Positions 1-64,000 of a DNA stretch of 64,000 nucleotides are shown here, piece after piece (the stretch's first letter is position 1; each line of letters begins with the position of its first letter). Origin of the DNA: Nitrosopumilus sp. (lineage in GTDB: Archaea > Thermoproteota > Nitrososphaeria > Nitrososphaerales > Nitrosopumilaceae); NCBI GenBank assembly GCA_965207075.1, contig CBDBLO010000002.1, forward strand, positions 448,001 through 512,000. Direction: 5' to 3'. The notes beneath the pieces were generated by a model. That model was not told where the DNA came from, searched no databases, and was given only the letters and a program-made list of their open reading frames with translations. A program made the translations under genes and the position numbers.

Positions 1-85
1 GTCTCTTGCTCATGCCCCTGCTGCCGCCTCCTGCACCCTTAAGCATTCGGTTTTGATCGGTCTCACTTTAGCGGGGTCCAGCCCA

Positions 86-222
86 CGCGCGTGCCGCGAG
101 CGCGCTTCACATGCTTAGCGCGCGTGCCGCGAGCGCGCTTCACATGCTTAGCGCGCGTGCCGCGAGCGCGCTTCACATGCTTAGCGCGCGTGCCGCGAGC
201 GCGCTTCACATGCTTAGCGCGC
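86..222. repeat. 33-bp tandem repeat, ~4 copies (CGCGCGTGCCGCGAGCGCGCTTCACATGCTTAG)
   Basis: Four consecutive identical 33-bp units read directly; they generate 11-aa repeats in the overlapping ORFs. Confidence 0.95.
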
Positions 223-1140
223 TCTTTCCCCTTAAGTGGTTCCGGGACATTGAGGCCATGGAAAAAGACGTAATCGGGCGCAGGGTACATATGAGGAGAA
301 GTGGGGCGGGGATGCTGCACGGGTCCTGCTGATCCGGACGCCTACGGGAAGGCTATGGTGGATATGATAGCCAAGGAACTCAGTCCAAAAGCGGGGGGGG
401 GGGGGGAAATTCTGGCTCGGCATCAGGGAGCGGGCTGGAAAAGCTCCGGTTCTGATCGTAGTGGCCTCTGTTTTTCCTGAAAGCTGGTTTTGGGCTCGCT
501 GGATCCTAGGCTTTAAGTCATCTGGTATTACCTGTCTCGCTTTCGCACATGTCAGTCGACGGATCGTCAGTTACACCATTCGGGTTCGACCGAGGGAAGG
601 ACGACGGGGGGGGGGGGGGAAGAACGCTCCTTACTAGGAAAGAGCCAGAGCATGTTGATCTCCCAAGGCATATACTAGGGCAGTTCCTGTATTTTGAGAA
701 TGGGCCGGACGAGATCTTGGCAGGCGCCTATCAGTATTGCGTTCGGGTCAGGGATCGTATATGGGCCTCTTGTCAATTACAAATTTCAGTTTGGTGTTAG
801 AAAAACATGTCTTGCACAGATCCAACTCATAAGGGCCCCTGGAGCCTCCATCTAGTACCAGTTTCATGAACTTCTTGGCCTTGCACAAACATCGGTAGAT
901 CATTTCGTTTCTCCTCTAAGGAATTGTGCAGCAGTGAGATCGTTTGTTCCAAAATAACGTTTTTTATATCCGGTGATATGAGCCTTCAAATTTTTCTTTG
1001 ATACATATGTACAATCCATTTGCATAGTATTAATGTCGCTTGTTGTATTTATTGCTGTTTAATGGTGTTATCTTCTGCCTTGATAATTTACATTTATCAT
1101 ATGTTGTGTTATTTTAGAAGATCTCTTTTTCTCAAATACC

Positions 1141-1539
1141 ATGATAAATGTTGCTAATGCTCTAAGTGTACTAAGCGTATTTTTTGTGGGCGCGCAAAAC
1201 ACGGAAAGCATGGAAAGCGCGACCACGGAAAACACGGAAAGCATGGAAAGCGCGACCACGGAAAACACGGAAAGCATGGAAAGCGCGACCACGGAAAACA
1301 CGGAAAGCATGGAAAGCGCGACCACGGAAAACACGGAAAGCATGGAAAGCGCGACCACGGAAAACACGGAAAGCATGGAAAGCGCGACCACGGAAAACAC
1401 GGAAAACACGGAAAGCATGCCAAGCGCCATTAGTGAACAGGACGATGACGAGTGTACTCGGCAAGCGTCTTCAGGCGCCAGACTCGACACAAATGTCGAC
1501 TTCGCATTATACCAAAGGAACGAAAAACGAAAGGATTGA
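1141..1539 (+). CDS. Possible small secreted acidic repeat protein (TENTESMESAT repeats); coding status uncertain
   Basis: ATG start, hydrophobic N-terminus (LSVLSVFFVGA) and AT-rich upstream DNA; however, several frames through the repeat are open, so the ORF may be incidental. Confidence 0.3.
   Translation: MINVANALSVLSVFFVGAQNTESMESATTENTESMESATTENTESMESATTENTESMESATTENTESMESATTENTESMESATTENTENTESMPSAISEQDDDECTRQASSGARLDTNVDFALYQRNEKRKD
1196..1419. repeat. 33-bp tandem repeat, ~6.5 copies (AAAACACGGAAAGCATGGAAAGCGCGACCACGG)
   Basis: Identical units read directly; each is built from 9-mer sub-repeats GAAA(A/G)C(A/G)(C/T)G. Confidence 0.95.
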
Positions 1540-1676
1540 TGGGAAGTCAAGCTGAAGAACAGCGGCTCACCGAAGCCCACCGCCCCGGCAGTCACACCAC
1601 CCTGACAGTGGATCGGCAGCCCCACCGCCCGCGGGCCGTCAAGGTCCGACTGACCACTCCATGGTCGAGCACGGCC

Positions 1677-2885
1677 TCACTGTTTGCCAAACCTGCTTGA
1701 GACGTCCAGTATCTGCTGGATCTTCTCTATCTCGAGCTTCATGTCCTCCAGCTCCCTGTTCTTGATCTCGAGCTCGGTCTTTTCTCTCTCCAGCTGTCGC
1801 TTCTCAAGCCTCACGCGCTCCGTGTCTGACACAGTCAGGAAGGGTATGGCCTTTTCATACTCTGAGAACCTCTCAAAGTCCTCCTCGTTGTACCTCTCAT
1901 AGTGTTTCTCCATCCCCGTGGTGTGCCCCATCATGTCCTCCTTGTCCAGGTAGTTGACCTTGGCGCGCCTCATCATGGTGTTAAAGTACTTTCTAAACCC
2001 GTGGTCGAGCTTGACCTCGTACCGCCTCGTCCCCTCCTTCATCTGGTCGCGGAGGCCTATCTTTGTTACGATCTTGTTGACTCTGGCCTTGATCCCCTTC
2101 TGGTGGAACCGCCTCGGCACGTCAAACCTGGCCGACGCGAGGAGCGGGTCGTCGTCTTTCGGATGGCGCAGAAACCTCGAGCGCCACTCCTTTTTGTACA
2201 GCTCGAGGACCTTGCAGGCCTCCGGCGTGAGAAACGTCCAGTACTCTTCCGGATCCCCGCGGTACACCCTCAGGGCCGCACCTCTGTATTCCACGTCGCC
2301 GTCGGAGGCGGCAGATCCGGACGAAGCGGTGGGAAGCATGACAACGTCCTTCCAGCAAAAGTAGTCCCAGGCCTCCAGCCTGAACCCGCCCGAGGAGAAC
2401 ATCAAAATGATGAGTCTGTCAGTTATGTCCGTACAGTGTACCAGCATCCCCTGGATCTCCTCCCTGGTATATGCGCGGTCCTCGCTCTTTGTCTCCCGCG
2501 GGTACATCTTGTTTATCAGCCCCCACGAGACATCGACCTCGTTTGAGACGAGCAGCGCCTTTATCGGCTTTATCCTGTTCGGGACGGTATTGGCACTGAG
2601 TAGGCCCTGCTCCACCTCCTTGTTGGTCTCCCTCACGTACGACTTGATTATGGACTTGGCGGCGCCAATGTCGTTTCTGGCAAGGTGCACGAACGCGTCG
2701 GCAAGGTGCTCCACGCCGCGCGATTCCGGGGCCGCGCCCGAGCACTTTGTGAATATGCGGTCCGGGATCAGGCTCAGGAACTTTCTGAGGTTCCGCGTAT
2801 AGCCGCGCCTGGTCTCGCTGCCCCGGATCGACCCGAGAAAGTTCGCATAGGCGTCGTTCTCCATTACATCCAGTTCTATGTTCAC
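1677..2885 (-). CDS. Tyrosine recombinase / site-specific integrase
   Basis: Catalytic motifs GGFR, HGFR (HxxR), MGH and HY; begins ~45 bp beyond the 3' end of tRNA-Arg. Confidence 0.9.
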   Translation of the reverse strand: MNIELDVMENDAYANFLGSIRGSETRRGYTRNLRKFLSLIPDRIFTKCSGAAPESRGVEHLADAFVHLARNDIGAAKSIIKSYVRETNKEVEQGLLSANTVPNRIKPIKALLVSNEVDVSWGLINKMYPRETKSEDRAYTREEIQGMLVHCTDITDRLIILMFSSGGFRLEAWDYFCWKDVVMLPTASSGSAASDGDVEYRGAALRVYRGDPEEYWTFLTPEACKVLELYKKEWRSRFLRHPKDDDPLLASARFDVPRRFHQKGIKARVNKIVTKIGLRDQMKEGTRRYEVKLDHGFRKYFNTMMRRAKVNYLDKEDMMGHTTGMEKHYERYNEEDFERFSEYEKAIPFLTVSDTERVRLEKRQLEREKTELEIKNRELEDMKLEIEKIQQILDVSSRFGKQ

Positions 2886-2929
2886 GCTTCTATTAAGGGG
2901 TTGGGCCTATTTGAGTCACTAAAACGAGG

Positions 2930-3004
2930 CGGGCCCAAAGGGCTTCGATCCCTTGACCATTGGATTAGAAGTCCAACACTCTATCCATGCTGAGCTATGG
3001 GCCC
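2930..3004 (-). tRNA. tRNA-Arg(TCT)
   Basis: Reverse complement GGGCCCATAGCTCAGCATGGATAGAGTGTTGGACTTCTAATCCAATGGTCAAGGGATCGAAGCCCTTTGGGCCCG folds as a cloverleaf; anticodon arm TTGGA-CTTCTAA-TCCAA. Confidence 0.95.
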
Positions 3005-3168
3005 AAGAAGCTTGCAGCCCGGTGCGGTTTTAAGGGTTTTTTTGGCGATCCGCTGCACATTTCCAATCATTTCGTGCCGCGTGTAGCTGTCTACCATATA
3101 GCATCGACTGCATGGTACGTCTGTCCCGGAGCACGGTCTCGTTTCTGCTGTGTGGCATACGCGGCATG

Positions 3169-4143
3169 TCATATCTTCTGCCTCCAGGAGGCGCCTGCGT
3201 CGTCCCTGGCCATCTTGAATAGCCACTGCTGCGCGTACCCTGCGTACGGCCCAAAGTATTCTGCTATCTTGCCGTGTGCGGCCCTGTATCGTTTGTCGGT
3301 CAGATGTTCTAGTGGTGACGGGGGGGACGATGATGATGACGCTGACGATACTGCATGAGACCCCCGGCTCCCGAACACGCCCCTGTAGCGCGTGTCCAGG
3401 ACGCGCAGCATCCACCGGTCAAGCGGGAACGCGTCCAGCCTCTCAAGCGAGAACAGCATTATGCAGTCGGCCACCTTGTTCCCGACGCCCGGTATGGAGA
3501 GCACCGCGTCCATCATGTCGTCATAGTCTTTCATCTCCTTGATGCGCCCAAAGTCGATCTCGCCTGACTCGACCATCTCCGATGCTTCCTTGATGTACGC
3601 GGCGCGGTACCCGACGCCGCACTCTTGTATCTCCCGTATGGTTGCGCCCGCAAGCGCCGACGGCGCGGGAAAGAGGTGCATCGTACCCGCGCCGCCTCCC
3701 ACGTCCACGGGCCTGCCAAACGTCTCTGCCATGCGCGAGAGGTTGCCTGTTATGCGCCGTATGTTGGAGTTTGCAGACGTGATGAACGACACCATGCACT
3801 GGTACGGGTCCTGCCTGATGATCCTCAGGTCGCGGTACCTACGCGCGGCCTCCACCGTGGTATCATCCTGCGGCATCGACTCTGGTATGCGGCCTGGATT
3901 GTCCGAGTCCCTGAGCAAGTCTTTCTTGTATGCGGACCATTTGCCGCCCTTCTGGTATGTACTGGTCCTTCCCGTATCCCCGTCGACCCTGAGTATCTCC
4001 TGGCCCTGGACGCCGTACCACCACAACCCCCTTCCTTTCTTCTGGACGGTTCTCCACAGGAACACCTGCCCACTGTTCATGGTGTCGGCTATATTGACTG
4101 CCGCGCGGCCCGCCCCCTTGCCTGAGCCACCCGAACGCTGCAT
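3169..4143 (-). CDS. 8-oxoguanine DNA glycosylase / AP lyase (Ogg1-like, HhH-GPD)
   Basis: SGQVF, LRIIRQDP..C..SFI.S.N.NI.RI, GVGYRA, HhH motif GVGNKVADC and FPLDRW; start uncertain. Confidence 0.85.
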   Translation of the reverse strand: MQRSGGSGKGAGRAAVNIADTMNSGQVFLWRTVQKKGRGLWWYGVQGQEILRVDGDTGRTSTYQKGGKWSAYKKDLLRDSDNPGRIPESMPQDDTTVEAARRYRDLRIIRQDPYQCMVSFITSANSNIRRITGNLSRMAETFGRPVDVGGGAGTMHLFPAPSALAGATIREIQECGVGYRAAYIKEASEMVESGEIDFGRIKEMKDYDDMMDAVLSIPGVGNKVADCIMLFSLERLDAFPLDRWMLRVLDTRYRGVFGSRGSHAVSSASSSSSPPSPLEHLTDKRYRAAHGKIAEYFGPYAGYAQQWLFKMARDDAGASWRQKI

Positions 4144-4144
4144 C

Positions 4145-5440
4145 TCAGACCGGTATCGTGTCGTTTGCGGCGGGGACCTGCGCCTCCCACCCGAACTCAT
4201 CGTGGATCTCCTGCGCAAATGCAGTGCAGGACTCCCCGTCCCCGTGCACCGTAAGCACCTTGGGGTCGCCCTCTATACTCTTTAGCATGGCAAAGAGCTC
4301 GTTCCTGTCCGCGTGCCCGGAAAACTCGAACTTTCTGACCTCGGCCTCCACCTTGATCTCCTTGCCCCTCGCCTCCACCTTGCCGGTGTCCAGCAGCATC
4401 CTGCCCGGCGTGCCGTCGCCCTGGTACGACACGAGGGCTATCCCGTTCCTCTTCTCGAACGCCAGCTCCTGCAGGTAGAAGACTGCGTTGCCCCCGACCA
4501 GCATTCCGGCAGGCGATATCACGACGCACGGCTCCGCGTAGCTGCCGTCGGCGGCCTTTGCGTCCCTCAGGGCGCGCTTGCGGTGGGCGTGGTCCCTTAT
4601 GGCGACCGAGTCTTTTATGGCGCTCTTGAAGACGTCCGGGTCTCGGAGGTACTCGGGATGCCTGAATATGATATCGTTAACCTTTAGCGCCATGCCATCC
4701 ATGATTATCCTGTGCTTGAAGTTGGCGGCGCGCAGCACGCAGGCGATCTCCTGCGACCGCTCCACCGAGAACGACGGTATGAAGAGGACGCCCTTCCTGT
4801 CCATCACCTCGTTTGCAAACTCCACCAGGTCCCGCTCGGACTCGGCCCTGGGGGTCTGCACCGTCTGCGAGTACGTGCTCTCGGTGATCAGCATGTCGAT
4901 CTCCCCCACGTCGAGGTCCGCCTCGCGGAGCATCCGGGATCCGTTGGTCTTTATGTCGCCGGTGTAAAACAGCCTCTTTGAGCCGGACTCGACCAGCACG
5001 GTGCTCCCGCCTACCACGTGGCCCGATTCGCGCAGCTCAAACGTCGCGTCGCCCTTTGACACTTTTTCTTTGTACCCGATGCCCTTTGCGCTCTTCATCA
5101 TCCTGTTGAGCTCCGGCATGTCAAACTGGTGCGCGTTCTTCTCTATCTTGAGCATGTCTGCTATCAGCAGCTCGGACAGGTCGAGCGTGGGCGGCGTGGC
5201 ATAGACGTCCGTGCGGCCGCTGACAAACATGGAAGGAACGCACCCCGAATGGTCCAAGTGCGCGTGCGTTATTACGATGGCATCCAAGTCCTTGGGCCTG
5301 ACGTGCAGCGGGTACGTGGGCGGCGTACCCCTCCTGCCGAACATCACCCCGTAGTCTAGCAGTATGCTGGCGCCCTCGCAGTTTACAAGAAAGCCGGACC
5401 TTCCAACCTCGCCGGCCGCTCCCAGTACTCGCACATCCAA
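4145..5440 (-). CDS. Beta-CASP metallo-beta-lactamase ribonuclease (aCPSF2-like)
   Basis: LGAAGEVGRS, THAHLDH, SGHVVG, YTGD, ESTY and FSGHAD motifs. Confidence 0.9.
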   Translation of the reverse strand: MDVRVLGAAGEVGRSGFLVNCEGASILLDYGVMFGRRGTPPTYPLHVRPKDLDAIVITHAHLDHSGCVPSMFVSGRTDVYATPPTLDLSELLIADMLKIEKNAHQFDMPELNRMMKSAKGIGYKEKVSKGDATFELRESGHVVGGSTVLVESGSKRLFYTGDIKTNGSRMLREADLDVGEIDMLITESTYSQTVQTPRAESERDLVEFANEVMDRKGVLFIPSFSVERSQEIACVLRAANFKHRIIMDGMALKVNDIIFRHPEYLRDPDVFKSAIKDSVAIRDHAHRKRALRDAKAADGSYAEPCVVISPAGMLVGGNAVFYLQELAFEKRNGIALVSYQGDGTPGRMLLDTGKVEARGKEIKVEAEVRKFEFSGHADRNELFAMLKSIEGDPKVLTVHGDGESCTAFAQEIHDEFGWEAQVPAANDTIPV

Positions 5441-5616
5441 GAATTAACGTCCAAAAACGTCTACGTTAAAACCTTCTTTTTTGCCTCCATGCGGCGTGTG
5501 TGCAGATCGCAGTCCAGCCGGCGTCCCGTCCTGCGGCCTGCCCCGGTGCGGCCCTTTATTATGCACCCCGTGAAATCTTCAAAAGCTTTAATTACTATAA
5601 TCTATTCCTGCTGTTC

Positions 5617-5829
5617 ATGGGTAGAACCTATGAAGAGTGGCTTGCCCAGCAGGACGCCGATCTTGTAAAAAAGGTCCGTGCCGGCGACGAGGACAACAAG
5701 CCCCTTCTGAACCAAATTAACTGGATCTGGGTTAATAATCTGATGAATCAGAAGGCTGACCTGAATCCGAGTTCTGCTGAACTTCTTGACTGGGTCACAT
5801 CCGGTCAGATCGACGCAATGAGAAAGTAA
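5617..5829 (+). CDS. Small hypothetical protein (MGRTYEEWLAQQD...)
   Basis: ATG downstream of an AT-rich promoter-like tract, followed by a T-rich terminator-like tract. Confidence 0.75.
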   Translation: MGRTYEEWLAQQDADLVKKVRAGDEDNKPLLNQINWIWVNNLMNQKADLNPSSAELLDWVTSGQIDAMRK

Positions 5830-5958
5830 TAGCGTGGCTTTGGGCCCGTTTTCTCTTTTCTTTTGTTTTGTGTGCATCAAAGGGCTGGGATCCGTTTCAT
5901 AACAGGGTTATGATATCAGCTCACAGTTTAAATAGTAAATAGCCAAAGATGACTTGTA

Positions 5959-6261
5959 ATGCCTATAGCAATACTGCCGGACATTGACGAGCAGAGGTGT
6001 ATTGGCTGCGCGCTGTGCGTGGAGATCTGTACAACACTGGGACCCGATGTCCTCAGAGTAAAGCCAGTCGAAGGCTGGAAGAGAGGTAAGGCATTTGTCT
6101 TTTACCCGGAGAGATGCATCTCTGACGGCGCGTGCATTGGCGTGTGCCCGACAAAGTCCATCTTCTGGATGAGGCCGATGAACTATACCGCCGGTCAGCC
6201 GGTACCGCTCCACAAGAACGGTGTCTTCGTAAACGGCTGGGCCGAAGATGCGGCACTATAA
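5959..6261 (+). CDS. 4Fe-4S dicluster ferredoxin
   Basis: CIGCALCVEIC and CISDGACIGVCP motifs. Confidence 0.92.
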   Translation: MPIAILPDIDEQRCIGCALCVEICTTLGPDVLRVKPVEGWKRGKAFVFYPERCISDGACIGVCPTKSIFWMRPMNYTAGQPVPLHKNGVFVNGWAEDAAL

Positions 6262-6303
6262 CCGCTCTTTTTCTTTCTTCTTTATTTTACTTGGACGGTC
6301 GTA

Positions 6304-7920
6304 CTACGGCGCGGCGCCGTCTGCCCTCTTCAGACTGCGCTTTTTCACGCCCTTGAGCCTCTTTACAAAATGGCCCAGAAACGCGTCGCCTTTGTCGTAC
6401 CACACCTCTGCAAATCCGTTGTTCCCAAAGAACGCGTCCCACGTCTTGGCAAACTCCGTGCACGCGGCCGGGTCCACGCGTACGCGCGCCTGTTCGTGGT
6501 GCGCCGCCGGATAGACGTCGGATATCTCGATTGGTATTATCCCAAGTATGGGGCTGTACTGGCAGAACTGGACATCGTCGCTCCCACTGCTCCGCTTGTA
6601 CAGCTCCCTGTACTCGCGGGACATGTATCCAGGCTTTGTGTGGGACTCGGGGGTTATCGCGACGATGCTCTTTCTGGTCCGGAACTTGCGCACGATGTCG
6701 TGGTATGCGACAACCTCGGGCCTGTGCTGGTCCTCCGCCCCGTACAGGAAGGCGGCCTTTTGCTTGTACTGGGGCGTTCCGGCCCTGAACATGCCGCTGA
6801 TATCCAGCGGCGGCGCCGCCGATGTTGGTGACGGCGATGTTGACGACAATGGCAAAGAAGAAGAAGACGGCGTCATCAGGTGCGTGACGGCCTCGTACAG
6901 CCTGGGGTGCGCCCTTGACTTTTTCATGACATACTCCCACAGTCTGCCCTCGGTAATCGCCTGCTTTGTCCTGTCCACCTCGAGCTTTATCGCGTACAGG
7001 TTGTGCAACGCTATGTTGTCGACCCTCTGCTCCTGCGGCATGAGGCGCAGCTCGCCGGGCTCATACCTGGAGCATACGGCGCAGCAGCACGGAAAGTACT
7101 CGATCTCGTCCAGCATGCGCGTGCCGTCCTCGGTCATGTACCGGCCGTGCTTTGCGTACAGTATGTACGATGCCGAGTCGAACGTGTCGCATCCGAGCGC
7201 GACGGCAAGCGGTATCGTGAGCGGGTGGCCTGCCCCGAACAGGTGGAGCGGTATGCCGTGAGGCATGCTGCGCTTTGCAGTCGCGATCATCTCGGCCAGC
7301 AGCCTGTATTCGTACGACTCCATGAACTCCACGGGGCTGCCGAGCGCCAGCATCTCAAAGCCCATCCTCACCAGACTCTTGGTCGACCTTGCCACCAGGT
7401 CCCGGTGCTCCCCGCCCTGGATGGGGCCTATCCATGTCTGGCCGTTGTCGCCGTTTGCGCCCTCGGCGGCACGCAGGGCCTCCCTTGACACCCTGAGTGT
7501 GTCCCTGACGTACGACTCTGCGGCATCGCGCCCCATGCCGAACCCCGTCGGCTTGTCCAGTGGGATGGCAAAGTCGGTGCGTATGCCCCTCTCAAACTCG
7601 GCCATCTCCGGCGGGGTGACCCCGACCTTGCCGTATTCGAGCACCTGGTATCCGCCCGAGTCGGTCATTATGGCGCCGTCGTACTTGATGATGTCGTGTA
7701 TGCCGCGCCTGACGGCCTCGTCGTGGCCGTAGGTGTTCCTTGTGATGTATGCGTTTGTTATCACGATCTCAAAGCCCATCTCCTTGATGCGGGATGCCGG
7801 AATGGTCTGCTTTGCGGGGTGTATGACCGGCACGTACGCGGGGGTCTCCACGGCCCCGTGTCCCGTCTGCATCCTGCCTATGCGGGCGGCCAGATCCGTC
7901 TTTTGAATCTCAAACCGCAT
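6304..7920 (-). CDS. tgtA: Archaeosine tRNA-guanine(15) transglycosylase
   Basis: ETPAYVPV, TDSGGYQ, HLFGAGHP, DTFDSASY and Zn site CCCAVC...HNL. Confidence 0.92.
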   Translation of the reverse strand: MRFEIQKTDLAARIGRMQTGHGAVETPAYVPVIHPAKQTIPASRIKEMGFEIVITNAYITRNTYGHDEAVRRGIHDIIKYDGAIMTDSGGYQVLEYGKVGVTPPEMAEFERGIRTDFAIPLDKPTGFGMGRDAAESYVRDTLRVSREALRAAEGANGDNGQTWIGPIQGGEHRDLVARSTKSLVRMGFEMLALGSPVEFMESYEYRLLAEMIATAKRSMPHGIPLHLFGAGHPLTIPLAVALGCDTFDSASYILYAKHGRYMTEDGTRMLDEIEYFPCCCAVCSRYEPGELRLMPQEQRVDNIALHNLYAIKLEVDRTKQAITEGRLWEYVMKKSRAHPRLYEAVTHLMTPSSSSLPLSSTSPSPTSAAPPLDISGMFRAGTPQYKQKAAFLYGAEDQHRPEVVAYHDIVRKFRTRKSIVAITPESHTKPGYMSREYRELYKRSSGSDDVQFCQYSPILGIIPIEISDVYPAAHHEQARVRVDPAACTEFAKTWDAFFGNNGFAEVWYDKGDAFLGHFVKRLKGVKKRSLKRADGAAP

Positions 7921-7950
7921 GGAGTCGTCGCGCCATGATTGGCTAATTAA

Positions 7951-8691
7951 TCATACCGTGCCGCCGGGCCAGCCGGGCATGATGTCCTTGAGCATCTTCT
8001 CGTACGCGGTCTTGTCGGCAAGCCAGCCTATGCGCTCGCCGGGCTCCCGGGCGCCCCCCGCGTCCGGTGAATCTGGCGGCGTTGCCTGCGGCGCCCGGCT
8101 GTTGCCGCCCTTGTTCCCGCCGCCCCCGCGACATACTCGCTCCGCATCGGCCAGTATCACGCGCGCAGTCTCTTGCGCCTCCCTGCCGGTGGTGTCGTAC
8201 TGGCCCGTCGCCCCGTACCGCGCAGCGTACGTGTCAAACGATATGGTCCCGAGCATCTCGGCCCCCGCGTTCTCCTTTGCCTTGCGCTCCGAGTACCCCC
8301 TCTCCTCGTACACCCTGATCAGCTCGTACGGGTTTCTCCTCAGTACGGCTGCAAGTATCACGTCGTCAGCCGGTATCACATACGGCGCCAGGTGCCCCAC
8401 GACGATGTACCTGCCCGGGGCCGCGAGCGCGCCGCGCGCCGCGTCTGACAGTGTATTGGCATCCACGTCAGTCGTGTCCGACGCGGGGTCGTAACCCCCC
8501 GCGGCATCAAGCAGCCCTTCTGCGCGCGCCACCTCGTTTATGTCGACTATCTGCCAGCCCGAGTCCCCCGCCTGCGCCATCCGGGACTGGAGGGCCCCGG
8601 CCACGGTATGCTTGCCGACCCCGGGGGTGCCGGTTATCAGTATGATGCGCCGGTGGTCCCTTCCTTCCCCTGAGATGTCCCAGCCGTCCAT
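7951..8691 (-). CDS. Adenylate kinase 6 / Fap7-like P-loop kinase
   Basis: ITGTPGVGK, VVGH and RGYSERKAKEN motifs. Confidence 0.85.
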   Translation of the reverse strand: MDGWDISGEGRDHRRIILITGTPGVGKHTVAGALQSRMAQAGDSGWQIVDINEVARAEGLLDAAGGYDPASDTTDVDANTLSDAARGALAAPGRYIVVGHLAPYVIPADDVILAAVLRRNPYELIRVYEERGYSERKAKENAGAEMLGTISFDTYAARYGATGQYDTTGREAQETARVILADAERVCRGGGGNKGGNSRAPQATPPDSPDAGGAREPGERIGWLADKTAYEKMLKDIMPGWPGGTV

Positions 8692-8744
8692 TGGTGCACT
8701 TTGCGATGCGATACTAATATGAAGCAGGCGGCCGCCGTCGCCTT

Positions 8745-9959
8745 ATGCAGATTGGGCTGCTGGGCAAGGCAAACGTGGGCAAGTCAACATTCTTCTCGGC
8801 CGCGACGGAGGTTGCCGTACCGTCGGGAAACTTTCCATTCACTACGATCGAGCCCAACGTGGGGGTCGCGCATGTGGAGACTAAGTGCGCCTGCGCGCAC
8901 TTTGGGATCGAGCACCAGAACGACCTGTGCCGGGACGGTACCCGGCTGGTGCCCGTGCGGCTGATCGACGTGGCCGGGCTGGTGCCCGGGGCGCACGAGG
9001 GCAAGGGGCTTGGAAACAAGTTCCTTGACAATGCGCGGCAGGCCGAGATCCTGATACACGTGGTGGACGCGGCCGGGACCACCGACATACAGGGGCAGCC
9101 GGTCGCGGCCGGCACGCACGACCCGGCCGAGGACGTCAGGTTCGTGAGGGACGAGTTCGACCTGTGGTTTGCAGACATACTGATGCGCGACTGGGACAGG
9201 ATAATCCGCGAGGTGGATCAAAAGCGCACAAAGCTGGCAGACGGCATCGCCGAGCGGTTCTCGGGGCTGGGCATAACCGCGTCCGACGTGCACCGCGTCC
9301 TTGCGGGCATGAACCTTGAGGGGCGCGGGCCCGCCGAGTGGTCCGAGTCCGACACCGTATCCTTTGCGCGCCGCCTGCGCGCAGACGCAAAGCCGATGAT
9401 AATCGCGGCAAACAAGGCCGACCTGTGCGGCGGCGGCATCCAGGACGCGGCAGCGGCCCTTGCCGGCGCGTCGGACGGCGCGCGGGTGGTACCGTGCAGC
9501 GCCGAGACGGAGCTGCTGCTGCGAAAGGCGGCCAAGGCCGGGGTGATCACGTACGCTCCGGGCGCCGGCTCGTTTGAGGTCGCTCCGGGAGCCGCGGACA
9601 AGCTGGCGCCGCAGCAGAGAAAGGCGCTTGACATGGCGGCAGCCATCCTGTCCCGCATGTCTGACACGGGCGTGCAGAAACTGCTTGACATGGCCGTCTT
9701 TGAGATTCTGGGGTACATCGTGGTCTATCCGGTGGAGGACGAGACCCGACTTACGAACAAGGACGGGCAGGTGCTGCCCGACTCCCGGCTGGTGCCCCGC
9801 GGATCCACCGTCCGGGACTTGGCCGCCTCCGTCCACGCGGACCTGGCCGAGGGGCTCCTGCACGCCATAGACTGCAAGACCAAGCAGCGGATAAGCGGGG
9901 ACAAGCAGCTGAGCGACGGCGACGTGATAAAGATCGTGTCGACCATGAGCAGGGGATGA
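8745..9959 (+). CDS. ychF: YchF/OBG-family ATPase with TGS domain
   Basis: GKANVGKST, FPFTTIEPN, DVAGLVPGAHEGKGLGNKFL, NKAD and a C-terminal TGS domain. Confidence 0.92.
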   Translation: MQIGLLGKANVGKSTFFSAATEVAVPSGNFPFTTIEPNVGVAHVETKCACAHFGIEHQNDLCRDGTRLVPVRLIDVAGLVPGAHEGKGLGNKFLDNARQAEILIHVVDAAGTTDIQGQPVAAGTHDPAEDVRFVRDEFDLWFADILMRDWDRIIREVDQKRTKLADGIAERFSGLGITASDVHRVLAGMNLEGRGPAEWSESDTVSFARRLRADAKPMIIAANKADLCGGGIQDAAAALAGASDGARVVPCSAETELLLRKAAKAGVITYAPGAGSFEVAPGAADKLAPQQRKALDMAAAILSRMSDTGVQKLLDMAVFEILGYIVVYPVEDETRLTNKDGQVLPDSRLVPRGSTVRDLAASVHADLAEGLLHAIDCKTKQRISGDKQLSDGDVIKIVSTMSRG

Positions 9960-10000
9960 TGATCGTGACGGAGCAGGCTGCGTGACGCGTATGGTGGAGG

Positions 10001-11179
10001 GTGACGACAACGACGGCGACATCGACTAAATCGGGCGCCGCGGCCCCGAGAAAGAGGAGGGTGCTCGGGCTTGGCATCGAGAGCACCGCCCATACGTTCT
10101 CGTGCGCCATAATGGAGAAGACCGGGTATGACAGGGGCCGGATACTCTCCGACGTGCGCCACGTATACAGGCCCGACGACGGGGAGGGAATACACCCGAG
10201 GGAGGCCTCGCGCCACCACGTGGAGTATGCCCCAGAGGTGCTCGCCCAGTGCCTCGAGGAGTCCAAGACGTCGGTTGCCGATATCGACCTGATATCGTAC
10301 GCGGCGGGGCCCGGGCTGGGCCCCTGCCTGCGCGTGGGTGCCGTGGTGGCACGGTCGCTTGCGTCGTTTCACGGCATTCCGATCTATCCTGTGAACCATG
10401 CCATAGGGCACATCGAGCTTGGCAAGCTGCTTACGGGCGCAAGGAATCCGTTGGTGCTGCTCGTGTCGGGGGGGCACACCATGCTGCTGGCGTTTCTGGA
10501 CAGGCAGTGGCGCGTGTTTGGCGAGACGCTTGACATTACCCTGGGGCAGCTGCTTGACCAGTTCGGGCGGGCGCTGGGGCTTGCGTCCCCCTGCGGCAGG
10601 GTTATCGAGGAGATGGCGCAACAGGACCGGCAGCCCGGCGCTTCGTCTGCAAGCCGTGGTAACGGCACCGGTGATAATTATGGCGACGGCGGCGGCAGCA
10701 GCGGCAGCGGCAAGGGTACGCGACGCACCGCCCGTCGCCGGCAACAACAACAGACGCCACCGCGATACGTGCCGCTCCCCTACACCGTAAAGGGGAACGA
10801 CGTTTCCTTCTCGGGGCTGCTGTCGGCCGCAAAGTCGGCCGCAAAATCCGACAAGTACTCGGCGTGCTTTTCGCTGCAGGAGACCGCGTTTGCGATGATC
10901 GGCGAGGCCGTCGAGCGCGCCCTCTCGTTTACGGGCAAGCGCGAACTGATGGTCGTGGGGGGCGTCGCTGCAAACAAGCGGCTGTCGGCCATGCTGTCCG
11001 ACGTCTGCAGGCGCCACTCGTGCAGGTTCTTCGTGGTGCCGCTGAAATACGCCGGCGACTGCGGCAGCCAGATCTGCTGGACCGGGCTGATGGAGTCAAA
11101 CGTAAAGCGGGGCGCCGCAATGTCCGACACATTTGTCACCCAGTCCTGGCGCCTTGACACGGTGCGGGTCGAGTACTGA
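10001..11179 (+). CDS. kae1: KEOPS tRNA threonylcarbamoyltransferase Kae1
   Basis: LGIESTAH, GPGLGPCL, VNHAIGHIE, VSGGHT and GGVAAN; carries a ~40-aa G/S/R-rich insertion. Confidence 0.92.
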   Translation: MTTTTATSTKSGAAAPRKRRVLGLGIESTAHTFSCAIMEKTGYDRGRILSDVRHVYRPDDGEGIHPREASRHHVEYAPEVLAQCLEESKTSVADIDLISYAAGPGLGPCLRVGAVVARSLASFHGIPIYPVNHAIGHIELGKLLTGARNPLVLLVSGGHTMLLAFLDRQWRVFGETLDITLGQLLDQFGRALGLASPCGRVIEEMAQQDRQPGASSASRGNGTGDNYGDGGGSSGSGKGTRRTARRRQQQQTPPRYVPLPYTVKGNDVSFSGLLSAAKSAAKSDKYSACFSLQETAFAMIGEAVERALSFTGKRELMVVGGVAANKRLSAMLSDVCRRHSCRFFVVPLKYAGDCGSQICWTGLMESNVKRGAAMSDTFVTQSWRLDTVRVEY

Positions 11180-11515
11180 CTATCCCTGCCGGCTGCCGGT
11201 GTCGTCCTCGACTGCCTCGCTTATCGCGTCCCTCCAGCTTCCGGGGCTGAACACGCCGAACTTGTAGGTGTCCTCGCCCTCCGCGGTCCTCGCCGTAAAG
11301 CAGACCTTCTTCATGAGCAGCCCTTCCTTCCACGTCTTGGTGACGCTCCTGAGTGGGACGTCAAGCACGGTGTCCCCCACGTTCTTGCTAAAGTCCATTA
11401 TGCGGGCCCTGGTCTTGTCAAACGCGATGCGCCTGTTTGTCAGGGTCAGTATGCCCGGCCCCAGCCCGTCCTCGCTGCAGTCCTCCTGCCTTATCCTCTT
11501 CTCCCCGTCCTCCAT
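11180..11515 (-). CDS. Hypothetical protein, possible PH-like fold
   Basis: GILTLTNRRIAF...VLDVPL...WRDAI pattern; lies antisense between kae1 and bud32. Confidence 0.7.
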   Translation of the reverse strand: MEDGEKRIRQEDCSEDGLGPGILTLTNRRIAFDKTRARIMDFSKNVGDTVLDVPLRSVTKTWKEGLLMKKVCFTARTAEGEDTYKFGVFSPGSWRDAISEAVEDDTGSRQG

Positions 11516-11577
11516 GTTCCGACTTTGGATCATTATGGTTATAATGATAGCTGACGCAACACGCCGTGACTGTTGCG

Positions 11578-12204
11578 ATGAAGCTGGTAAAGAAAGGGGC
11601 CGAGGCCGACATATATCGCGGCTCGTGGAACGGAAGGGCCGCAATACTCAAGGTCAGAAAGCCAAAGGGCTACCGCGTCCCGCAGCTGGACGCGCGCATA
11701 AGGCGCCAGCGCACCTCGCGCGAGTCGCAGATGCTGTCACACGCGCGCTCCCTCGGCGTGACCACCCCGCTCGTATACCTGGTGGACACCGCGAATTATG
11801 CCATTATAATGCAGGACGTCCCGGGCTCCGTGGTGCAGGGCCTGCCGGACGACGACATAGTGGGGCTGTCGGCCCGCATGGGCCGCATGGTCGGAACCCT
11901 GCACAGGAGCGGCATAATGCACGGGGATCTGACCACGTCGAACTTTGTGTACGACGGCGGGCGCGACGCGCTGTACATGATAGACTTTGGGCTCTCGCAG
12001 AGCACCTCCAAGCCGGAGGATCACGCCGTCGACATGCGGCTCATAAAGGAGATCCTCAACAGCGCGCACGCGCGGATAATGGCCGAGTCCTGGAAGAGGC
12101 TCTTGCAGGGGTATGCGCGGGCAGTCGGATACGAGAGGCGCGCAAAGATAGTGCGGCTCGTCTCGGTTATAGAGGGGCGCGGACGGTATGCGACGGTCGT
12201 CTGA
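11578..12204 (+). CDS. bud32: KEOPS kinase Bud32
   Basis: KGAEA, HGDLTTSN, IDFGL and RGRY motifs. Confidence 0.92.
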   Translation: MKLVKKGAEADIYRGSWNGRAAILKVRKPKGYRVPQLDARIRRQRTSRESQMLSHARSLGVTTPLVYLVDTANYAIIMQDVPGSVVQGLPDDDIVGLSARMGRMVGTLHRSGIMHGDLTTSNFVYDGGRDALYMIDFGLSQSTSKPEDHAVDMRLIKEILNSAHARIMAESWKRLLQGYARAVGYERRAKIVRLVSVIEGRGRYATVV

Positions 12205-12754
12205 CGATGTAGTGCGGTTTGTGTCATCAAACCGCCACAAGTACGAGGAGGCGCTGCCGGTGCTGAGGGGCCTCGGCGTGCGGGTCGAGTACGAGTGCGC
12301 CCGCCTGCGGGAGGTCCAGTCCGACGAGCTCGCCGTGATAGCGCGGGCAAAGGCGCGGGACGCGTACAGCAGGCTTGGCAGGCCCGTGATCGTGGAGGAT
12401 GACGGGCTGTTCATCGAGGCACTGGGTGGCTTCCCCGGGGCGTACTCGTCACATGCACTGCGCACGATCGGGATCGCGGGCGTCCTGAGGCTGCTTGAGG
12501 GCAGCGGCGACAGGCGCGCCACGTTCTCTGCCGCCATAGCGTACGACGACGGCCCGGAGCGCCGCACGTTTGAGGCCTCGGTGCGCGGGGTGATCTCCGA
12601 GGTATCGCGGGGTGAAAAGAGCTGGGGGTACGACCCCGTGTTCGTGCCGGACGGCCAGGACAAGACGTTTGCGGAGATGGGACCTGACCAAAAGATCGGG
12701 GCCTCGCACCGGACCGGTGCGCTAAAGGCGTTTGCAGAATGGTACGCGGGTTAG
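12188..12754 (+). CDS. rdgB: Non-canonical purine NTP pyrophosphatase (RdgB/HAM1)
   Basis: SSN.HK, EDDGL, GFPG.YS, GYDPVF and SHR motifs. Confidence 0.9.
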   Translation: MRRSSDDVVRFVSSNRHKYEEALPVLRGLGVRVEYECARLREVQSDELAVIARAKARDAYSRLGRPVIVEDDGLFIEALGGFPGAYSSHALRTIGIAGVLRLLEGSGDRRATFSAAIAYDDGPERRTFEASVRGVISEVSRGEKSWGYDPVFVPDGQDKTFAEMGPDQKIGASHRTGALKAFAEWYAG

Positions 12755-12810
12755 CCGCCTGGCCGGCGGCCCCAGGCCCGCCAAGTCCCCGAGCCGAGCC
12801 AAGCGCAAAT

Positions 12811-12993
12811 ATGCCAACCCGAGAAGCACCCCCTGTGGACAGACGTTCAAAAAATTCTCTCGTCGGCTGGCTTCTCATCCTTGCGTTCATACCCGCCCAG
12901 ATGCTCATCCCCTTCCCCTATGCCCCCGTGGTCGGTGTAGGGTGCGTAGCGGGCGGTGTGGTATTCCTTCTTAGACGCCGCAGATTGACCTAA
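12811..12993 (+). CDS. Small membrane protein (2 TM)
   Basis: Two hydrophobic segments and a basic C-terminus; no family recognised. Confidence 0.4.
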   Translation: MPTREAPPVDRRSKNSLVGWLLILAFIPAQMLIPFPYAPVVGVGCVAGGVVFLLRRRRLT

Positions 12994-13287
12994 CGCCCAA
13001 TGTCTACAGATAGACTCGGGTTCGCAAATATACACATTCGGGGAGAACATCCGGGGACATGTGTATTTTTACCAAGGCTGCCACTGTTTTTGGCATGTTG
13101 ATTGCAATCGATCATGTGACTTGTGGTTACTACACATGTATTCACATCCGGCCCCAAAGTATCAGTTGAAAAACATGATGATGATGATGGTGATGGCCCG
13201 GTACAACTCGCACACACTGTGAATAGGGCAGGATGCCAAATCCTTGAGCTGTATCCTGCCAAGCTCCGCCGGCACGTCCGCGCCCGC

Positions 13288-14322
13288 TTACTGCGCGTAC
13301 GCCTCGATGTACCTGTCGATCTTCCGCCTGCCGTTCTGCAGCACGACAATCCTTGATATCTCGCTCTCGTCCATCACAAAGAACGAGTCGCTGCGGCGCG
13401 CCACACCCTCTGCGAACTTCCTTACCTCGCCCATCTCCAGCATGTCGTCGCGCTCGAGCCTGTTTCTGGAGCGCCCGATGTGCATGTAGGACTTTATCTC
13501 CACAAAGTGCGGGCTTGACTCGTCAAGCATTCTTGCAAAGGCCGGCACCATGTCGTTGCCGTCGTTGTATCCCCTGATCAGCGTTATGCGCAGGACGGTC
13601 CTGGTCGGCAGCTCCCTCAGCATGGACAGGGTCTCGTTCCACCGCTCCCAAGAGTCCTCGTACCTGGGCCTGTTTATCTCCATGAACGAGTCGCGGTCGG
13701 CCGCGTTCGTGGACAGGTACAGCTGCGTGGGAAGCGTATCGGGCTCCTCCTTCATGCGCCTTATCATCTGCGGCTCCTGCCCGTTGGTCACCAGGAATAC
13801 TGACTTTGTGGCCCCGAGCGTGTACAGGTACCGTATCAGCTCCGGCAGCTTTGGGTACATCGTGGGCTCCCCGGACAGCGATATCGCGTAGTGGGCCGGG
13901 AGGAGCGATTCGTCGAGCCTCTTTTTGTCGTTTCGGGGATCGCCATAGTATCCGTTTATCAGCCGCTTCCTCTCCGCCATCAGGCTTGACAGTATGTCCT
14001 CTGGCTCTGCCACCTGCCCGGGCTCCATGTTAAGCGACTCGTAAAACTCCATGGGGCGCCAGCAGTATATGCAGCGGTTCTCGCAGTGCATGCCGGCCGG
14101 CGAGAACTCCATGCACCTGTGCGTGCTGATGCCGTAGAACTTGTGCTTGTAGCAGCTTCCCTCGCCCCTGAACGCCTTTTTCGTCCAGTGACATAGCTCG
14201 ACTGTCGAGTGGTCCGAGACGCCGTACTTTGCCTTCTTGAGCTGCTCTGCAACGGCGGGCCTTATCTGGATCAGGTCCGCCCCTTCCTCCTCCCTCTCTA
14301 CTATCTCTCCTGAACAGCTCAT
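13288..14322 (-). CDS. taw1: 4-demethylwyosine synthase (radical SAM)
   Basis: CHWTK, CYKHKFYGI.THRC, CENRCIYCWR and SLSGEPT motifs. Confidence 0.92.
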   Translation of the reverse strand: MSCSGEIVEREEEGADLIQIRPAVAEQLKKAKYGVSDHSTVELCHWTKKAFRGEGSCYKHKFYGISTHRCMEFSPAGMHCENRCIYCWRPMEFYESLNMEPGQVAEPEDILSSLMAERKRLINGYYGDPRNDKKRLDESLLPAHYAISLSGEPTMYPKLPELIRYLYTLGATKSVFLVTNGQEPQMIRRMKEEPDTLPTQLYLSTNAADRDSFMEINRPRYEDSWERWNETLSMLRELPTRTVLRITLIRGYNDGNDMVPAFARMLDESSPHFVEIKSYMHIGRSRNRLERDDMLEMGEVRKFAEGVARRSDSFFVMDESEISRIVVLQNGRRKIDRYIEAYAQ

Positions 14323-14555
14323 GCTGTGGCGTATGTCCGCTTTCTTATAATTATCGCGTGGCGCGCGTCGCTAGCGTACATTCTGGCACAGACGGGCGCC
14401 CCCCCCAGCTGCTGCCGCAAGCACTTCCCCCGGCCTTGGATTGTGGCCGCACCCACTTCACCCGTCACGCCCCTGTCCCCGATGTTCGTGGCCGTCCTGG
14501 CGCGCACGAAACGCGCCGCTGTATTTTAAAAACAAGAGGTATCGTTCCGGCCTGC

Positions 14556-15688
14556 TGTGGTATCCAAAAAGTAGTTCCCCCCTCCCTATCTGGCATCGTA
14601 CTCCTCACCCGTCTGCTCATCTATGATCCTTTCCCCCTTGGGAGCCATCTTTCTCTCAAACGCCTCTGCAGGAGTCTCGTCGTCATTCAGTGACATGTGC
14701 GTCCGGCGGTAGTTGTACCACTGCATGAACAGGTCCATCGGATCGCTCTTCCTCATCATTATGGCCTCAAACTCGTGCAGCTTGCGCTGTATTTCTCCGT
14801 GCAGGCGCTCTATCTTGCCGTTGGTCTGCGGGTGCCCCACGCCCGCGAGTATCTGGCGTATGCCGAGCTCGACCAGTCTCTTCTCGAACCCGCTCTCGCC
14901 GCGCGCCTTGGCCTCTTTCTCGTTTGCGTAGAACTGCACACCGTGATCCGTCATGATCGACGCCGGCCTGCCGTGGTTCTTGATGGCCTCGTCAAGCACT
15001 CTGAGGGCGTTCTCGGTGGTGGCGTTGTCGAAGATTCCATATCCCGTCACGAACCTGGACGCGTCGTCCTCGTAGCACAGGAACCAGCGGCCGTCGTGCA
15101 TTCCGCCGTGGATCTGCTTCCAGTCCGTGTGCCACAGCGAGTTTGAGTGCGTGCGCTCGTATCTGACCCATCTGCGCCTCTTTCTCTTCTTGCCCGGCTC
15201 CTCCCGGGCAAGGTTCTCCTCCACCATTACCCTGTGTATGACGCCCAGTGGGATATTAAGACCGCACTGTTTCCGGATCTTTTCTCGCAGCAGGGATGCG
15301 CTCACGTGCTCGCCGCCGCGCGCGTTCAGTACCGCCGCGTGCTCCCTGCGGCCGTACATGCTGGCAACGCGCCTGCCCATCCGGGGCGGATGAACCACGT
15401 CCTTCACCCGCTTGTGCTTGTACCTGGACCAGAGTTTCTTCACCCATCGCGCGGAGACCTTCATGGATTCGGCTATCTGAGCGTTGGTGAGTTCACCCTT
15501 GTGCTTCTCTTGCAGTATCCATCGTACCTGCTTTGTGTCGAGCCTCACTCTGTCTGGGTTCTCACGGCTTACGTATTTACGCCGCCGCCTGCTCCAGACC
15601 CACACACCCACATTTCCACTGCGCATGTTGACACACAGCCTGCCTAGGCTCCGGGACAGGGGGTGAACGACTTTTTGTATAACAGACA
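14556..15688 (-). mobile_element. Intact IS481-family element (~1.13 kb) with TGT...ACA ends and a 14-15 bp target-site duplication
   Basis: Ends TGTGGTATCCAAAAAGTAGTTCCCC and (reverse complement) TGTCTGTTATACAAAAAGTCGTTCACCCC; TCGTTCCGGCCTGC repeated at 14542-14555 and 15689-15702. Confidence 0.88.
14586..15626 (-). CDS. IS481-family DDE transposase
   Basis: N-terminal HTH, WHTDW, DDASR, TDHG and HPQTNGKIER; the start must lie inside the element (the ORF-track start at 15911 is outside it). Confidence 0.92.
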   Translation of the reverse strand: MRSGNVGVWVWSRRRRKYVSRENPDRVRLDTKQVRWILQEKHKGELTNAQIAESMKVSARWVKKLWSRYKHKRVKDVVHPPRMGRRVASMYGRREHAAVLNARGGEHVSASLLREKIRKQCGLNIPLGVIHRVMVEENLAREEPGKKRKRRRWVRYERTHSNSLWHTDWKQIHGGMHDGRWFLCYEDDASRFVTGYGIFDNATTENALRVLDEAIKNHGRPASIMTDHGVQFYANEKEAKARGESGFEKRLVELGIRQILAGVGHPQTNGKIERLHGEIQRKLHEFEAIMMRKSDPMDLFMQWYNYRRTHMSLNDDETPAEAFERKMAPKGERIIDEQTGEEYDAR

Positions 15689-16435
15689 TCGTTCCGGCCT
15701 GCGCTAACCTTTGCCGTGTTCTTGCGACTGCCCATTTTTTTCGCGCGCCCCCTGTCCAACTTGGCGCGACAGTAGGCCGTGCCGGCTCGTACCCGCGCGT
15801 TTGGGCCCCTTGACCGCTGTCTTGCTTTCTCCATATGTGCGAGCTACGCCCGCGCCCGTCACTTACGCAGCGGGCTTGCTTCCTAATACAAGCGGCCCGG
15901 GATTTTTCCAAAGCACCGCATGCACGTGAATCATCCTCGCGCCCTTCGTGGCGTCTGCCGGACTTGCCGCATGCGTGCGCCCTGGGCCTCTCCTGCTAGC
16001 TTGCCCGCCTCCTTCTCTCCCTCCCCCTCCCCCCCGCATCCTCCAGCTTGCCTGCCCTAGGGGGCCCGCCGACCCAGCCGACGGCTTTGGGCACCGACTT
16101 TCCTCCCCCGATGCCAGAGCCGGGTCCTCGTATCTGGGATTCGGACGCCTCCTCACCCCAGCAGAGGCGTGCTCATGGAGCCCAGGGCCGCCACTGACAG
16201 GTCATGCGCAGGGATCAGGCGGGTGCACAAGGGGGCAAAACGGGGGATCAGCCCAAGCAATCGCATGCGGCACTGCCATCTGATGCCACATCCTGCCGTC
16301 CGGATGCCTCCGCGCGCTCCATGCGTATGGGTGGCGGCAGGAGCGATCGCAAAATCCGATCTTCTGCCCGCCGGACGCCAGTGGGCCAAACGACCTGATA
16401 TGAGAAGATTTTAGAGAAGTTTAATAAATAGATCA

Positions 16436-18901
16436 TTGAAACGTCTCTTGTATTTGAAACAAAAGATGGCGCTTCCTTTCATGTTCCTACTTGTAGCTAT
16501 TCTCACCAGCGTCCCGTTTGCCTCCCAGACCTTTGCAGATCCCGATCCAGACAGGGACGGCATAATGGAGGACGAGGATCTGTGTCCCAACCTGATGGAG
16601 GACTACGAGGGCGCCTTGGACGGCTGCCCGTCCAGCTTTGTGCCCTGGTATGACGAGGACGAGGACGGCATAGAGGATCACCTCGACCAGTGCCCCGCCC
16701 TAAGGGAGCAACACAACGGCTTTGAGGACGAGGACGGCTGCCCCGACACGGCTCCCGGAAGCGGGACGGGCGGACTGCCCGACTCGGACTCGGACTCTTT
16801 CTCTGATCTGGTCGACCTGTGCCCCAGCCAGCCGGAGACGTTCAACGGCTATCTTGACCTAGACGGCTGCCCCGACTCGCCAAGCGACGGGGACAGGGAC
16901 GGCGACGGCATTGCAGACAGCCTGGATTCGTGTCCGATCGCCCCGGAGACCTACAACCGGTACCAGGATACGGACGGCTGCCCCGACACACCGGGCGATC
17001 CGTCGTTTGTCGACACCGACGGCGACGGTGTCCAGGACAAGGTTGATCAGTGCATGACGGAGCCTGAGACCATAAACGGGTACCGCGATCTGGACGGCTG
17101 CCCCGACGTCACGCCCGCCTCTGACACGACGGACACCGACGGCGACGGGATTGCGGATAGATACGACATATGCCCGACTGACCTTGAGACGTTCAACCAG
17201 TTTGCCGACTTTGACGGCTGCCCCGACTCTCCCCCTAACCTTGACAGCGCGCCAGGCGATGCCGACGGCGACAGGGTGCCCGACCACGAGGACCTGTGCC
17301 CGCTTATTCCAGAGCGGTACAACGGATTTGAGGACGACGACGGCTGCCCGGACATTCCGCCGTATACGACTGACGCCGACTCGGATCGTGACGCGATTCC
17401 CGACAGCGTGGACCAGTGCCCCCAGGCCATGGAGACCTACAACCGGTACCAGGACGACGACGGCTGCCCGGACACGGTCGGCTCTATCACGCATGTTCCG
17501 GATTCTGACATGGACGGCATATCCGACTACAAGGACCTGTGCCCCAACCAGCCGGAGACCATGAACGGCTATCTTGACCTAGACGGCTGCCCCGATAGTG
17601 TCTACGTGCCTGACCGCGACCTGGACGGCATTCCAGACTCTGCGGACGAGTGCCCCCTTGCACAAGAGACGTGGAACAGGGTGAGCGATGACGACGGCTG
17701 CCCCGACTCCAACCCGGCTACGATTATCCGCGACGCGGACGGGGACGGCATATCTGACTTTGTCGACCAGTGCCCGATAGCGGCCGAGATTGTAAACGGA
17801 TACCTTGACACGGACGGCTGCCCCGACGAGTTTGTGTCTGATATGGACAGCGACGGGGTGAGGGACGGGATGGACATGTGCCCCACCGAGCCGGAGACCT
17901 GGAACCACTACTTTGACTATGACGGCTGCCCCGACGACAGCACCTTGGAGGCCGATACCGACTTTGACGGAATACTGGACGTGGACGACCAGTGCCAGCT
18001 TGCCAGGGAGACGTACAACGGCTTTGAGGACTCCGACGGCTGCCCCGACTATCCGGGCTTTGACGCCTCGCTTGACACCGACTCAGACGGCATACCTGAC
18101 GGAGCGGACGTCTGCCCGGCGGCGCCGGAGACTTACAACTTCTTCGTAGACTCCGACGGCTGCCCGGACACGGTTCCAAGCAACAAGGGACAGCCGGACT
18201 CTGATATGGACGGAATATCCGATTATCGCGACCTGTGCCCCAACCAGCCGGAGACCATGAACGGCGTGCTTGACATGGACGGCTGCCCCGACGACTACCA
18301 GCCGCTCATGGACAGGGACACTGACGGCATACCCGACGAGTCGGACATGTGCCCGATTGCGCCGGAATCCTACAACGGCTTTGAGGACGACGATGGCTGC
18401 CCCGACACGCCGGGCACCACCAACGGTGCGATACCCGACTCCGACGGCGACGGCATCAACAACGTGAGCGATGAGTGCCCCTCGATGCCGGAGACCTTTA
18501 ACGGACTGGACGATGACGACGGCTGCCCCGACTCTAATGAGACCATGCCAGACGGCGACGGCGACGGGGTCCCGGACAACATGGACGTCTGCCCGGACCT
18601 CTCTGAGACGTGGAACCGGTACGTGGACTATGACGGCTGCCCGGACTCGATACCGTTCGCGACGCCGCAGGTGGACTCTGACGGCGACGGGTTTGCCGAC
18701 AGCGTGGACCAGTGTACGGACCTCGCGGAGACGTGGAACAAGTACAAGGACGACGACGGCTGCCCCGACTCGATACCGGAGCAGTCCAGATACAAGCATG
18801 ACAGCGACCTTGATGGAATCATAAACAGTGCGGACGTCTGCCCGAACGAGCCGGAGGACTTTGACGGCGACCTTGACACGGACGGCTGCCCTGATCCGTA
18901 G
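16436..18901 (+). CDS. Secreted thrombospondin type 3 (Ca-binding) repeat protein, paralog 1
   Basis: Signal peptide, then ~20 DxDxDGxxDxxDxCP..E.N...D.DGCPD units. Confidence 0.9.
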   Translation: MKRLLYLKQKMALPFMFLLVAILTSVPFASQTFADPDPDRDGIMEDEDLCPNLMEDYEGALDGCPSSFVPWYDEDEDGIEDHLDQCPALREQHNGFEDEDGCPDTAPGSGTGGLPDSDSDSFSDLVDLCPSQPETFNGYLDLDGCPDSPSDGDRDGDGIADSLDSCPIAPETYNRYQDTDGCPDTPGDPSFVDTDGDGVQDKVDQCMTEPETINGYRDLDGCPDVTPASDTTDTDGDGIADRYDICPTDLETFNQFADFDGCPDSPPNLDSAPGDADGDRVPDHEDLCPLIPERYNGFEDDDGCPDIPPYTTDADSDRDAIPDSVDQCPQAMETYNRYQDDDGCPDTVGSITHVPDSDMDGISDYKDLCPNQPETMNGYLDLDGCPDSVYVPDRDLDGIPDSADECPLAQETWNRVSDDDGCPDSNPATIIRDADGDGISDFVDQCPIAAEIVNGYLDTDGCPDEFVSDMDSDGVRDGMDMCPTEPETWNHYFDYDGCPDDSTLEADTDFDGILDVDDQCQLARETYNGFEDSDGCPDYPGFDASLDTDSDGIPDGADVCPAAPETYNFFVDSDGCPDTVPSNKGQPDSDMDGISDYRDLCPNQPETMNGVLDMDGCPDDYQPLMDRDTDGIPDESDMCPIAPESYNGFEDDDGCPDTPGTTNGAIPDSDGDGINNVSDECPSMPETFNGLDDDDGCPDSNETMPDGDGDGVPDNMDVCPDLSETWNRYVDYDGCPDSIPFATPQVDSDGDGFADSVDQCTDLAETWNKYKDDDGCPDSIPEQSRYKHDSDLDGIINSADVCPNEPEDFDGDLDTDGCPDP

Positions 18902-18916
18902 CCCCATGATATTGCG

Positions 18917-21322
18917 ATGATGAAGTTAATGGCAGGAGAAAGGGAGCGGAGATGTGGTGGCATGACTGTATCGGCGACAACTACAGCAAGGGCAGCGGCC
19001 GCGACACGCGCGGCGCAGCAGCAGGCTCGCGGCGGCGGCGGTAACAGCAACAGCGGCAGCAATCGCGGTAGCTCTGGCAGCTCCGGCCCCGCTACCCGCG
19101 GCAGGCGCATCGCGACCGGCTTTATGCTGGCCGCCATACTGACTGTAGGACTTGCATCGGCATCCTCCTCCATGCTGCCCCTGCCGGCGGCCCATGCCGA
19201 GTCCGTCACCGCCCTTGACATAGACGGCGACGGCGTCCCAAACTCTTCTGATCAGTGCCCGTTCCTCATGGAGGACTATGACCCGCAGTACGGCGATAAC
19301 ATAGACGGCTGCCCGGCGGACTTTGTGCCGTGGTACGACACCGACGAGGACGGAATACAGGACCACATAGACAACTGCCCTACTGTCAAGGAGACCTACA
19401 ACAGGTTTGCCGACGCCGACGGATGCCCGGACGTCTCCCCCATCACGGCGCCCAGCATGGACATTGACACCGACGGCGACGGGTTCCCGGACTATATCGA
19501 CCTGTGCCCCAACCAGCCGGAGGCGTTCAACGGGCTCAACGATCTGGACGGCTGCCCCGACGACCCGTCGATCGTATTCGACACCGACCGTGACGGGCTG
19601 TCGGACAGCATGGACGACTGCCCGGACTCCCCGGAGACGTACAATAGGTACGAGGACGGTGACGGCTGCCCGGACACGGCGCCCTTTGCGCTGCCCGAGT
19701 ACGAGTTCCCGGACACGGACTCCGACGGGATAGAGGACAGGTGGGACCAGTGCGTCGACGAGCCTGAGAACTACAACGACTACCTTGACTGGGACGGCTG
19801 TCCGGACACGCCGGGTGCGGAGTCCCTCGAGCAGCGGGATGAGGACTACGACGGAATCCCCGACGACGTGGATGAGTGCCCCCTTGAGCGGGAGAACTAC
19901 AACCGCATAGCCGATGACGACGGCTGCCCGGACGTCCTTGAGCTTGGATTCAACGGCGACATTGACCGGGACGGCGTCTCAGACCATGACGATGCCTGCC
20001 CGTTCAACGCGGAGGTATACAACATGTACGAGGACGACGACGGCTGCCCGGACATCGTGGCCTACAAGGCCGCCACCAATATCGTAGACTCGGATTCTGA
20101 CGGCATACCAGACGGCATTGACCTTTGTCCCGTCCAGCCTGAGACCATGAACGGATTCCAAGACCTCGACGGCTGCCCGGACAGCCTGCTCTTGAATGCG
20201 GACACCGACGGTGACGGACTGCTTGATGTAGACGACCTCTGCCCGTCCGAGCAGGAATCCTACAACGGCTTTGAGGATACAGACGGCTGCCCGGACAAGA
20301 CGTCCACGTCGCCCTCCGTGTTTGCGTTTCCCGATATGGACTCCGACGGGATAGATGACAGGTGGGACCAGTGTATAGACGAGCCTGAGAACTACAACGA
20401 CTACCTTGACTGGGACGGCTGCCCGGACATGAGGGCGGCCACCTCCATCATTATACCAGACGGAGATCATGACGGCATACCCGACGAGTCGGACATGTGC
20501 CCCGATGTGGCCGAGCGGTACAACGGGTACCAGGACGAGGACGGCTGCCCCGAGTCAGTCCCCAGTGACTATGTGGGCGATGCCGACTCTGACGGCATCC
20601 CGGACAATGCCGACGAGTGCCCCAACTCCCCGGAGACGTACAACAGGGTGGATGACGACGACGGCTGCCCGGACACGCTTGCCGACAACAAGTCCATATC
20701 TGACACGGACGGTGACGGACTACACGACTCGCTTGACCTCTGCCCGCTGCAGCCGGAGACCGTAAACGGTGTTCTTGATGCCGACGGCTGCCCTGACGAC
20801 CTGCTGACGGTGCTTGATGCCGACTCTGACGGCATCCCGGACAATGCCGACGAGTGCCCCAACTCCCCGGAGACGTACAACAGGGTGGATGACGACGACG
20901 GCTGCCCGGACAGCACGCAGACCGTACTTCCGCAGTACACGTTCCCCGACGTCGACTCTGACGGGGTGGACGACCGGTGGGACCAGTGCGTCGACGAGCC
21001 TGAGAACTACAACGACTACCTTGACTTTGACGGCTGCCCGGACACTCCGGCGGCCGAGTCCGTCACGCCGCTCATGATTGACTCTGACGGCGACGGATAC
21101 GTTGACATGGTCGACATGTGCCCGATCTCGCCTGAGACGTGGAACAAGTACCTAGACTTTGACGGATGCCCCGACTCGGTACCGGAGCAACAGAGGTTCG
21201 GGCACGACATTGATCTTGACGGCATACTGAACGACGCGGACCAGTGCCCGACCGAGCCGGAGGACTATGACGGCTTTGAGGATACAGACGGCTGCCCGGA
21301 TGACGGCAGCGGCGCACCCTGA
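18917..21322 (+). CDS. Secreted thrombospondin type 3 repeat protein, paralog 2
   Basis: Same repeat; hydrophobic signal ending in AHA; true start uncertain. Confidence 0.88.
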   Translation: MMKLMAGERERRCGGMTVSATTTARAAAATRAAQQQARGGGGNSNSGSNRGSSGSSGPATRGRRIATGFMLAAILTVGLASASSSMLPLPAAHAESVTALDIDGDGVPNSSDQCPFLMEDYDPQYGDNIDGCPADFVPWYDTDEDGIQDHIDNCPTVKETYNRFADADGCPDVSPITAPSMDIDTDGDGFPDYIDLCPNQPEAFNGLNDLDGCPDDPSIVFDTDRDGLSDSMDDCPDSPETYNRYEDGDGCPDTAPFALPEYEFPDTDSDGIEDRWDQCVDEPENYNDYLDWDGCPDTPGAESLEQRDEDYDGIPDDVDECPLERENYNRIADDDGCPDVLELGFNGDIDRDGVSDHDDACPFNAEVYNMYEDDDGCPDIVAYKAATNIVDSDSDGIPDGIDLCPVQPETMNGFQDLDGCPDSLLLNADTDGDGLLDVDDLCPSEQESYNGFEDTDGCPDKTSTSPSVFAFPDMDSDGIDDRWDQCIDEPENYNDYLDWDGCPDMRAATSIIIPDGDHDGIPDESDMCPDVAERYNGYQDEDGCPESVPSDYVGDADSDGIPDNADECPNSPETYNRVDDDDGCPDTLADNKSISDTDGDGLHDSLDLCPLQPETVNGVLDADGCPDDLLTVLDADSDGIPDNADECPNSPETYNRVDDDDGCPDSTQTVLPQYTFPDVDSDGVDDRWDQCVDEPENYNDYLDFDGCPDTPAAESVTPLMIDSDGDGYVDMVDMCPISPETWNKYLDFDGCPDSVPEQQRFGHDIDLDGILNDADQCPTEPEDYDGFEDTDGCPDDGSGAP

Positions 21323-21498
21323 CCTGCCTGCCGCCTCTGGATGCTGGCTGTCGCGGCAGCGGCCGAAATGAACTTCATAAATGGCCCGCCACGGGCCGAC
21401 GCAAGTGGTTCTTGGCGATGATTGCGTGGCGGCGGCATGCGCCGTCACGCGTTTTGTCGATCAGGCCGCGATGATTCATCACGATACTTAATAAACAC

Positions 21499-24384
21499 GT
21501 GATAACGAGAGATGTTGTTGGAGATATGCATTCCCTAGGCATTCCTATAACAATGATCATTTTAATCCTGAGCATTGGAATGCTCCCTTCCGGCGTCGAC
21601 ACCGCGTACGCAAACCAGGACGTAGACACGGACAGGGACGGCGTCCCGGACGCGCTGGACCACTGCCCCCACCTGCCTGAGGACTACGATCCTCAGTACG
21701 GCCATAACATAGACGGCTGTCCGGCGGACTTTGTGCCGTGGTACGACACCGACGAGGACGGGATACAGGACCATCTGGACGGCTGCCCCACCCTGAAGGA
21801 GACCTACAACAACATATCTGACCAAGACGGCTGCCCCGACCAGCTGCCGGGACAGGGCCCGTTCTCCATTGCGGACGCGGACTCTGACGGATATCCTGAC
21901 TTTATGGACCTGTGTCCGCACCAGCCGGAGACCTTCAACGGGGTCGACGACCGCGACGGGTGCCCGGACGACCTGCGAGAGGTTACCGACCGCGACCAGG
22001 ACGGGATATCCGACTCGCTCGACCTCTGCCCGCTGCAGCCGGAGGTGTACAACTTTGTCGCCGACGAGGACGGCTGCCCCGACGCCGTGCCCGACGGGCA
22101 GCCCAACCCGTACCAGTTCCCCGACGTCGACGGCGACGGCATAGACGACAGGTGGGACCAGTGCCCGTCAGAACCCGAGAACTACAACGGCGTGCTTGAC
22201 TGGGACGGGTGCGTGGACAGGCCGGGCTCGGAATCAAACCCGGTCGTCGACTCTGACTATGACTCCATACCGGACGGGGAGGACCAGTGCCCGACTGAGC
22301 GCGAAAACTACAACAAGTTCCAGGACGACGACGGCTGCCCCGACTCTCCGCAGATCTCGATATCCGGCGACGCCGACTATGACGGGGTGAGGGACGCCGC
22401 GGACAAGTGCCCGTTTGCGCGCGAGGTGTACAACATGTTCCAGGACGACGACGGCTGCCCCGACTCGCTGTATGACGCGAGGCCGGCGTACGACTCGGAC
22501 GGCGACACGATAATTGACGCGATTGACCTGTGCCCCAACCAGCCGGAGACCGTAAACGGATATCTTGACACGGACGGCTGCCCCGACTCGATTGACGCGA
22601 GCGCCGACGCGGATTCAGACGGGATACCCGACTCTGCCGACGCGTGCGCGACGGAGCCTGAGACCTACAACCACTTTCAGGACGACGACGGCTGCCCCGA
22701 CGCGCTCGGCACTGCAGTCTCACCAGGCGCCACCGCAACCTCGGCGTTCATACTTGCCGACGCGGATTCAGACGGGATAGACGACAGGTGGGACCAGTGC
22801 CCGTCAGAACCCGAGAACTACAACGGCGTGCTTGACTCAGACGGCTGCCCCGAGGTGCCCGGCGTGTCCGGCACGGGGGTGGTGGACAGCGACTTTGACC
22901 TGATACCAGACGCGATCGACAGGTGCCCGCTCCTGGCAGAACGGTACAACGGCTTTGAGGATGCGGACGGCTGTCCGGACACCGTTCAGCATGTTGCGAC
23001 CGGCGACGCCGACTACGACCTGGTGCCTGATGGCGTGGACCAGTGTCCTAACGCAAGGGAGACGTACAACCGCTACCAGGACGACGACGGCTGCCCCGAC
23101 GCGATATATGACGCGAGGCCGGCGTACGACTCGGACGGCGACACGATAATTGACGCGATTGACCTGTGCCCCAACCAGCCGGAGACCGTAAACGGATATC
23201 TTGACACGGACGGCTGCCCCGACTCGCTTGGCGCGAGCGCCGACGCGGATTCAGACGGGATACCCGACTCTGCCGACGCGTGCGCGACGGAGCCTGAGAC
23301 CTACAACCACTTTCAGGACGACGACGGCTGCCCCGACGCGCTCGGCACTGTAGTCTCCCCCGGAGTCATAACCACGTCGTTCATACTTGCCGACGCGGAT
23401 TCAGACGGGATAGACGACAGGTGGGACCAGTGCCCGTCAGAACCCGAGAACTACAACGGCGTGCTTGACTCAGACGGCTGCCCCGAGGTGCCCGGCGTGT
23501 CCGGCACGGGGGTGGTGGACAGCGACTTTGACCTGATACCAAACAGGAGTGACGCATGCCCGTTCCTGCCGGAACGGTACAACGGCTTTGAGGATACGGA
23601 CGGCTGCCCGGACATCATACAGTATGCCGCCCCGGTCGGCGACGCCGACTACGACCTGGTGCCTGACAATATAGATCAGTGTCCGAACGCAAGGGAAACG
23701 TACAACCGCTACCAGGATGCGGACGGCTGCCCCGACGGGGTACCCGACTCTAGAACCATTGTAGACAGCGACGGCGACGGACTCTATGACGTGATCGACT
23801 CATGCCCCAACCAGCCGGAGACCGTAAACGGCGTGCTTGACAGGGACGGCTGCCCCGACCAGATGCTGTCTGCGCACGATGCCGACTACGACGGCATCCC
23901 TGACAGCGCCGACGCATGCCCGATCGAGCCCGAGGTGTACAACCTCATTGACGATACCGACGGCTGCCCCGACACGGCTGCCGTCCAGACCCCCACTGAG
24001 ATGGCCCTGCCTGACGCCGACGGCGACCTCATACACGACGCCAGGGACAACTGCCCCGACGAGCCGGAGAACCTCAACGACTACCTTGACTGGGACGGCT
24101 GCCCCGACGTGAGGCCGGTTCTGAGCCCGATCCTCGACAGGCCCGACAGCGACGGCGACGGATACTTGGATGACGCGGACCTGTGTCCGACAAGCCCCGA
24201 GGTGTGGAACAAGTACAACGACCATGACGGCTGCCCCGACACGGCCCCCGAGCAGCAGAGGTTCGGGCACGACAATGATCTTGACGGCATACCGGACGGA
24301 GAGGACCAGTGCCCGGCCGAGCCGGAGGACTATGACGGCTTTGAGGATACGGACGGCTGCCCCGACGCGGCGGCTACCGGCTGA
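21499..24384 (+). CDS. Secreted thrombospondin type 3 repeat protein, paralog 3
   Basis: Same repeat; signal ending in AYA; internal duplication with a ~635-bp period. Confidence 0.9.
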   Translation: MITRDVVGDMHSLGIPITMIILILSIGMLPSGVDTAYANQDVDTDRDGVPDALDHCPHLPEDYDPQYGHNIDGCPADFVPWYDTDEDGIQDHLDGCPTLKETYNNISDQDGCPDQLPGQGPFSIADADSDGYPDFMDLCPHQPETFNGVDDRDGCPDDLREVTDRDQDGISDSLDLCPLQPEVYNFVADEDGCPDAVPDGQPNPYQFPDVDGDGIDDRWDQCPSEPENYNGVLDWDGCVDRPGSESNPVVDSDYDSIPDGEDQCPTERENYNKFQDDDGCPDSPQISISGDADYDGVRDAADKCPFAREVYNMFQDDDGCPDSLYDARPAYDSDGDTIIDAIDLCPNQPETVNGYLDTDGCPDSIDASADADSDGIPDSADACATEPETYNHFQDDDGCPDALGTAVSPGATATSAFILADADSDGIDDRWDQCPSEPENYNGVLDSDGCPEVPGVSGTGVVDSDFDLIPDAIDRCPLLAERYNGFEDADGCPDTVQHVATGDADYDLVPDGVDQCPNARETYNRYQDDDGCPDAIYDARPAYDSDGDTIIDAIDLCPNQPETVNGYLDTDGCPDSLGASADADSDGIPDSADACATEPETYNHFQDDDGCPDALGTVVSPGVITTSFILADADSDGIDDRWDQCPSEPENYNGVLDSDGCPEVPGVSGTGVVDSDFDLIPNRSDACPFLPERYNGFEDTDGCPDIIQYAAPVGDADYDLVPDNIDQCPNARETYNRYQDADGCPDGVPDSRTIVDSDGDGLYDVIDSCPNQPETVNGVLDRDGCPDQMLSAHDADYDGIPDSADACPIEPEVYNLIDDTDGCPDTAAVQTPTEMALPDADGDLIHDARDNCPDEPENLNDYLDWDGCPDVRPVLSPILDRPDSDGDGYLDDADLCPTSPEVWNKYNDHDGCPDTAPEQQRFGHDNDLDGIPDGEDQCPAEPEDYDGFEDTDGCPDAAATG

Positions 24385-24441
24385 GCGAGAGCGTCAGGCC
24401 CTGAAATAATCTAGATATACCTTTTGGGCATCCGTTTTTTC

Positions 24442-25422
24442 ATGCTTCCGCGCTTCTCCGGCAGGGCGTTTCTCGCCCCGATGGCCGGCGTAAGCGATCC
24501 GGCCCTCCGGCTGCAGTGCCGAAGGATGGGAGCCGCCCTCGTGGTGACGGAGTTTACCAGCATACACAGCGTTGTGGCAAAGCAGGAGCAGCTTGCAGGG
24601 GAAGGCCGGACGATACGGGAGTTTCTGGAGTATTCAGACGAGGAGCGCCCGCTCTCCGTCCAGCTTTTCGGCTCCGACCTCGAGGCGCTTGCAAAGGCCG
24701 CCAGGATCGTAGAGCCGCACTTTGACATCATAGACTACAACATGGGGTGCCCGGCGCCGCACATAACAAGCCAGATGGCCGGCGGGGCCCTTCTTCAGGA
24801 GGCGGACCTGACGCGCCAGATATTCCAGACGCTTACCGGCGCGGCGGGGGGCAGGACCCCCGTCACGCTAAAGGTCAGGGCCGGCGTGACTGAGTCGGAC
24901 CGGTTCCTGTTCCTGGAGGTGGCAAGGATCGCCGAGGACGAGGGGGTCGAGATGATAACGCTGCACCCGCGTACGGTCAGCCAGGGGTATTCGGGCAGGG
25001 CCGACTGGGACATGATCAGGATGCTCAAGGAGAGGTCGGACGTCCCCGTAGTGGGCAACGGCGACATCGCAACGCCGGAGGATGCAAAGGCCATGATTGA
25101 CCGGACCGGATGCGACTATGTCATGGTCGGGCGCGGGGCGATGGGAAACCCGTTTCTTTTTGAGCAGATAAACGACTATCTGGACACGGGCTCGTACTCT
25201 GCGTATACGCTTGAGGATCGACTGGACGCGTTCTTTGAGTATCTCCGCATCGCAGCGAACTACCGGATCCGCTTTGCCAACATAAAGGGGCAGGCAATGA
25301 GGTTCACAAAAGGGCTGCGCAACGGTGCCACGATGCGCTCCAGGATAACCCAATCAGAAGGCATAGACCAGCTGGCCGACGTGATGAGCAACGGCATTCG
25401 GGCCGTCTGCGCGGCGGGCTGA
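24442..25422 (+). CDS. dus: tRNA-dihydrouridine synthase
   Basis: LAPMAGVSD, QLFG, NMGCP, LHPRT, GNGD and GRGA.GNP motifs. Confidence 0.92.
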   Translation: MLPRFSGRAFLAPMAGVSDPALRLQCRRMGAALVVTEFTSIHSVVAKQEQLAGEGRTIREFLEYSDEERPLSVQLFGSDLEALAKAARIVEPHFDIIDYNMGCPAPHITSQMAGGALLQEADLTRQIFQTLTGAAGGRTPVTLKVRAGVTESDRFLFLEVARIAEDEGVEMITLHPRTVSQGYSGRADWDMIRMLKERSDVPVVGNGDIATPEDAKAMIDRTGCDYVMVGRGAMGNPFLFEQINDYLDTGSYSAYTLEDRLDAFFEYLRIAANYRIRFANIKGQAMRFTKGLRNGATMRSRITQSEGIDQLADVMSNGIRAVCAAG

Positions 25423-25545
25423 CGCGTGGGCGTCCGCCCCTTCTTAATAAGTACATATAAACTACCGCCAGCCGTATTTTCGAGAGAACCGTACTGGCCA
25501 ATCTTATATAATTGGGGGTTTCTATAGATGTATGATTAATGGAGG

Positions 25546-25794
25546 ATGCGCATAATGGCCACGGCCTACGTCCTGATAAACTGCGAGCTGGGGTCAGAAG
25601 AGGCTGTCATAAACGAGCTGAAATCCATAGAGGGTGTCGTAGAAGTGCACGGCACCTTTGGCGCGTACGACATTCTGGCCAAGGTGGAGTCGTCCTTGGT
25701 TGAGGCCCTGCGTGAGACCATCACTTGGAAGATTAGAAAGATTCCAAAGATTAGGTCCACCCTGACGCTGATGGGAATCGAGGGCCAGCAATAG
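25546..25794 (+). CDS. Stand-alone Lrp/AsnC ligand-binding (RAM) domain protein
   Basis: AYVLIN, G.YDI.AKV and IRSTLTL pattern. Confidence 0.88.
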   Translation: MRIMATAYVLINCELGSEEAVINELKSIEGVVEVHGTFGAYDILAKVESSLVEALRETITWKIRKIPKIRSTLTLMGIEGQQ

Positions 25795-25952
25795 ATTCAA
25801 CCGCGCCCACATCTTCCTTTTTTGGGTTTTCGGGGGCGCCCTTGCACCCCATGTCTTGTCTGGCTTGCCGCGCATCAGGCCCTGCCGGGCATGCGCCGTG
25901 CGGCAGCCTGGCGCGGCAGGCGGGCGGCCATGTGTGCGGCCAAAAAAAATGG

Positions 25953-26294
25953 TCAGAGGGCCTGCTCGCCGCTCTTTTTTGTTGTGATGTTCAGCACGCT
26001 GTCGACATCTGTCACCACTATGATTCCGTCACCCGGGCTTCCCGTATATGCAGCCCCTGCTATCACGTCTGAGATTCTTGGGACGTCCGCGTCGGGGACG
26101 ATGGTGGCTATGGACACGACCTCGTTATAGTCGGCAGTCATCGAGCCGGTCCCCCTTCCCATCTTGACAGTCTGCCTCTTGCTTGAGCCGCGGCCCCTTC
26201 CCTCGGTGATGGTGAAGCCTCCGACTATGTCGTTAATGGCGTCCACGACCGCGTTCTTCCTGCTGGCCGGGACGGTTGCCGTGATCTGCTTCAT
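25953..26294 (-). CDS. PII nitrogen regulatory protein
   Basis: G.T..EGRGRG and TG..GDG.I.V motifs. Confidence 0.9.
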   Translation of the reverse strand: MKQITATVPASRKNAVVDAINDIVGGFTITEGRGRGSSKRQTVKMGRGTGSMTADYNEVVSIATIVPDADVPRISDVIAGAAYTGSPGDGIIVVTDVDSVLNITTKKSGEQAL

Positions 26295-26470
26295 TGGGTA
26301 TCGCCTCCTGCATGTTTATAAAAAACTTGGGTATTGCGGCCGCGGCGCCGGAGTGGCTTGCTGGCCCTGCTCCAATCCGGCCCGGCCTAGTACCTGATGG
26401 ACGCACGGGGGCGGTATTCGCACCCCCGCCATCGCCGCCGCACGCCCCACATTGCATGCATAAATAACGC

Positions 26471-27346
26471 GTGTCTGATAGGAGACTGATGGCCGAGGCT
26501 ATGGTTGACGACGTAAAGAAGCTGCTTGATGGTGATTTTGGGGACGACAGAATCCTCAAGGACATCTACCGGGCGTGCAAGAACGGCGAGGTTATCAGCA
26601 ACTATGAGAGAAAATACGTGCGTGATCTGACGGAGCGCTATCTGAAGCCGAACCCGCTGGAGGACGCCTCGGCCCCGGCGCCTGACAAGGGCGTGACTCC
26701 GGACGTCGTACTGCCAGAGAAGGCAAGAGCCCAGGCGGAGGGCGCCCCCGGCGCATACGGGACGCATGCGTCGCCACCACCGCCGGATCCGCGCCACCGC
26801 GATCATCGTGGCCATTATGCGCAGCTGCAGCAGCAGCAGCAACAGCAGGACCGTAGCCCGGACGAAGGCGGCGAATCCGTGCGGCTCATACACTCCACTA
26901 CCAGAAAGACCGGCGGCTCCAAGGGCAAGATCGTCGCCATTTTGGCGGGAGTCATAATCGTTGCGATAGTGGCAGCCGCCGCGGCCGCGCTCCTGACGTC
27001 TGATAATGGCAGCGGCCCTGTGGGTGTTACAGTCGGGAACGGCGTCACTGTGGATCCTCCGGCGCCCGGGGAGTTCTCCGTAAGGACGGATCTTGAAAGC
27101 TACGCCGGAGGGGATCTAATATCTCTCAGCGGGTGGTCAGGTGAAGACGGACCCGTCAGCCTCTCGATTGAGAACCCGTCAGACTCCGTAGTCTGGCGTG
27201 AGTCGGTCCGGGTAGGCGGGGACGGCACGTACTCCACGCTTACCATAGCCGGCATAAGCGGCGGCTGGGCCGAGTCCGGAACCTTTGTTGTCCGCGCCGA
27301 CAACGGTGTGGATGAGGCCGAGTCGGAGTTCAGACTTGAAAACTAA
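26471..27346 (+). CDS. Single-pass membrane protein with a C-terminal Ig-like domain
   Basis: N-terminal helical domain (GD.RIL..I), poly-Q linker, one TM helix and a beta-rich C-terminus. Confidence 0.75.
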   Translation: MSDRRLMAEAMVDDVKKLLDGDFGDDRILKDIYRACKNGEVISNYERKYVRDLTERYLKPNPLEDASAPAPDKGVTPDVVLPEKARAQAEGAPGAYGTHASPPPPDPRHRDHRGHYAQLQQQQQQQDRSPDEGGESVRLIHSTTRKTGGSKGKIVAILAGVIIVAIVAAAAAALLTSDNGSGPVGVTVGNGVTVDPPAPGEFSVRTDLESYAGGDLISLSGWSGEDGPVSLSIENPSDSVVWRESVRVGGDGTYSTLTIAGISGGWAESGTFVVRADNGVDEAESEFRLEN

Positions 27347-27382
27347 CCGTACCGCCAGGACGCGCCCGCTAACTGTCTGCGT

Positions 27383-27625
27383 TCATCTGTGGCAGCAGTT
27401 GCCCTCTGCGTCCCTGTACAGTATGTAGTACTCCTCTGGACTGTCCCGGGAATTCTTGGCGTCTAGCGCGTCCTGATATCTGTCATAATGCCTTATCTCG
27501 TACAGCTCGCCCCTGACGTCTGCCAGCCGGTCGATCCCAACAAGGCAGAACCCGGAGTCCGGCGTGAGCTTTTCGCGCTGCCTTTGCAACCGAACCCGAT
27601 CTGGGCCGCCGCCGTCAGGCCCCAT
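27383..27625 (-). CDS. Small hypothetical protein
   Basis: Protein-like composition (GFCLVGID...LYEI...YYILY); start uncertain. Confidence 0.55.
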   Translation of the reverse strand: MGPDGGGPDRVRLQRQREKLTPDSGFCLVGIDRLADVRGELYEIRHYDRYQDALDAKNSRDSPEEYYILYRDAEGNCCHR

Positions 27626-27739
27626 CGCAGGCCGCCCCCTTCAAAGAGACGCGGCGCCGCAGACCCTCTTTCATTTGTGCGATGCGCGCATGGCTCCTGT
27701 TGCAATCCGCGTAGTCCATTGTGGCACCCGTTACTGACG

Positions 27740-28303
27740 TTACTGCTCGTATATCATCAGGTTTTTTTCCTCAAGCAGCGCGTGCAGGTTGTGCACCGAC
27801 CGGTACACGTCGGTCTCCTTTTTGGCCCCAGTGCAGACCAGCTTGCCTGATGCAAACAGCAGTATCACGGTCTTGGGATCCAGCATGCGGTGTATGAGTC
27901 CTGGGAACTGCTCGGGTTCGTACATGCTGCGCGGCAGCGTCCTTGCGGCCTTTTCCAGGTGGATCTTGCCGCCGAGGTTGATTGCCGCCACTATGTTCTG
28001 CACGGTTATGACGGCGTCCTTTTTTATCTTGATCTTGCCCCTCCGGAGCCTCTGCACCACCGTGTTGACCGCCTTTATGGACATCTCCTCTGACTTTGCC
28101 CCGGTGCAGACCATCTTGCCCGTCCTGAATATCAGCGTGGCCGTGCGCGGGTTGTTGAGCCTGAATACCAGCCCGGGGAACTGTTCTGGATGGTACTCGG
28201 TGTCCGGAAACTTCTTCGTAATCTCGTTGAGATCGATCTTCTGGTCGACTGATGCCGAGGCCACGACGTTCTCTACGCTCACGACAGGCTTTGTCTGGGG
28301 CAC
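27740..28303 (-). CDS. tbp: TATA-box binding protein
   Basis: Two repeats of NVVAS...Y.PEQFPGL...LIF..GK.VCTGAK. Confidence 0.97.
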   Translation of the reverse strand: MPQTKPVVSVENVVASASVDQKIDLNEITKKFPDTEYHPEQFPGLVFRLNNPRTATLIFRTGKMVCTGAKSEEMSIKAVNTVVQRLRRGKIKIKKDAVITVQNIVAAINLGGKIHLEKAARTLPRSMYEPEQFPGLIHRMLDPKTVILLFASGKLVCTGAKKETDVYRSVHNLHALLEEKNLMIYEQ

Positions 28304-28513
28304 AAAAAGCCTTTTTAAGCCTCATATATATACTAGACATTTTGGTGGCTGCCCATTCAGGCCGAAGTGCTGCCTAAAATTTCAAAACCCGGGGGCGCGT
28401 CGGTCTTCTTGTACAAACCGCCGGCATCCGGCACATGCCGGCGCCGCCTGCAGAGAAACCGACGCTGGGTCGGACCGCGGTGCGTATTGCGCACCTGCGC
28501 CTTCTGGCGCCGT

Positions 28514-28987
28514 TCAGTGGTGCCCCACCAGGCGGTAGCGGTGCTCCTCGTCGATTATCTCTGCAAGCGCTGCGCCGTCGGGACTTCCTGCCATGTCCGG
28601 CAGCCTGGCGTTAAAGAACCCGAGGCCTCCCTTGTACGGGATCGGTATCCTAAACGCCTTTGGAGACTCCAGCAGGAACCCGTACCTGTGACCCCTCTCG
28701 AGTTCTGGCCCCGTCACTGCGGCATGGTGTCTGGCTCGGTCCCTCCTCAGTTCTGCCGCGGTCTCGTATCTTGTGACGTCGTAGATCGTCGCCTTGCCTA
28801 TGATTGCGCCCGTCGCCAGCGAGTCCGGCCTCATGCCGAGCCTCCTGCAGTCTGGGATGCGCACCCTTTGCGGGGAGTGCACCAGAAACTCGCCGCGGAA
28901 TCTGGTGTTCCAGCCGCGCAGCTCGACTGTCTTCTTGCCGCGTACGATGAGGTCCGCAAAGGGCTGGCAGATTGACAGGCATTTCAT
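28514..28987 (-). CDS. ASCH domain protein
   Basis: LSICQPFA.LI..GKK.VE.R.W and KGGLGFF motifs. Confidence 0.85.
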   Translation of the reverse strand: MKCLSICQPFADLIVRGKKTVELRGWNTRFRGEFLVHSPQRVRIPDCRRLGMRPDSLATGAIIGKATIYDVTRYETAAELRRDRARHHAAVTGPELERGHRYGFLLESPKAFRIPIPYKGGLGFFNARLPDMAGSPDGAALAEIIDEEHRYRLVGHH

Positions 28988-29076
28988 GGCCGTGTAAGCG
29001 GCGGTATGCATATAATCATGGCGCCGACGGTCGCGGTGTCGGCTGCGTGCGTACCGGCACGGTGTCTGGCGCGGCC

Positions 29077-30657
29077 CTAGTCGGTTGCCGGCTTTACAAG
29101 CTGGCCCGGGCTCATCATCATGCTCTCCGGCAGGCCGGTTATCCCCCCGTTGAGGCTTTCTGCGGCTATGCCGTTTCCCACAAGCACCTTTGTGGCCATC
29201 AGCGAGGTGTTTCCGGCCATGCAGATCAGCAGGCACTTGCCCTTTTCACTATCATCGTGCTGCAGGTCGCGGCTCATCTCCTCCGGAACCTTTCGGTCGG
29301 TGAGCAGCTGTCCCACGGTGCTCGCCTTTTGCACGATTATCTTGTCCTTGGATACGCCCAGCGACTTTGCAATCACCTCGAGGCCCTCCTCGCGCGGCGT
29401 ATACTGGGGGTGGACCCACACTATCCTGTCATAGTCGTCGGCAGACTGGGCCGCGTCCTCAAGCGAGACTTGGATGCGTCCCCCTTTCCCCTGCTTTTCC
29501 ATCCTCTCTGCCTCTTCCATTGCCTTGCGGTACTTGGCGATGCCGTCGGCTATTATCACCACGAATTTCTGCGCCTTGCCGTCTATGGACATCTGCATCG
29601 CCGCGTACAGCGCGAGCGCCGAACTCTCGCCTATGTCAAGCCCCTTCTGCTTTACAAAGAAGCGGTGCAGCGGCCTTGCCTTTCCAAAGTCTATTATGTG
29701 CTGGCCCTCGTACGAGTCGGGCCTGTACATCGACAGCCCGTCGGCCGTGGCCTGCGTCCTGATGCCCGCCACGTCCTGTCCCACGGGGGGAAAGACCACG
29801 TGCACGGCCTTCTGGCCGTACCTGTCATTCATGTACTCGTTGAATCCGGAGGAGGTGCCGCCCGTGCCGAACGTGCAGACTATGCGGTACCCGTCAAGCG
29901 ACCCGCCCTCTGCGGCAAGCTGCTGGTCCGTCTCCACCGCCGTAACGGTGCGGTGCGCCTCGGGGTTGAGGCTGTTGTCGTACTGGGCGGGGCAAAAGCA
30001 CCCGTACGCCCTTGCAAGAAGCTTTGCCAGGTTTATGATGTCCTGGGCCTGCAGCAGCTCCAGTATTTCGGCCATGTTGTCATCAAACGGCCCTGTCGGG
30101 AATCCCAGGTTGAGCATCTGCGCCCGTATGTTCGCGGCCGCCGCCCTTGCGGCAATCTCGTCCTTGTTTCCCTTCATGCCGGGCGCGGGGCAGACGTCCA
30201 TGTCAAGGTCGATTATGTGGACTCCCTCGCTTCGCAGCTCTGCAAACACGCCCTCCTGGAGCCTTCTTGAGACGAGGGCCACCACCTTTAGGCCCAGCCT
30301 TGCAAGCAGTCCCAGCGCTATTCCAAAGTTGCCGGACGTGGCCTCTATTACGGCCTGGCCGTCCCTCAGCTTGCCGCTTTTTATCGCGTCGTGTATGATG
30401 TGGACCGCCGGCCTCACCTTTATGGAGCCCGTCAGGAGCTCGGACTCTAGCTTGCCCATGACGCGCAGGTCGGGGCTCGGCAGGTCCGTCCTGTATGCGG
30501 CCCTGGCGCACTCCCTGAGGTGCTCTGTGATGTCTATCAGGGGCGTGGCGCCGACCACCGTGGCGCCCTGGCCGCCGTCCCCGCCGCGCTCAAGGTGCGG
30601 CACCTTGGACCATATCTCGCGCTCAAAGCGCTCTAGCAGGGGGCCGTCTGCGTCCAT
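29077..30657 (-). CDS. PLP-dependent cysteine-synthase-family protein with a C-terminal rhodanese-like domain
   Basis: TGSIKVR, EATSGNFG and GTGGT; C-terminal LLICMAGNTS...SLNGGI. Confidence 0.85.
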   Translation of the reverse strand: MDADGPLLERFEREIWSKVPHLERGGDGGQGATVVGATPLIDITEHLRECARAAYRTDLPSPDLRVMGKLESELLTGSIKVRPAVHIIHDAIKSGKLRDGQAVIEATSGNFGIALGLLARLGLKVVALVSRRLQEGVFAELRSEGVHIIDLDMDVCPAPGMKGNKDEIAARAAAANIRAQMLNLGFPTGPFDDNMAEILELLQAQDIINLAKLLARAYGCFCPAQYDNSLNPEAHRTVTAVETDQQLAAEGGSLDGYRIVCTFGTGGTSSGFNEYMNDRYGQKAVHVVFPPVGQDVAGIRTQATADGLSMYRPDSYEGQHIIDFGKARPLHRFFVKQKGLDIGESSALALYAAMQMSIDGKAQKFVVIIADGIAKYRKAMEEAERMEKQGKGGRIQVSLEDAAQSADDYDRIVWVHPQYTPREEGLEVIAKSLGVSKDKIIVQKASTVGQLLTDRKVPEEMSRDLQHDDSEKGKCLLICMAGNTSLMATKVLVGNGIAAESLNGGITGLPESMMMSPGQLVKPATD

Positions 30658-30732
30658 GCTGGAATGTTTCCATCATACTCTTATAAAATGTAAGATCGGC
30701 GGCCCGCCCGCCGGTGCGCGCGCAAGAACTGG

Positions 30733-32370
30733 TCACGCCTCCAGTATTCCCATTACCTTGTTTGGTATGTCGGCCAGCCTGCTTACGGCCACCGTCCTTT
30801 CGTACCCGAGCCGCCTCAGGTTGCTTGCAATCGCGGTGGCCCTTGTGATGTTGGGGCCCAGGCCCAGCGCCACCATGCCCGTACCCAGTCCCTTCAGCCC
30901 CGTTATCATCTCCCTGACCGCGTCGGGGTCAGATGGCTCTCCGTCTGTCAGCGTCAGGAATATGTCCGGCCTCCTTGCCTGGAGTATGGGGTACATCTTG
31001 TCGTACACCTCTGCAAGCGGGGTCGAGCCGTTTGCGACTATCCTTGCGAGCCTCTTTGCCGCGGAGGTGTTCCACTTTGCGGCCTCCGGCTTTATGGACC
31101 AGCATACGACGGATCTATCCTGCGTGCTGAACGCGTAGACGGAGAACGACACCCTCAGAAACGAGAGCACCTCGCAGAGCGCCAGGGTCGCTTTTTTGTA
31201 CTCTCTGGCGTCCGACGCGATCGAGGACGAGTGGTCGAGCAGTATGGTGATCCTGGTCTTTATCGACTTTTTCACGTCCGTGACGAACGGATCGTGCCCC
31301 TCGATGTAGCTCTCCCCGTCAAACTCCTCCCCCGCCGACGCGACGTGCGTCTCGCTCCATCCGCTCTTCCACTCCTTGAACTTTGCCTTGAGCCCGTTTA
31401 TCAGAGCGGCGTCGTATATGGCCGACTCGTCGGCGCCCTCTGCGCCCGCCGGGGCCTGGATTCCGATGGGCTCGGACGCAAGCCCCTTGTTCTCGGCCCG
31501 CTGGTTCTCCTCAAGCAGCATGGTGTACTCGCCGTGTATGTCCTCCGAGCCGCGCAGTATGGACGAGGCGTCCCTTGCGTTCTCCGCGAGCCCCGACCTT
31601 TTGTCGTGCTGCAGGACTACCTTTAGCACCTTTAGCATCTCCTTCTCGTCGAGCGCCATGCCGGCCCTCATGAACGGCAGGGAGACCGGTATTGTCATGA
31701 GCGAGTCTATGTCCAGCATCTTTATGATGCGGCTCGTGTGCCCCTCGACCCAGTCCGTGCCCCTGCCCTCTGATACCGCCTCTGATATCACACCCCTTGC
31801 AAACTCGGCCGCCCTCGCGACGCGCTCGACATGGCTAGCCTGCAGCTCGCCCTTTACGGCCCCGAACAGCAGCTGCTGGTAGAACGCCTCGACTATGCGG
31901 GCCCTTCCGTACACCTCATGCAGCTGGGGCCTCTCCACCAGCATGTGGGCGTGGTACATGACGATCTCGTCGTCCATGCCGCGCCACACCTTTCGGCCCA
32001 TGTGCTCTATCCGGCACGTCTCCATCGCGTTGAGTATGAACCCGAACGCGTGGTCGTTGCTGAGAATCTTGGTGCAGTGCAGGGCCCTTGTGGACTCGTA
32101 CCACAGAGCCGTGCGGAACTGCCTGTACCGCTGGAACCCGTCGCCGGTGCGCCTCCCGGGCGGAGCTATCACTATGAGGTTGTCGGACAGCCTGGTCTTG
32201 GTCTCCGACATGCGTTCTGGGATCTGGACTGTCATGGAGTCGTTCTCTGACCACCTTCTTGCAAGAAAGGTGGCTATCTCCATCAGCGACTCGGCCGAGA
32301 TCTTGATCTGCCGCCGCGCCCCGCGCGCGACTCCCGGCGTTGCGGCGGCATGCGCATCCACGGCGATCAC
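30733..32370 (-). CDS. VWA-domain protein (MoxR partner, NorD/CbbO-like)
   Basis: MIDAS motif LLDHSSS, GSTP and LTDGEP; start uncertain. Confidence 0.85.
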   Translation of the reverse strand: MIAVDAHAAATPGVARGARRQIKISAESLMEIATFLARRWSENDSMTVQIPERMSETKTRLSDNLIVIAPPGRRTGDGFQRYRQFRTALWYESTRALHCTKILSNDHAFGFILNAMETCRIEHMGRKVWRGMDDEIVMYHAHMLVERPQLHEVYGRARIVEAFYQQLLFGAVKGELQASHVERVARAAEFARGVISEAVSEGRGTDWVEGHTSRIIKMLDIDSLMTIPVSLPFMRAGMALDEKEMLKVLKVVLQHDKRSGLAENARDASSILRGSEDIHGEYTMLLEENQRAENKGLASEPIGIQAPAGAEGADESAIYDAALINGLKAKFKEWKSGWSETHVASAGEEFDGESYIEGHDPFVTDVKKSIKTRITILLDHSSSIASDAREYKKATLALCEVLSFLRVSFSVYAFSTQDRSVVCWSIKPEAAKWNTSAAKRLARIVANGSTPLAEVYDKMYPILQARRPDIFLTLTDGEPSDPDAVREMITGLKGLGTGMVALGLGPNITRATAIASNLRRLGYERTVAVSRLADIPNKVMGILEA

Positions 32371-32401
32371 CTGCGACCGGTGCCGTCGCCGCTGCCGCCG
32401 C

Positions 32402-33346
32402 TCATGCCTGCTCCCGCTCCCCGAACATCGAGGTTATCACGTCGCTCACCTTCTGGTGCTCTATCTGGCCCCACTGTGCGTACACGTTCCCGAACACCCA
32501 GTCGGCCGCCTTTCTTGCCGGCACGCCCCTTCCAAGCAGTTTTGCATACGCGATGGTCTCCCTGATGCTGGGCGAATAGAATAGCTCCTCCACGGCGGCC
32601 GCCTGCCGCAGCGTGTTGGCAAGCTTTACGGCCTGCACGATGTCCTCCCCGCGCCCCGCGCCGCCGGGGCCGTCCCCGAGGTGCGCCCTTACAATCTCGA
32701 TCTCCACGTCCTCGGGCGGATACTCCAGCTTTATCCTCACTGGAAACCTGCTCAAGAGCTGGGGCGGCAGCTCCTTCGTGCCGCTGTGCGTAAGTGGGTT
32801 TATCGTTGCGACCACAAACCAGCTGCCGTCCGCCCGCACTATCTCCATTGCAGACGACTCTTTTAGCACGAGCTGGCGCCTGTCATCAAGGGCCTCGTCA
32901 AGCCTCAGCAGCACGTCGGCCTCGGCCGCGTTTATCTCGTCTAGGTATAGCATGCCCCCGTTTCTCATCGACCGTACGAGTATTCCCTCCTCGAAGGCTA
33001 TGTCACCCCCGCTGAGCGTCTTTGAGCCGACGAGGTGGCTCTCGCGCGTCCTGAGGCTAAAGTTGATCGACTCGAGGCCGCCGTTCTCCCTGCCCGTCCT
33101 CTCCCCGGTGATGCGCGCAAACTCCCTTACAAGCGACGTCTTGCCCGTGCCCTTTGGGCCTATCACGAGTACGAAGAGTCCCGACTCGTACGCGTTGCGC
33201 AGTATCTCAAGCGAGCCGTTCCAGTCTAGGTATGGCGGCGCCGCGCTTTTGGGCAAGCCGTCTGCCGTGGCAGACTGCCCGTTCTGTGATGGCGTTTTTG
33301 GTGACGGTGACGGTGACGACACTTGGTGCGGCTCTCCAGTTGACAC
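32402..33346 (-). CDS. MoxR-type AAA+ ATPase (CbbQ/NirQ/NorQ-like)
   Basis: GPKGTGKT, LYLDEIN, ATINP, LLSRF and SPSIRE motifs. Confidence 0.9.
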   Translation of the reverse strand: MSTGEPHQVSSPSPSPKTPSQNGQSATADGLPKSAAPPYLDWNGSLEILRNAYESGLFVLVIGPKGTGKTSLVREFARITGERTGRENGGLESINFSLRTRESHLVGSKTLSGGDIAFEEGILVRSMRNGGMLYLDEINAAEADVLLRLDEALDDRRQLVLKESSAMEIVRADGSWFVVATINPLTHSGTKELPPQLLSRFPVRIKLEYPPEDVEIEIVRAHLGDGPGGAGRGEDIVQAVKLANTLRQAAAVEELFYSPSIRETIAYAKLLGRGVPARKAADWVFGNVYAQWGQIEHQKVSDVITSMFGEREQA

Positions 33347-33478
33347 TGATGCTGATGCGTGCGTGCGATATTTTAACTAGATGATAACGATGCACGGCGC
33401 CGGTGGCCGCCGCATCGCCAGTCACCGCGCCGTCATAGGCGCTGCGGCCATCTGTGGAGTTCTGCCGGCAGGCATCTG

Positions 33479-34960
33479 TCAGCTGCCAAAGGAGGCCACC
33501 CTTGCAAAGGCGTCGTCCATTCTGCCGTGCAGCTCCTTGTTCCACGCGTCAAAGCCCGACGGCTCCTTTGGATAGTTCCTGTAGTGGTCCACGAGCCACT
33601 GGTTCTCCTTTGAGGTGTACCGCAGACCGTCTGCCACGGTCTTGTTCATGGCGCCCCTGATTATCATGCTCAGTTTGCTCAGCCCGGAAAAGTCGGGGTG
33701 CTCCCCCTTGCTTATGGACTCCACGTCCATGTTGCCCAGAAAGTGCTTCATGCCGTAACTGATCTGCTCGTTTGTCATCTGCTGGACGAGCCTGCGGAAG
33801 AGCTCCAGCCCGGCCGTCTTGTAGCCGTACTCCTCTATAAAGTCAAGATTGTACTGCCACAGCCCCTTTTCCGTGACGTCTTGGGCCTCCAGCGCCGCTG
33901 CAACGCACCTGCCCAGTATCGTGCCGGCAATCAGGGCGGGCCCGATTCCGCCCGCGTCAATCGGCTTTGGCATCCACGCCGAGTCTCCGACAAGAAGATA
34001 TCCTCCTGACACCATGCAGTCGTTCTGGCGCCTTACCGACACCTGGAATATTCCGGAGTTGTTGTTCTCGTCCTCCGGGTCGTTCGACAGTCTGGGGTTG
34101 GCTATCGCCCTGTTTCTGTTCAAGTATTCCAACATCAGGGACTCGACGTTGTCGCGCTTGCCGAGCCTCTCGTTTCTCCTTTTGAGCAGCGACTTTTCCA
34201 CGCCCAGTCCTATGTTTACCTTGTCGTCCCCCTTTGGAAAGACCCAGCCGTATCCCCCGGGCGCTATGTCTTGGTCTAGGTGTATTATGCAGTAGTCCGG
34301 ATCAAAGTCGGACAGATCCTCCTCTGCCTTTTCAAAGTACATGATGTACCTGCCGGTGGACTCCAAGTCGCGCCTGTCTATCCTCCTCTCCACCTTCGTG
34401 GTGTTCTTTATCCCGTTGCGGAGCATCGACGTGACGCCGGTCGCGTCGACCACCACCTTGGATGATCTTGAGTATGGCTGGCCGGTCTTGTTGTCAATGC
34501 CCTTGACTCCGACTACCTGGCCGTTGCCATTCTCGTACTCTAACCCGGTAAGGTTGATCTCGTAGTCAAACTCGATGCCGGCCTTTTGGCACCTTGCATT
34601 CTGAATCTCTGGAAGCTTCTGCCTGTTTAGCATGTATCCGTCCCCGTCAAACGGTATGGACGTCTCCCTGTCCGGCGAGAACGCCATCACTCCCTTGACA
34701 TCGTGCTCGATCTCGGGCTTGGTCCATCTGACTCCTATGTGCTCCGTCATGTAGTCGACTGCCTCCTTTGAGCACGCGTCCCCGCACACCCATCCGGCCA
34801 GGGACTTTCTGCCCGGCCTGTACTGGGAGTTGCGGTCTATCACGAGTATGCTCGCATTCTGGTTGGTGTAGTGGGATACGGACTGGGCGGCTATCGTGCC
34901 TGCCAGGCCTCCCCCTGCGACTATCACGTCGTATGTGTCTGCCAATACGTCCGGGATCAC
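33479..34960 (-). CDS. Geranylgeranyl reductase-family flavoprotein
   Basis: GGGLAG, CGDA, DATG, PGGYGWVFP and GDSA...P...GGI motifs. Confidence 0.88.
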   Translation of the reverse strand: MIPDVLADTYDVIVAGGGLAGTIAAQSVSHYTNQNASILVIDRNSQYRPGRKSLAGWVCGDACSKEAVDYMTEHIGVRWTKPEIEHDVKGVMAFSPDRETSIPFDGDGYMLNRQKLPEIQNARCQKAGIEFDYEINLTGLEYENGNGQVVGVKGIDNKTGQPYSRSSKVVVDATGVTSMLRNGIKNTTKVERRIDRRDLESTGRYIMYFEKAEEDLSDFDPDYCIIHLDQDIAPGGYGWVFPKGDDKVNIGLGVEKSLLKRRNERLGKRDNVESLMLEYLNRNRAIANPRLSNDPEDENNNSGIFQVSVRRQNDCMVSGGYLLVGDSAWMPKPIDAGGIGPALIAGTILGRCVAAALEAQDVTEKGLWQYNLDFIEEYGYKTAGLELFRRLVQQMTNEQISYGMKHFLGNMDVESISKGEHPDFSGLSKLSMIIRGAMNKTVADGLRYTSKENQWLVDHYRNYPKEPSGFDAWNKELHGRMDDAFARVASFGS

Positions 34961-35731
34961 CTATCCGTATTTAAAATCATGCAGGCGGTTCTCTGATCGA
35001 TGCGGTAGCCCACTCGCGGAGGGCGCGTCTGCCGGCTTTGGCATTCGCGCGCAAACGCATGCTGCCGCGGCCCGCTTTTTTCCGCCCGCGTCTGGGCTTG
35101 AGCGGCAGTCTGCCAAGGTGCAATCTGCACGTCTCCCGCAGCTCTGCCGGTCGTCCCGCAGCCGTCCGATCGCCACCGCATTACAACTCACGAAACCGGC
35201 TAGCCGGCAGCAACGTCTGCCGGAGCAGTGCGGCGCATAATTTGCCATACGTCCTTGTCGCCCCCGCGGATGTCTTTTATCTGATGCCGGCTGCTCTGTC
35301 TGATGGTAAAGGGTCGGTTCGTCGCGGGATCCTCACTGCCTCTGGGCTCGGACTGGAGCGGCTATTATCTCCTCATTCCCTGACCGTCTGTGTCGTATTT
35401 GGTATTTAATCTGTGCCCGGCCTCCGCGCGCACGCGGTGCCACCGCCGCTCCCATTATCCCACGCCACCTCGTCAGGCCACGCCTCGCGCTACTTCCACC
35501 GACCGGATGTGTGTTTGACCTCCTCCCCCTCCCCCTCCCCCCGTCGCATTCGGGCAGGTGGATCGCGTTGGTGACGGGCGGGGCCTGGAGCAGGGTGCGG
35601 GACAGTCTCTCGCTCTTGCAGGAACGATCCGCGCCGCTTAGTGTTAAATAGTCCATCAGTGAGCAAGAATCGGTGTGTTCATTTGTTGTTTGAACATCTC
35701 ATACAAACAGAGTTCACGCCGTAAACCTTCA

Positions 35732-36241
35732 TTATGCACTGCCTCGTAGTATCTCCGCAAACGCGGACACGGCGTCCTTTTTGCTGTATATGGGGGTGTG
35801 AATCTTTATCTTTATGGCGTCTTTACTGCCGCCATTACCTTCCTCCCCCTCATGTCCGCCCGATCCATGCAGTCCGATTATCTCCGGGCGCCCGTTCCTG
35901 ATCAGGACCTGCTTGTCTATCCTGAGGTGGAGCCTCGAGTCGACCGTCCTCTCCTGAATCTGGACTTCCAAGGCGTCTACGTCCATGCCTGAAAGCATGC
36001 CGACAAACCTCCGCACGGACAGCGCAGCGTCCGCGCCCGTAAGATTCACGTCATATACCGATATCGGGTTGCCAAAGTGGCCGGTGGTGTTGGTGCCGGT
36101 AAATGCATCCTCCTGTATTCCCAGCATCTGGCTTGCGGCGCCTGTGACTATTCTGGGATCCTCAGTTGCGTGCACAATCACGCTTGCCGACACCTCCATC
36201 TTTCTTTCCCTTGGCATCGTTGCGCGTCTTACCGTCTTCAA
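35732..36241 (-). CDS. Archaeal RNA-binding protein (DUF54-like)
   Basis: HATED, GHFGNPI and LRIDKQ motifs. Confidence 0.82.
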   Translation of the reverse strand: MKTVRRATMPRERKMEVSASVIVHATEDPRIVTGAASQMLGIQEDAFTGTNTTGHFGNPISVYDVNLTGADAALSVRRFVGMLSGMDVDALEVQIQERTVDSRLHLRIDKQVLIRNGRPEIIGLHGSGGHEGEEGNGGSKDAIKIKIHTPIYSKKDAVSAFAEILRGSA

Positions 36242-36440
36242 AATATGTCATGTGGCGCCCGTCGGCGCCGCGTAGGGCCGTACGTGCTTGCATGTTGTTG
36301 CGGGGTCGCCACATCGCTGGACGCGGCGCCACCTGCCATGTATCGGCGTTGGCTACAATCATACTGGCCATGCCCATATAATTTATGATCAGTTGCTTAT
36401 GGTTATAGTCAAAGGAACTGCGTTGTCAGGCGATTGACTG

Positions 36441-37052
36441 TCACGCTTCCAGCAGGACGGTCTCCTTTTCTGCGGTCCGGATCAGCTTTACCTTTTCGAG
36501 CCCGACGTGCCTCACCCTGATCACCTTTTTGAACGCGGCCATGATGTCCGAGTTGATCTTGCTGTAGCATGTGGCCTGCACGAACTGCTCTATGGTCATA
36601 CTCGGGACGGTCTTGTTGATTATGTCCTGCGCAATAAGCCTGAGCGCGTGCTGCCGCGAGGTGTTCAGCTGCCTGTGGGTCAGGGCGATGATCTTTATGC
36701 GAAAGATGTACCCGTCGCTTGTCTTGATGTCAGTCGTGAGGTTGATCTTGGAGGAGCCCCTCCTGACCAGGCTTCTCAGGAACTCTTTGGAATACTCGAA
36801 CCTCTTGAATATTGTGTGCGCCTTGTCGCCGTCCACCTTGGATATCTGAAAGTACATCTTGTACTGGTACTGCGAGGCGTCCCCCTTGAGTATGTCGTGC
36901 AGCGTAACCTCCATGACTCGGCCTATCGCCGTCTCGTCGTCTGTAATCGGTATGTACCCTATCTGGACGCTGTTAAACGACTGGGGGGCGTGCACGGTAA
37001 CCCAGCGCTTTTCGCGCCACTTGTCCTTTACCCTGCCCTTCCGGCGTGCCAA
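36441..37052 (-). CDS. rps3ae: 30S ribosomal protein S3Ae (eS1)
   Basis: KDKW..K.W..V.AP, GR..EVTL and LRSLVRR motifs. Confidence 0.95.
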   Translation of the reverse strand: MARRKGRVKDKWREKRWVTVHAPQSFNSVQIGYIPITDDETAIGRVMEVTLHDILKGDASQYQYKMYFQISKVDGDKAHTIFKRFEYSKEFLRSLVRRGSSKINLTTDIKTSDGYIFRIKIIALTHRQLNTSRQHALRLIAQDIINKTVPSMTIEQFVQATCYSKINSDIMAAFKKVIRVRHVGLEKVKLIRTAEKETVLLEA

Positions 37053-37219
37053 TTATTCTAGCCCCCGAGGCTAAAATATAAGGGTAATCAAGCGGGCCCC
37101 GCCGGCCCCCGGCCGGACGGCCGCGTGCCGGATCCTGCATGCATGCCAAGTAGCCTGTGACTGCATCCGGCATTCCGCGGCCGGAACATGCCAGACAGGC
37201 AGGCGCTACGGCCGCACCA

Positions 37220-38500
37220 CTAGATCTCCTTCTGCCCGCCCATGTACGGGACCAGCGCGTCGGGCACCGCAACGTGCCCGTCCGCGGTCTGAAAGTCCTC
37301 CATTATAGCCACCAGCACCCTGGTGGTCGCCACGAGCGTGCTGTTCAGCGTGTGGACGTACGCGGTGGCGTCGTTGGTGCGGTCCCTGAACCTTATCTTG
37401 AGCCTCCTTGCCTGGTACCCGAGGCAGTTGGAGCACGAGACGATCTCCCTGTATGCGTGCTGGCCTGCCATCCAGGCCTCTATGTCGTAGGTCTTTGCAG
37501 ACGTCTTGCCCATGTCTCCGGAGGACAGCAGCATTGTGCGGTGCGGGATGCCCAGCTTCTTGTAGAACCCCTCTGCTGTCTGCAGCATCCTCTCGTGCTC
37601 GGCCCACGAATCCTCGGGCCTGGCAAACACGAACTGCTCTATCTTTTCGAACTGGTGCACCCGGAATATCCCTTTCTGGTCGCGCCCGTGGGATCCCGCC
37701 TCCTTTCTAAAGCACGGGCTGACCCCCGCGTACCTTATCGGAAGCGTCGTGCCGTCCAGTATCTCGTCTGCGTGCATCGCGGCAATCGCGTGCTCCGACG
37801 TCCCTATCATGTACAGGTCCTCGCCGTCTATCTTGTATATCACGTCCTCAAAGTCGTCTGCAATCACGGCCCCCTCCATCGAGTCGCGGTTTATCATGTA
37901 TGGCGGCTGGACGGCCACGTACTCCCTCTCTGCGAGATAGTCGAGCGCAAGCCGTATCAAGGCATAGTTCAGGCGCGCCAGGTCACCCTTTAGGTAGTAG
38001 AACCTGGCGCCAGCAGCCTTGGCGGCCCTCTTCAGGTCTATGAGGTCCAGTCCCTCTGCGATGTCGACGTGGTTTTTTGGCTCGTACCCGTTGCCTCCCC
38101 CCACAAGACGCGAAGCGTCGCCCCACGTCCTGACCTGTACGTTTGCCGAGTCGTCGGGGCCCACCGGCACGCTACTGTCTATCATGTTTGGTATGGCCCT
38201 TGCCATCTTGCGGTATGCCGACTCTGCCTCGTCGCACTTGGCGATCGCGCCATCAAGGTTGGAGGACATTCTGCCCATCTGCGATATCATGCGTGACGCG
38301 TCCTCGCCCCTCTTTTTTGCCTGCGATATGCCGACGCCCATCCTGTTTCTTTTTGCGCGCAGCTCGTCTGCAGCGATTATGGTTCTCCTCCTCTCCGCGT
38401 CCAGGGCGACCAGCTCGTCGAGGTCGTATTGGACGGAGCGGGCCTTGAGCATTCTCCTCACCTCCTCGGTGCGGTCCTTTATCGCGTCCGGGTCAAGCAT
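37220..38500 (-). CDS. serS: Seryl-tRNA synthetase
   Basis: GTSEH, FRKEAG, RVHQFEK, EIVSCSNC and TLNST motifs. Confidence 0.96.
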   Translation of the reverse strand: MLDPDAIKDRTEEVRRMLKARSVQYDLDELVALDAERRRTIIAADELRAKRNRMGVGISQAKKRGEDASRMISQMGRMSSNLDGAIAKCDEAESAYRKMARAIPNMIDSSVPVGPDDSANVQVRTWGDASRLVGGGNGYEPKNHVDIAEGLDLIDLKRAAKAAGARFYYLKGDLARLNYALIRLALDYLAEREYVAVQPPYMINRDSMEGAVIADDFEDVIYKIDGEDLYMIGTSEHAIAAMHADEILDGTTLPIRYAGVSPCFRKEAGSHGRDQKGIFRVHQFEKIEQFVFARPEDSWAEHERMLQTAEGFYKKLGIPHRTMLLSSGDMGKTSAKTYDIEAWMAGQHAYREIVSCSNCLGYQARRLKIRFRDRTNDATAYVHTLNSTLVATTRVLVAIMEDFQTADGHVAVPDALVPYMGGQKEI

Positions 38501-38786
38501 TGTCCATCACCCTTAGCGCGACCTGTACGTGCTCCAGCACCTCGTCGACGGTCCCGACCAGGCTGCCTATGGCGTGCGCAGCGCGCACGCCGTCCTCCAC
38601 ACCTTCAAACTCCAGCGTCAGGGTTCTTCCCGTGCCGTCCCCCTCTTTGTCGTACCTTGCCGCAACGCCGAGGCCCTCCGGCATCCCGGCGTTGTCCGGT
38701 TCCAGCGCGGCTATGACCGATCCGGCCTGCGACTCTGACAGATCGCTAATCCTCACCTGTACTGCGCATCTTAGGGACATTCTCAT
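38493..38786 (-). CDS. pcc1: KEOPS subunit Pcc1
   Basis: ALEPDN and L.GTVDEVL motifs; rps15-DHH-pcc1-serS-rps3ae context. Confidence 0.75.
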   Translation of the reverse strand: MRMSLRCAVQVRISDLSESQAGSVIAALEPDNAGMPEGLGVAARYDKEGDGTGRTLTLEFEGVEDGVRAAHAIGSLVGTVDEVLEHVQVALRVMDNA

Positions 38787-40242
38787 CTAGAACCTTCAGG
38801 AAATCATCCAATTTGTCTTTAGTTATCTTGGCGCCCGCCGCAGCGCTGTGCCCGCCGCCCACCCCGCCGCACGCGGCCGCCGAGGCGCCCATCAGCTCGC
38901 CCAGATTGACCGCATTGGAGGCGCCCCCGCCTGTCGTGCCCGAGGCGCGGCGCGCAGAGAACTTTGTCATGGACTCTTCCTCTGCCTTTGTCCACAGTAC
39001 CACGATCTTGCCCGAGTACTTGGGGGATCCGGCCATGATGGATGATATGGTTCCCGACATAGTCTCCTGCACCACGTCCTGGGCGTTGACCGTGATGTAC
39101 GGCTTGTCCGGCATTGCCGATATGCGCCACCTCTCGTTTGTCAGTATGTTGATGCAGTTCCTTATCCTGCCCCTGTAGTCCTTCAGTATGGACTCGCCCT
39201 CCAGCAGGCTCCTGCTGCGGTCTCCCATGCATATCGCGATCCCGATTCCGGCCCTGCTTATCCTTCCGCACGAGTTGAGCATGGTGGAAAACTCCCTTGC
39301 ATCCCTCAGGAATCCGCGCCCGTCCTCCTTTGGGAACGTGTACGTGTACCCGATGAGCTCCGACATTATCTCCGTGGCTCCCTCCCCCTCCCCCGACGCA
39401 AACTGCGCGATGGACTCGATCACGCGCTTCTTCTCGTCCTCGTCAAGCTCCGCTGGCACGCGCCACCGTCCCCCCTCCTTCAGCCTTACATCCGACGACG
39501 TCAGAAGGGAGTAGCAGGTGTCGCGGTTCCACGTGAGCCCGTCGATGTACGGCTGCGACGTGTAGGCCAGCGCGTCGGCAAGCGGCTTTGTCTCCCTTCC
39601 AAACAGCAGCAGGTCCATGTCCACGTCGAGCATTCCAAGCCCCTTTGCAGTCTCTGCAATCTCAAAGTTCTTTCCCACAAACGACCTCCGTTCGCCCTGG
39701 TCCTGCCTGTCGCCCAGGGCGGCGACCACTGCCATCGTGGAGAGATCCGAGTTGTCGTCGTCGAGCGCGACTGACGCCAGGTACGCCATGCCGCCTGCCG
39801 ATATCTCCCTGCCGCCGTCGATCCCGTACTTCCACGCGTTTATCACGCCCTCCTCGCCGTTCTCCTCCTCCGGTATCTGGTGGTGGTCGAGTATTGCCCA
39901 CTTGCCGGCCCCGAGCGACTTGTTCAGCTTTGACGCAAACCCCCCGCCCAGGTCCGTTATTATGCAGAGGTCGTGATCCCCGGACTTGAGCCGCCCTATC
40001 GCGGCGTCGCTAAACTCCTTTGAGGTGCTCAGCGCGCACCTGGCGCCGGCCCTGATCAGGGCCTTTGTCATGATGCCGCCCGACGTGAGGCCGTCGCAGT
40101 CTATGTGGGTCAGGACCTGGATGCTGCCGTCTGACTTTATGCAGTCGTTTATCCTGTCGCGGAGCGCTCCCATCGACGCGTCAATCGAGGTGTCAGGTTC
40201 GGTCCGAGTCTCTGTTGTCGATTGTGGCTGGGGGGGCATCAC
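38746..40242 (-). CDS. DHH/DHHA1 phosphoesterase (RecJ/GAN-like)
   Basis: HIDCDG, TDLG, DHH and GGGH..AAG motifs. Confidence 0.9.
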   Translation of the reverse strand: MMPPQPQSTTETRTEPDTSIDASMGALRDRINDCIKSDGSIQVLTHIDCDGLTSGGIMTKALIRAGARCALSTSKEFSDAAIGRLKSGDHDLCIITDLGGGFASKLNKSLGAGKWAILDHHQIPEEENGEEGVINAWKYGIDGGREISAGGMAYLASVALDDDNSDLSTMAVVAALGDRQDQGERRSFVGKNFEIAETAKGLGMLDVDMDLLLFGRETKPLADALAYTSQPYIDGLTWNRDTCYSLLTSSDVRLKEGGRWRVPAELDEDEKKRVIESIAQFASGEGEGATEIMSELIGYTYTFPKEDGRGFLRDAREFSTMLNSCGRISRAGIGIAICMGDRSRSLLEGESILKDYRGRIRNCINILTNERWRISAMPDKPYITVNAQDVVQETMSGTISSIMAGSPKYSGKIVVLWTKAEEESMTKFSARRASGTTGGGASNAVNLGELMGASAAACGGVGGGHSAAAGAKITKDKLDDFLKVLDENVPKMRSTGED

Positions 40243-40688
40243 TCGAGTTGGGCCACGACTGATTTATATTTCCAAGTTCTGGGTATCCGCCCTATCTTCT
40301 TGTAGTATACGGACAGCCGGTGCACCTTTGCCTCGATGAGCTCAAGTGATCTGATGTTTCTGCGGTCGCCGTGGTTCTCCTTGAGGTGCTTTTGCAGGCC
40401 AATTGCCTTCCTTACCATGTTCTCAAGATCCTCCGGCATGTCGGGCCTGAGGCCGTTCTCCTCTAGTATCCTTCCCATCGTCTTGTCCGCCACCACCTTG
40501 ACAAGCGGGATGGCATGCTGATCCCTGAGCTTTATGCCTATCTGGCTCGGGGTCATGCCGTCCTTTGAGTACTTGACTACCGTCTTCTCTATCTCGTCTG
40601 CCGACTGCTTTACCCATTCGGGCTTTGTCAGTACGTGCGGCCTGATGGAATGTGACTTGCCATGTCTGTGCGTGTGCATTCGGCCCAT
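40239..40688 (-). CDS. rps15: 30S ribosomal protein S15 (uS15)
   Basis: MGRMH..HGKS, PSQIG..LRD and LIEAK.HRL..YY motifs. Confidence 0.95.
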   Translation of the reverse strand: MGRMHTHRHGKSHSIRPHVLTKPEWVKQSADEIEKTVVKYSKDGMTPSQIGIKLRDQHAIPLVKVVADKTMGRILEENGLRPDMPEDLENMVRKAIGLQKHLKENHGDRRNIRSLELIEAKVHRLSVYYKKIGRIPRTWKYKSVVAQLE

Positions 40689-40842
40689 GCCCCCTGCCAA
40701 CTGCGGTGTCAAATTAAACCTTACCAACCACTGCTTTCTTTCGCGTTGAGTACGGCCACGCCTGCGTGCGCGGTTTGAGATCTGACCGCCGTGCGGATGG
40801 GGTTTAAGAGGCATCAACCCCCTACTAGTATAGGCAAATGCC

Positions 40843-41219
40843 ATGGACACAAAGGTACTACTAGCGGCAACCGTGCTGTCGGTCTTCTCTTTGCCGCCGT
40901 GGGCGCCGCGTCGATCGCACCTGCCCAGTATATGGGCAACGTCGACAGTGACGGAGATCCCACCCCTCCTACGCTTGAGGAACCGTTGATCGAGGAACCG
41001 TTGATCGAGGAACCGTTGATCGAGGAACCGTTGATCTAGGCTCGGGAGAGGATCGGGCCCTCAGAGGCCAATCCCGCATCCGGATCGGGAACTCCATACC
41101 TTGACGCCGACGGCGTCGTGGGCGCGTCCGCCATGGCGGGCGCCGTCTTTGGCGGTATAGCAGGAGCCTTCTTCTTGAGGGGCCGTTCTGGCAAATACGC
41201 AGCACCGGGAGGTGGATGA
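40843..41219 (+). pseudogene. Degenerate tandem duplicate of the downstream putative amoZ
   Basis: Aligns end to end with 41351-41683; 1-bp deletion near codon 16, GAGGAACCGTTGATC x4 and an in-frame TAG at 41037-41039. Confidence 0.9.
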
Positions 41220-41350
41220 GACCCACGTGTCTTGCTGTGTGACGCCTAGCGCATGCCTTGTACGCCTTCAGGCCGCTCCGCCTGCGTCAGGCAGCTGTGC
41301 GGAATAAAGTTTTAAATAACTAATAATCACAATCACTGTAGGTAAACGCT

Positions 41351-41683
41351 ATGAACACAAAAGTACTACTAACAGCAACCATGCTGTCGGTCTTTTTCTT
41401 TGGTGCCATGGGCGCCGCATCGATCGCATTTGCCCAGTATATGGGCAATGTCGGCGGTGGCGGAGAGACCGGTGCTCATACGCTCGAAGAGATATTGGAG
41501 ATTCAGAGAAGGAGAATCGAGACGGCGGAAGCCAATCCTGCATCCGGATCGGGAACTCCATACCTTGACGCCGATGGCGTCGTGGGTGCGTCCGTCATAG
41601 CGGGCGCCGTCTTTGGCGGTATAGCAGGCGCCTTCTTCTTGAGGGGCCGTTCTGGCAAATACGCAGCAATGGGCCGAGGATAA
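41351..41683 (+). CDS. amoZ: Putative AMO accessory subunit AmoZ (signal peptide plus C-terminal TM)
   Basis: Signal peptide ending AFA, one TM helix, located between rps15 and amoB. The Y/Z naming is from my recall of synteny and topology, not from a search. Confidence 0.6.
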   Translation: MNTKVLLTATMLSVFFFGAMGAASIAFAQYMGNVGGGGETGAHTLEEILEIQRRRIETAEANPASGSGTPYLDADGVVGASVIAGAVFGGIAGAFFLRGRSGKYAAMGRG

Positions 41684-41891
41684 GACCTCTGGTTCTCTCT
41701 TTTATTATGTGTCGCCTAGCGTACGCTGTACCTGATTATCATGGCTGCCGTGGCGGTGCGATCGCCCCGATCGATCCTTGTTCGCGTCCTCCCCTCTCAC
41801 TCCCCTGGCACCTGCGCCTGGCCGGACCGTGCGGTTCGGCCGGCAGCAAAGAACAGAAATGTATATAACATACACATAGTTCAGATTCTTT

Positions 41892-42161
41892 ATGGAACCA
41901 ATAGTAGGAATCTTCCTAAGCATCCTATCCTCTATCTCAGGACAGCTAGGACCAAACTATGATCCGCTATTCTTTGATGTAATGATTTACATCTTCGGGA
42001 CCATGATGTTCACAATATTCCTCCTTGGAATCATTGCATTCTGGTTGCGTGTTCACGGATGGGCCTACAAGGACAACCGTGAGAAATGGGTCGACGAGCT
42101 GGACAGGCACTTTGAGCGTGAAGGTATAGGTCTGATTCCAGACAACGGCAAGTACTGGTAA
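41892..42161 (+). CDS. amoY: Putative AMO accessory subunit AmoY (small membrane protein)
   Basis: Hydrophobic helix, Trp-rich tail and lower-GC codon usage like the other amo genes; adjacent to putative amoZ. Naming from recall. Confidence 0.55.
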   Translation: MEPIVGIFLSILSSISGQLGPNYDPLFFDVMIYIFGTMMFTIFLLGIIAFWLRVHGWAYKDNREKWVDELDRHFEREGIGLIPDNGKYW

Positions 42162-42312
42162 GTGCCTGCCTTTCCATATTTTATGATTATTTTTAGTCCT
42201 TTGTTGTCTTTCTGCCTTGGTGCATGTTGCCGCCCCACCGCCGTCGGAAGCACTGTGCCAGTCCTGCCTCTGCCTGCAGGTGCGCCGTGACCGGTGCCAG
42301 TCCTGCCGCGCG

Positions 42313-42834
42313 CTAGTTTCCCGGCGGTAAAAAGTCCGAGTCCTTTGACGTGTCGTAGTCCTTTGACGTAAACACGGCCTTGTAGTGGGCCCCATCGGTA
42401 AACGGGTGGTTTGTAAAGTGCGGTGACGGCTGGTCGTCAACAAATATCATTGACTTGTCCTGTACCATGTCTCTGAGCGGAAAGTCCCACATCCACAAAA
42501 AGTGGCCGATCTCAAACGGGTATTCCTCCTCCCACTCTGCATATATCGTTCCGTCGTCGGACAGCGTATACATTGTTCTCTGACATTCGTCGGTATTCCC
42601 GATGTTGGCAGGAATCTCCGCCTCTATCCCGTCCACTATCAGCTCGAGCGTGGCGGTGATCGTGTAGGGCGTCACGCGGTCGTTGATGCAGGCCTTGAGC
42701 GGGTTGTCCGCGTTGACCACATACTGTATGGAGGCGCTGGCGGCCGCCACCGATATACCGATTATGGCCGTAATTATCAGAAAGCGTATCGTCTTTTTGC
42801 GCTTGTACGGATCACTGGTGCCGGGCCAGATCAT
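42313..42834 (-). CDS. Membrane-anchored hypothetical protein in the amo neighbourhood
   Basis: N-terminal TM helix; IPANIG..ECQR.MYT..DDG.I motif. Confidence 0.8.
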   Translation of the reverse strand: MIWPGTSDPYKRKKTIRFLIITAIIGISVAAASASIQYVVNADNPLKACINDRVTPYTITATLELIVDGIEAEIPANIGNTDECQRTMYTLSDDGTIYAEWEEEYPFEIGHFLWMWDFPLRDMVQDKSMIFVDDQPSPHFTNHPFTDGAHYKAVFTSKDYDTSKDSDFLPPGN

Positions 42835-43110
42835 GATTGATCGCCACCGCCGGTTGATAAATCCCTTTCCATAAACGCCCGGTATGCCGTGGCGCAACAG
42901 TACGTTCCGCTCCCCCCTCCCTCTCTTCCGAACCAGCCTCTGCCTGTCCGTCCTGTCGGGTGCCAGGCCCATAGTTCATGCGCGTTGCGCATGAGGGAGC
43001 GCGCGGCTCCGCCGTGCCCCCCCGGCGCCGCTTCAAGGATGCCGCATCTGCTGCGCGGCCTGCCTGCAGCGGCGACCAGGCGTTTGCCATCACCACCGCA
43101 CCCACCACCG

Positions 43111-43470
43111 TCACTTGACGCCGCTGTAGTCAACCTCTATCGTGTCAAGCTCGTCTTGGTGGTCGGCCAGATAGTACGTGATCGCGTCCGAGTCGATCTC
43201 AAGCCACTCCGACTTGCCGCCGTACGTAAGCCAGTCTTCCACGTAGAGTCCGCGCGGCCCCGACACCCTGACCAACATTCTTGCCGGCCCGCCGCCACCG
43301 AATCCCGGCAGATGGAAGGGAAGTCTCAGCACCTTGTCCCTCCTCTGGCCCTGGATGTTTGCCCTGTATGCGTCTGAACGGAATTCTACCGTTCCTGTAA
43401 AATAGCTCTGCGCAATGTCCAGCCTGATTATCTTAAAGTTCAGCAACGCGCGCGCATGCAGCCTCCTCAA
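43111..43470 (-). CDS. Hypothetical protein downstream of amoB
   Basis: Clean ORF with protein-like composition. Confidence 0.75.
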   Translation of the reverse strand: MRRLHARALLNFKIIRLDIAQSYFTGTVEFRSDAYRANIQGQRRDKVLRLPFHLPGFGGGGPARMLVRVSGPRGLYVEDWLTYGGKSEWLEIDSDAITYYLADHQDELDTIEVDYSGVK

Positions 43471-43530
43471 GATAAACGTGCGGAACCGACGGCTCTGGGA
43501 TAAAATGAAAGGAAAAAGGGATTTGGGTTT

Positions 43531-44100
43531 TTAGATCACTTGCCAGGGTCTCGTGGCAAACGTAATCACATACCCGACGCCTATAATGATAGACTGGTAT
43601 GCGATGTTCACGTATGGAATCGGCTTGAGTATGTTGTCGCCTTCCACGACCACTGTCTGGCCCGGACCAAGTCCTGGCCCGACGCTGGCCACGTTGAGCT
43701 GCGTGTGTACGTGGTACACTCCGGCCTCAAGCGCCTTTGCAGACAGCGTATAGTCTATCTGGCTGTTTCCAGGAATGTCAAAGACGTTGCCCGGGGGATC
43801 CCTAGCTAGCATCTCCCATCTGTTGCCGGCGTTCGTGGACTCTGAGAAGATGGACAGCCATCCTCTGAGGTCTCTCTCCACGAGACTGACCAGCGTTCCT
43901 GTCAATGTGAGGGTCTCGCCAGTCTGTAGAGACTGCCTGTTGAACGTCTCATCCTCGATTCTGATGAACCGGCTCTGGAGCTGTGCCTGGACGCCGTGCG
44001 CCTCTGCGGTAGGAATGACGGCCTCGACCCAGTCGAAGCCAAGTGTTCCCAGCGCAAGCACTGCGGCCAGTCCTAATACGAAAATCTTCTTTTCGAACAT
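43531..44100 (-). CDS. amoB: Ammonia monooxygenase subunit B
   Basis: AEA-HGVQAQLQSRF, YHVHTQ and ATRPWQVI. Confidence 0.96.
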   Translation of the reverse strand: MFEKKIFVLGLAAVLALGTLGFDWVEAVIPTAEAHGVQAQLQSRFIRIEDETFNRQSLQTGETLTLTGTLVSLVERDLRGWLSIFSESTNAGNRWEMLARDPPGNVFDIPGNSQIDYTLSAKALEAGVYHVHTQLNVASVGPGLGPGQTVVVEGDNILKPIPYVNIAYQSIIIGVGYVITFATRPWQVI

Positions 44101-44456
44101 AGTATCCCTTGCTATATGGGGGAATAGCATACCGTTATATGTTTTTCCTGAGGCTTGTGCCTAGCGAGGGGCGTCTGCCAGCCCCTCATGCCGCCCGGCG
44201 TCCTTCCGTATCCGATCTTACGTGTGCGCCGGGAACTGGTTTGCGGCGGGGATGCCGGTTCCTGCCGCGTCCCGGCCGGAGTATGGGCGTCTGCAGGCGG
44301 GCCAGGCGGCATTGGCGCGCCTGACGGCAGTGTATTCCGGGATGCAGGTGCGCACGCATGGTCCAGGTCCTGCCGGCAAGCAGGCCGGGCACAAGATGCG
44401 AGGGCGGGAATCTGATTGGCGTCAAATACTGCTGGACTGCGGCAGCAACGCCACGC

Positions 44457-46313
44457 CTACGTCTTGGATATGTCGCGAGGAAAGAACAGGTCCACCAGCC
44501 AGTCGAACCCGACGCGCACCTTCTTCTCGGTGGTTGGCAGCATTGAGAGGTAGTAGTGCTTCCATACAAACCACGCCGCAAGCCCGTGCATTCTCACTCC
44601 CTTCATCAGGGCCACGCCCTCCATGTTCCCTATCTTGGCCACGAACCCGTCCGCGTCGTATGTAAATTTGTCCTGCTTCTCTATGCCGCGTATCCTGTTT
44701 GCAAGGTTGTTGGCGACAACTTTTGCCTCCTGCGCTGCGTGCTGGGCTGTAGGCGGGTACGGCGTCCCGTCGCGCGGATCCGTGATGAATGCGCAGTCGC
44801 CCAGCGCAAAGATGTCCGGGTTGTTCTTCAGGCTCAGGTTCGAGTTTACAACGACGCGCCCGGACTTGTGGTGTTCGGTGTCCAGATTCGCCACGATCTC
44901 GTCCACCATGCCGCCGGCCGCCCAGATGAGTGTCTCGGTTTCTATGACGGTCCCGTCGTTGAGGGTCGCCACGCCGCCGGAGTATTCGGTCAGCCTTACG
45001 TTGATGTGTATCGTAACGCCCGCCTTTGTGAGCGCCGACATGGCGTGCGCGCTCAGGGCGCTCACCTCCGGAAGTACGACGCTTGACGATACCAGGATCA
45101 CCCTTATTGACGACATAGGTATGTTGTGGTAGTACTTTCTGACCGAGTCGCGCACAAACGAGTTCAGCTCGCCCACCGTCTCCACGCCGGAAAAACCCCC
45201 TCCCACGACCACGAAGGTCATCAGCCTGGCCTTGGCGGCCGGGTCCTGCTCCAGATCGGCGCCCTCGAGCGCCCCGATTGCATGGTTTCTGATCTTGATG
45301 GCGTCTTCTAGTTTTCTGATCTTGAGCGCATTGCGCTTGACGCTCTCGTTTCCAAAAAAGTTGGCCTTCATTCCAGACGCTATGACCAGATAGTCGTACG
45401 GCAGCACGCTAGTACTATCCGACTCGGTCCGGCGTATGGTCACCTGCCTCTCCTTGAGGTCTATTGCGGTTACGCGGGCCTGGTAGAATCGAGCCCTATG
45501 GCAGAACTTCCTGATGGGCGTCGCGATATGCCTCGGTTCTATGGAGCCCGTGGCCATCTCCGGCAGCATTGGCGTGTGCAAGAAAAAGTTTGACTCGTTT
45601 ACGAGGCCTATGCTCACGTCGACGTCGTCGTGGAACTTTTTTTGCAGGCGGTTCAGTACCCCGACGCCGGCGTACCCCCCGCCCAGTATCAGCACGCGCC
45701 TCATTGACTGCGAGCCCTTCCCGTGCACGTGCGCTATGTGGGCCTTTCGTGTTGCGCTGTTGAAGAACTCCACATCGCACTCGCGGCATATGTAATTGGC
45801 GCCAAACCTGCGCGTTAGGAAGGAGGTCACGGATCCCATTATCAGGCCCCATAGCAGGTGTATGCCCAACGATTCGAGTATGACTGTGGTAAAGTCCAAC
45901 TGTTCCGCGTGCGCGTCGGTGGCAAGCGACGGGGACATTATCAGGTATATCATGGGCATTGCAAATATGATGAATGCCATGCCGCCTGCGAGCAGCCCGA
46001 AGATCAGGCCCATTGAAGGGCGCGAGATGTCCATCTTGAGCGCGCGGTGCAGTATAACGCCTGTCACGACCCCTATGATGGTGGACACAAAGATGTGCAG
46101 CAGGAATCCCGCCCCGTCGTCGTGCCCGTCCGACTCTCCGGCCGGCAGCACCTGCGACAATATCTCGTGCGACAGTTCCTCAAAGGAGCTGTAGAAGATG
46201 GCGGGTACGTGCATGGCCAGCGCGCCCGCAATCGAGCCGAGTATCACAAACGTGACCTCCTTCCGCAATAGGAAGTTTACCTTGCAGTCGACCTCCTCAA
46301 CGCTATCGCTCAA
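44457..46313 (-). CDS. Type II NADH:quinone oxidoreductase fused to an N-terminal ~4-TM His-containing module and a C2H2 zinc finger
   Basis: GGGYAG, YDYLVIASG, VVVGGGFSGVE, WAAG, FALGD and quinone-site-type PTAQHAAQ; CRECx12HIAHVH linker. Confidence 0.85.
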   Translation of the reverse strand: MSDSVEEVDCKVNFLLRKEVTFVILGSIAGALAMHVPAIFYSSFEELSHEILSQVLPAGESDGHDDGAGFLLHIFVSTIIGVVTGVILHRALKMDISRPSMGLIFGLLAGGMAFIIFAMPMIYLIMSPSLATDAHAEQLDFTTVILESLGIHLLWGLIMGSVTSFLTRRFGANYICRECDVEFFNSATRKAHIAHVHGKGSQSMRRVLILGGGYAGVGVLNRLQKKFHDDVDVSIGLVNESNFFLHTPMLPEMATGSIEPRHIATPIRKFCHRARFYQARVTAIDLKERQVTIRRTESDSTSVLPYDYLVIASGMKANFFGNESVKRNALKIRKLEDAIKIRNHAIGALEGADLEQDPAAKARLMTFVVVGGGFSGVETVGELNSFVRDSVRKYYHNIPMSSIRVILVSSSVVLPEVSALSAHAMSALTKAGVTIHINVRLTEYSGGVATLNDGTVIETETLIWAAGGMVDEIVANLDTEHHKSGRVVVNSNLSLKNNPDIFALGDCAFITDPRDGTPYPPTAQHAAQEAKVVANNLANRIRGIEKQDKFTYDADGFVAKIGNMEGVALMKGVRMHGLAAWFVWKHYYLSMLPTTEKKVRVGFDWLVDLFFPRDISKT

Positions 46314-46939
46314 CTCAACCTACAGCCTCCGTTATCGCGGTGATTATATTTCCTTGTCGTACTGCCGTTTGGGCGGCTAGTTCCAAAACAAGCTCCCCCA
46401 CTGGGTCGGGCCGTTTGGAGCTGCTGTTGCCGTTGATGTCACTCTCAGCGTCATTGCCGCGTAAAATATAGCGCCGTTTGATATAACCATAGCGACGACT
46501 GTTCATTGCGGCACGGGGCATCTCTCAGTGCATAGTCATGGTGTGCCGTCTTGCGTGCCAGACGCCTGCAGGCCCAAACGTCCGTCTGTTGGCTCGGGGG
46601 CGATCCGGGCCGAGGGTTTGGAAACAAAAGTGACGTCGCGCTACGGCATATGCCTGCAACAGACACGCGTGCGAGTCTCCGACTCTGACCGGTTTTGTCG
46701 TTTGAATCTGCAGCGGGTGTCTGGCATGTCCCCGCATATGCTTGGACCGGTTGCGCCGCCCGTCGTTGGATCTGCCGCCGCTGCCGGCAAACCTTGGCTG
46801 CAGTCACCTCCCCCTCTTCCCCCGTTACTGGATGCGATCCCCCACGACTAACGTGCCGCGTACGCCCCGGCAGGATTCACGGCGCGGCTCAGGCTGCCCC
46901 GGGCCCGTGCCTGAAGGCGGAGCGCTTGCGGTGTCCAAT

Positions 46940-47100
46940 GATTAACATTGATGATTAACATCAAACTTGGTGGTTGTTTGTAATGTTGTATTGCATATTT
47001 TATGGTATAAAATACTAAAAATTTCATACCTTGTTTGCAAAAATGTAAGTCTTACACTATTCCTCGTGCAATTGCATTCCTGTACTTTATATGTAAGATA
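46940..47100 (+). promoter_or_regulatory. AT-rich amoC upstream region with a TATA-like box and four palindromes
   Basis: TTTATAT at 47086-47092; inverted repeats at 46948-46964, 47004-47030, 47044-47056 and 47067-47076. Confidence 0.55.
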
Positions 47101-47115
47101 CAGGTGATAACACAC

Positions 47116-47679
47116 ATGGCACAAATGCCAGCACTAATCCCAAAGGAAGTCGAGATCCAGAGACTCAAGAAGATCTGGCTGATCGTCATTGCGATGGGAT
47201 CAACTGCAGCATCCGTCGAGGTGGACAACTTTGTTGACGGTTCACTCCACCAGACATCCATCAGGGACAGCGCGTTTACGCCTGCGCACTGGTGGCTGTA
47301 TTCGCACTTTGTTGCACTCCCACTAGGCTGGGGTGCGGCCGCGATATATGACCGAAAGGTTCCGGTTCTCAGAGGCCCCAACAACTCTATGAACACGGGT
47401 CTGAAGATGACCATTCTTGGCTATCTGGCGACCATGTTCACGATTGGAGTCAACGAGATGTGGCACTTTTGGTTTGTAGAGGAGATCTTTGCCGTGCCGA
47501 ACCACTGGATGTTCAATATGGGCGTCGTAGTGGCGTTCATGGGCGCACTGGCCTACGTGGTCAGGGTGTACGCTCGGTTGGTAGAACTGGGCGCCGAGAC
47601 TCCTGGAGAGAACCCGTATGTTGCAGAGATGTACAAGATGGCCCTAGAGGGCAAGCTGTACAGCAGATCAATCCCGTAG
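47116..47679 (+). CDS. amoC: Ammonia monooxygenase subunit C
   Basis: DNFVDGSLHQTSIRDSAFTPAH and NEMWHFWFVEEIFAVPNHW. Confidence 0.97.
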   Translation: MAQMPALIPKEVEIQRLKKIWLIVIAMGSTAASVEVDNFVDGSLHQTSIRDSAFTPAHWWLYSHFVALPLGWGAAAIYDRKVPVLRGPNNSMNTGLKMTILGYLATMFTIGVNEMWHFWFVEEIFAVPNHWMFNMGVVVAFMGALAYVVRVYARLVELGAETPGENPYVAEMYKMALEGKLYSRSIP

Positions 47680-48047
47680 GGTGTGGGTCTTTTTCACACT
47701 CTTCTTTTCGGCTCGTGCGTGGGAGGCCCTGCGCAACACCGTACGCCGGCATAGGCAGGGATTGCTACTGCGGGGCCGGACGCGTACCCTTTGCCTACCG
47801 TTCTCCTTGACGCGATCGCCGCATGCCCTGCTCTTGCCTGTTGCGATCAGAGACGTGCGTTCGACACCGCGGTTTGCCGGCTGTGTGCTTGGGGGTGTCG
47901 TTTCCCGTGCCTGCCTGACGCCCGGTACGCTTGGCCCGCCTGATGCGTCTTGGAAGCGGTAGCCAGTTGACTCTGCTTATATGTCCCTGCTGCCGCCTTG
48001 GCAACCCCTAAGAAAGATTTAAAACTATTACAGCATACACACCTACA

Positions 48048-48413
48048 ATGACTCTTCCAAAAGGGTTTGGTTCTGGCGGTGCCGGAGGTTCCTCTAGCGC
48101 CGACGTAGAACGTATGATTGGAAGGCGCGTTGAGAACATGACCGGTCTGATTACCATATCGTTCTGGGCAGCATGGTTGGCAACATTTGGAGGTACGGCA
48201 GCAGGATACTATTACTATCCGTGGGCATACCCGACCCCGAGTGGACACTTTGCATTCATCGTACTTACCATCATCGAAGCAATAGGCTACATCTTCTGCG
48301 TAAAGGTCATGGAAGAAGGCTCAAACAAGAACAGCAACGGCATTGTGGCCGGCAGCGTTGCCGCTGTAGCGGCAGGCACAATCGCAATCTCGCTGTTCGT
48401 TGAGGGCGCTTGA
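48048..48413 (+). CDS. amoX: Ammonia monooxygenase subunit X
   Basis: MTLPKGFGSGG...YYYYPWAYPTPSGH, 3 TM helices, lies between amoC and amoA. Confidence 0.9.
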   Translation: MTLPKGFGSGGAGGSSSADVERMIGRRVENMTGLITISFWAAWLATFGGTAAGYYYYPWAYPTPSGHFAFIVLTIIEAIGYIFCVKVMEEGSNKNSNGIVAGSVAAVAAGTIAISLFVEGA

Positions 48414-48566
48414 TTGCAAGAAGGGTTAACCTTCAACCTTTTTCATTTTCTCTTGTTTTGGGTGCTGCGTCACCGTTCTCCCCTTGGGCACGGGCAGGAC
48501 ATGCCTCATGAAACTGCCATTGCGCTTTGATGCGAGGCATGCCTGGAACCATGTGGCCGGCAGAGT

Positions 48567-49645
48567 TGTTGTGCAAAAAGTAGGCCCCCGTAGGATCGGG
48601 CGTACAAGTCAGCTACTAACGGACCGGTCATCAAAGACCGCCCAAAGAGACTGCCGGGTAAGTCACGCCAGCATTTGGACTGGGATCGGGAAGCGGGTCC
48701 CCGCTTCCGGGGCAGCAAAGGATCTTGGAACTTCCACCATGCGCGTGCAGGAGCTGGGCAATACTCCGTACGACTCGGATTATGCGTGCCGATGGGCAGT
48801 TCGCGCTCCTATATGCGAGGGCAGGATAGGCGGTAACCGCACCTGTCAGAGACGGCCGGTCTTGGCCATACTCGCCGCAGGAAGGTTGAGGAGGAGGAGG
48901 AGAAGAAGAAGGAATCGCGATATTAGTTACACCGCGGCATACTGTGTTGAAGAAGGGCGGCGCCGCGGATCCCCCTGCAGCAGGGTCGGAGGTGCAGGCG
49001 GGCGCGTCACTGGCGTGCACCTCGGCACCATGTGACGTGTGGACTGGCACACCACGAAGGATCCGCGCTTTTCAAGCAGAGCCTCGTTACATGCATGGAC
49101 GATGCCCCTGTGCGCGCCACGTATGTGACGCTCCTGGAATCCGTGATGGCTCTCAGGCCTGCAGCTAAGAGGCTTGGCGCACCTGCGTCCGTGCTGTCTG
49201 ACGACGGGCCCTGCCCTGCGGGACAGAATGGCAGAAGAGGGGAAAGGGGGAGGAGGGGAAGGGGGCAGGTCCGTCGTCCTTGGGGGCCGCTTGGGGGCTA
49301 TGCCGCGCCTGGGGGCGGCTCTGGGAGGGACGCGAGGCGCGGCACCGTCCTTGGGGGCCGCTTGGGGGCTATGCCGCGCCGGCTGCTGCCCGGCCGTGCG
49401 GGCAACAGACGGGCGGCAAGCCGGTGCGGTTCCATCGCAGCCTGGAAGCGGAGATCCTCTGATGGCCTCGGGTGGTGCATGGATCTACGACGAGTCGGGG
49501 CTACGCTTCGCTGGATGTCGACGACTACGAGACGTCGCTGGTGCCACTCAGGCACAAGGAATGATCGGGGCGATCAGAAGCATCGATCCCAAGTGGGCGG
49601 GTGACACCTACGACCCTGGGGAAAAGAAGACCCATTTTTCATACA
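48567..49645 (+). mobile_element. Full-length decayed IS481-family element between amoX and amoA
   Basis: Left end TGTTGTGCAAAAAGTAGGCCCC, right end ...ATTTTTCATACA; frameshifted transposase remnants in the expected order: AKDLGTSTMRVQEL, VDWHTTKDPRF, LVTCMDDA, GAPASVLSDDG, ARPCGQQTGGKPVRFHRSLEAEI, SLDVDDYET. Confidence 0.8.
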
Positions 49646-49739
49646 ATGCCCATGATCCTAGGCGGGCCGACTCTCTGTATGACTGGAGTGCGTTCCTGAT
49701 TCTAAAATTTTATATACCTATCCTTAATTCAATAAACCA

Positions 49740-50390
49740 ATGGTCTGGTTAAGACGATGTACACACTACTTGTTCATAGTAGTGGTTGCAGTTAACTCTA
49801 CGCTGCTGACGATTAATGCGGGAGATTACATCTTCTATACTGACTGGGCTTGGACATCGTATACGGTATTCTCAATATCGCAGACGCTGATGCTTGTAGT
49901 TGGTGCTACCTACTATCTTACCTTTACAGGCGTTCCAGGTACGGCCACGTATTACGCGTTAATCATGACCGTGTATACATGGGTCGCCAAGGGGGCATGG
50001 TTTGCGCTCGGCTACCCATACGACTTCATAGTGACGCCAGTCTGGTTGCCGTCGGCAATGTTGCTCGACTTGGTATACTGGGCGACGAAGAAGAACAAGC
50101 ACTCGCTGATACTGTTTGGCGGCGTACTGGTTGGAATGTCGTTACCGCTGTTTAACATGGTGAACCTGATAACGGTAGCCGATCCGCTGGAAACTGCATT
50201 CAAGTATCCGAGGCCGACATTACCGCCGTACATGACGCCAATAGAACCGCAGGTAGGCAAGTTCTACAATAGTCCGGTCGCGTTGGGCGCCGGTGCTGGC
50301 GCGGTGCTGGCGTGTACGTTTGCCGCGTTGGGCTGCAAGCTCAACACGTGGACGTACAGGTGGATGGCCGCTTGGTCAAAGTGGGACTAG
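49740..50390 (+). CDS. amoA: Ammonia monooxygenase subunit A
   Basis: MVWLRRCTHYLFIVVVAVNSTLLTINAGDYIFYTDWAW...WSKWD, 216 aa. Confidence 0.99.
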   Translation: MVWLRRCTHYLFIVVVAVNSTLLTINAGDYIFYTDWAWTSYTVFSISQTLMLVVGATYYLTFTGVPGTATYYALIMTVYTWVAKGAWFALGYPYDFIVTPVWLPSAMLLDLVYWATKKNKHSLILFGGVLVGMSLPLFNMVNLITVADPLETAFKYPRPTLPPYMTPIEPQVGKFYNSPVALGAGAGAVLACTFAALGCKLNTWTYRWMAAWSKWD

Positions 50391-50619
50391 GAGAAATCCC
50401 ACCCCATTTTCATTTTCTCTATTTTTCTTGCTCAGTCGCGCCGTGCGTGCTCGGGCCGGTTGAAAATGCGCGCGCAAAGCGGGATCCGGGGTTATTCTGG
50501 CCGTGAGCCTGCTGTCGATTCGGGTATGAGTTTGAGTCGTGTGTGATTCGTTTTTTTTTACCAATAACTCAACCGTTTTATTTTCAATGTGTAATTACCA
50601 GTGTCCTGATGGCCCGTTG

Positions 50620-51516
50620 ATGCGCAGACAGGTTGCGTCGTCGGGATACCGTCCGAGGCCGTTTGTAAAGTGGGCCGGCGGCAAGCGCCAGATATTGCCC
50701 GCGGTGAGCGGCGGCATGCCGGAGTCGTTTGGCGGGTACTTTGAGCCCTTTCTGGGAGGAGGCGCCCTGTTCTTCCATGTTGCGCCGGCAGGCTCAAAGG
50801 GCGGCAAGGACAGCCGCGACGGCGCGCATCCATTCCACATATCAGACCTGAATCGGGAGCTTGTCTTGGCATATCAGATGATCCGCGACCGTCCTGAGGA
50901 TCTCCTGCGCGCGCTACGCGACCACGAGGCCGGCTACAGGGCGGACCCCGAGTCGTACTATTACAGCGTACGTGACGGCTATGACCCTGGCAGCGCCGGC
51001 GACATCGATACTGCGTCCAGGCTGATATTCCTGAACAAGACGTGCTTTAACGGACTGTACCGCGTCAACAGCCGCGGAAAATTCAACGTGCCGCTTGGCC
51101 GGTATGCAAACCCGACCATAGCCGACGAGCAGAACATACTTGCCGTAAGCGAGATACTGAACCTGAGCAACGTCCACGTATCGTGCGAGGACTTTGGGGC
51201 CGTGGCGCGCAAGGCGCGCAGGGGGGACTTTGTGTACTTTGATCCGCCGTACATGCCGGTCAGCAGGACTGCCAGCTTTACCAGGTACACGTGCGGTGAC
51301 TTTGGGATTGAGGACCAACGGAGGCTGGCCGATCTGTGCGTCACGCTTGACGAGATGGGATGCCACGTGCTGCTGTCAAACTCGGACTCTGGCGTCATAA
51401 GCGAGATGTTTGCAAGGGATGAGTGGACCGTAGAGCGCGTCAGCGCAAGCCGCTGCATCAACTCGGATTCTGGTAGGCGCCTCGGGCATACCGAGCTGCT
51501 GATTAGAAACTATTGA
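50620..51516 (+). CDS. Dam-family (D12) DNA adenine methyltransferase; no adjacent endonuclease
   Basis: KWAGGK, EPFLGGG, FNGLYRVN..G.FNVP, DPPY and ELLI.NY motifs. Confidence 0.92.
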   Translation: MRRQVASSGYRPRPFVKWAGGKRQILPAVSGGMPESFGGYFEPFLGGGALFFHVAPAGSKGGKDSRDGAHPFHISDLNRELVLAYQMIRDRPEDLLRALRDHEAGYRADPESYYYSVRDGYDPGSAGDIDTASRLIFLNKTCFNGLYRVNSRGKFNVPLGRYANPTIADEQNILAVSEILNLSNVHVSCEDFGAVARKARRGDFVYFDPPYMPVSRTASFTRYTCGDFGIEDQRRLADLCVTLDEMGCHVLLSNSDSGVISEMFARDEWTVERVSASRCINSDSGRRLGHTELLIRNY

Positions 51517-51635
51517 CGCCTTGGCGGGCTGACCGCCTTGTCGCCCGGCTGCCCGCATGCGGTTTTCCAGATGGTGGCAGCTGCAGTCTGTCGCGGCCGG
51601 GGCATGGCGCGGAGCTGTGATTGTGGTAATAATAA

Positions 51636-51712
51636 TGGAGCTTCGAACGGGATCCGGACCCGCGACCTTTACCTTACCAAGGTAACGCTCTACCAGGCTG
51701 AGCTATCGAAGC
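51636..51712 (-). tRNA. tRNA-Thr(GGT), CCA encoded
   Basis: Reverse complement GCTTCGATAGCTCAGCCTGGTAGAGCG-TTACC-TTGGTAA-GGTAA...TCGAAGCTCCA forms a cloverleaf. Confidence 0.95.
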
Positions 51713-51997
51713 ACGTCTCATGCGCGGTATAAATCCTTATAATTCTATTCTGATACCCGCGGCCGCGAACCGCGGGGCGTCTGGAGCACGCCACTGGAAA
51801 GGCCGGCTCGTGCCATCTGGAACCGATCGTGCACCCGTGGCTCCCTCGAGTCTGGCCGCCTTGTGCCGGTTGGCTGCGCAGCCTATGCATGGCCGCCTCA
51901 CCCCTCTGGCGGATCGCAGCAAGCACACGCAGTGTGGGAAAGCTCCGTGCCCCTCCTATGAGCCAAGCTATTTAACACAAAGGGGCGGAGTCGCCGC

Positions 51998-52663
51998 GTG
52001 AGCGTCGTAATAGGCCAGAGGGCCCCGAACTTCGAGGTCTCTGAATGGGTGCAGGGCATGCCCACCAACTTCGACCAAGAAAATGACCACATCGTGCTGC
52101 TCGAGGTCTTCCAGGTGAACTGCCCGGGGTGCTTTATGCACGCCATACCCGAGGCAATCCAGGTATATCACAAGTATGCCGACGAAGGGGTCAGGGTCGT
52201 AGGGCTTGCAACGGCCTTTGAGGACTTTGAGCTGAACACGGTGGAGAACCTGAGGATGCTTGCCGAGACAGGAGAGGTGGTGGGCGAGACCAAAAGGATG
52301 CTTGCGGCATATGGGCAGCTTGCAGAAGGCTCCCGGTACAGGCACAAGATACCCTTTCCGCTTGCCATGGACAAACTCACAAGGATGGAGGGCGAGGTGG
52401 GACAGGATCAGATCATGCAGATCATCCGCCCGCAGGTTCCAGACTTTGAGTCGCAGTCACCAGAGTATCAGCAGCAGATCATACAGAGGGTCAGGGACTA
52501 TCTAAAGACAAAGGAGTATTCTGCAGAGACGTTTGAAAAGTTTGGACTGCGCGGGACGCCGTCGACCATACTGGTGGACCGGGATGGAGTGCTCCGCCAC
52601 GTCTCATTTGGGCAGTCAGGGCACCTCGACGGACTGATCAGGGGACTGCTTGACAAGGACTAG
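51998..52663 (+). CDS. AhpC/TSA/TlpA-like thioredoxin-fold protein
   Basis: FQVNCPGC and GTPS.ILVDRDG motifs. Confidence 0.88.
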   Translation: MSVVIGQRAPNFEVSEWVQGMPTNFDQENDHIVLLEVFQVNCPGCFMHAIPEAIQVYHKYADEGVRVVGLATAFEDFELNTVENLRMLAETGEVVGETKRMLAAYGQLAEGSRYRHKIPFPLAMDKLTRMEGEVGQDQIMQIIRPQVPDFESQSPEYQQQIIQRVRDYLKTKEYSAETFEKFGLRGTPSTILVDRDGVLRHVSFGQSGHLDGLIRGLLDKD

Positions 52664-52782
52664 GTCGCCATTAGAAAGAGGAAGACGGACAGGGCCGCCA
52701 CTATTGCAAACCCCCCGATCAGCGCAACCTTGGCAGGATCCATTGCTTGTCACCTGCGTGCGCGCCGCCCAATAAAACGCCT

Positions 52783-53865
52783 CTACTCGGCTCCGCGTGT
52801 CCGGCGCACGGCAGGGGCCGCCGCGTGCGACGTGCGGGATGACAAGCAAGACTGCAAGCGGGCGAGGACGACGGCAGGAACAGCCGCATAGATGCCGATG
52901 TTGAGCAGTATCAGGAGAGAACCGTACGCCAGCACCTGCACCTCGGAGCCCGCCTCGGCATGGCTCATGATCTCAAGTGAGAGTAGCATGGGGGTTAGAA
53001 GCACCCTGACCGCACCCATAAGGGACGGGTTCTCGCGCATGTAGTCTGCGACGTGCGGGCTGAACGAATAGTACGCAGAGTTAAAGGCGTCCATAAATGC
53101 GCGGCCGGATTCGGTGCTGGAGACCTTTGAGTCCCTAACCTCCCGCAAAAGCTGCACACGATGGTCAAGTTCGGAGCCAAAGGCCGCGGTTGCAACGAGG
53201 CAGCCTCCACCATTGTCGTGGCTGACATCCCCGGTACTGCCGCCGCCGCCCACGTCGCCATCGCTGTTCCCGCCGCCCTGCCCGTCTGGCGGCAGAACGC
53301 CGGCAGTCTCTGACACCGATGTCTTGGTGCCCGTAATCTCGATCGTGCGCCCTGCCCTGTCGGCGCCGTCCTTGACATCGCCGCCGCCCCCTTCAAACAC
53401 CAATACCAGGAGCGAGATCGTATCAGTCGACCTGACTTGAGTATCGACCGGCAGGCCATCTACGCTTGCCCCGAGATGTCCGGACAAAAGCCCCGCGGGC
53501 ATTACGATCTCCGCAATGCTTTCAGAGAGTACGGCCCCCGTCTGCAGCACCAGCTTCTTGTCGGCCGCGGCAAACTCGTAGCCCACAATGTCAAAGTTCG
53601 ACGTTATGACGACCTCAAAGGTCTGGCCCCCCGCGGCGGCAATCTCGATGCGGTTCACCAGCCCCGTACTGTCCGAGAGCAGCTGCGCGTCAGACACGCC
53701 GGGGGCGCTCAGAGCGAGTGCCGCCGCAAGCAGCGCGGGCAGAAGCATCCACACAAACGTGCCGCAGGAATGCCGGCGAGTCACGCCGGAAAGACGGGCC
53801 TTTGCGCACGCGGCGATCAGTGGCAAGCGCACAAAACCCCGATTGGACGTCCGCATGCCAATCAT
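52783..53865 (-). CDS. CFI-box-CTERM surface protein
   Basis: Signal peptide; GGGCLVATAAFGSEL..VQLLRE.RD...FN..YYSFSP.VA, then TM helices; start uncertain. Confidence 0.82.
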   Translation of the reverse strand: MIGMRTSNRGFVRLPLIAACAKARLSGVTRRHSCGTFVWMLLPALLAAALALSAPGVSDAQLLSDSTGLVNRIEIAAAGGQTFEVVITSNFDIVGYEFAAADKKLVLQTGAVLSESIAEIVMPAGLLSGHLGASVDGLPVDTQVRSTDTISLLVLVFEGGGGDVKDGADRAGRTIEITGTKTSVSETAGVLPPDGQGGGNSDGDVGGGGSTGDVSHDNGGGCLVATAAFGSELDHRVQLLREVRDSKVSSTESGRAFMDAFNSAYYSFSPHVADYMRENPSLMGAVRVLLTPMLLSLEIMSHAEAGSEVQVLAYGSLLILLNIGIYAAVPAVVLARLQSCLSSRTSHAAAPAVRRTRGAE

Positions 53866-54317
53866 GCGGCCGCCGGTACTCTACGGTTCAACTCTTTGTC
53901 ACCCATGATCCGCGGGTGCATGGGATCGGCCAGGATCATCTCGAACCAGTAGTGTATGCCGTCCTTGTAGATGAAGTACGAGCCGAGAAGACTCATGTTC
54001 GGATACCGCTCAAGCACCCTGCGCTCTGCTACGGTCTTCATGCTGTCGTCTGCCTTTATCCGGGTCACGCCAAGGTGCTTTGGCCTTCGGCCGCCCCTCG
54101 GCCTCTGCTTGCGCATGCCGCCCGTCCCGACCCTCATGCGCACCGTAATGATGCCCTGTTTTGCCTTGTACCCGAGCCTCCGCGCCCTCTCGGGGCGACT
54201 GGGCTTTTCAATGCGCGTGATTGCGTTCTGCTTGCGCCACAGCACGACGCGCTGGCGAAGTTCCGGCGCGTTCTCACGCCAGAGGCGTATCCACGTTCTA
54301 TCCTGATATGAGGGCAT
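53862..54317 (-). CDS. rpl15e: 50S ribosomal protein L15e
   Basis: RARRLGYKAKQG, GRRPK and YWFE.IL.DP.HP motifs. Confidence 0.95.
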   Translation of the reverse strand: MPSYQDRTWIRLWRENAPELRQRVVLWRKQNAITRIEKPSRPERARRLGYKAKQGIITVRMRVGTGGMRKQRPRGGRRPKHLGVTRIKADDSMKTVAERRVLERYPNMSLLGSYFIYKDGIHYWFEMILADPMHPRIMGDKELNRRVPAAA

Positions 54318-54782
54318 GTCGTGCGTGCCAGACATCCCTTTAATAATTGATCTCAGAGGCGGACGTGTAGACTCGTGTCCCCTGTCTGTAAAGCCTGAGG
54401 TGCGGTGTGGCTGGCATGGTGTTCGGTGGACGGGTCCGTGTACAGGTGCCGTTGCCAGGCAAGTCCGCCTTCCCTGATTGTAAGGTCGGGCGCAAAAGTT
54501 TGGGGGCAACGTCCTAGGCGATCCTCGTCGATCGCGCCAATTCGCACGCTGCTGTCTTGGTGCCCAAAGAAGAGTTCTAGCAGGGCTGGGCTGGAAGGCG
54601 CTGCGAGCGCAGACATGTGAGCGCCACCGCCGTGTATGTGAAGCGCCTGCCTCCAACTTGCCCGCATTGGTCCGGGGGGGGGGGTGGGAATGGGTGGGTG
54701 GCCGGGACGATGGGCGTGCGCGCCGCTCAGGTCAGAGCCGGACTCAATCAGATTTAATTGAGGTTTCAGGCGGGCCCACCAC

Positions 54783-55586
54783 ATGAAACCGGGCGCAGAA
54801 ACCCGCAATCACGGTCTCGCCCACGTGCGTGCAGCGTCACATTCTGCACGCGTACGGGCCGCCGCCGTTATTGTAGTGGCAGTGGCTGCGGCAGTAGTGG
54901 TTGGAACTATGCCGGCCTCGTTTGCGCAGACGATCCCCCCAGAAGAGGGGCCCGACATCGCCATATCCATGGGAAAGCCGGCATACCAGTACTGTGATAT
55001 GCTCTCGTATGTCATATCGGTCTCAGAGGTCACGGGCCAGGCGGCCACGTCGTACATTATCGACGAGGATGGGAAGAGCAGCCAGGCGATCCCGATCTCC
55101 ATAAGCATGCAGGAAACCGAGATAAGGGCGCCGTTCCCGTTTGAGAGGGCAATATTTCCGGCCGGCACGTACACCATAAGCATAGAGTACTCGGGCGCCC
55201 GCGCGTCCGCGGACTTTAAGTTGGTGGACTCGGAGATCACCTGTCTTCCAAGCCAGCTCCGGCAGATCACCGCCGCATGGCTGTCCGGAACGTTCCATGA
55301 CGGATTTCTGATCGACTCGATAAAAAAATCCGTGGACAGCAGCGTAATCGACGTGCCGTTTGAGATCGAGCGCGACACCATATACAGCATCATGATACCC
55401 GAGTGGGTAAAGACGGCGGCGTACTGGTGGGTGACTGGCGAGATATCCGACGACACAATGGCGGGAATGCTGGACTATCTGCTAGAATCCGGTACGATAT
55501 CCATGCAGGCAGAGTATGATGATGATGATGATGGAAGAGGGGTGTCAGACGAAGGCCAGTCCGAGCACGGGGGCAGCGAGACCTGA
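54783..55586 (+). CDS. Secreted protein with IP.WVK..A.WW..G.ISD motif
   Basis: Signal peptide, Ig-like segment and a C-terminal motif I recall from thaumarchaeal surface proteins. Confidence 0.75.
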   Translation: MKPGAETRNHGLAHVRAASHSARVRAAAVIVVAVAAAVVVGTMPASFAQTIPPEEGPDIAISMGKPAYQYCDMLSYVISVSEVTGQAATSYIIDEDGKSSQAIPISISMQETEIRAPFPFERAIFPAGTYTISIEYSGARASADFKLVDSEITCLPSQLRQITAAWLSGTFHDGFLIDSIKKSVDSSVIDVPFEIERDTIYSIMIPEWVKTAAYWWVTGEISDDTMAGMLDYLLESGTISMQAEYDDDDDGRGVSDEGQSEHGGSET

Positions 55587-55597
55587 CGGTGGGTGCG

Positions 55598-56113
55598 ATG
55601 GACAAGCATGCCATAATCACCGCGGTGGCGATCGCCGTCATTGCAGCTCCGTTTGCAGTGTCAGCTGCAAACATTGTTGGCGCAGAGCAGATGCAGTACC
55701 GGTGGGACTCGCCAGGAATGTTCTCGTTTTTCAAGATGGCGACTGGCGGGAGCCTGGAGTTCTGCAATACCTTGCCGTTTTGGACAAGCATTGAACGACT
55801 CGAGGTTACGGCATACTATCAGGGGAAGGACATCGGCACATACACCGTGGGGCCCGTCAGTATGGACCCGCTTGCATCCGACGTGTACGAGGGCACGTTC
55901 AGATCAGAGCAGGTGGCCAGCTCGCATCAGATGTTCATGGCAGTAGACTTTGGGATCAGTAACGGGGAATTTAGGGTCGACCCCGGGCAGATTGTACTCA
56001 CAACCCAGACATATACGCCCATACTGGGGCTGATTCCATACCACGCCACCTCGCAGATGTCGGCGCTCGAGTTTGACCGTGCCATGAGGGCGGCCGATCT
56101 GGCCTGCGATTAG
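55598..56113 (+). CDS. Membrane-anchored hypothetical protein
   Basis: N-terminal TM helix, clean ORF closely following the previous gene. Confidence 0.7.
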   Translation: MDKHAIITAVAIAVIAAPFAVSAANIVGAEQMQYRWDSPGMFSFFKMATGGSLEFCNTLPFWTSIERLEVTAYYQGKDIGTYTVGPVSMDPLASDVYEGTFRSEQVASSHQMFMAVDFGISNGEFRVDPGQIVLTTQTYTPILGLIPYHATSQMSALEFDRAMRAADLACD

Positions 56114-57153
56114 CGCTTGCGCCTGTTTGCCCGGTATATGAGGGCCAGTATCACTCCGATGATTCCTGCAGCCAGAAATCCGCCGGCCGTGCCGAATACC
56201 AAGTCTCTGTATGTCGGGCCGCTGACGTCTGCACGCGCGTCGCTGTCGCCGTTCTGGGGCGCAAGCGTGGTGTCAGACTCCGACTCCTGCTCTGTGTCAG
56301 ACTCCGACGTCCCCTCAAGCATGCACACGCCATCCACCAACACGGTTCCAGGCCCGCATACGGTGGAGGGTTCGCCGGACTCCGGCCCGTCCTCCGGCGC
56401 TCCCTCAAGCATGCACACGCCATCCACCAACACGGTTCCAGGCCCGCATACGGTGGAGGGTTCGCCGGACTCCGGCCCGTCCTCCGCCGCCTGTGGCGGC
56501 ACTTCGCCTGGCGTATCGGCCCCGTCCGGCACTTCGCCTGCCTCAGACGGCATGCTGCCGGTCACGTCGCTGTCGCCGCTGCCATCATCCACGGCAACGT
56601 CACCTGTGACATCCTCCGGAGAATCCGTCACCTGGTCCGGCGCGGTACTGTCGCCGCCTATAGCCTCGTCACCGGGCGCGCCTGCATCGGCCACGCCCGG
56701 ACTCGGATCCTGGGCCGTCGACGAATCGCCGTCTGGGACTGCATCCTCGGCCACGTCGCGGGCCGAGAGATAGATATCAATAGACTCAATCCCGACAGGC
56801 AGGTTAGTTATCGTCATGTTTCTCCCCGACATCTCAAAAGAGTCGTGCAGCCCCACGTCCGTGATTACGTCAAGCTGGTAGCCGTCAGGATCAAACACCG
56901 GATCAAACAGGGGGTCTGCAAGGAATATGGTCAGCGCGCGATCCCCCGCGTCATCCGTAAACTCTATCGATATGGAGAGGAACGGGAAATCCAACAGCTC
57001 GGCGCCCGTGACGTCCAGCCCGGATGATTCGTACTCGAGCACCTCGGGGCCCACGTCGGACATGTCAGAGCGTGCATCGGACAGGTCCACGGCCTGTGCG
57101 TATGCGGAAGAAGAGGCGGCCAGTAACAACACGACTGCGGCGCACGCCAGCAT
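56110..57153 (-). CDS. Acidic surface protein with two CGPGTVLVDGVC modules and a C-terminal TM anchor
   Basis: Signal ending AYA, D/S/P/G-rich linker, 85-bp exact duplication (56312-56396 / 56402-56486), TM helix plus basic tail; start uncertain. Confidence 0.78.
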   Translation of the reverse strand: MLACAAVVLLLAASSSAYAQAVDLSDARSDMSDVGPEVLEYESSGLDVTGAELLDFPFLSISIEFTDDAGDRALTIFLADPLFDPVFDPDGYQLDVITDVGLHDSFEMSGRNMTITNLPVGIESIDIYLSARDVAEDAVPDGDSSTAQDPSPGVADAGAPGDEAIGGDSTAPDQVTDSPEDVTGDVAVDDGSGDSDVTGSMPSEAGEVPDGADTPGEVPPQAAEDGPESGEPSTVCGPGTVLVDGVCMLEGAPEDGPESGEPSTVCGPGTVLVDGVCMLEGTSESDTEQESESDTTLAPQNGDSDARADVSGPTYRDLVFGTAGGFLAAGIIGVILALIYRANRRKR

Positions 57154-57355
57154 GACGGCAGGCAGCGCACGCGTGTGCAGAGGTGGCAGCCTGCAAGGAA
57201 GCGCACGTGCACGACAATCCGCATGGCCCAATAGCGGTGAGGTGGCAAAGTTATTGTTAAAAGTATTGATTGCATGAAAGCTGGCGCGCCATGCCTCGAG
57301 CGGCACGACGCGCACGTCTGCATGTGTTGGCGTTGATGTAGTCACGACTGTGCCG

Positions 57356-58288
57356 TCATATGACGCCGCGCAATATCTGGACTATCTTCTCGCCCGTGAC
57401 GTTGGCCGCGAGCGACTGGGCCTCTTTTGTCTGGGCGCCTATGTGCGGGGTCATGACCACGTTGTCAAGCTCGGCAAGGCGGCTTCCTACCGCGGGCTCC
57501 TCCTCAAAGACGTCCAGCCCGGCCCCGCCCAGCGTCCCGGAGGACAGCGCCTCGTACAGCGCGTCCTCGTCTACCACGCCGCCCCTGGACGCGTTGATCA
57601 ACACTGCGGTATTCTTCATAGTCGACATCTTTTGCGCGTCAATCATGTGGCGCGTGGAGTCGAGCAGCGGCACGTGCAGCGACACATAATCGGAGCTCTT
57701 CAAGAGCGTGTCAAGATCGGCCTTTATCAGCCCGACCTCCTTTGCAAACTCCTCGTCTATCGGGATCACGTCGTACCCTATTATGTTCATGTTCAGGGCC
57801 CGGGCGAGCCTTCCAAGCCTCTTTCCAATGTTACCCAGCCCCACTATTCCCAGGTACTTGCCGCGCAGCTCGGTGCCCTTTAGCTCCTTTTTGAGCCATT
57901 TTCCGTCCCTGATGGCCCTGTCCGCACGGGCCGTATGGCGCGCGAGCGAGAGCATCATGCCCAGTACAAGTTCGGCAACTGCGTTCATGGCGCCCTCCAC
58001 AGCGTTTACCACGCGTATGCCCTTCTCCCTTGCCGCGTCCTGATCTATGTTGTCCAGTCCGACCCCCACCCGTGCTATTATCTTGCATCGAGACGCCCGC
58101 TCTATCATCTGCCGCGTTATTGTGGTGCGGCTCCTGACCACGACAATCTCAAAGTCCTGTATGCGCTCCAGAATCTGGTCCGGCCTTATCTCGGGCTCGT
58201 ACGAGACGCGCACGCCGTTGTCCCCGAGTATCTTCTGCAGTATGGGATCAACCTCGTCGCATATCAGCGCTCTTCCATCAAGTCCCAT
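57356..58288 (-). CDS. serA: D-3-phosphoglycerate dehydrogenase
   Basis: RVGVGLDNID, AVAE, GLGNIG, INASRG, DVF..EP and TPHIGA motifs. Confidence 0.88.
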   Translation of the reverse strand: MGLDGRALICDEVDPILQKILGDNGVRVSYEPEIRPDQILERIQDFEIVVVRSRTTITRQMIERASRCKIIARVGVGLDNIDQDAAREKGIRVVNAVEGAMNAVAELVLGMMLSLARHTARADRAIRDGKWLKKELKGTELRGKYLGIVGLGNIGKRLGRLARALNMNIIGYDVIPIDEEFAKEVGLIKADLDTLLKSSDYVSLHVPLLDSTRHMIDAQKMSTMKNTAVLINASRGGVVDEDALYEALSSGTLGGAGLDVFEEEPAVGSRLAELDNVVMTPHIGAQTKEAQSLAANVTGEKIVQILRGVI

Positions 58289-58430
58289 GCCGGCGCTGAG
58301 CATCTGCAAAATATAACTTGTATGCGTGCCGCGGGTCGGCGGCGCATGCAAGATCACACCGCGGGGGCGTGACCGGCGGCCACGGCTCCAAGTGTGACAC
58401 GCGCCGCGGGTCGGCGGCGCGCCGCCGCTG

Positions 58431-58458
58431 AAAAATAAAATAAAAATAAAATAAAAAG
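58431..58458 (-). terminator. T-rich terminator of nirK
   Basis: (TTTTA)n tract on the minus strand immediately after the nirK stop. Confidence 0.55.
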
Positions 58459-58467
58459 AGTGCTGTT

Positions 58468-59880
58468 TTAGGAAGTAAGTATCTCTGCCACCACTGGGAT
58501 TACCTCCCAGAGTGCGATATAGTCACCGGACTCCTGCATCTCTGCAGCCACTTCGTCGGTGTACAGACCGTGTATGTTGATGGCGGGGTGTGCAATGCTG
58601 TTCATTCCCATCGGGGGAACAGCGTCACTCGGGTTGCCCAGCGCGTACGCATAGGATGGAACAGGCTCTGGTAGGACTCCCTTCTCAACCAGAACCGGGT
58701 TCAGGTTGAACGGGTCGCCGGCCACGAATACTGTGGCGGCTCCTGAAAAGATTGCCGCATAGTCGTGGTTGACTGCTGCATATACACCCGGCTCGTCAAA
58801 CACGAGGTCAACGATCATGCCCTGAGAACCGCCAAGCAGCCATGTCTCGGTTGCTGCGGACTGGACCCTGTTGCCCTGTGTCACCCTGTCGAGAATCTCT
58901 CCCACTATGTGGAAGAAGACCGGCTCGTTGCCCTGGTTCTCTATGAACAGCCTTACGTGCTGATCGTTCTCTACGAAGAGAAGCTGTGACTGGTGCTGCT
59001 TTAGCTCGATGCCGTTCCAGGGTTGTGCAACAAAGATGTTCTTGTTTGTGTCACCGTTGACGAGCAGGTTGTGGGCCATGTTCGGAACGTATCCAAACTG
59101 GTACCCGTTTACAACCGTTCCCGTGTTCTGGTGCTTGAACATTGCGGCCTGATCAAAGTTGCCTTCCGGGGTCAGGTAGAGCTGGTTGTACTGGAGCTGG
59201 AACTCTAGCGCGTCTGCGTCATAGAACATGCGCTTGAGCTCGCCGCTGCCGCTGGTCTTCTCGACCATCAGCTTTTTGTAGCCGTTTGCAGGATCGACGA
59301 TTGCAATCCCATACATGCCTGAGAGCACGTGCTGGTCCATGGCCGCAAGCTTGACGCCAGAGCAGTGGTACTTGAACATACCTGCCGCTTCTGCAATAAA
59401 GCAGTACTGGCTTGTCTCACCCGGGTTTACGGACTCAAAGGCTCCCGCGGTTATCTGGGACGAGTGCATGTCGTTGCCGTGTGCAACCGGTTCGTCGTCG
59501 GGAATGGTCAGAGTCATCTTGATCACGTCGCCCTGCATGACCCTGATTGTGGGTCCAGGCACCATGCCGTTGAACGTCATGGCGTGGTACGTCTTGCCTC
59601 CCATTATGGGGAGCTCGACGCTCTCGGCGGTCAGATCAAAGTTGTGAACTGTCCTTCCTGATGTCTCCAATACGCCACAGTCAGTCTCTGCAAAGGCCTC
59701 CGGCATCATCAGCTTCAGTCCGCCCATCTGATGAATCTGCTCCATCACGTCGGCGTCCATCTGCGTGAGATCCAAAGACTGTCCAGAGATTTGGGTCTGC
59801 GTGTATGTACTTCCGAATAAGGTCGCGCCCATCACTGCCACTGCCGCGACAGTAAAGAGCATGCTGATACGCTTATTCAT
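58468..59880 (-). CDS. nirK: Copper-containing nitrite reductase (archaeal NirK)
   Basis: Cu-ligand motifs HGNDMH, YHC, HVLSGM, FHIVG and VNHD; signal peptide. Confidence 0.9.
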   Translation of the reverse strand: MNKRISMLFTVAAVAVMGATLFGSTYTQTQISGQSLDLTQMDADVMEQIHQMGGLKLMMPEAFAETDCGVLETSGRTVHNFDLTAESVELPIMGGKTYHAMTFNGMVPGPTIRVMQGDVIKMTLTIPDDEPVAHGNDMHSSQITAGAFESVNPGETSQYCFIAEAAGMFKYHCSGVKLAAMDQHVLSGMYGIAIVDPANGYKKLMVEKTSGSGELKRMFYDADALEFQLQYNQLYLTPEGNFDQAAMFKHQNTGTVVNGYQFGYVPNMAHNLLVNGDTNKNIFVAQPWNGIELKQHQSQLLFVENDQHVRLFIENQGNEPVFFHIVGEILDRVTQGNRVQSAATETWLLGGSQGMIVDLVFDEPGVYAAVNHDYAAIFSGAATVFVAGDPFNLNPVLVEKGVLPEPVPSYAYALGNPSDAVPPMGMNSIAHPAINIHGLYTDEVAAEMQESGDYIALWEVIPVVAEILTS

Positions 59881-60435
59881 TGCCGGTTGGCTTATTTGAT
59901 AGAATATATACTAAACGTAGACGGGCTCGTGCGAATTGGTGACTTTTCCAAAACCAAGACGTGTTACCCACCCACCCACCCACCCACCCCCCCTCATGAT
60001 GTTGCAAAGTTGCATGCCAACCTGTTGGAACCGCCGGGTGAAACGGGACCGCAACACCCCGGCGGGGAACCGGACGGATGCTGATCTCAAGCCCTGCCCC
60101 GTACGTCATACGATATATTACGCAAAAAGCCAGTGGCACAGAAATCAAATCCTCCGGTCGGTTGCGATCAGGTACGGGCCTGGGTTCTGGATGATGGTTC
60201 TAGAACGCTGATACGCAGAGCCTGTCTTGAAAATTGCAAAGTGAAGGAATGGGCGATCTATGGATGCGCCCTGACGCCTTCGAGCAGCAAGTCTGCAGAC
60301 GACTGGCTGCGGTACGCGAGGGTGCTGGTTCGGGCGGCATGATGCGCGGGCGGCCCGCCGCTTCCTGCGGGCCCCCCGCGGGGTTTCGGCGCGTAAAGAG
60401 AAGTGAATATAGCGGGGCCCGTCCGCAGGCCACGT

Positions 60436-61800
60436 ATGAAATACAGGACCGACCGGGACTCCCTTGGCGACGTGAAGGTACCCGCCGACGCGTACTACGG
60501 GGCCTTTACGGGCAGGGCCCTCAAGCAGTACTACGTCACGGGCCGGACGGCGCACGAGCACCTGATCAGCTCCTTTGTCATGATAAAGCGCGCAGCCGCG
60601 GCCGCAAACAAAAAGGCAGGGGCCATTGACGCCCACAGGGCGGACGCGATAATGTCCGCGTGCGACCTCATACTGGCGGGAAGGCACAGGGATCAGTTTG
60701 CAGTGGACATGATAAACTCCGGCGCCGGCACCGCGTTTAACATGAACGCCAACGAGGTGGTTGCAAACGTGGCCCTGCACAGCGTCCTCAAAAAGGGAAG
60801 GGGCCGGTACGAGCACCTGCACCCAAACGACCACGTCAACATGTCCCAGTCAAGCAACGACACGTATCCCACCGCGATGCACATGTCGATACTGATGAAC
60901 CTGAACGAGGCCGTGCCCGCGCTCAGGACGCTGGTAGGGTCCCTGAATGCAAAGGCGGCCGAGTTTGCGGGATTCAAGAAGGTGGGAAGGACGCACCTTA
61001 TGGACGCGCTGCCGGTCACGCTCGGCGGCGAGTTTGCGGCCCATGCGACTGCCCTGTCAAACGCGGTCGACGCGGCTGAGTCCACGAAGAGGGCCCTGCG
61101 CTTCGTGGCGCTCGGCGGCACCGCGGTAGGAACCGGCGCAAACACGCCAAGGGGGTACCGCTCGGCGGCGGTGGCGGAGCTTGCGAGGATATCCGGGCTC
61201 GGACTGAAGCCGGAGAGGGACATGCAGTACGGGCTTCAGAGCAGGGCGGCGGTGGCGGCAACGTCGGGAGCCCTGCGCAACCTGGCGCTCGAGCTGGGGC
61301 GCCTTGCAAACGACATCAGGCTGATGGCGTCCGGCCCCGTGGCGGGCCTCGCCGAGATAGGGATACCCGCAGTCCACGCCGGCTCTTCTATAATGCCCGG
61401 CAAGGTGAACCCCTCGCTTGCAGAATGCATGAACATGGTGTGCTTTGAGGTTATAGGAAACGACGCCACGGTCGCGTACGCCGCACACGCGGGACAGTTT
61501 GAGCTGAACGTGATGCTGCCCGTAATGCTCAACTCCGTACTAGAGTCGACTGACATGATAAAGAGATTCGTTCCGATATTTGCGGCGAACTTGATAGACG
61601 GGCTGGTGGCAAACGGGGAAAAGCTGCAGCAGTACATAGAGGAGAGCCCCGTTATAGTGACGCTGCTTGCCCCAAAGATAGGGTACCTGCGCGCGGCCGA
61701 TCTCTTCAAAAAGTCCATAAAGACCGGCAGGACCATAAGGGATCTCGCCGTGTCAGAGAACATTATAACAGAACGCGAGTTTGACGCGCTGCTCAAATAG
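60436..61800 (+). CDS. Class II fumarate hydratase / aspartate ammonia-lyase
   Basis: HPNDHVN.SQSSND, GRTHLMDA and GSSIMPGKVNP motifs. Confidence 0.92.
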   Translation: MKYRTDRDSLGDVKVPADAYYGAFTGRALKQYYVTGRTAHEHLISSFVMIKRAAAAANKKAGAIDAHRADAIMSACDLILAGRHRDQFAVDMINSGAGTAFNMNANEVVANVALHSVLKKGRGRYEHLHPNDHVNMSQSSNDTYPTAMHMSILMNLNEAVPALRTLVGSLNAKAAEFAGFKKVGRTHLMDALPVTLGGEFAAHATALSNAVDAAESTKRALRFVALGGTAVGTGANTPRGYRSAAVAELARISGLGLKPERDMQYGLQSRAAVAATSGALRNLALELGRLANDIRLMASGPVAGLAEIGIPAVHAGSSIMPGKVNPSLAECMNMVCFEVIGNDATVAYAAHAGQFELNVMLPVMLNSVLESTDMIKRFVPIFAANLIDGLVANGEKLQQYIEESPVIVTLLAPKIGYLRAADLFKKSIKTGRTIRDLAVSENIITEREFDALLK

Positions 61801-61963
61801 TGGCGGCGGCAAGAAGGGGACGATAACTGTTGGCCGCGGCACCACTACTGGCACGCAAAACTGCGATTACGGCACCATTGCCATTGCCATCTGCAACGGC
61901 TACGGAGGGGACGGGCGCTCGGCACCCCGGTTGTGCGGCGGCGCGGACCGGGAGGTGCCCGTG

Positions 61964-63265
61964 ATGGCGCGGATATTCGTAGAGGCGTACGGGTGTTCTG
62001 CAAGCTTCGCGGACTCTGAGATGATATCTGGAATCATACGCAACGGCGGGCACACCCTGGCCGAGGACCCGTCGCAGTCTGACCTGAACCTCATAGTGAC
62101 GTGCTCTGTAAAGGACGCCACCGCAAAGAGGATGCTCCACCGCATCAAGTCGCTTGGCGCGGCAGACGAGCCGCTGATAGTGGCAGGCTGCCTGCCAAAG
62201 GCCGAGCCGCGCACCGTGCAGAGGGCTGCAGGGGCGGCAAGCATGATGGGCCCCGGAGCCATAGGCCAGACGCTCCGCATAGTGCAGTCCGCGCTTGGCG
62301 GGATCAAAACTATCGACATGGCCGACAGGCAGGAGCCAAAGGTGGGGCTGCCAAAGGTCAGGCTCAACCCCGCCGTCGGTATAATAGAGATCGCAAGCGG
62401 GTGCATGAGCGAGTGCACGTTCTGCCAGACAAAGCTTGCAAAGGGCGGACTGACAAGCTACAGGCCGGGGCAGATAGTAAGGCAGGCCAGGAGCGAGGTC
62501 GCCGACGGCTGCAAGGAGATCTGGCTGACGTCCACCGACAACGGGTGCTACGGGCTTGACATTGGGACCGACCTGCCCGAGCTTGTCGATGCCGTATCGG
62601 GCGCCATACCGGACGGCTGCATGATAAGGGTCGGGATGATGAACCCCATGTACATGCCCCGAATCAGGGGCAGGCTGCTGGAGTCGCTCAAGTCAGACAA
62701 GGTCTTCAAATTCCTGCACGTGCCGGTGCAGAGCGGAAGCGACCGCGTGCTGCACGAGATGGCGAGGGGGCACACCGCCGACACGTTCCGCAGGGTCGTA
62801 GACGAGGCCCGCCGCACGTTTCCGGACATTACGATATCGACTGACGTGATCGTGGGATTCCCGTCGGAGACCGAGTCGGAGTTTGAGGACACCGCAAGGC
62901 TGCTCTGCCAGACCATGCCCGACATAGTAAACCTCTCCAAGTACAGCGCCCGCCCCGGAACGGACGCGGCCGAGAGGCCCGACCGCGTCGACCCGTCGGA
63001 GATAAAGCGGCGCAGCCGCGTCATGACCGGGCATGTCGCGAGGATCGCCGAGGAGTCGAACCGCAAGTGGATAGGATGGAGGGGACCCGTGCTGTTCGAC
63101 GAGCTGACAGAGTCCGGCATCAGGGGCAGGAACCGCGCATACAAGCCCATATACCTGGCGGACGGCGCCGGCAGTGGCGGACAGGAGCACCTGCTGGGAC
63201 AGTGGCGGACGGTACGGATCACCGGCTCTGGCAGAAACTACCTGTCAGGACTGATCGCAGCCTGA
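61964..63265 (+). CDS. tRNA methylthiotransferase (MtaB/CDKAL1-like radical SAM with TRAM domain)
   Basis: YGC, TCSV, AGC, CMSECTFC, PVQSGS and IVGFP.ET motifs. Confidence 0.88.
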   Translation: MARIFVEAYGCSASFADSEMISGIIRNGGHTLAEDPSQSDLNLIVTCSVKDATAKRMLHRIKSLGAADEPLIVAGCLPKAEPRTVQRAAGAASMMGPGAIGQTLRIVQSALGGIKTIDMADRQEPKVGLPKVRLNPAVGIIEIASGCMSECTFCQTKLAKGGLTSYRPGQIVRQARSEVADGCKEIWLTSTDNGCYGLDIGTDLPELVDAVSGAIPDGCMIRVGMMNPMYMPRIRGRLLESLKSDKVFKFLHVPVQSGSDRVLHEMARGHTADTFRRVVDEARRTFPDITISTDVIVGFPSETESEFEDTARLLCQTMPDIVNLSKYSARPGTDAAERPDRVDPSEIKRRSRVMTGHVARIAEESNRKWIGWRGPVLFDELTESGIRGRNRAYKPIYLADGAGSGGQEHLLGQWRTVRITGSGRNYLSGLIAA

Positions 63266-63406
63266 TTGTGACCATGCCTGACCTCCGGCATGTCACGACT
63301 ACAGCATGCCGCATGCGGCGATCGCTTGTTAATTTTTTTCGATCAAAAGAACAGCTGGCGTCAAGTACTGCTCTTTTTTAACAAAGCGTACAGAACCACT
63401 TGAGAG

Positions 63407-64000
63407 ATGTCTCTTCAGATGCAGGATCCCATGCTAGTCGTTGGGATAGGCGGAGCAGGTTCGAAACTGGCAAGAAGGGCATCGGATATACTGGAATGCG
63501 ACAGTCTTTTGATAAGCAACGACAAGGGCGATCTCGAGCCGCCGGATGGCAGCACGCCGCAGGGCCGCCGCAGCATCCGTACGGTGGCAGTCGGTACCGG
63601 CGCCGTGATAAACCCGACAGTCGGCCTGGTACGGGCGGCCGCCTATGAGAAGATCGACGCGATAAGGGACGCCATATCAGGCCACCCGACTGTCATACTG
63701 ATGGGAAACCTGGCAGGAAAGTCGGGGTGCGCCATATGTCCGGCCGTATCAGAGGCGTGCGCCGCAGAAGATGCGAAACTCGTATCGTTTGCAGTCATGC
63801 CGTTCGGGCACGAAAAGTCAAGGCTCTTTCATGCAGGCGTGGCGCTCAGGCGGCTCAGGGAGACGTCGGCGTGCGTTACCGTGGTGGACAATGATTCGAT
63901 ATCGGAGAGCAATCCCGACCTGTCGCCAAGAGAGTGCTACGACGTGGCAGAGGCGGCAGTCATGTATGCGGTGGGCTTTGTAACCCGATCCGAGCTTGAA
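63407..64000 (+). CDS. ftsZ: FtsZ/tubulin-like protein, 5' part (runs off the window)
   Basis: My translation MSLQMQDPMLVVGIGGAGSKLA...NLAGKSG...MPF..E...VVDN; the signature loop is degenerate; not in the ORF track. Confidence 0.8.
   Translation, partial: MSLQMQDPMLVVGIGGAGSKLARRASDILECDSLLISNDKGDLEPPDGSTPQGRRSIRTVAVGTGAVINPTVGLVRAAAYEKIDAIRDAISGHPTVILMGNLAGKSGCAICPAVSEACAAEDAKLVSFAVMPFGHEKSRLFHAGVALRRLRETSACVTVVDNDSISESNPDLSPRECYDVAEAAVMYAVGFVTRSELE

Follow-up and report, generated by a model that had tools for sequence, protein, structure and literature searches.

Between the divergent amoB and amoC genes of a Nitrosopumilus sp. contig lies a gene for a fusion protein in which a membrane module and a zinc finger precede an NDH-2, i.e. 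a type II NAD(P)H:quinone oxidoreductase. Its position raises the question of whether the enzyme supplies reductant to archaeal AMO or came to lie in the amo cluster by chance. The reductant of archaeal AMO has been assumed, not demonstrated. Furthermore, complex I of N. viennensis is described without NuoEFG in the excerpted source, and an expressible, directly assayable single-chain candidate for the link between NAD(P)H and the quinone pool of AOA therefore matters.

The locus was analysed within a 64,000-nt stretch of contig CBDBLO010000002.1 (hereafter the window). ORF translation gave an intact frame without internal stops, and together with the family matches of the flanking genes it upheld the first-pass annotation of a complete gene between amoB and amoC, co-oriented with amoB. 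The fusion stop codon is 356 bp from the amoB ATG (∼360 bp in that annotation), and the divergent amoC is 802 bp from the fusion gene start (Table 1). The amoX ORF had no family match and is named from the gene order in PMC6790972. PDB sequence searches with AmoA and the AmoZ-like protein returned no matches, so the names amoY, amoZ and AmoE rest on position; by the same token, the 173-aa and 119-aa genes probably correspond to the single-TM AmoE and to soluble Nmar_1504 (10.64898/2026.08.31.748207). The three closest relatives are L001, L002 and L003 (87–97% identical); against them the 89-aa ORF (probable amoY) had a dN of 0.

Table 1. Features of the fusion gene and the surrounding amo cluster (positions in the window).
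Feature	Position	Strand	Remarks
Probable amoZ (110 aa)	41351-41683	+	Size, order and two-gene spacing as in PMC10030591
Probable amoY (89 aa)	41892-42161	+	Size, order and two-gene spacing as in PMC10030591
173-aa gene	42313-42834	-	Between amoY and amoB; conserved in L001-L003
119-aa gene	43111-43470	-	Between amoY and amoB; conserved in L001-L003
amoB (189 aa from ATG)	43531..44100	-	Pfam Monooxygenase_B and NCBIfam AmoB matches
amoB BRE/TATA-like element GAAAAA-CATATAA	44128..44147	-	35-47 nt upstream of the amoB ATG
Fusion gene (618 aa; TTG start)	44457..46313	-	Four-TM DUF6789-like module, C2H2 zinc finger and NDH-2
NDH-2 core, aa 201-618	44460..45713	-	FAD GxGxxG (GGGYAG, 211-216); NAD(P)H GxGxxG (GGGFSG, 371-376); S409; AQHAAQ (523-528); NDH2_C
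C2H2 zinc finger C176-x2-C179-x12-H192-x4-H197	45723..45788	-	Predicted cytoplasmic, between TM4 and the FAD domain
Membrane module, aa 10-170	45804..46286	-	TM1 ~20-37, TM2 66-90, TM3 99-125, TM4 144-166
Second TATA-like sequence TATAATC	~46342-46348	-	~30 nt before the TTG of the fusion gene
Candidate promoter of the fusion gene, GTCGCTATGGTTATATCAA	46478..46496	-	Invariant in the window, L001, L002 and L003; putative function
amoC (187 aa)	47116..47679	+	Pfam AmoC
amoX (121 aa)	48048..48413	+	Between amoC and amoA; 98-99% conserved in L002, L003
amoA (216 aa)	49740..50390	+	Pfam Archaeal_AmoA, 387 bits

The GC content of the region (0.57–0.60 over 44001-47000) was like that of the remaining window. 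The GC3s of the fusion gene (0.77) was nearer to that of recJ, serS and rps3ae (0.79–0.82) than to that of six amo genes (0.52–0.67), which is weak evidence, and the codon adaptation index against the amo genes (0.64–0.75 for all gene classes) gave no separation. A recent foreign origin was rejected on the window-like GC content and on relatives that were all Nitrososphaerota/Thermoproteota or unclassified archaea.

Of 1762 matches to the protein, the best 120 were all 576–672 aa long and covered 89–100% of the query. Full fusions were present in 61 of 80 GTDB loci, across Nitrosopumilaceae and Nitrososphaeraceae; the scan behind these loci kept 80 of 114 matches and missed at least one carrier genome (N. 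ureiphilus, P0065), and the combined set of 200 sequences is redundant, with some P proteins identical to loci. Fusion loci flanked by 3 kb or more, 37 in all, fell into 16 neighbour groups. The commonest context was aminotransferase, fusion and ArsR-like HTH, and genes for DoxX, cupredoxin, DUF7482 and DUF3179 proteins were close by. AOA carry the fusion widely, as an accessory gene that is mobile across contexts. A search of the open-access literature found no description of the architecture or of the amo insertion; the family is apparently an undescribed, AOA-wide, membrane-anchored NAD(P)H:quinone oxidoreductase.

Pfam Pyr_redox_2 matched residues 206–530 (135.4 bits; cut-off 26.1) and NDH2_C matched residues 556–614 (33.7 bits; cut-off 27.7), with membrane-facing C-terminal helices at 578–591 and 595–610. 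The glycines of both dinucleotide-binding motifs (G211/G213/G216 and G371/G373/G376) were invariant in 180/180 fusion sequences. The top PDB sequence and fold matches were all NDH-2s (9mqy, E 1.2e-44), with a Foldseek TM-score of 0.83 by target length and an rmsd of 2.8 Å, so the complete NDH-2 core recognised at first pass is well founded. The AQxAxQ motif, the quinone-site motif of NDH-2s, is present here as AQHAAQ, aligned with AQIAIQ of Caldalkalibacillus thermarum (4nwz), but it does not hold for the family, in which the last Q occurs in only 9/180 sequences and R in 153/180. Sulfide:quinone reductase-type (SQR), CoA-disulfide reductase (CoADR) and FSP1 assignments were rejected: in the PDB sequence search NDH-2 chains had E-values of 1e-44 to 1e-24, compared with 1e-11 or weaker for FSP1, SQR and CoADR, and the NCBIfam cut-offs for SQR and CoADR were not reached.

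The coenzyme may differ from the NADH originally proposed. S409 aligns with E198 of NDH-2s, an acidic residue that selects against NADPH, although exceptions to this single-residue rule are known. Across the 200 sequences the position was S, A, N, Q, H or Y, and never D or E. Because the NADH-selecting acidic residue is absent throughout, use of NADPH by the fusion enzyme is plausible on sequence grounds, and NADH as the coenzyme becomes doubtful.

Hydropathy and two AlphaFold models agreed on four hydrophobic helices ahead of the core, as initially estimated, and the positive-inside charges of the loops predict an N-in/C-in topology. The annotation had pointed to four His residues in these helices. 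Two proved to be conserved among the fusions, H73 (GFLLH, 180/180) and H152 (GIHLLWG, 176/180), whereas H35 (ALAMH, 132/180) and H89 (ILHR, 120/180) were variable; the lack of conservation that the annotation had named as refuting its idea was thus seen for only two of the four. In stand-alone modules H73 and H152 were each kept in 28/29 and M34 in 23/29; among the 61 fusion loci H152 was replaced by N in four, and M34 by F, I or Y in 12. M34, H73 and H152 all lie 16–17 residues from the cytoplasmic basic anchor, a depth that corresponds to the outer leaflet. Because only H73 and H152 of the four His are conserved, the module would hold one cofactor site at most. A di-haem b-type cytochrome (cyt b / b561) was rejected, as there is a single His pair, in the outer leaflet only, and H35 and H89 vary.

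Foldseek returned no match to the N-terminal module at E≤0.001, and the best VIA fold match (WbaP; Z 7.9, rmsd 4.2 Å over 127 residues) was within background, which does not by itself make the fold new. The score of the window's module against DUF6789 (PF20587; 15.5 bits, E 0.019) was below the cut-off of 27.1 and the module is therefore called DUF6789-like; 14 of 62 family members matched at E≤0.1, and some stand-alone relatives reached the cut-off. With the N-terminal 200 aa as query, a word-based search for homologues retained 0/385 candidates, and an HMM search of representatives with the module gave 550 matches at E≤0.001. One locus, L011, carries a stand-alone module 2.5 kb from its fusion gene. 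The CxxC-x12-H..H finger was confirmed and is conserved in the family, with one correction: the fourth ligand is H197 (178/180), alongside C176, C179 and H192 (each 180/180). The region was modelled as a beta-hairpin plus helix, and 35 of the 62 members of the family gave a zf-C2H2 match at E≤0.1, the window's own protein being unmatched.

The conserved outer-leaflet residues bear on an alternative mechanism for the whole family, which is compatible with a chance position beside amo. Electrons from cytoplasmic NAD(P)H would travel by way of FAD and quinone as far as a site for metal or haem (H73/H152/M34), and from it they would reach acceptors in the pseudoperiplasm, such as Cu(II), cupredoxins or oxidised thiols, much as in Listeria Ndh2 or in reductases of the cytochrome-b561 type; next to amo, such an enzyme might help copper loading. 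The retention of H73 and H152 in fusions and stand-alone modules alike, the equal depth of the three residues, the recurrence of cupredoxin, DoxX and ArsR-like neighbours and the pairing seen in L011 are all consistent with it. Nevertheless, a single His pair provides no two-haem wire across the membrane, H152 and M34 are replaced in some loci as noted above, and the fold searches gave no match to known haem or metal membrane proteins above background. We consider this mechanism unlikely.

Adjacency of the fusion gene and amoB recurred in L001, L002 and L003, with the full order amoC-fusion-amoB in L002 and L003; the linkage is thus not peculiar to one assembly, an outcome that the first-pass annotation had named as refuting its idea and that did not occur. 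Amo genes were seen at these three of the 80 loci and were absent from the other 77. Among the 64 loci whose flanks reach 1 kb or more on either side, which would reveal a neighbour as near as amoB is in the window, only L002 and L003 were linked. The linked copies formed one tip clade (SH-aLRT 100) in a quick IQ-TREE phylogeny that used SH-aLRT only, was midpoint-drawn, omitted L057 as too short and included 19 of the 120 P proteins, and they descend from a single event. The linkage may go back further and extend more widely, for instance to the lineages of the six nearest outgroup proteins (P0006–P0011, 57–69% identical).

Besides the window, no fewer than three species-level genomes retain the linked arrangement, with dS up to 0.17. 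The window was collinear with L002, a 2.1-Mb single-record chromosome (94% over 19 kb), and with L003 (86–92%). Within the clade, outer loop 3 is shortened (33 vs 46 residues) and outer-loop His was gained, changes that could be adaptive. The amo cluster of this lineage tolerates insertions: upstream of amoA in L003, at a distance of 53 bp, is an rve transposase, the amoX-amoA spacer measures 1.3 kb, the window holds a duplicated, broken amoZ-like gene, and L001 has a breakpoint ∼190 bp upstream of the fusion gene.

A sigma-70 promoter and terminator scan, which does not cover archaeal promoters, gave chance-level results (3 vs 2.2 expected and 2 vs 3.1 expected, respectively), and promoter calls were based instead on conservation across relatives. 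The element upstream of amoB, presumably a BRE/TATA pair by the archaeal promoter consensus, was invariant in 20/20 columns, compared with 11–16/20 in the remaining spacer blocks. Because amoB keeps its own conserved element, the two genes are likely to be transcribed independently, as far as sequence conservation can tell, with read-through from the fusion gene into amoB possible.

Selection also separated the fusion gene from its neighbours. Relative to L003, dN/dS was 0.40 (95% CI 0.29–0.55) for the whole gene and 0.03 (0.01–0.06) for amoA, B, C, X and Y together, ∼10–13-fold lower. The core was under purifying selection (0.28, CI 0.19–0.45; core range 0.09–0.28), and the N-terminal module gave 0.64 (CI 0.40–1.08). 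As regards the features expected of an AMO partner, linkage was confined to 3/80 loci in one clade rather than syntenic across Nitrosopumilaceae, and constraint was unlike that of amoABCXY.

On balance we think it probable, if well short of certain, that the protein is an accessory AOA NAD(P)H:quinone oxidoreductase, one copy of which was relocated once, with its own promoter, to a site between the amoB and amoC promoters. Of the two readings offered at first pass, chance relocation in an IS-bearing genome fits best, given the 77/80 unlinked loci, the single clade and the transposase in L003. Dedicated reductant supply to AMO fares poorly against the unlinked loci, the single origin, amoB's own promoter-like element, the weaker constraint and the other cluster insertions; moreover, the excerpted AMO study places no NDH-2 among the eight subunits. 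The place beside amoB is best read as a tolerated insertion, mechanistically without effect.

Under this accessory-enzyme reading, the relocation would date to the ancestor of a small lineage within Nitrosopumilaceae. Homology and fold show a core that, as in other NDH-2s, binds FAD together with a nicotinamide coenzyme. Hydride from NAD(P)H, with NADPH probably among the donors, would pass via FAD to the membrane quinone without proton pumping; the membrane quinone of AOA is menaquinone. The enzyme may thereby let NAD(P)H reduce quinone directly, as a valve serving redox balance or stress where complex I lacks NuoEFG. A role in stress is suggested by gene neighbours only. The four TM helices are predicted to serve as an anchor, with the finger and flavin domain cytoplasmic, and the finger may be a structural or regulatory hinge. 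H73, H152 and often M34 could form a single outer-leaflet site for a His2-Met metal ion, e.g. Cu(I), or one bis-His haem, with a putative role in sensing or outward electron transfer. Through the shared pool, quinol so formed could reach AMO in all AOA in which the gene is present.

It has also to be asked whether the relocated copy was co-opted, i.e. whether it came under amo-coordinated expression so that quinol from stored or organic NAD(P)H starts or sustains AMO when electrons from hydroxylamine oxidation are short. Retention of the linkage in 3/3 closest relatives, the shared orientation with amoB and the altered outer loops are compatible with this, as is an AOA complex I described, in the excerpted source, without its NAD(P)H-binding module. 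In addition, quinol has been proposed to reduce pMMO and bacterial AMO, and in a methanotroph model NDH-2 feeds the pool. Set against these are the 77/80 unlinked loci and single origin, the separate promoter-like elements, a dN/dS ∼13-fold above that of the amo genes and the absence of the fusion from the eight AMO subunits described in the excerpts. Steady-state electrons for AMO are thought to come from downstream hydroxylamine oxidation, and spending NAD(P)H from reverse electron flow would presumably be wasteful. Co-option thus appears quite improbable. A bolder version, in which an NADPH-accepting NDH-2 with an outer-face His2-Met (copper) or haem site was recruited to the amo cluster, had its outer loops remodelled and, drawing on NAD(P)H, primes AMO with quinol or delivers Cu(I) to it, is a long shot; if true, no earlier module for supplying reductant or loading metal would have been genetically linked to an archaeal AMO.

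That the lineage's copy is decaying under relaxed selection, its position being irrelevant, is very unlikely. The dN/dS of the N-terminal module, the long branches leading to the linked clade, the loss of the C-terminal tail and part of loop 3 and the broken amoZ-like duplicate nearby would fit decay; however, the window, L001, L002 and L003 all have an intact frame, the core remains constrained, and neither the GxGxxG motifs nor D506, AQxA or the conserved Cys/His ligands have been lost. Lastly, an assembly artefact, for which nothing was found in favour, is practically inconceivable and was rejected on the independent, collinear assemblies of L002 and L003.

For archaeal AMO, the linkage is of interest mainly because it departs from the amoA-X-C-B synteny of Nitrosopumilaceae and cautions that a gene within the cluster need not encode a part of the complex; only evidence of co-expression or of association with AMO would make it important. 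According to the excerpts available, eight subunits make up the AMO structure of N. maritimus, with no NDH-2 described among them, and even Nmar_1504, which is encoded in the cluster, is left out of the complex (10.64898/2026.08.31.748207). The excerpted BN-PAGE table lists no NDH-2 (PMC10030591).

Compared with known systems, the core most resembles type II NADH:quinone oxidoreductases (mycobacterial NDH2, 9mqy; C. thermarum, 4nwz; S. aureus, 5na1; yeast Ndi1), with which it shares the fold, two GxGxxG motifs, an AQxAxQ-type motif and NDH2_C at ∼28% identity (TM-score 0.83–0.88 by target length). Those enzymes are monotopic, whereas in the AOA fusion the core is preceded by ∼200 residues that hold four TM helices and a C2H2 finger, and Ser stands in place of the NADH-selecting Glu/Asp (E198). 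In the flavin-based extracellular electron transfer of Listeria and other Firmicutes, as excerpted, Ndh2 is an NDH-2 side route from NADH via a dedicated quinone to outside acceptors. The membrane domain fused to Listeria Ndh2 is C-terminal and unrelated to the AOA module; dmkA, eetB and pplA were not identified around the AOA gene, whose neighbours were not screened by those names. DUF6789/YqhR-like four-helix proteins share the motifs G..H...G...G and H..xG...G with the module, and stand-alone (∼180–230 aa), tandem and finger-tailed DUF6789-like relatives align over its whole length. DUF6789 is a family without known function; in the AOA fusion it is joined to an enzyme, which gives this uncharacterised fold its first enzyme context.

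In the pMMO redox-arm model, NDH-2 could reduce the quinone pool used by a copper membrane monooxygenase. In the excerpts of that work, NDH-2 is one of several dehydrogenases sharing the pool, the redox-arm mode fitted the data poorly, and genomic linkage of NDH-2 is not described. The accessory subunits of archaeal AMO (AmoX/D, Y/F, Z/G, E and H) are likewise membrane proteins encoded in or beside the amo cluster. However, AmoX, Y and Z are AOA-wide and syntenic in Nitrosopumilaceae, whereas the fusion gene is patchy, mobile and faster evolving.

The fusion gene was recovered as the first-pass annotation had described it (see table), and residues 201–618 of its product are an NDH-2. Pyr_redox_2 and NDH2_C both scored above the Pfam cut-offs in this core, and the top 13 of 31 PDB sequence matches were NDH-2s or NDH-2-like proteins, with FSP1 and SQR ranking below. 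The AlphaFold model (mean pLDDT 81) gave TM-scores of 0.83–0.88, by target length, against mycobacterial and C. thermarum NDH-2s. Fusion residue S409 aligned with C. thermarum E198, which accounts for the NADH preference of that enzyme; at the corresponding site of the Agrobacterium NDH-2, a Glu-to-Gln change moved preference towards NADPH (PMC5220320, excerpts). Since the S409 column was acidic in none of 200 family sequences, use of NADPH is plausible on alignment grounds, although the single-residue rule has failed earlier (PMC11670749, excerpts).

Hydropathy and two models placed four TM helices in the N-terminal module. From loop charges across 180 sequences, the N-terminus, loop 2 and the C-terminus were assigned to the inside and loops 1 and 3 to the outside; the zinc finger and flavin domain are therefore predicted to be cytoplasmic. 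Among the finger ligands, C176, C179 and H192 were invariant, with H197 kept in 178/180. Of the four TM histidines highlighted in the first-pass annotation, H73 (180/180) and H152 (176/180) proved conserved, but H35 (132/180) and H89 (120/180) did not; M34 was present in 167/180. Median distances to the nearest cytoplasmic basic residue were 16, 17 and 16 residues for the H73, H152 and M34 columns (in no assigned order), which would set all three level in the outer leaflet. As these residues were conserved both in fusions and in aligned stand-alone modules (n = 29; H73 28/29, H152 28/29, M34 23/29), the alignments argue for one candidate site, either a His2-Met metal site or a single haem. A two-haem wire across the membrane is disfavoured by the variability of H35 and H89. 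The module resembled DUF6789 and YqhR with scores under the cut-off, and fold searches with it gave no match above background; an HMM search returned 550 representatives at E≤0.001, some of them stand-alone, tandem or finger-tailed. One locus (L011) carried a stand-alone copy 2.5 kb from its fusion, and the representative library held tandem two-module proteins (P0211, P0214, P0253), hinting that the module might act in pairs.

The best 120 of 1762 homologues were near full length. The GTDB scan yielded 114 confirmed relatives, from which 80 loci were retained, and was incomplete in that N. ureiphilus has the gene (P0065) but returned no locus. The whole fusion was found in 61/80 loci; the remainder were contig-edge fragments or shorter stand-alone NDH-2s, for example adjoining aspS-gatCAB in Nitrosotenuis (gene names read from the sequences, without a family search). 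NDH-2s without the membrane module (L034, L038, L040, L041, L043–L045, L047, L059, L064; mostly Nitrosotenuis) had a fixed gene context of their own, and also no acidic coenzyme residue.

The usual Nitrosopumilaceae order is amoA-amoX-amoC-amoB (PMC6790972, PMC7848895, excerpts), which makes the placement of a gene between amoC and amoB exceptional. Genes of the amo cluster accompanied the fusion gene at 3/80 loci, all from the closest relatives: L001 read gene-amoB, its contig stopping 241 bp upstream, and L002 and L003 read amoC-gene-amoB. The linkage is thus not confined to the window's assembly, and an assembly artefact is excluded by these three relatives together with collinearity between the window and L002 over 19 kb at 94%. 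At least 1 kb was available on both sides in 64/80 loci, among which only L002 and L003 were linked. Where fusion loci had 3 kb of flank or more (n = 37), their surroundings sorted into 16 neighbour groups; chaining produced the largest, of 20 loci. The recurring 5' neighbour was a class I/II aminotransferase 17–79 bp upstream; an ArsR-like HTH gene downstream, DoxX, cupredoxins, DUF7482 and DUF3179 also recurred. A quick ML tree built from 98 cores placed the linked copies within a single tip clade of six rows (SH-aLRT 100), nested in Nitrosopumilaceae and sister to P0006–P0011, homologues whose genomic context falls outside the linkage survey.

Coordinates of features (window positions unless a locus is named)
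Feature	Position	Strand	Remarks
402-aa ORF	1677-2885	-	tyrosine-recombinase-like by eye; no Pfam match at E≤0.001
rve transposase	14586-15911	-	
Three tandem large genes	16436-24384	+	821, 801, 961 aa; Asp-rich repeats, thrombospondin type 3 in the first (scan of first only)
Second amoZ-like gene	~40843-41218	+	L002 15163-15483 (-)
amoB start	44100		ATG, 356 bp beyond fusion gene stop
amoB BRE/TATA-like element	44147-44128		predicted
Fusion gene ORF	44457-46313	-	618 aa, TTG start
L001 junction	46502		
Tandem repeat ATGATTAACAT	46938-46961		near-palindromic, 11 bp, period 13
amoC start	47116	+	802 bp from fusion gene start; then amoX, amoA
amoX-amoA spacer	48414-49739		1326 bp
D12-class adenine DNA methyltransferase	50539-51516	+	directly 3' of amoA; kept in L002, L003
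Multicopper-oxidase-family gene	58468-59880	-	Cu-oxidase_3 match; presumably AOA nirK
rve-type transposase	L003 5614-6600	+	53 bp upstream of amoA
Stand-alone module	L011 6624-7181	+	

We consider the amo linkage real but lineage-restricted, and most likely incidental. A functional role for the place beside amoB, such as the priming of AMO that the first-pass annotation thought possible, has several points in its favour. The arrangement has been maintained up to dS 0.17 with frame and conserved ligands intact, gene orientation allows read-through, and the wider clade shares a shorter outer loop 3 and more outer-loop His. Against this stand four lines, on which a functional position is probably not the case and priming of AMO is unlikely. 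First, amoB and the fusion gene each have promoter-like elements, predicted by consensus: the amoB element was invariant in 20/20 columns versus 11–16 per 20 in the spacer, while conserved TATA-like elements were also seen for the fusion gene itself. Second, dN/dS against L003 was 0.40 (CI 0.29–0.55) for the fusion gene (core 0.28, module 0.64), far over the 0.03 (0.01–0.06) of amoA+B+C+X+Y, with dam+prx at 0.12; its GC3s grouped with housekeeping rather than amo genes.

Third, the amo cluster of this lineage is loose and takes other changes. The amoX-amoA spacer extends over 1326 bp and contained no recognised gene, and L003, unlike the window and L002, carried a transposase (presumably IS481-like) upstream of amoA. 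Adjoining the probable amoZ on its upstream side is a second amoZ-like gene (75% DNA identity) whose frame is open in L002 (54% amino acid identity); in the window, a frameshift, four copies of a 15-bp unit and an in-frame stop disrupt it. Bases 1–52 of L001 differed from the window and matched no other sequence compared, marking a breakpoint or insertion ~190 bp upstream of the fusion gene. Fourth, no NDH-2 is among the described N. maritimus AMO subunits, eight per protomer by cryo-EM; Nmar_1504, though in-cluster, is absent from the structure, and the loop-rich description of AmoH, which lacks an assigned identity, does not suit a flavoprotein. The text of that study contains neither 'NADH' nor 'quinone' (10.64898/2026.08.31.748207), and excerpts of the BN-PAGE tables in PMC10030591 list no NDH-2.

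Two ORFs come after amoB; the next pair, of 89 aa and 110 aa, fits amoY and amoZ by size and spacing (PMC10030591, excerpts). These names are positional, because neither the AmoZ-like protein nor AmoA had a match in PDB searches. The amoX-amoA spacer held ORFs of ≤192 aa and a 35-bp direct repeat, with 81–84% identity in L002 and L003. The ATGATTAACAT repeat, edging the AT-rich amoC upstream region and also present in L002 and L003, is a possible regulator site.

The fusion is a real feature and a new form of a known NDH-2 enzyme kind. In the literature searched, we found no paper uniting AOA, type II NADH dehydrogenase and Nitrosopumilus, one unrelated paper on DUF6789, and no account of the fusion or the amo insertion, although the supplementary synteny tables of PMC10030591, outside our scope, might list the latter. 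A 2025 NDH-2 phylogeny preprint lacks the words 'transmembrane', 'fusion' and 'zinc', excerpts of a metagenome paper report ndh2 in Thermoproteota MAGs with no architecture given (PMC10367259), and those of PMC13200403 add nothing further on the fusion.

Judging from the family, the likeliest route would run from NAD(P)H through FAD to the membrane quinone, which in AOA we take to be menaquinone, with no proton pumping. Complex I of N. viennensis is without NuoEFG (PMC7785015, excerpts), so the fusion enzyme would be a direct NAD(P)H-to-quinone-pool valve. The oxidation of hydroxylamine is the assumed source of electrons for AMO (PMC10432482, excerpts); quinol has been put forward as the reductant of pMMO and of bacterial AMO (PMC6288188, excerpts), so the enzyme could support AMO indirectly in every AOA that carries the gene, with no need for genetic linkage. 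Steady-state use would waste reductant, so that only start-up or mixotrophic use would be sensible. A possible role of the outer-leaflet site is to sense metal or, by analogy with Listeria Ndh2, which presumably carries a membrane domain, to send electrons outward. The Listeria enzyme is described as passing electrons outward via quinone (10.1101/2023.01.13.524026, excerpts).
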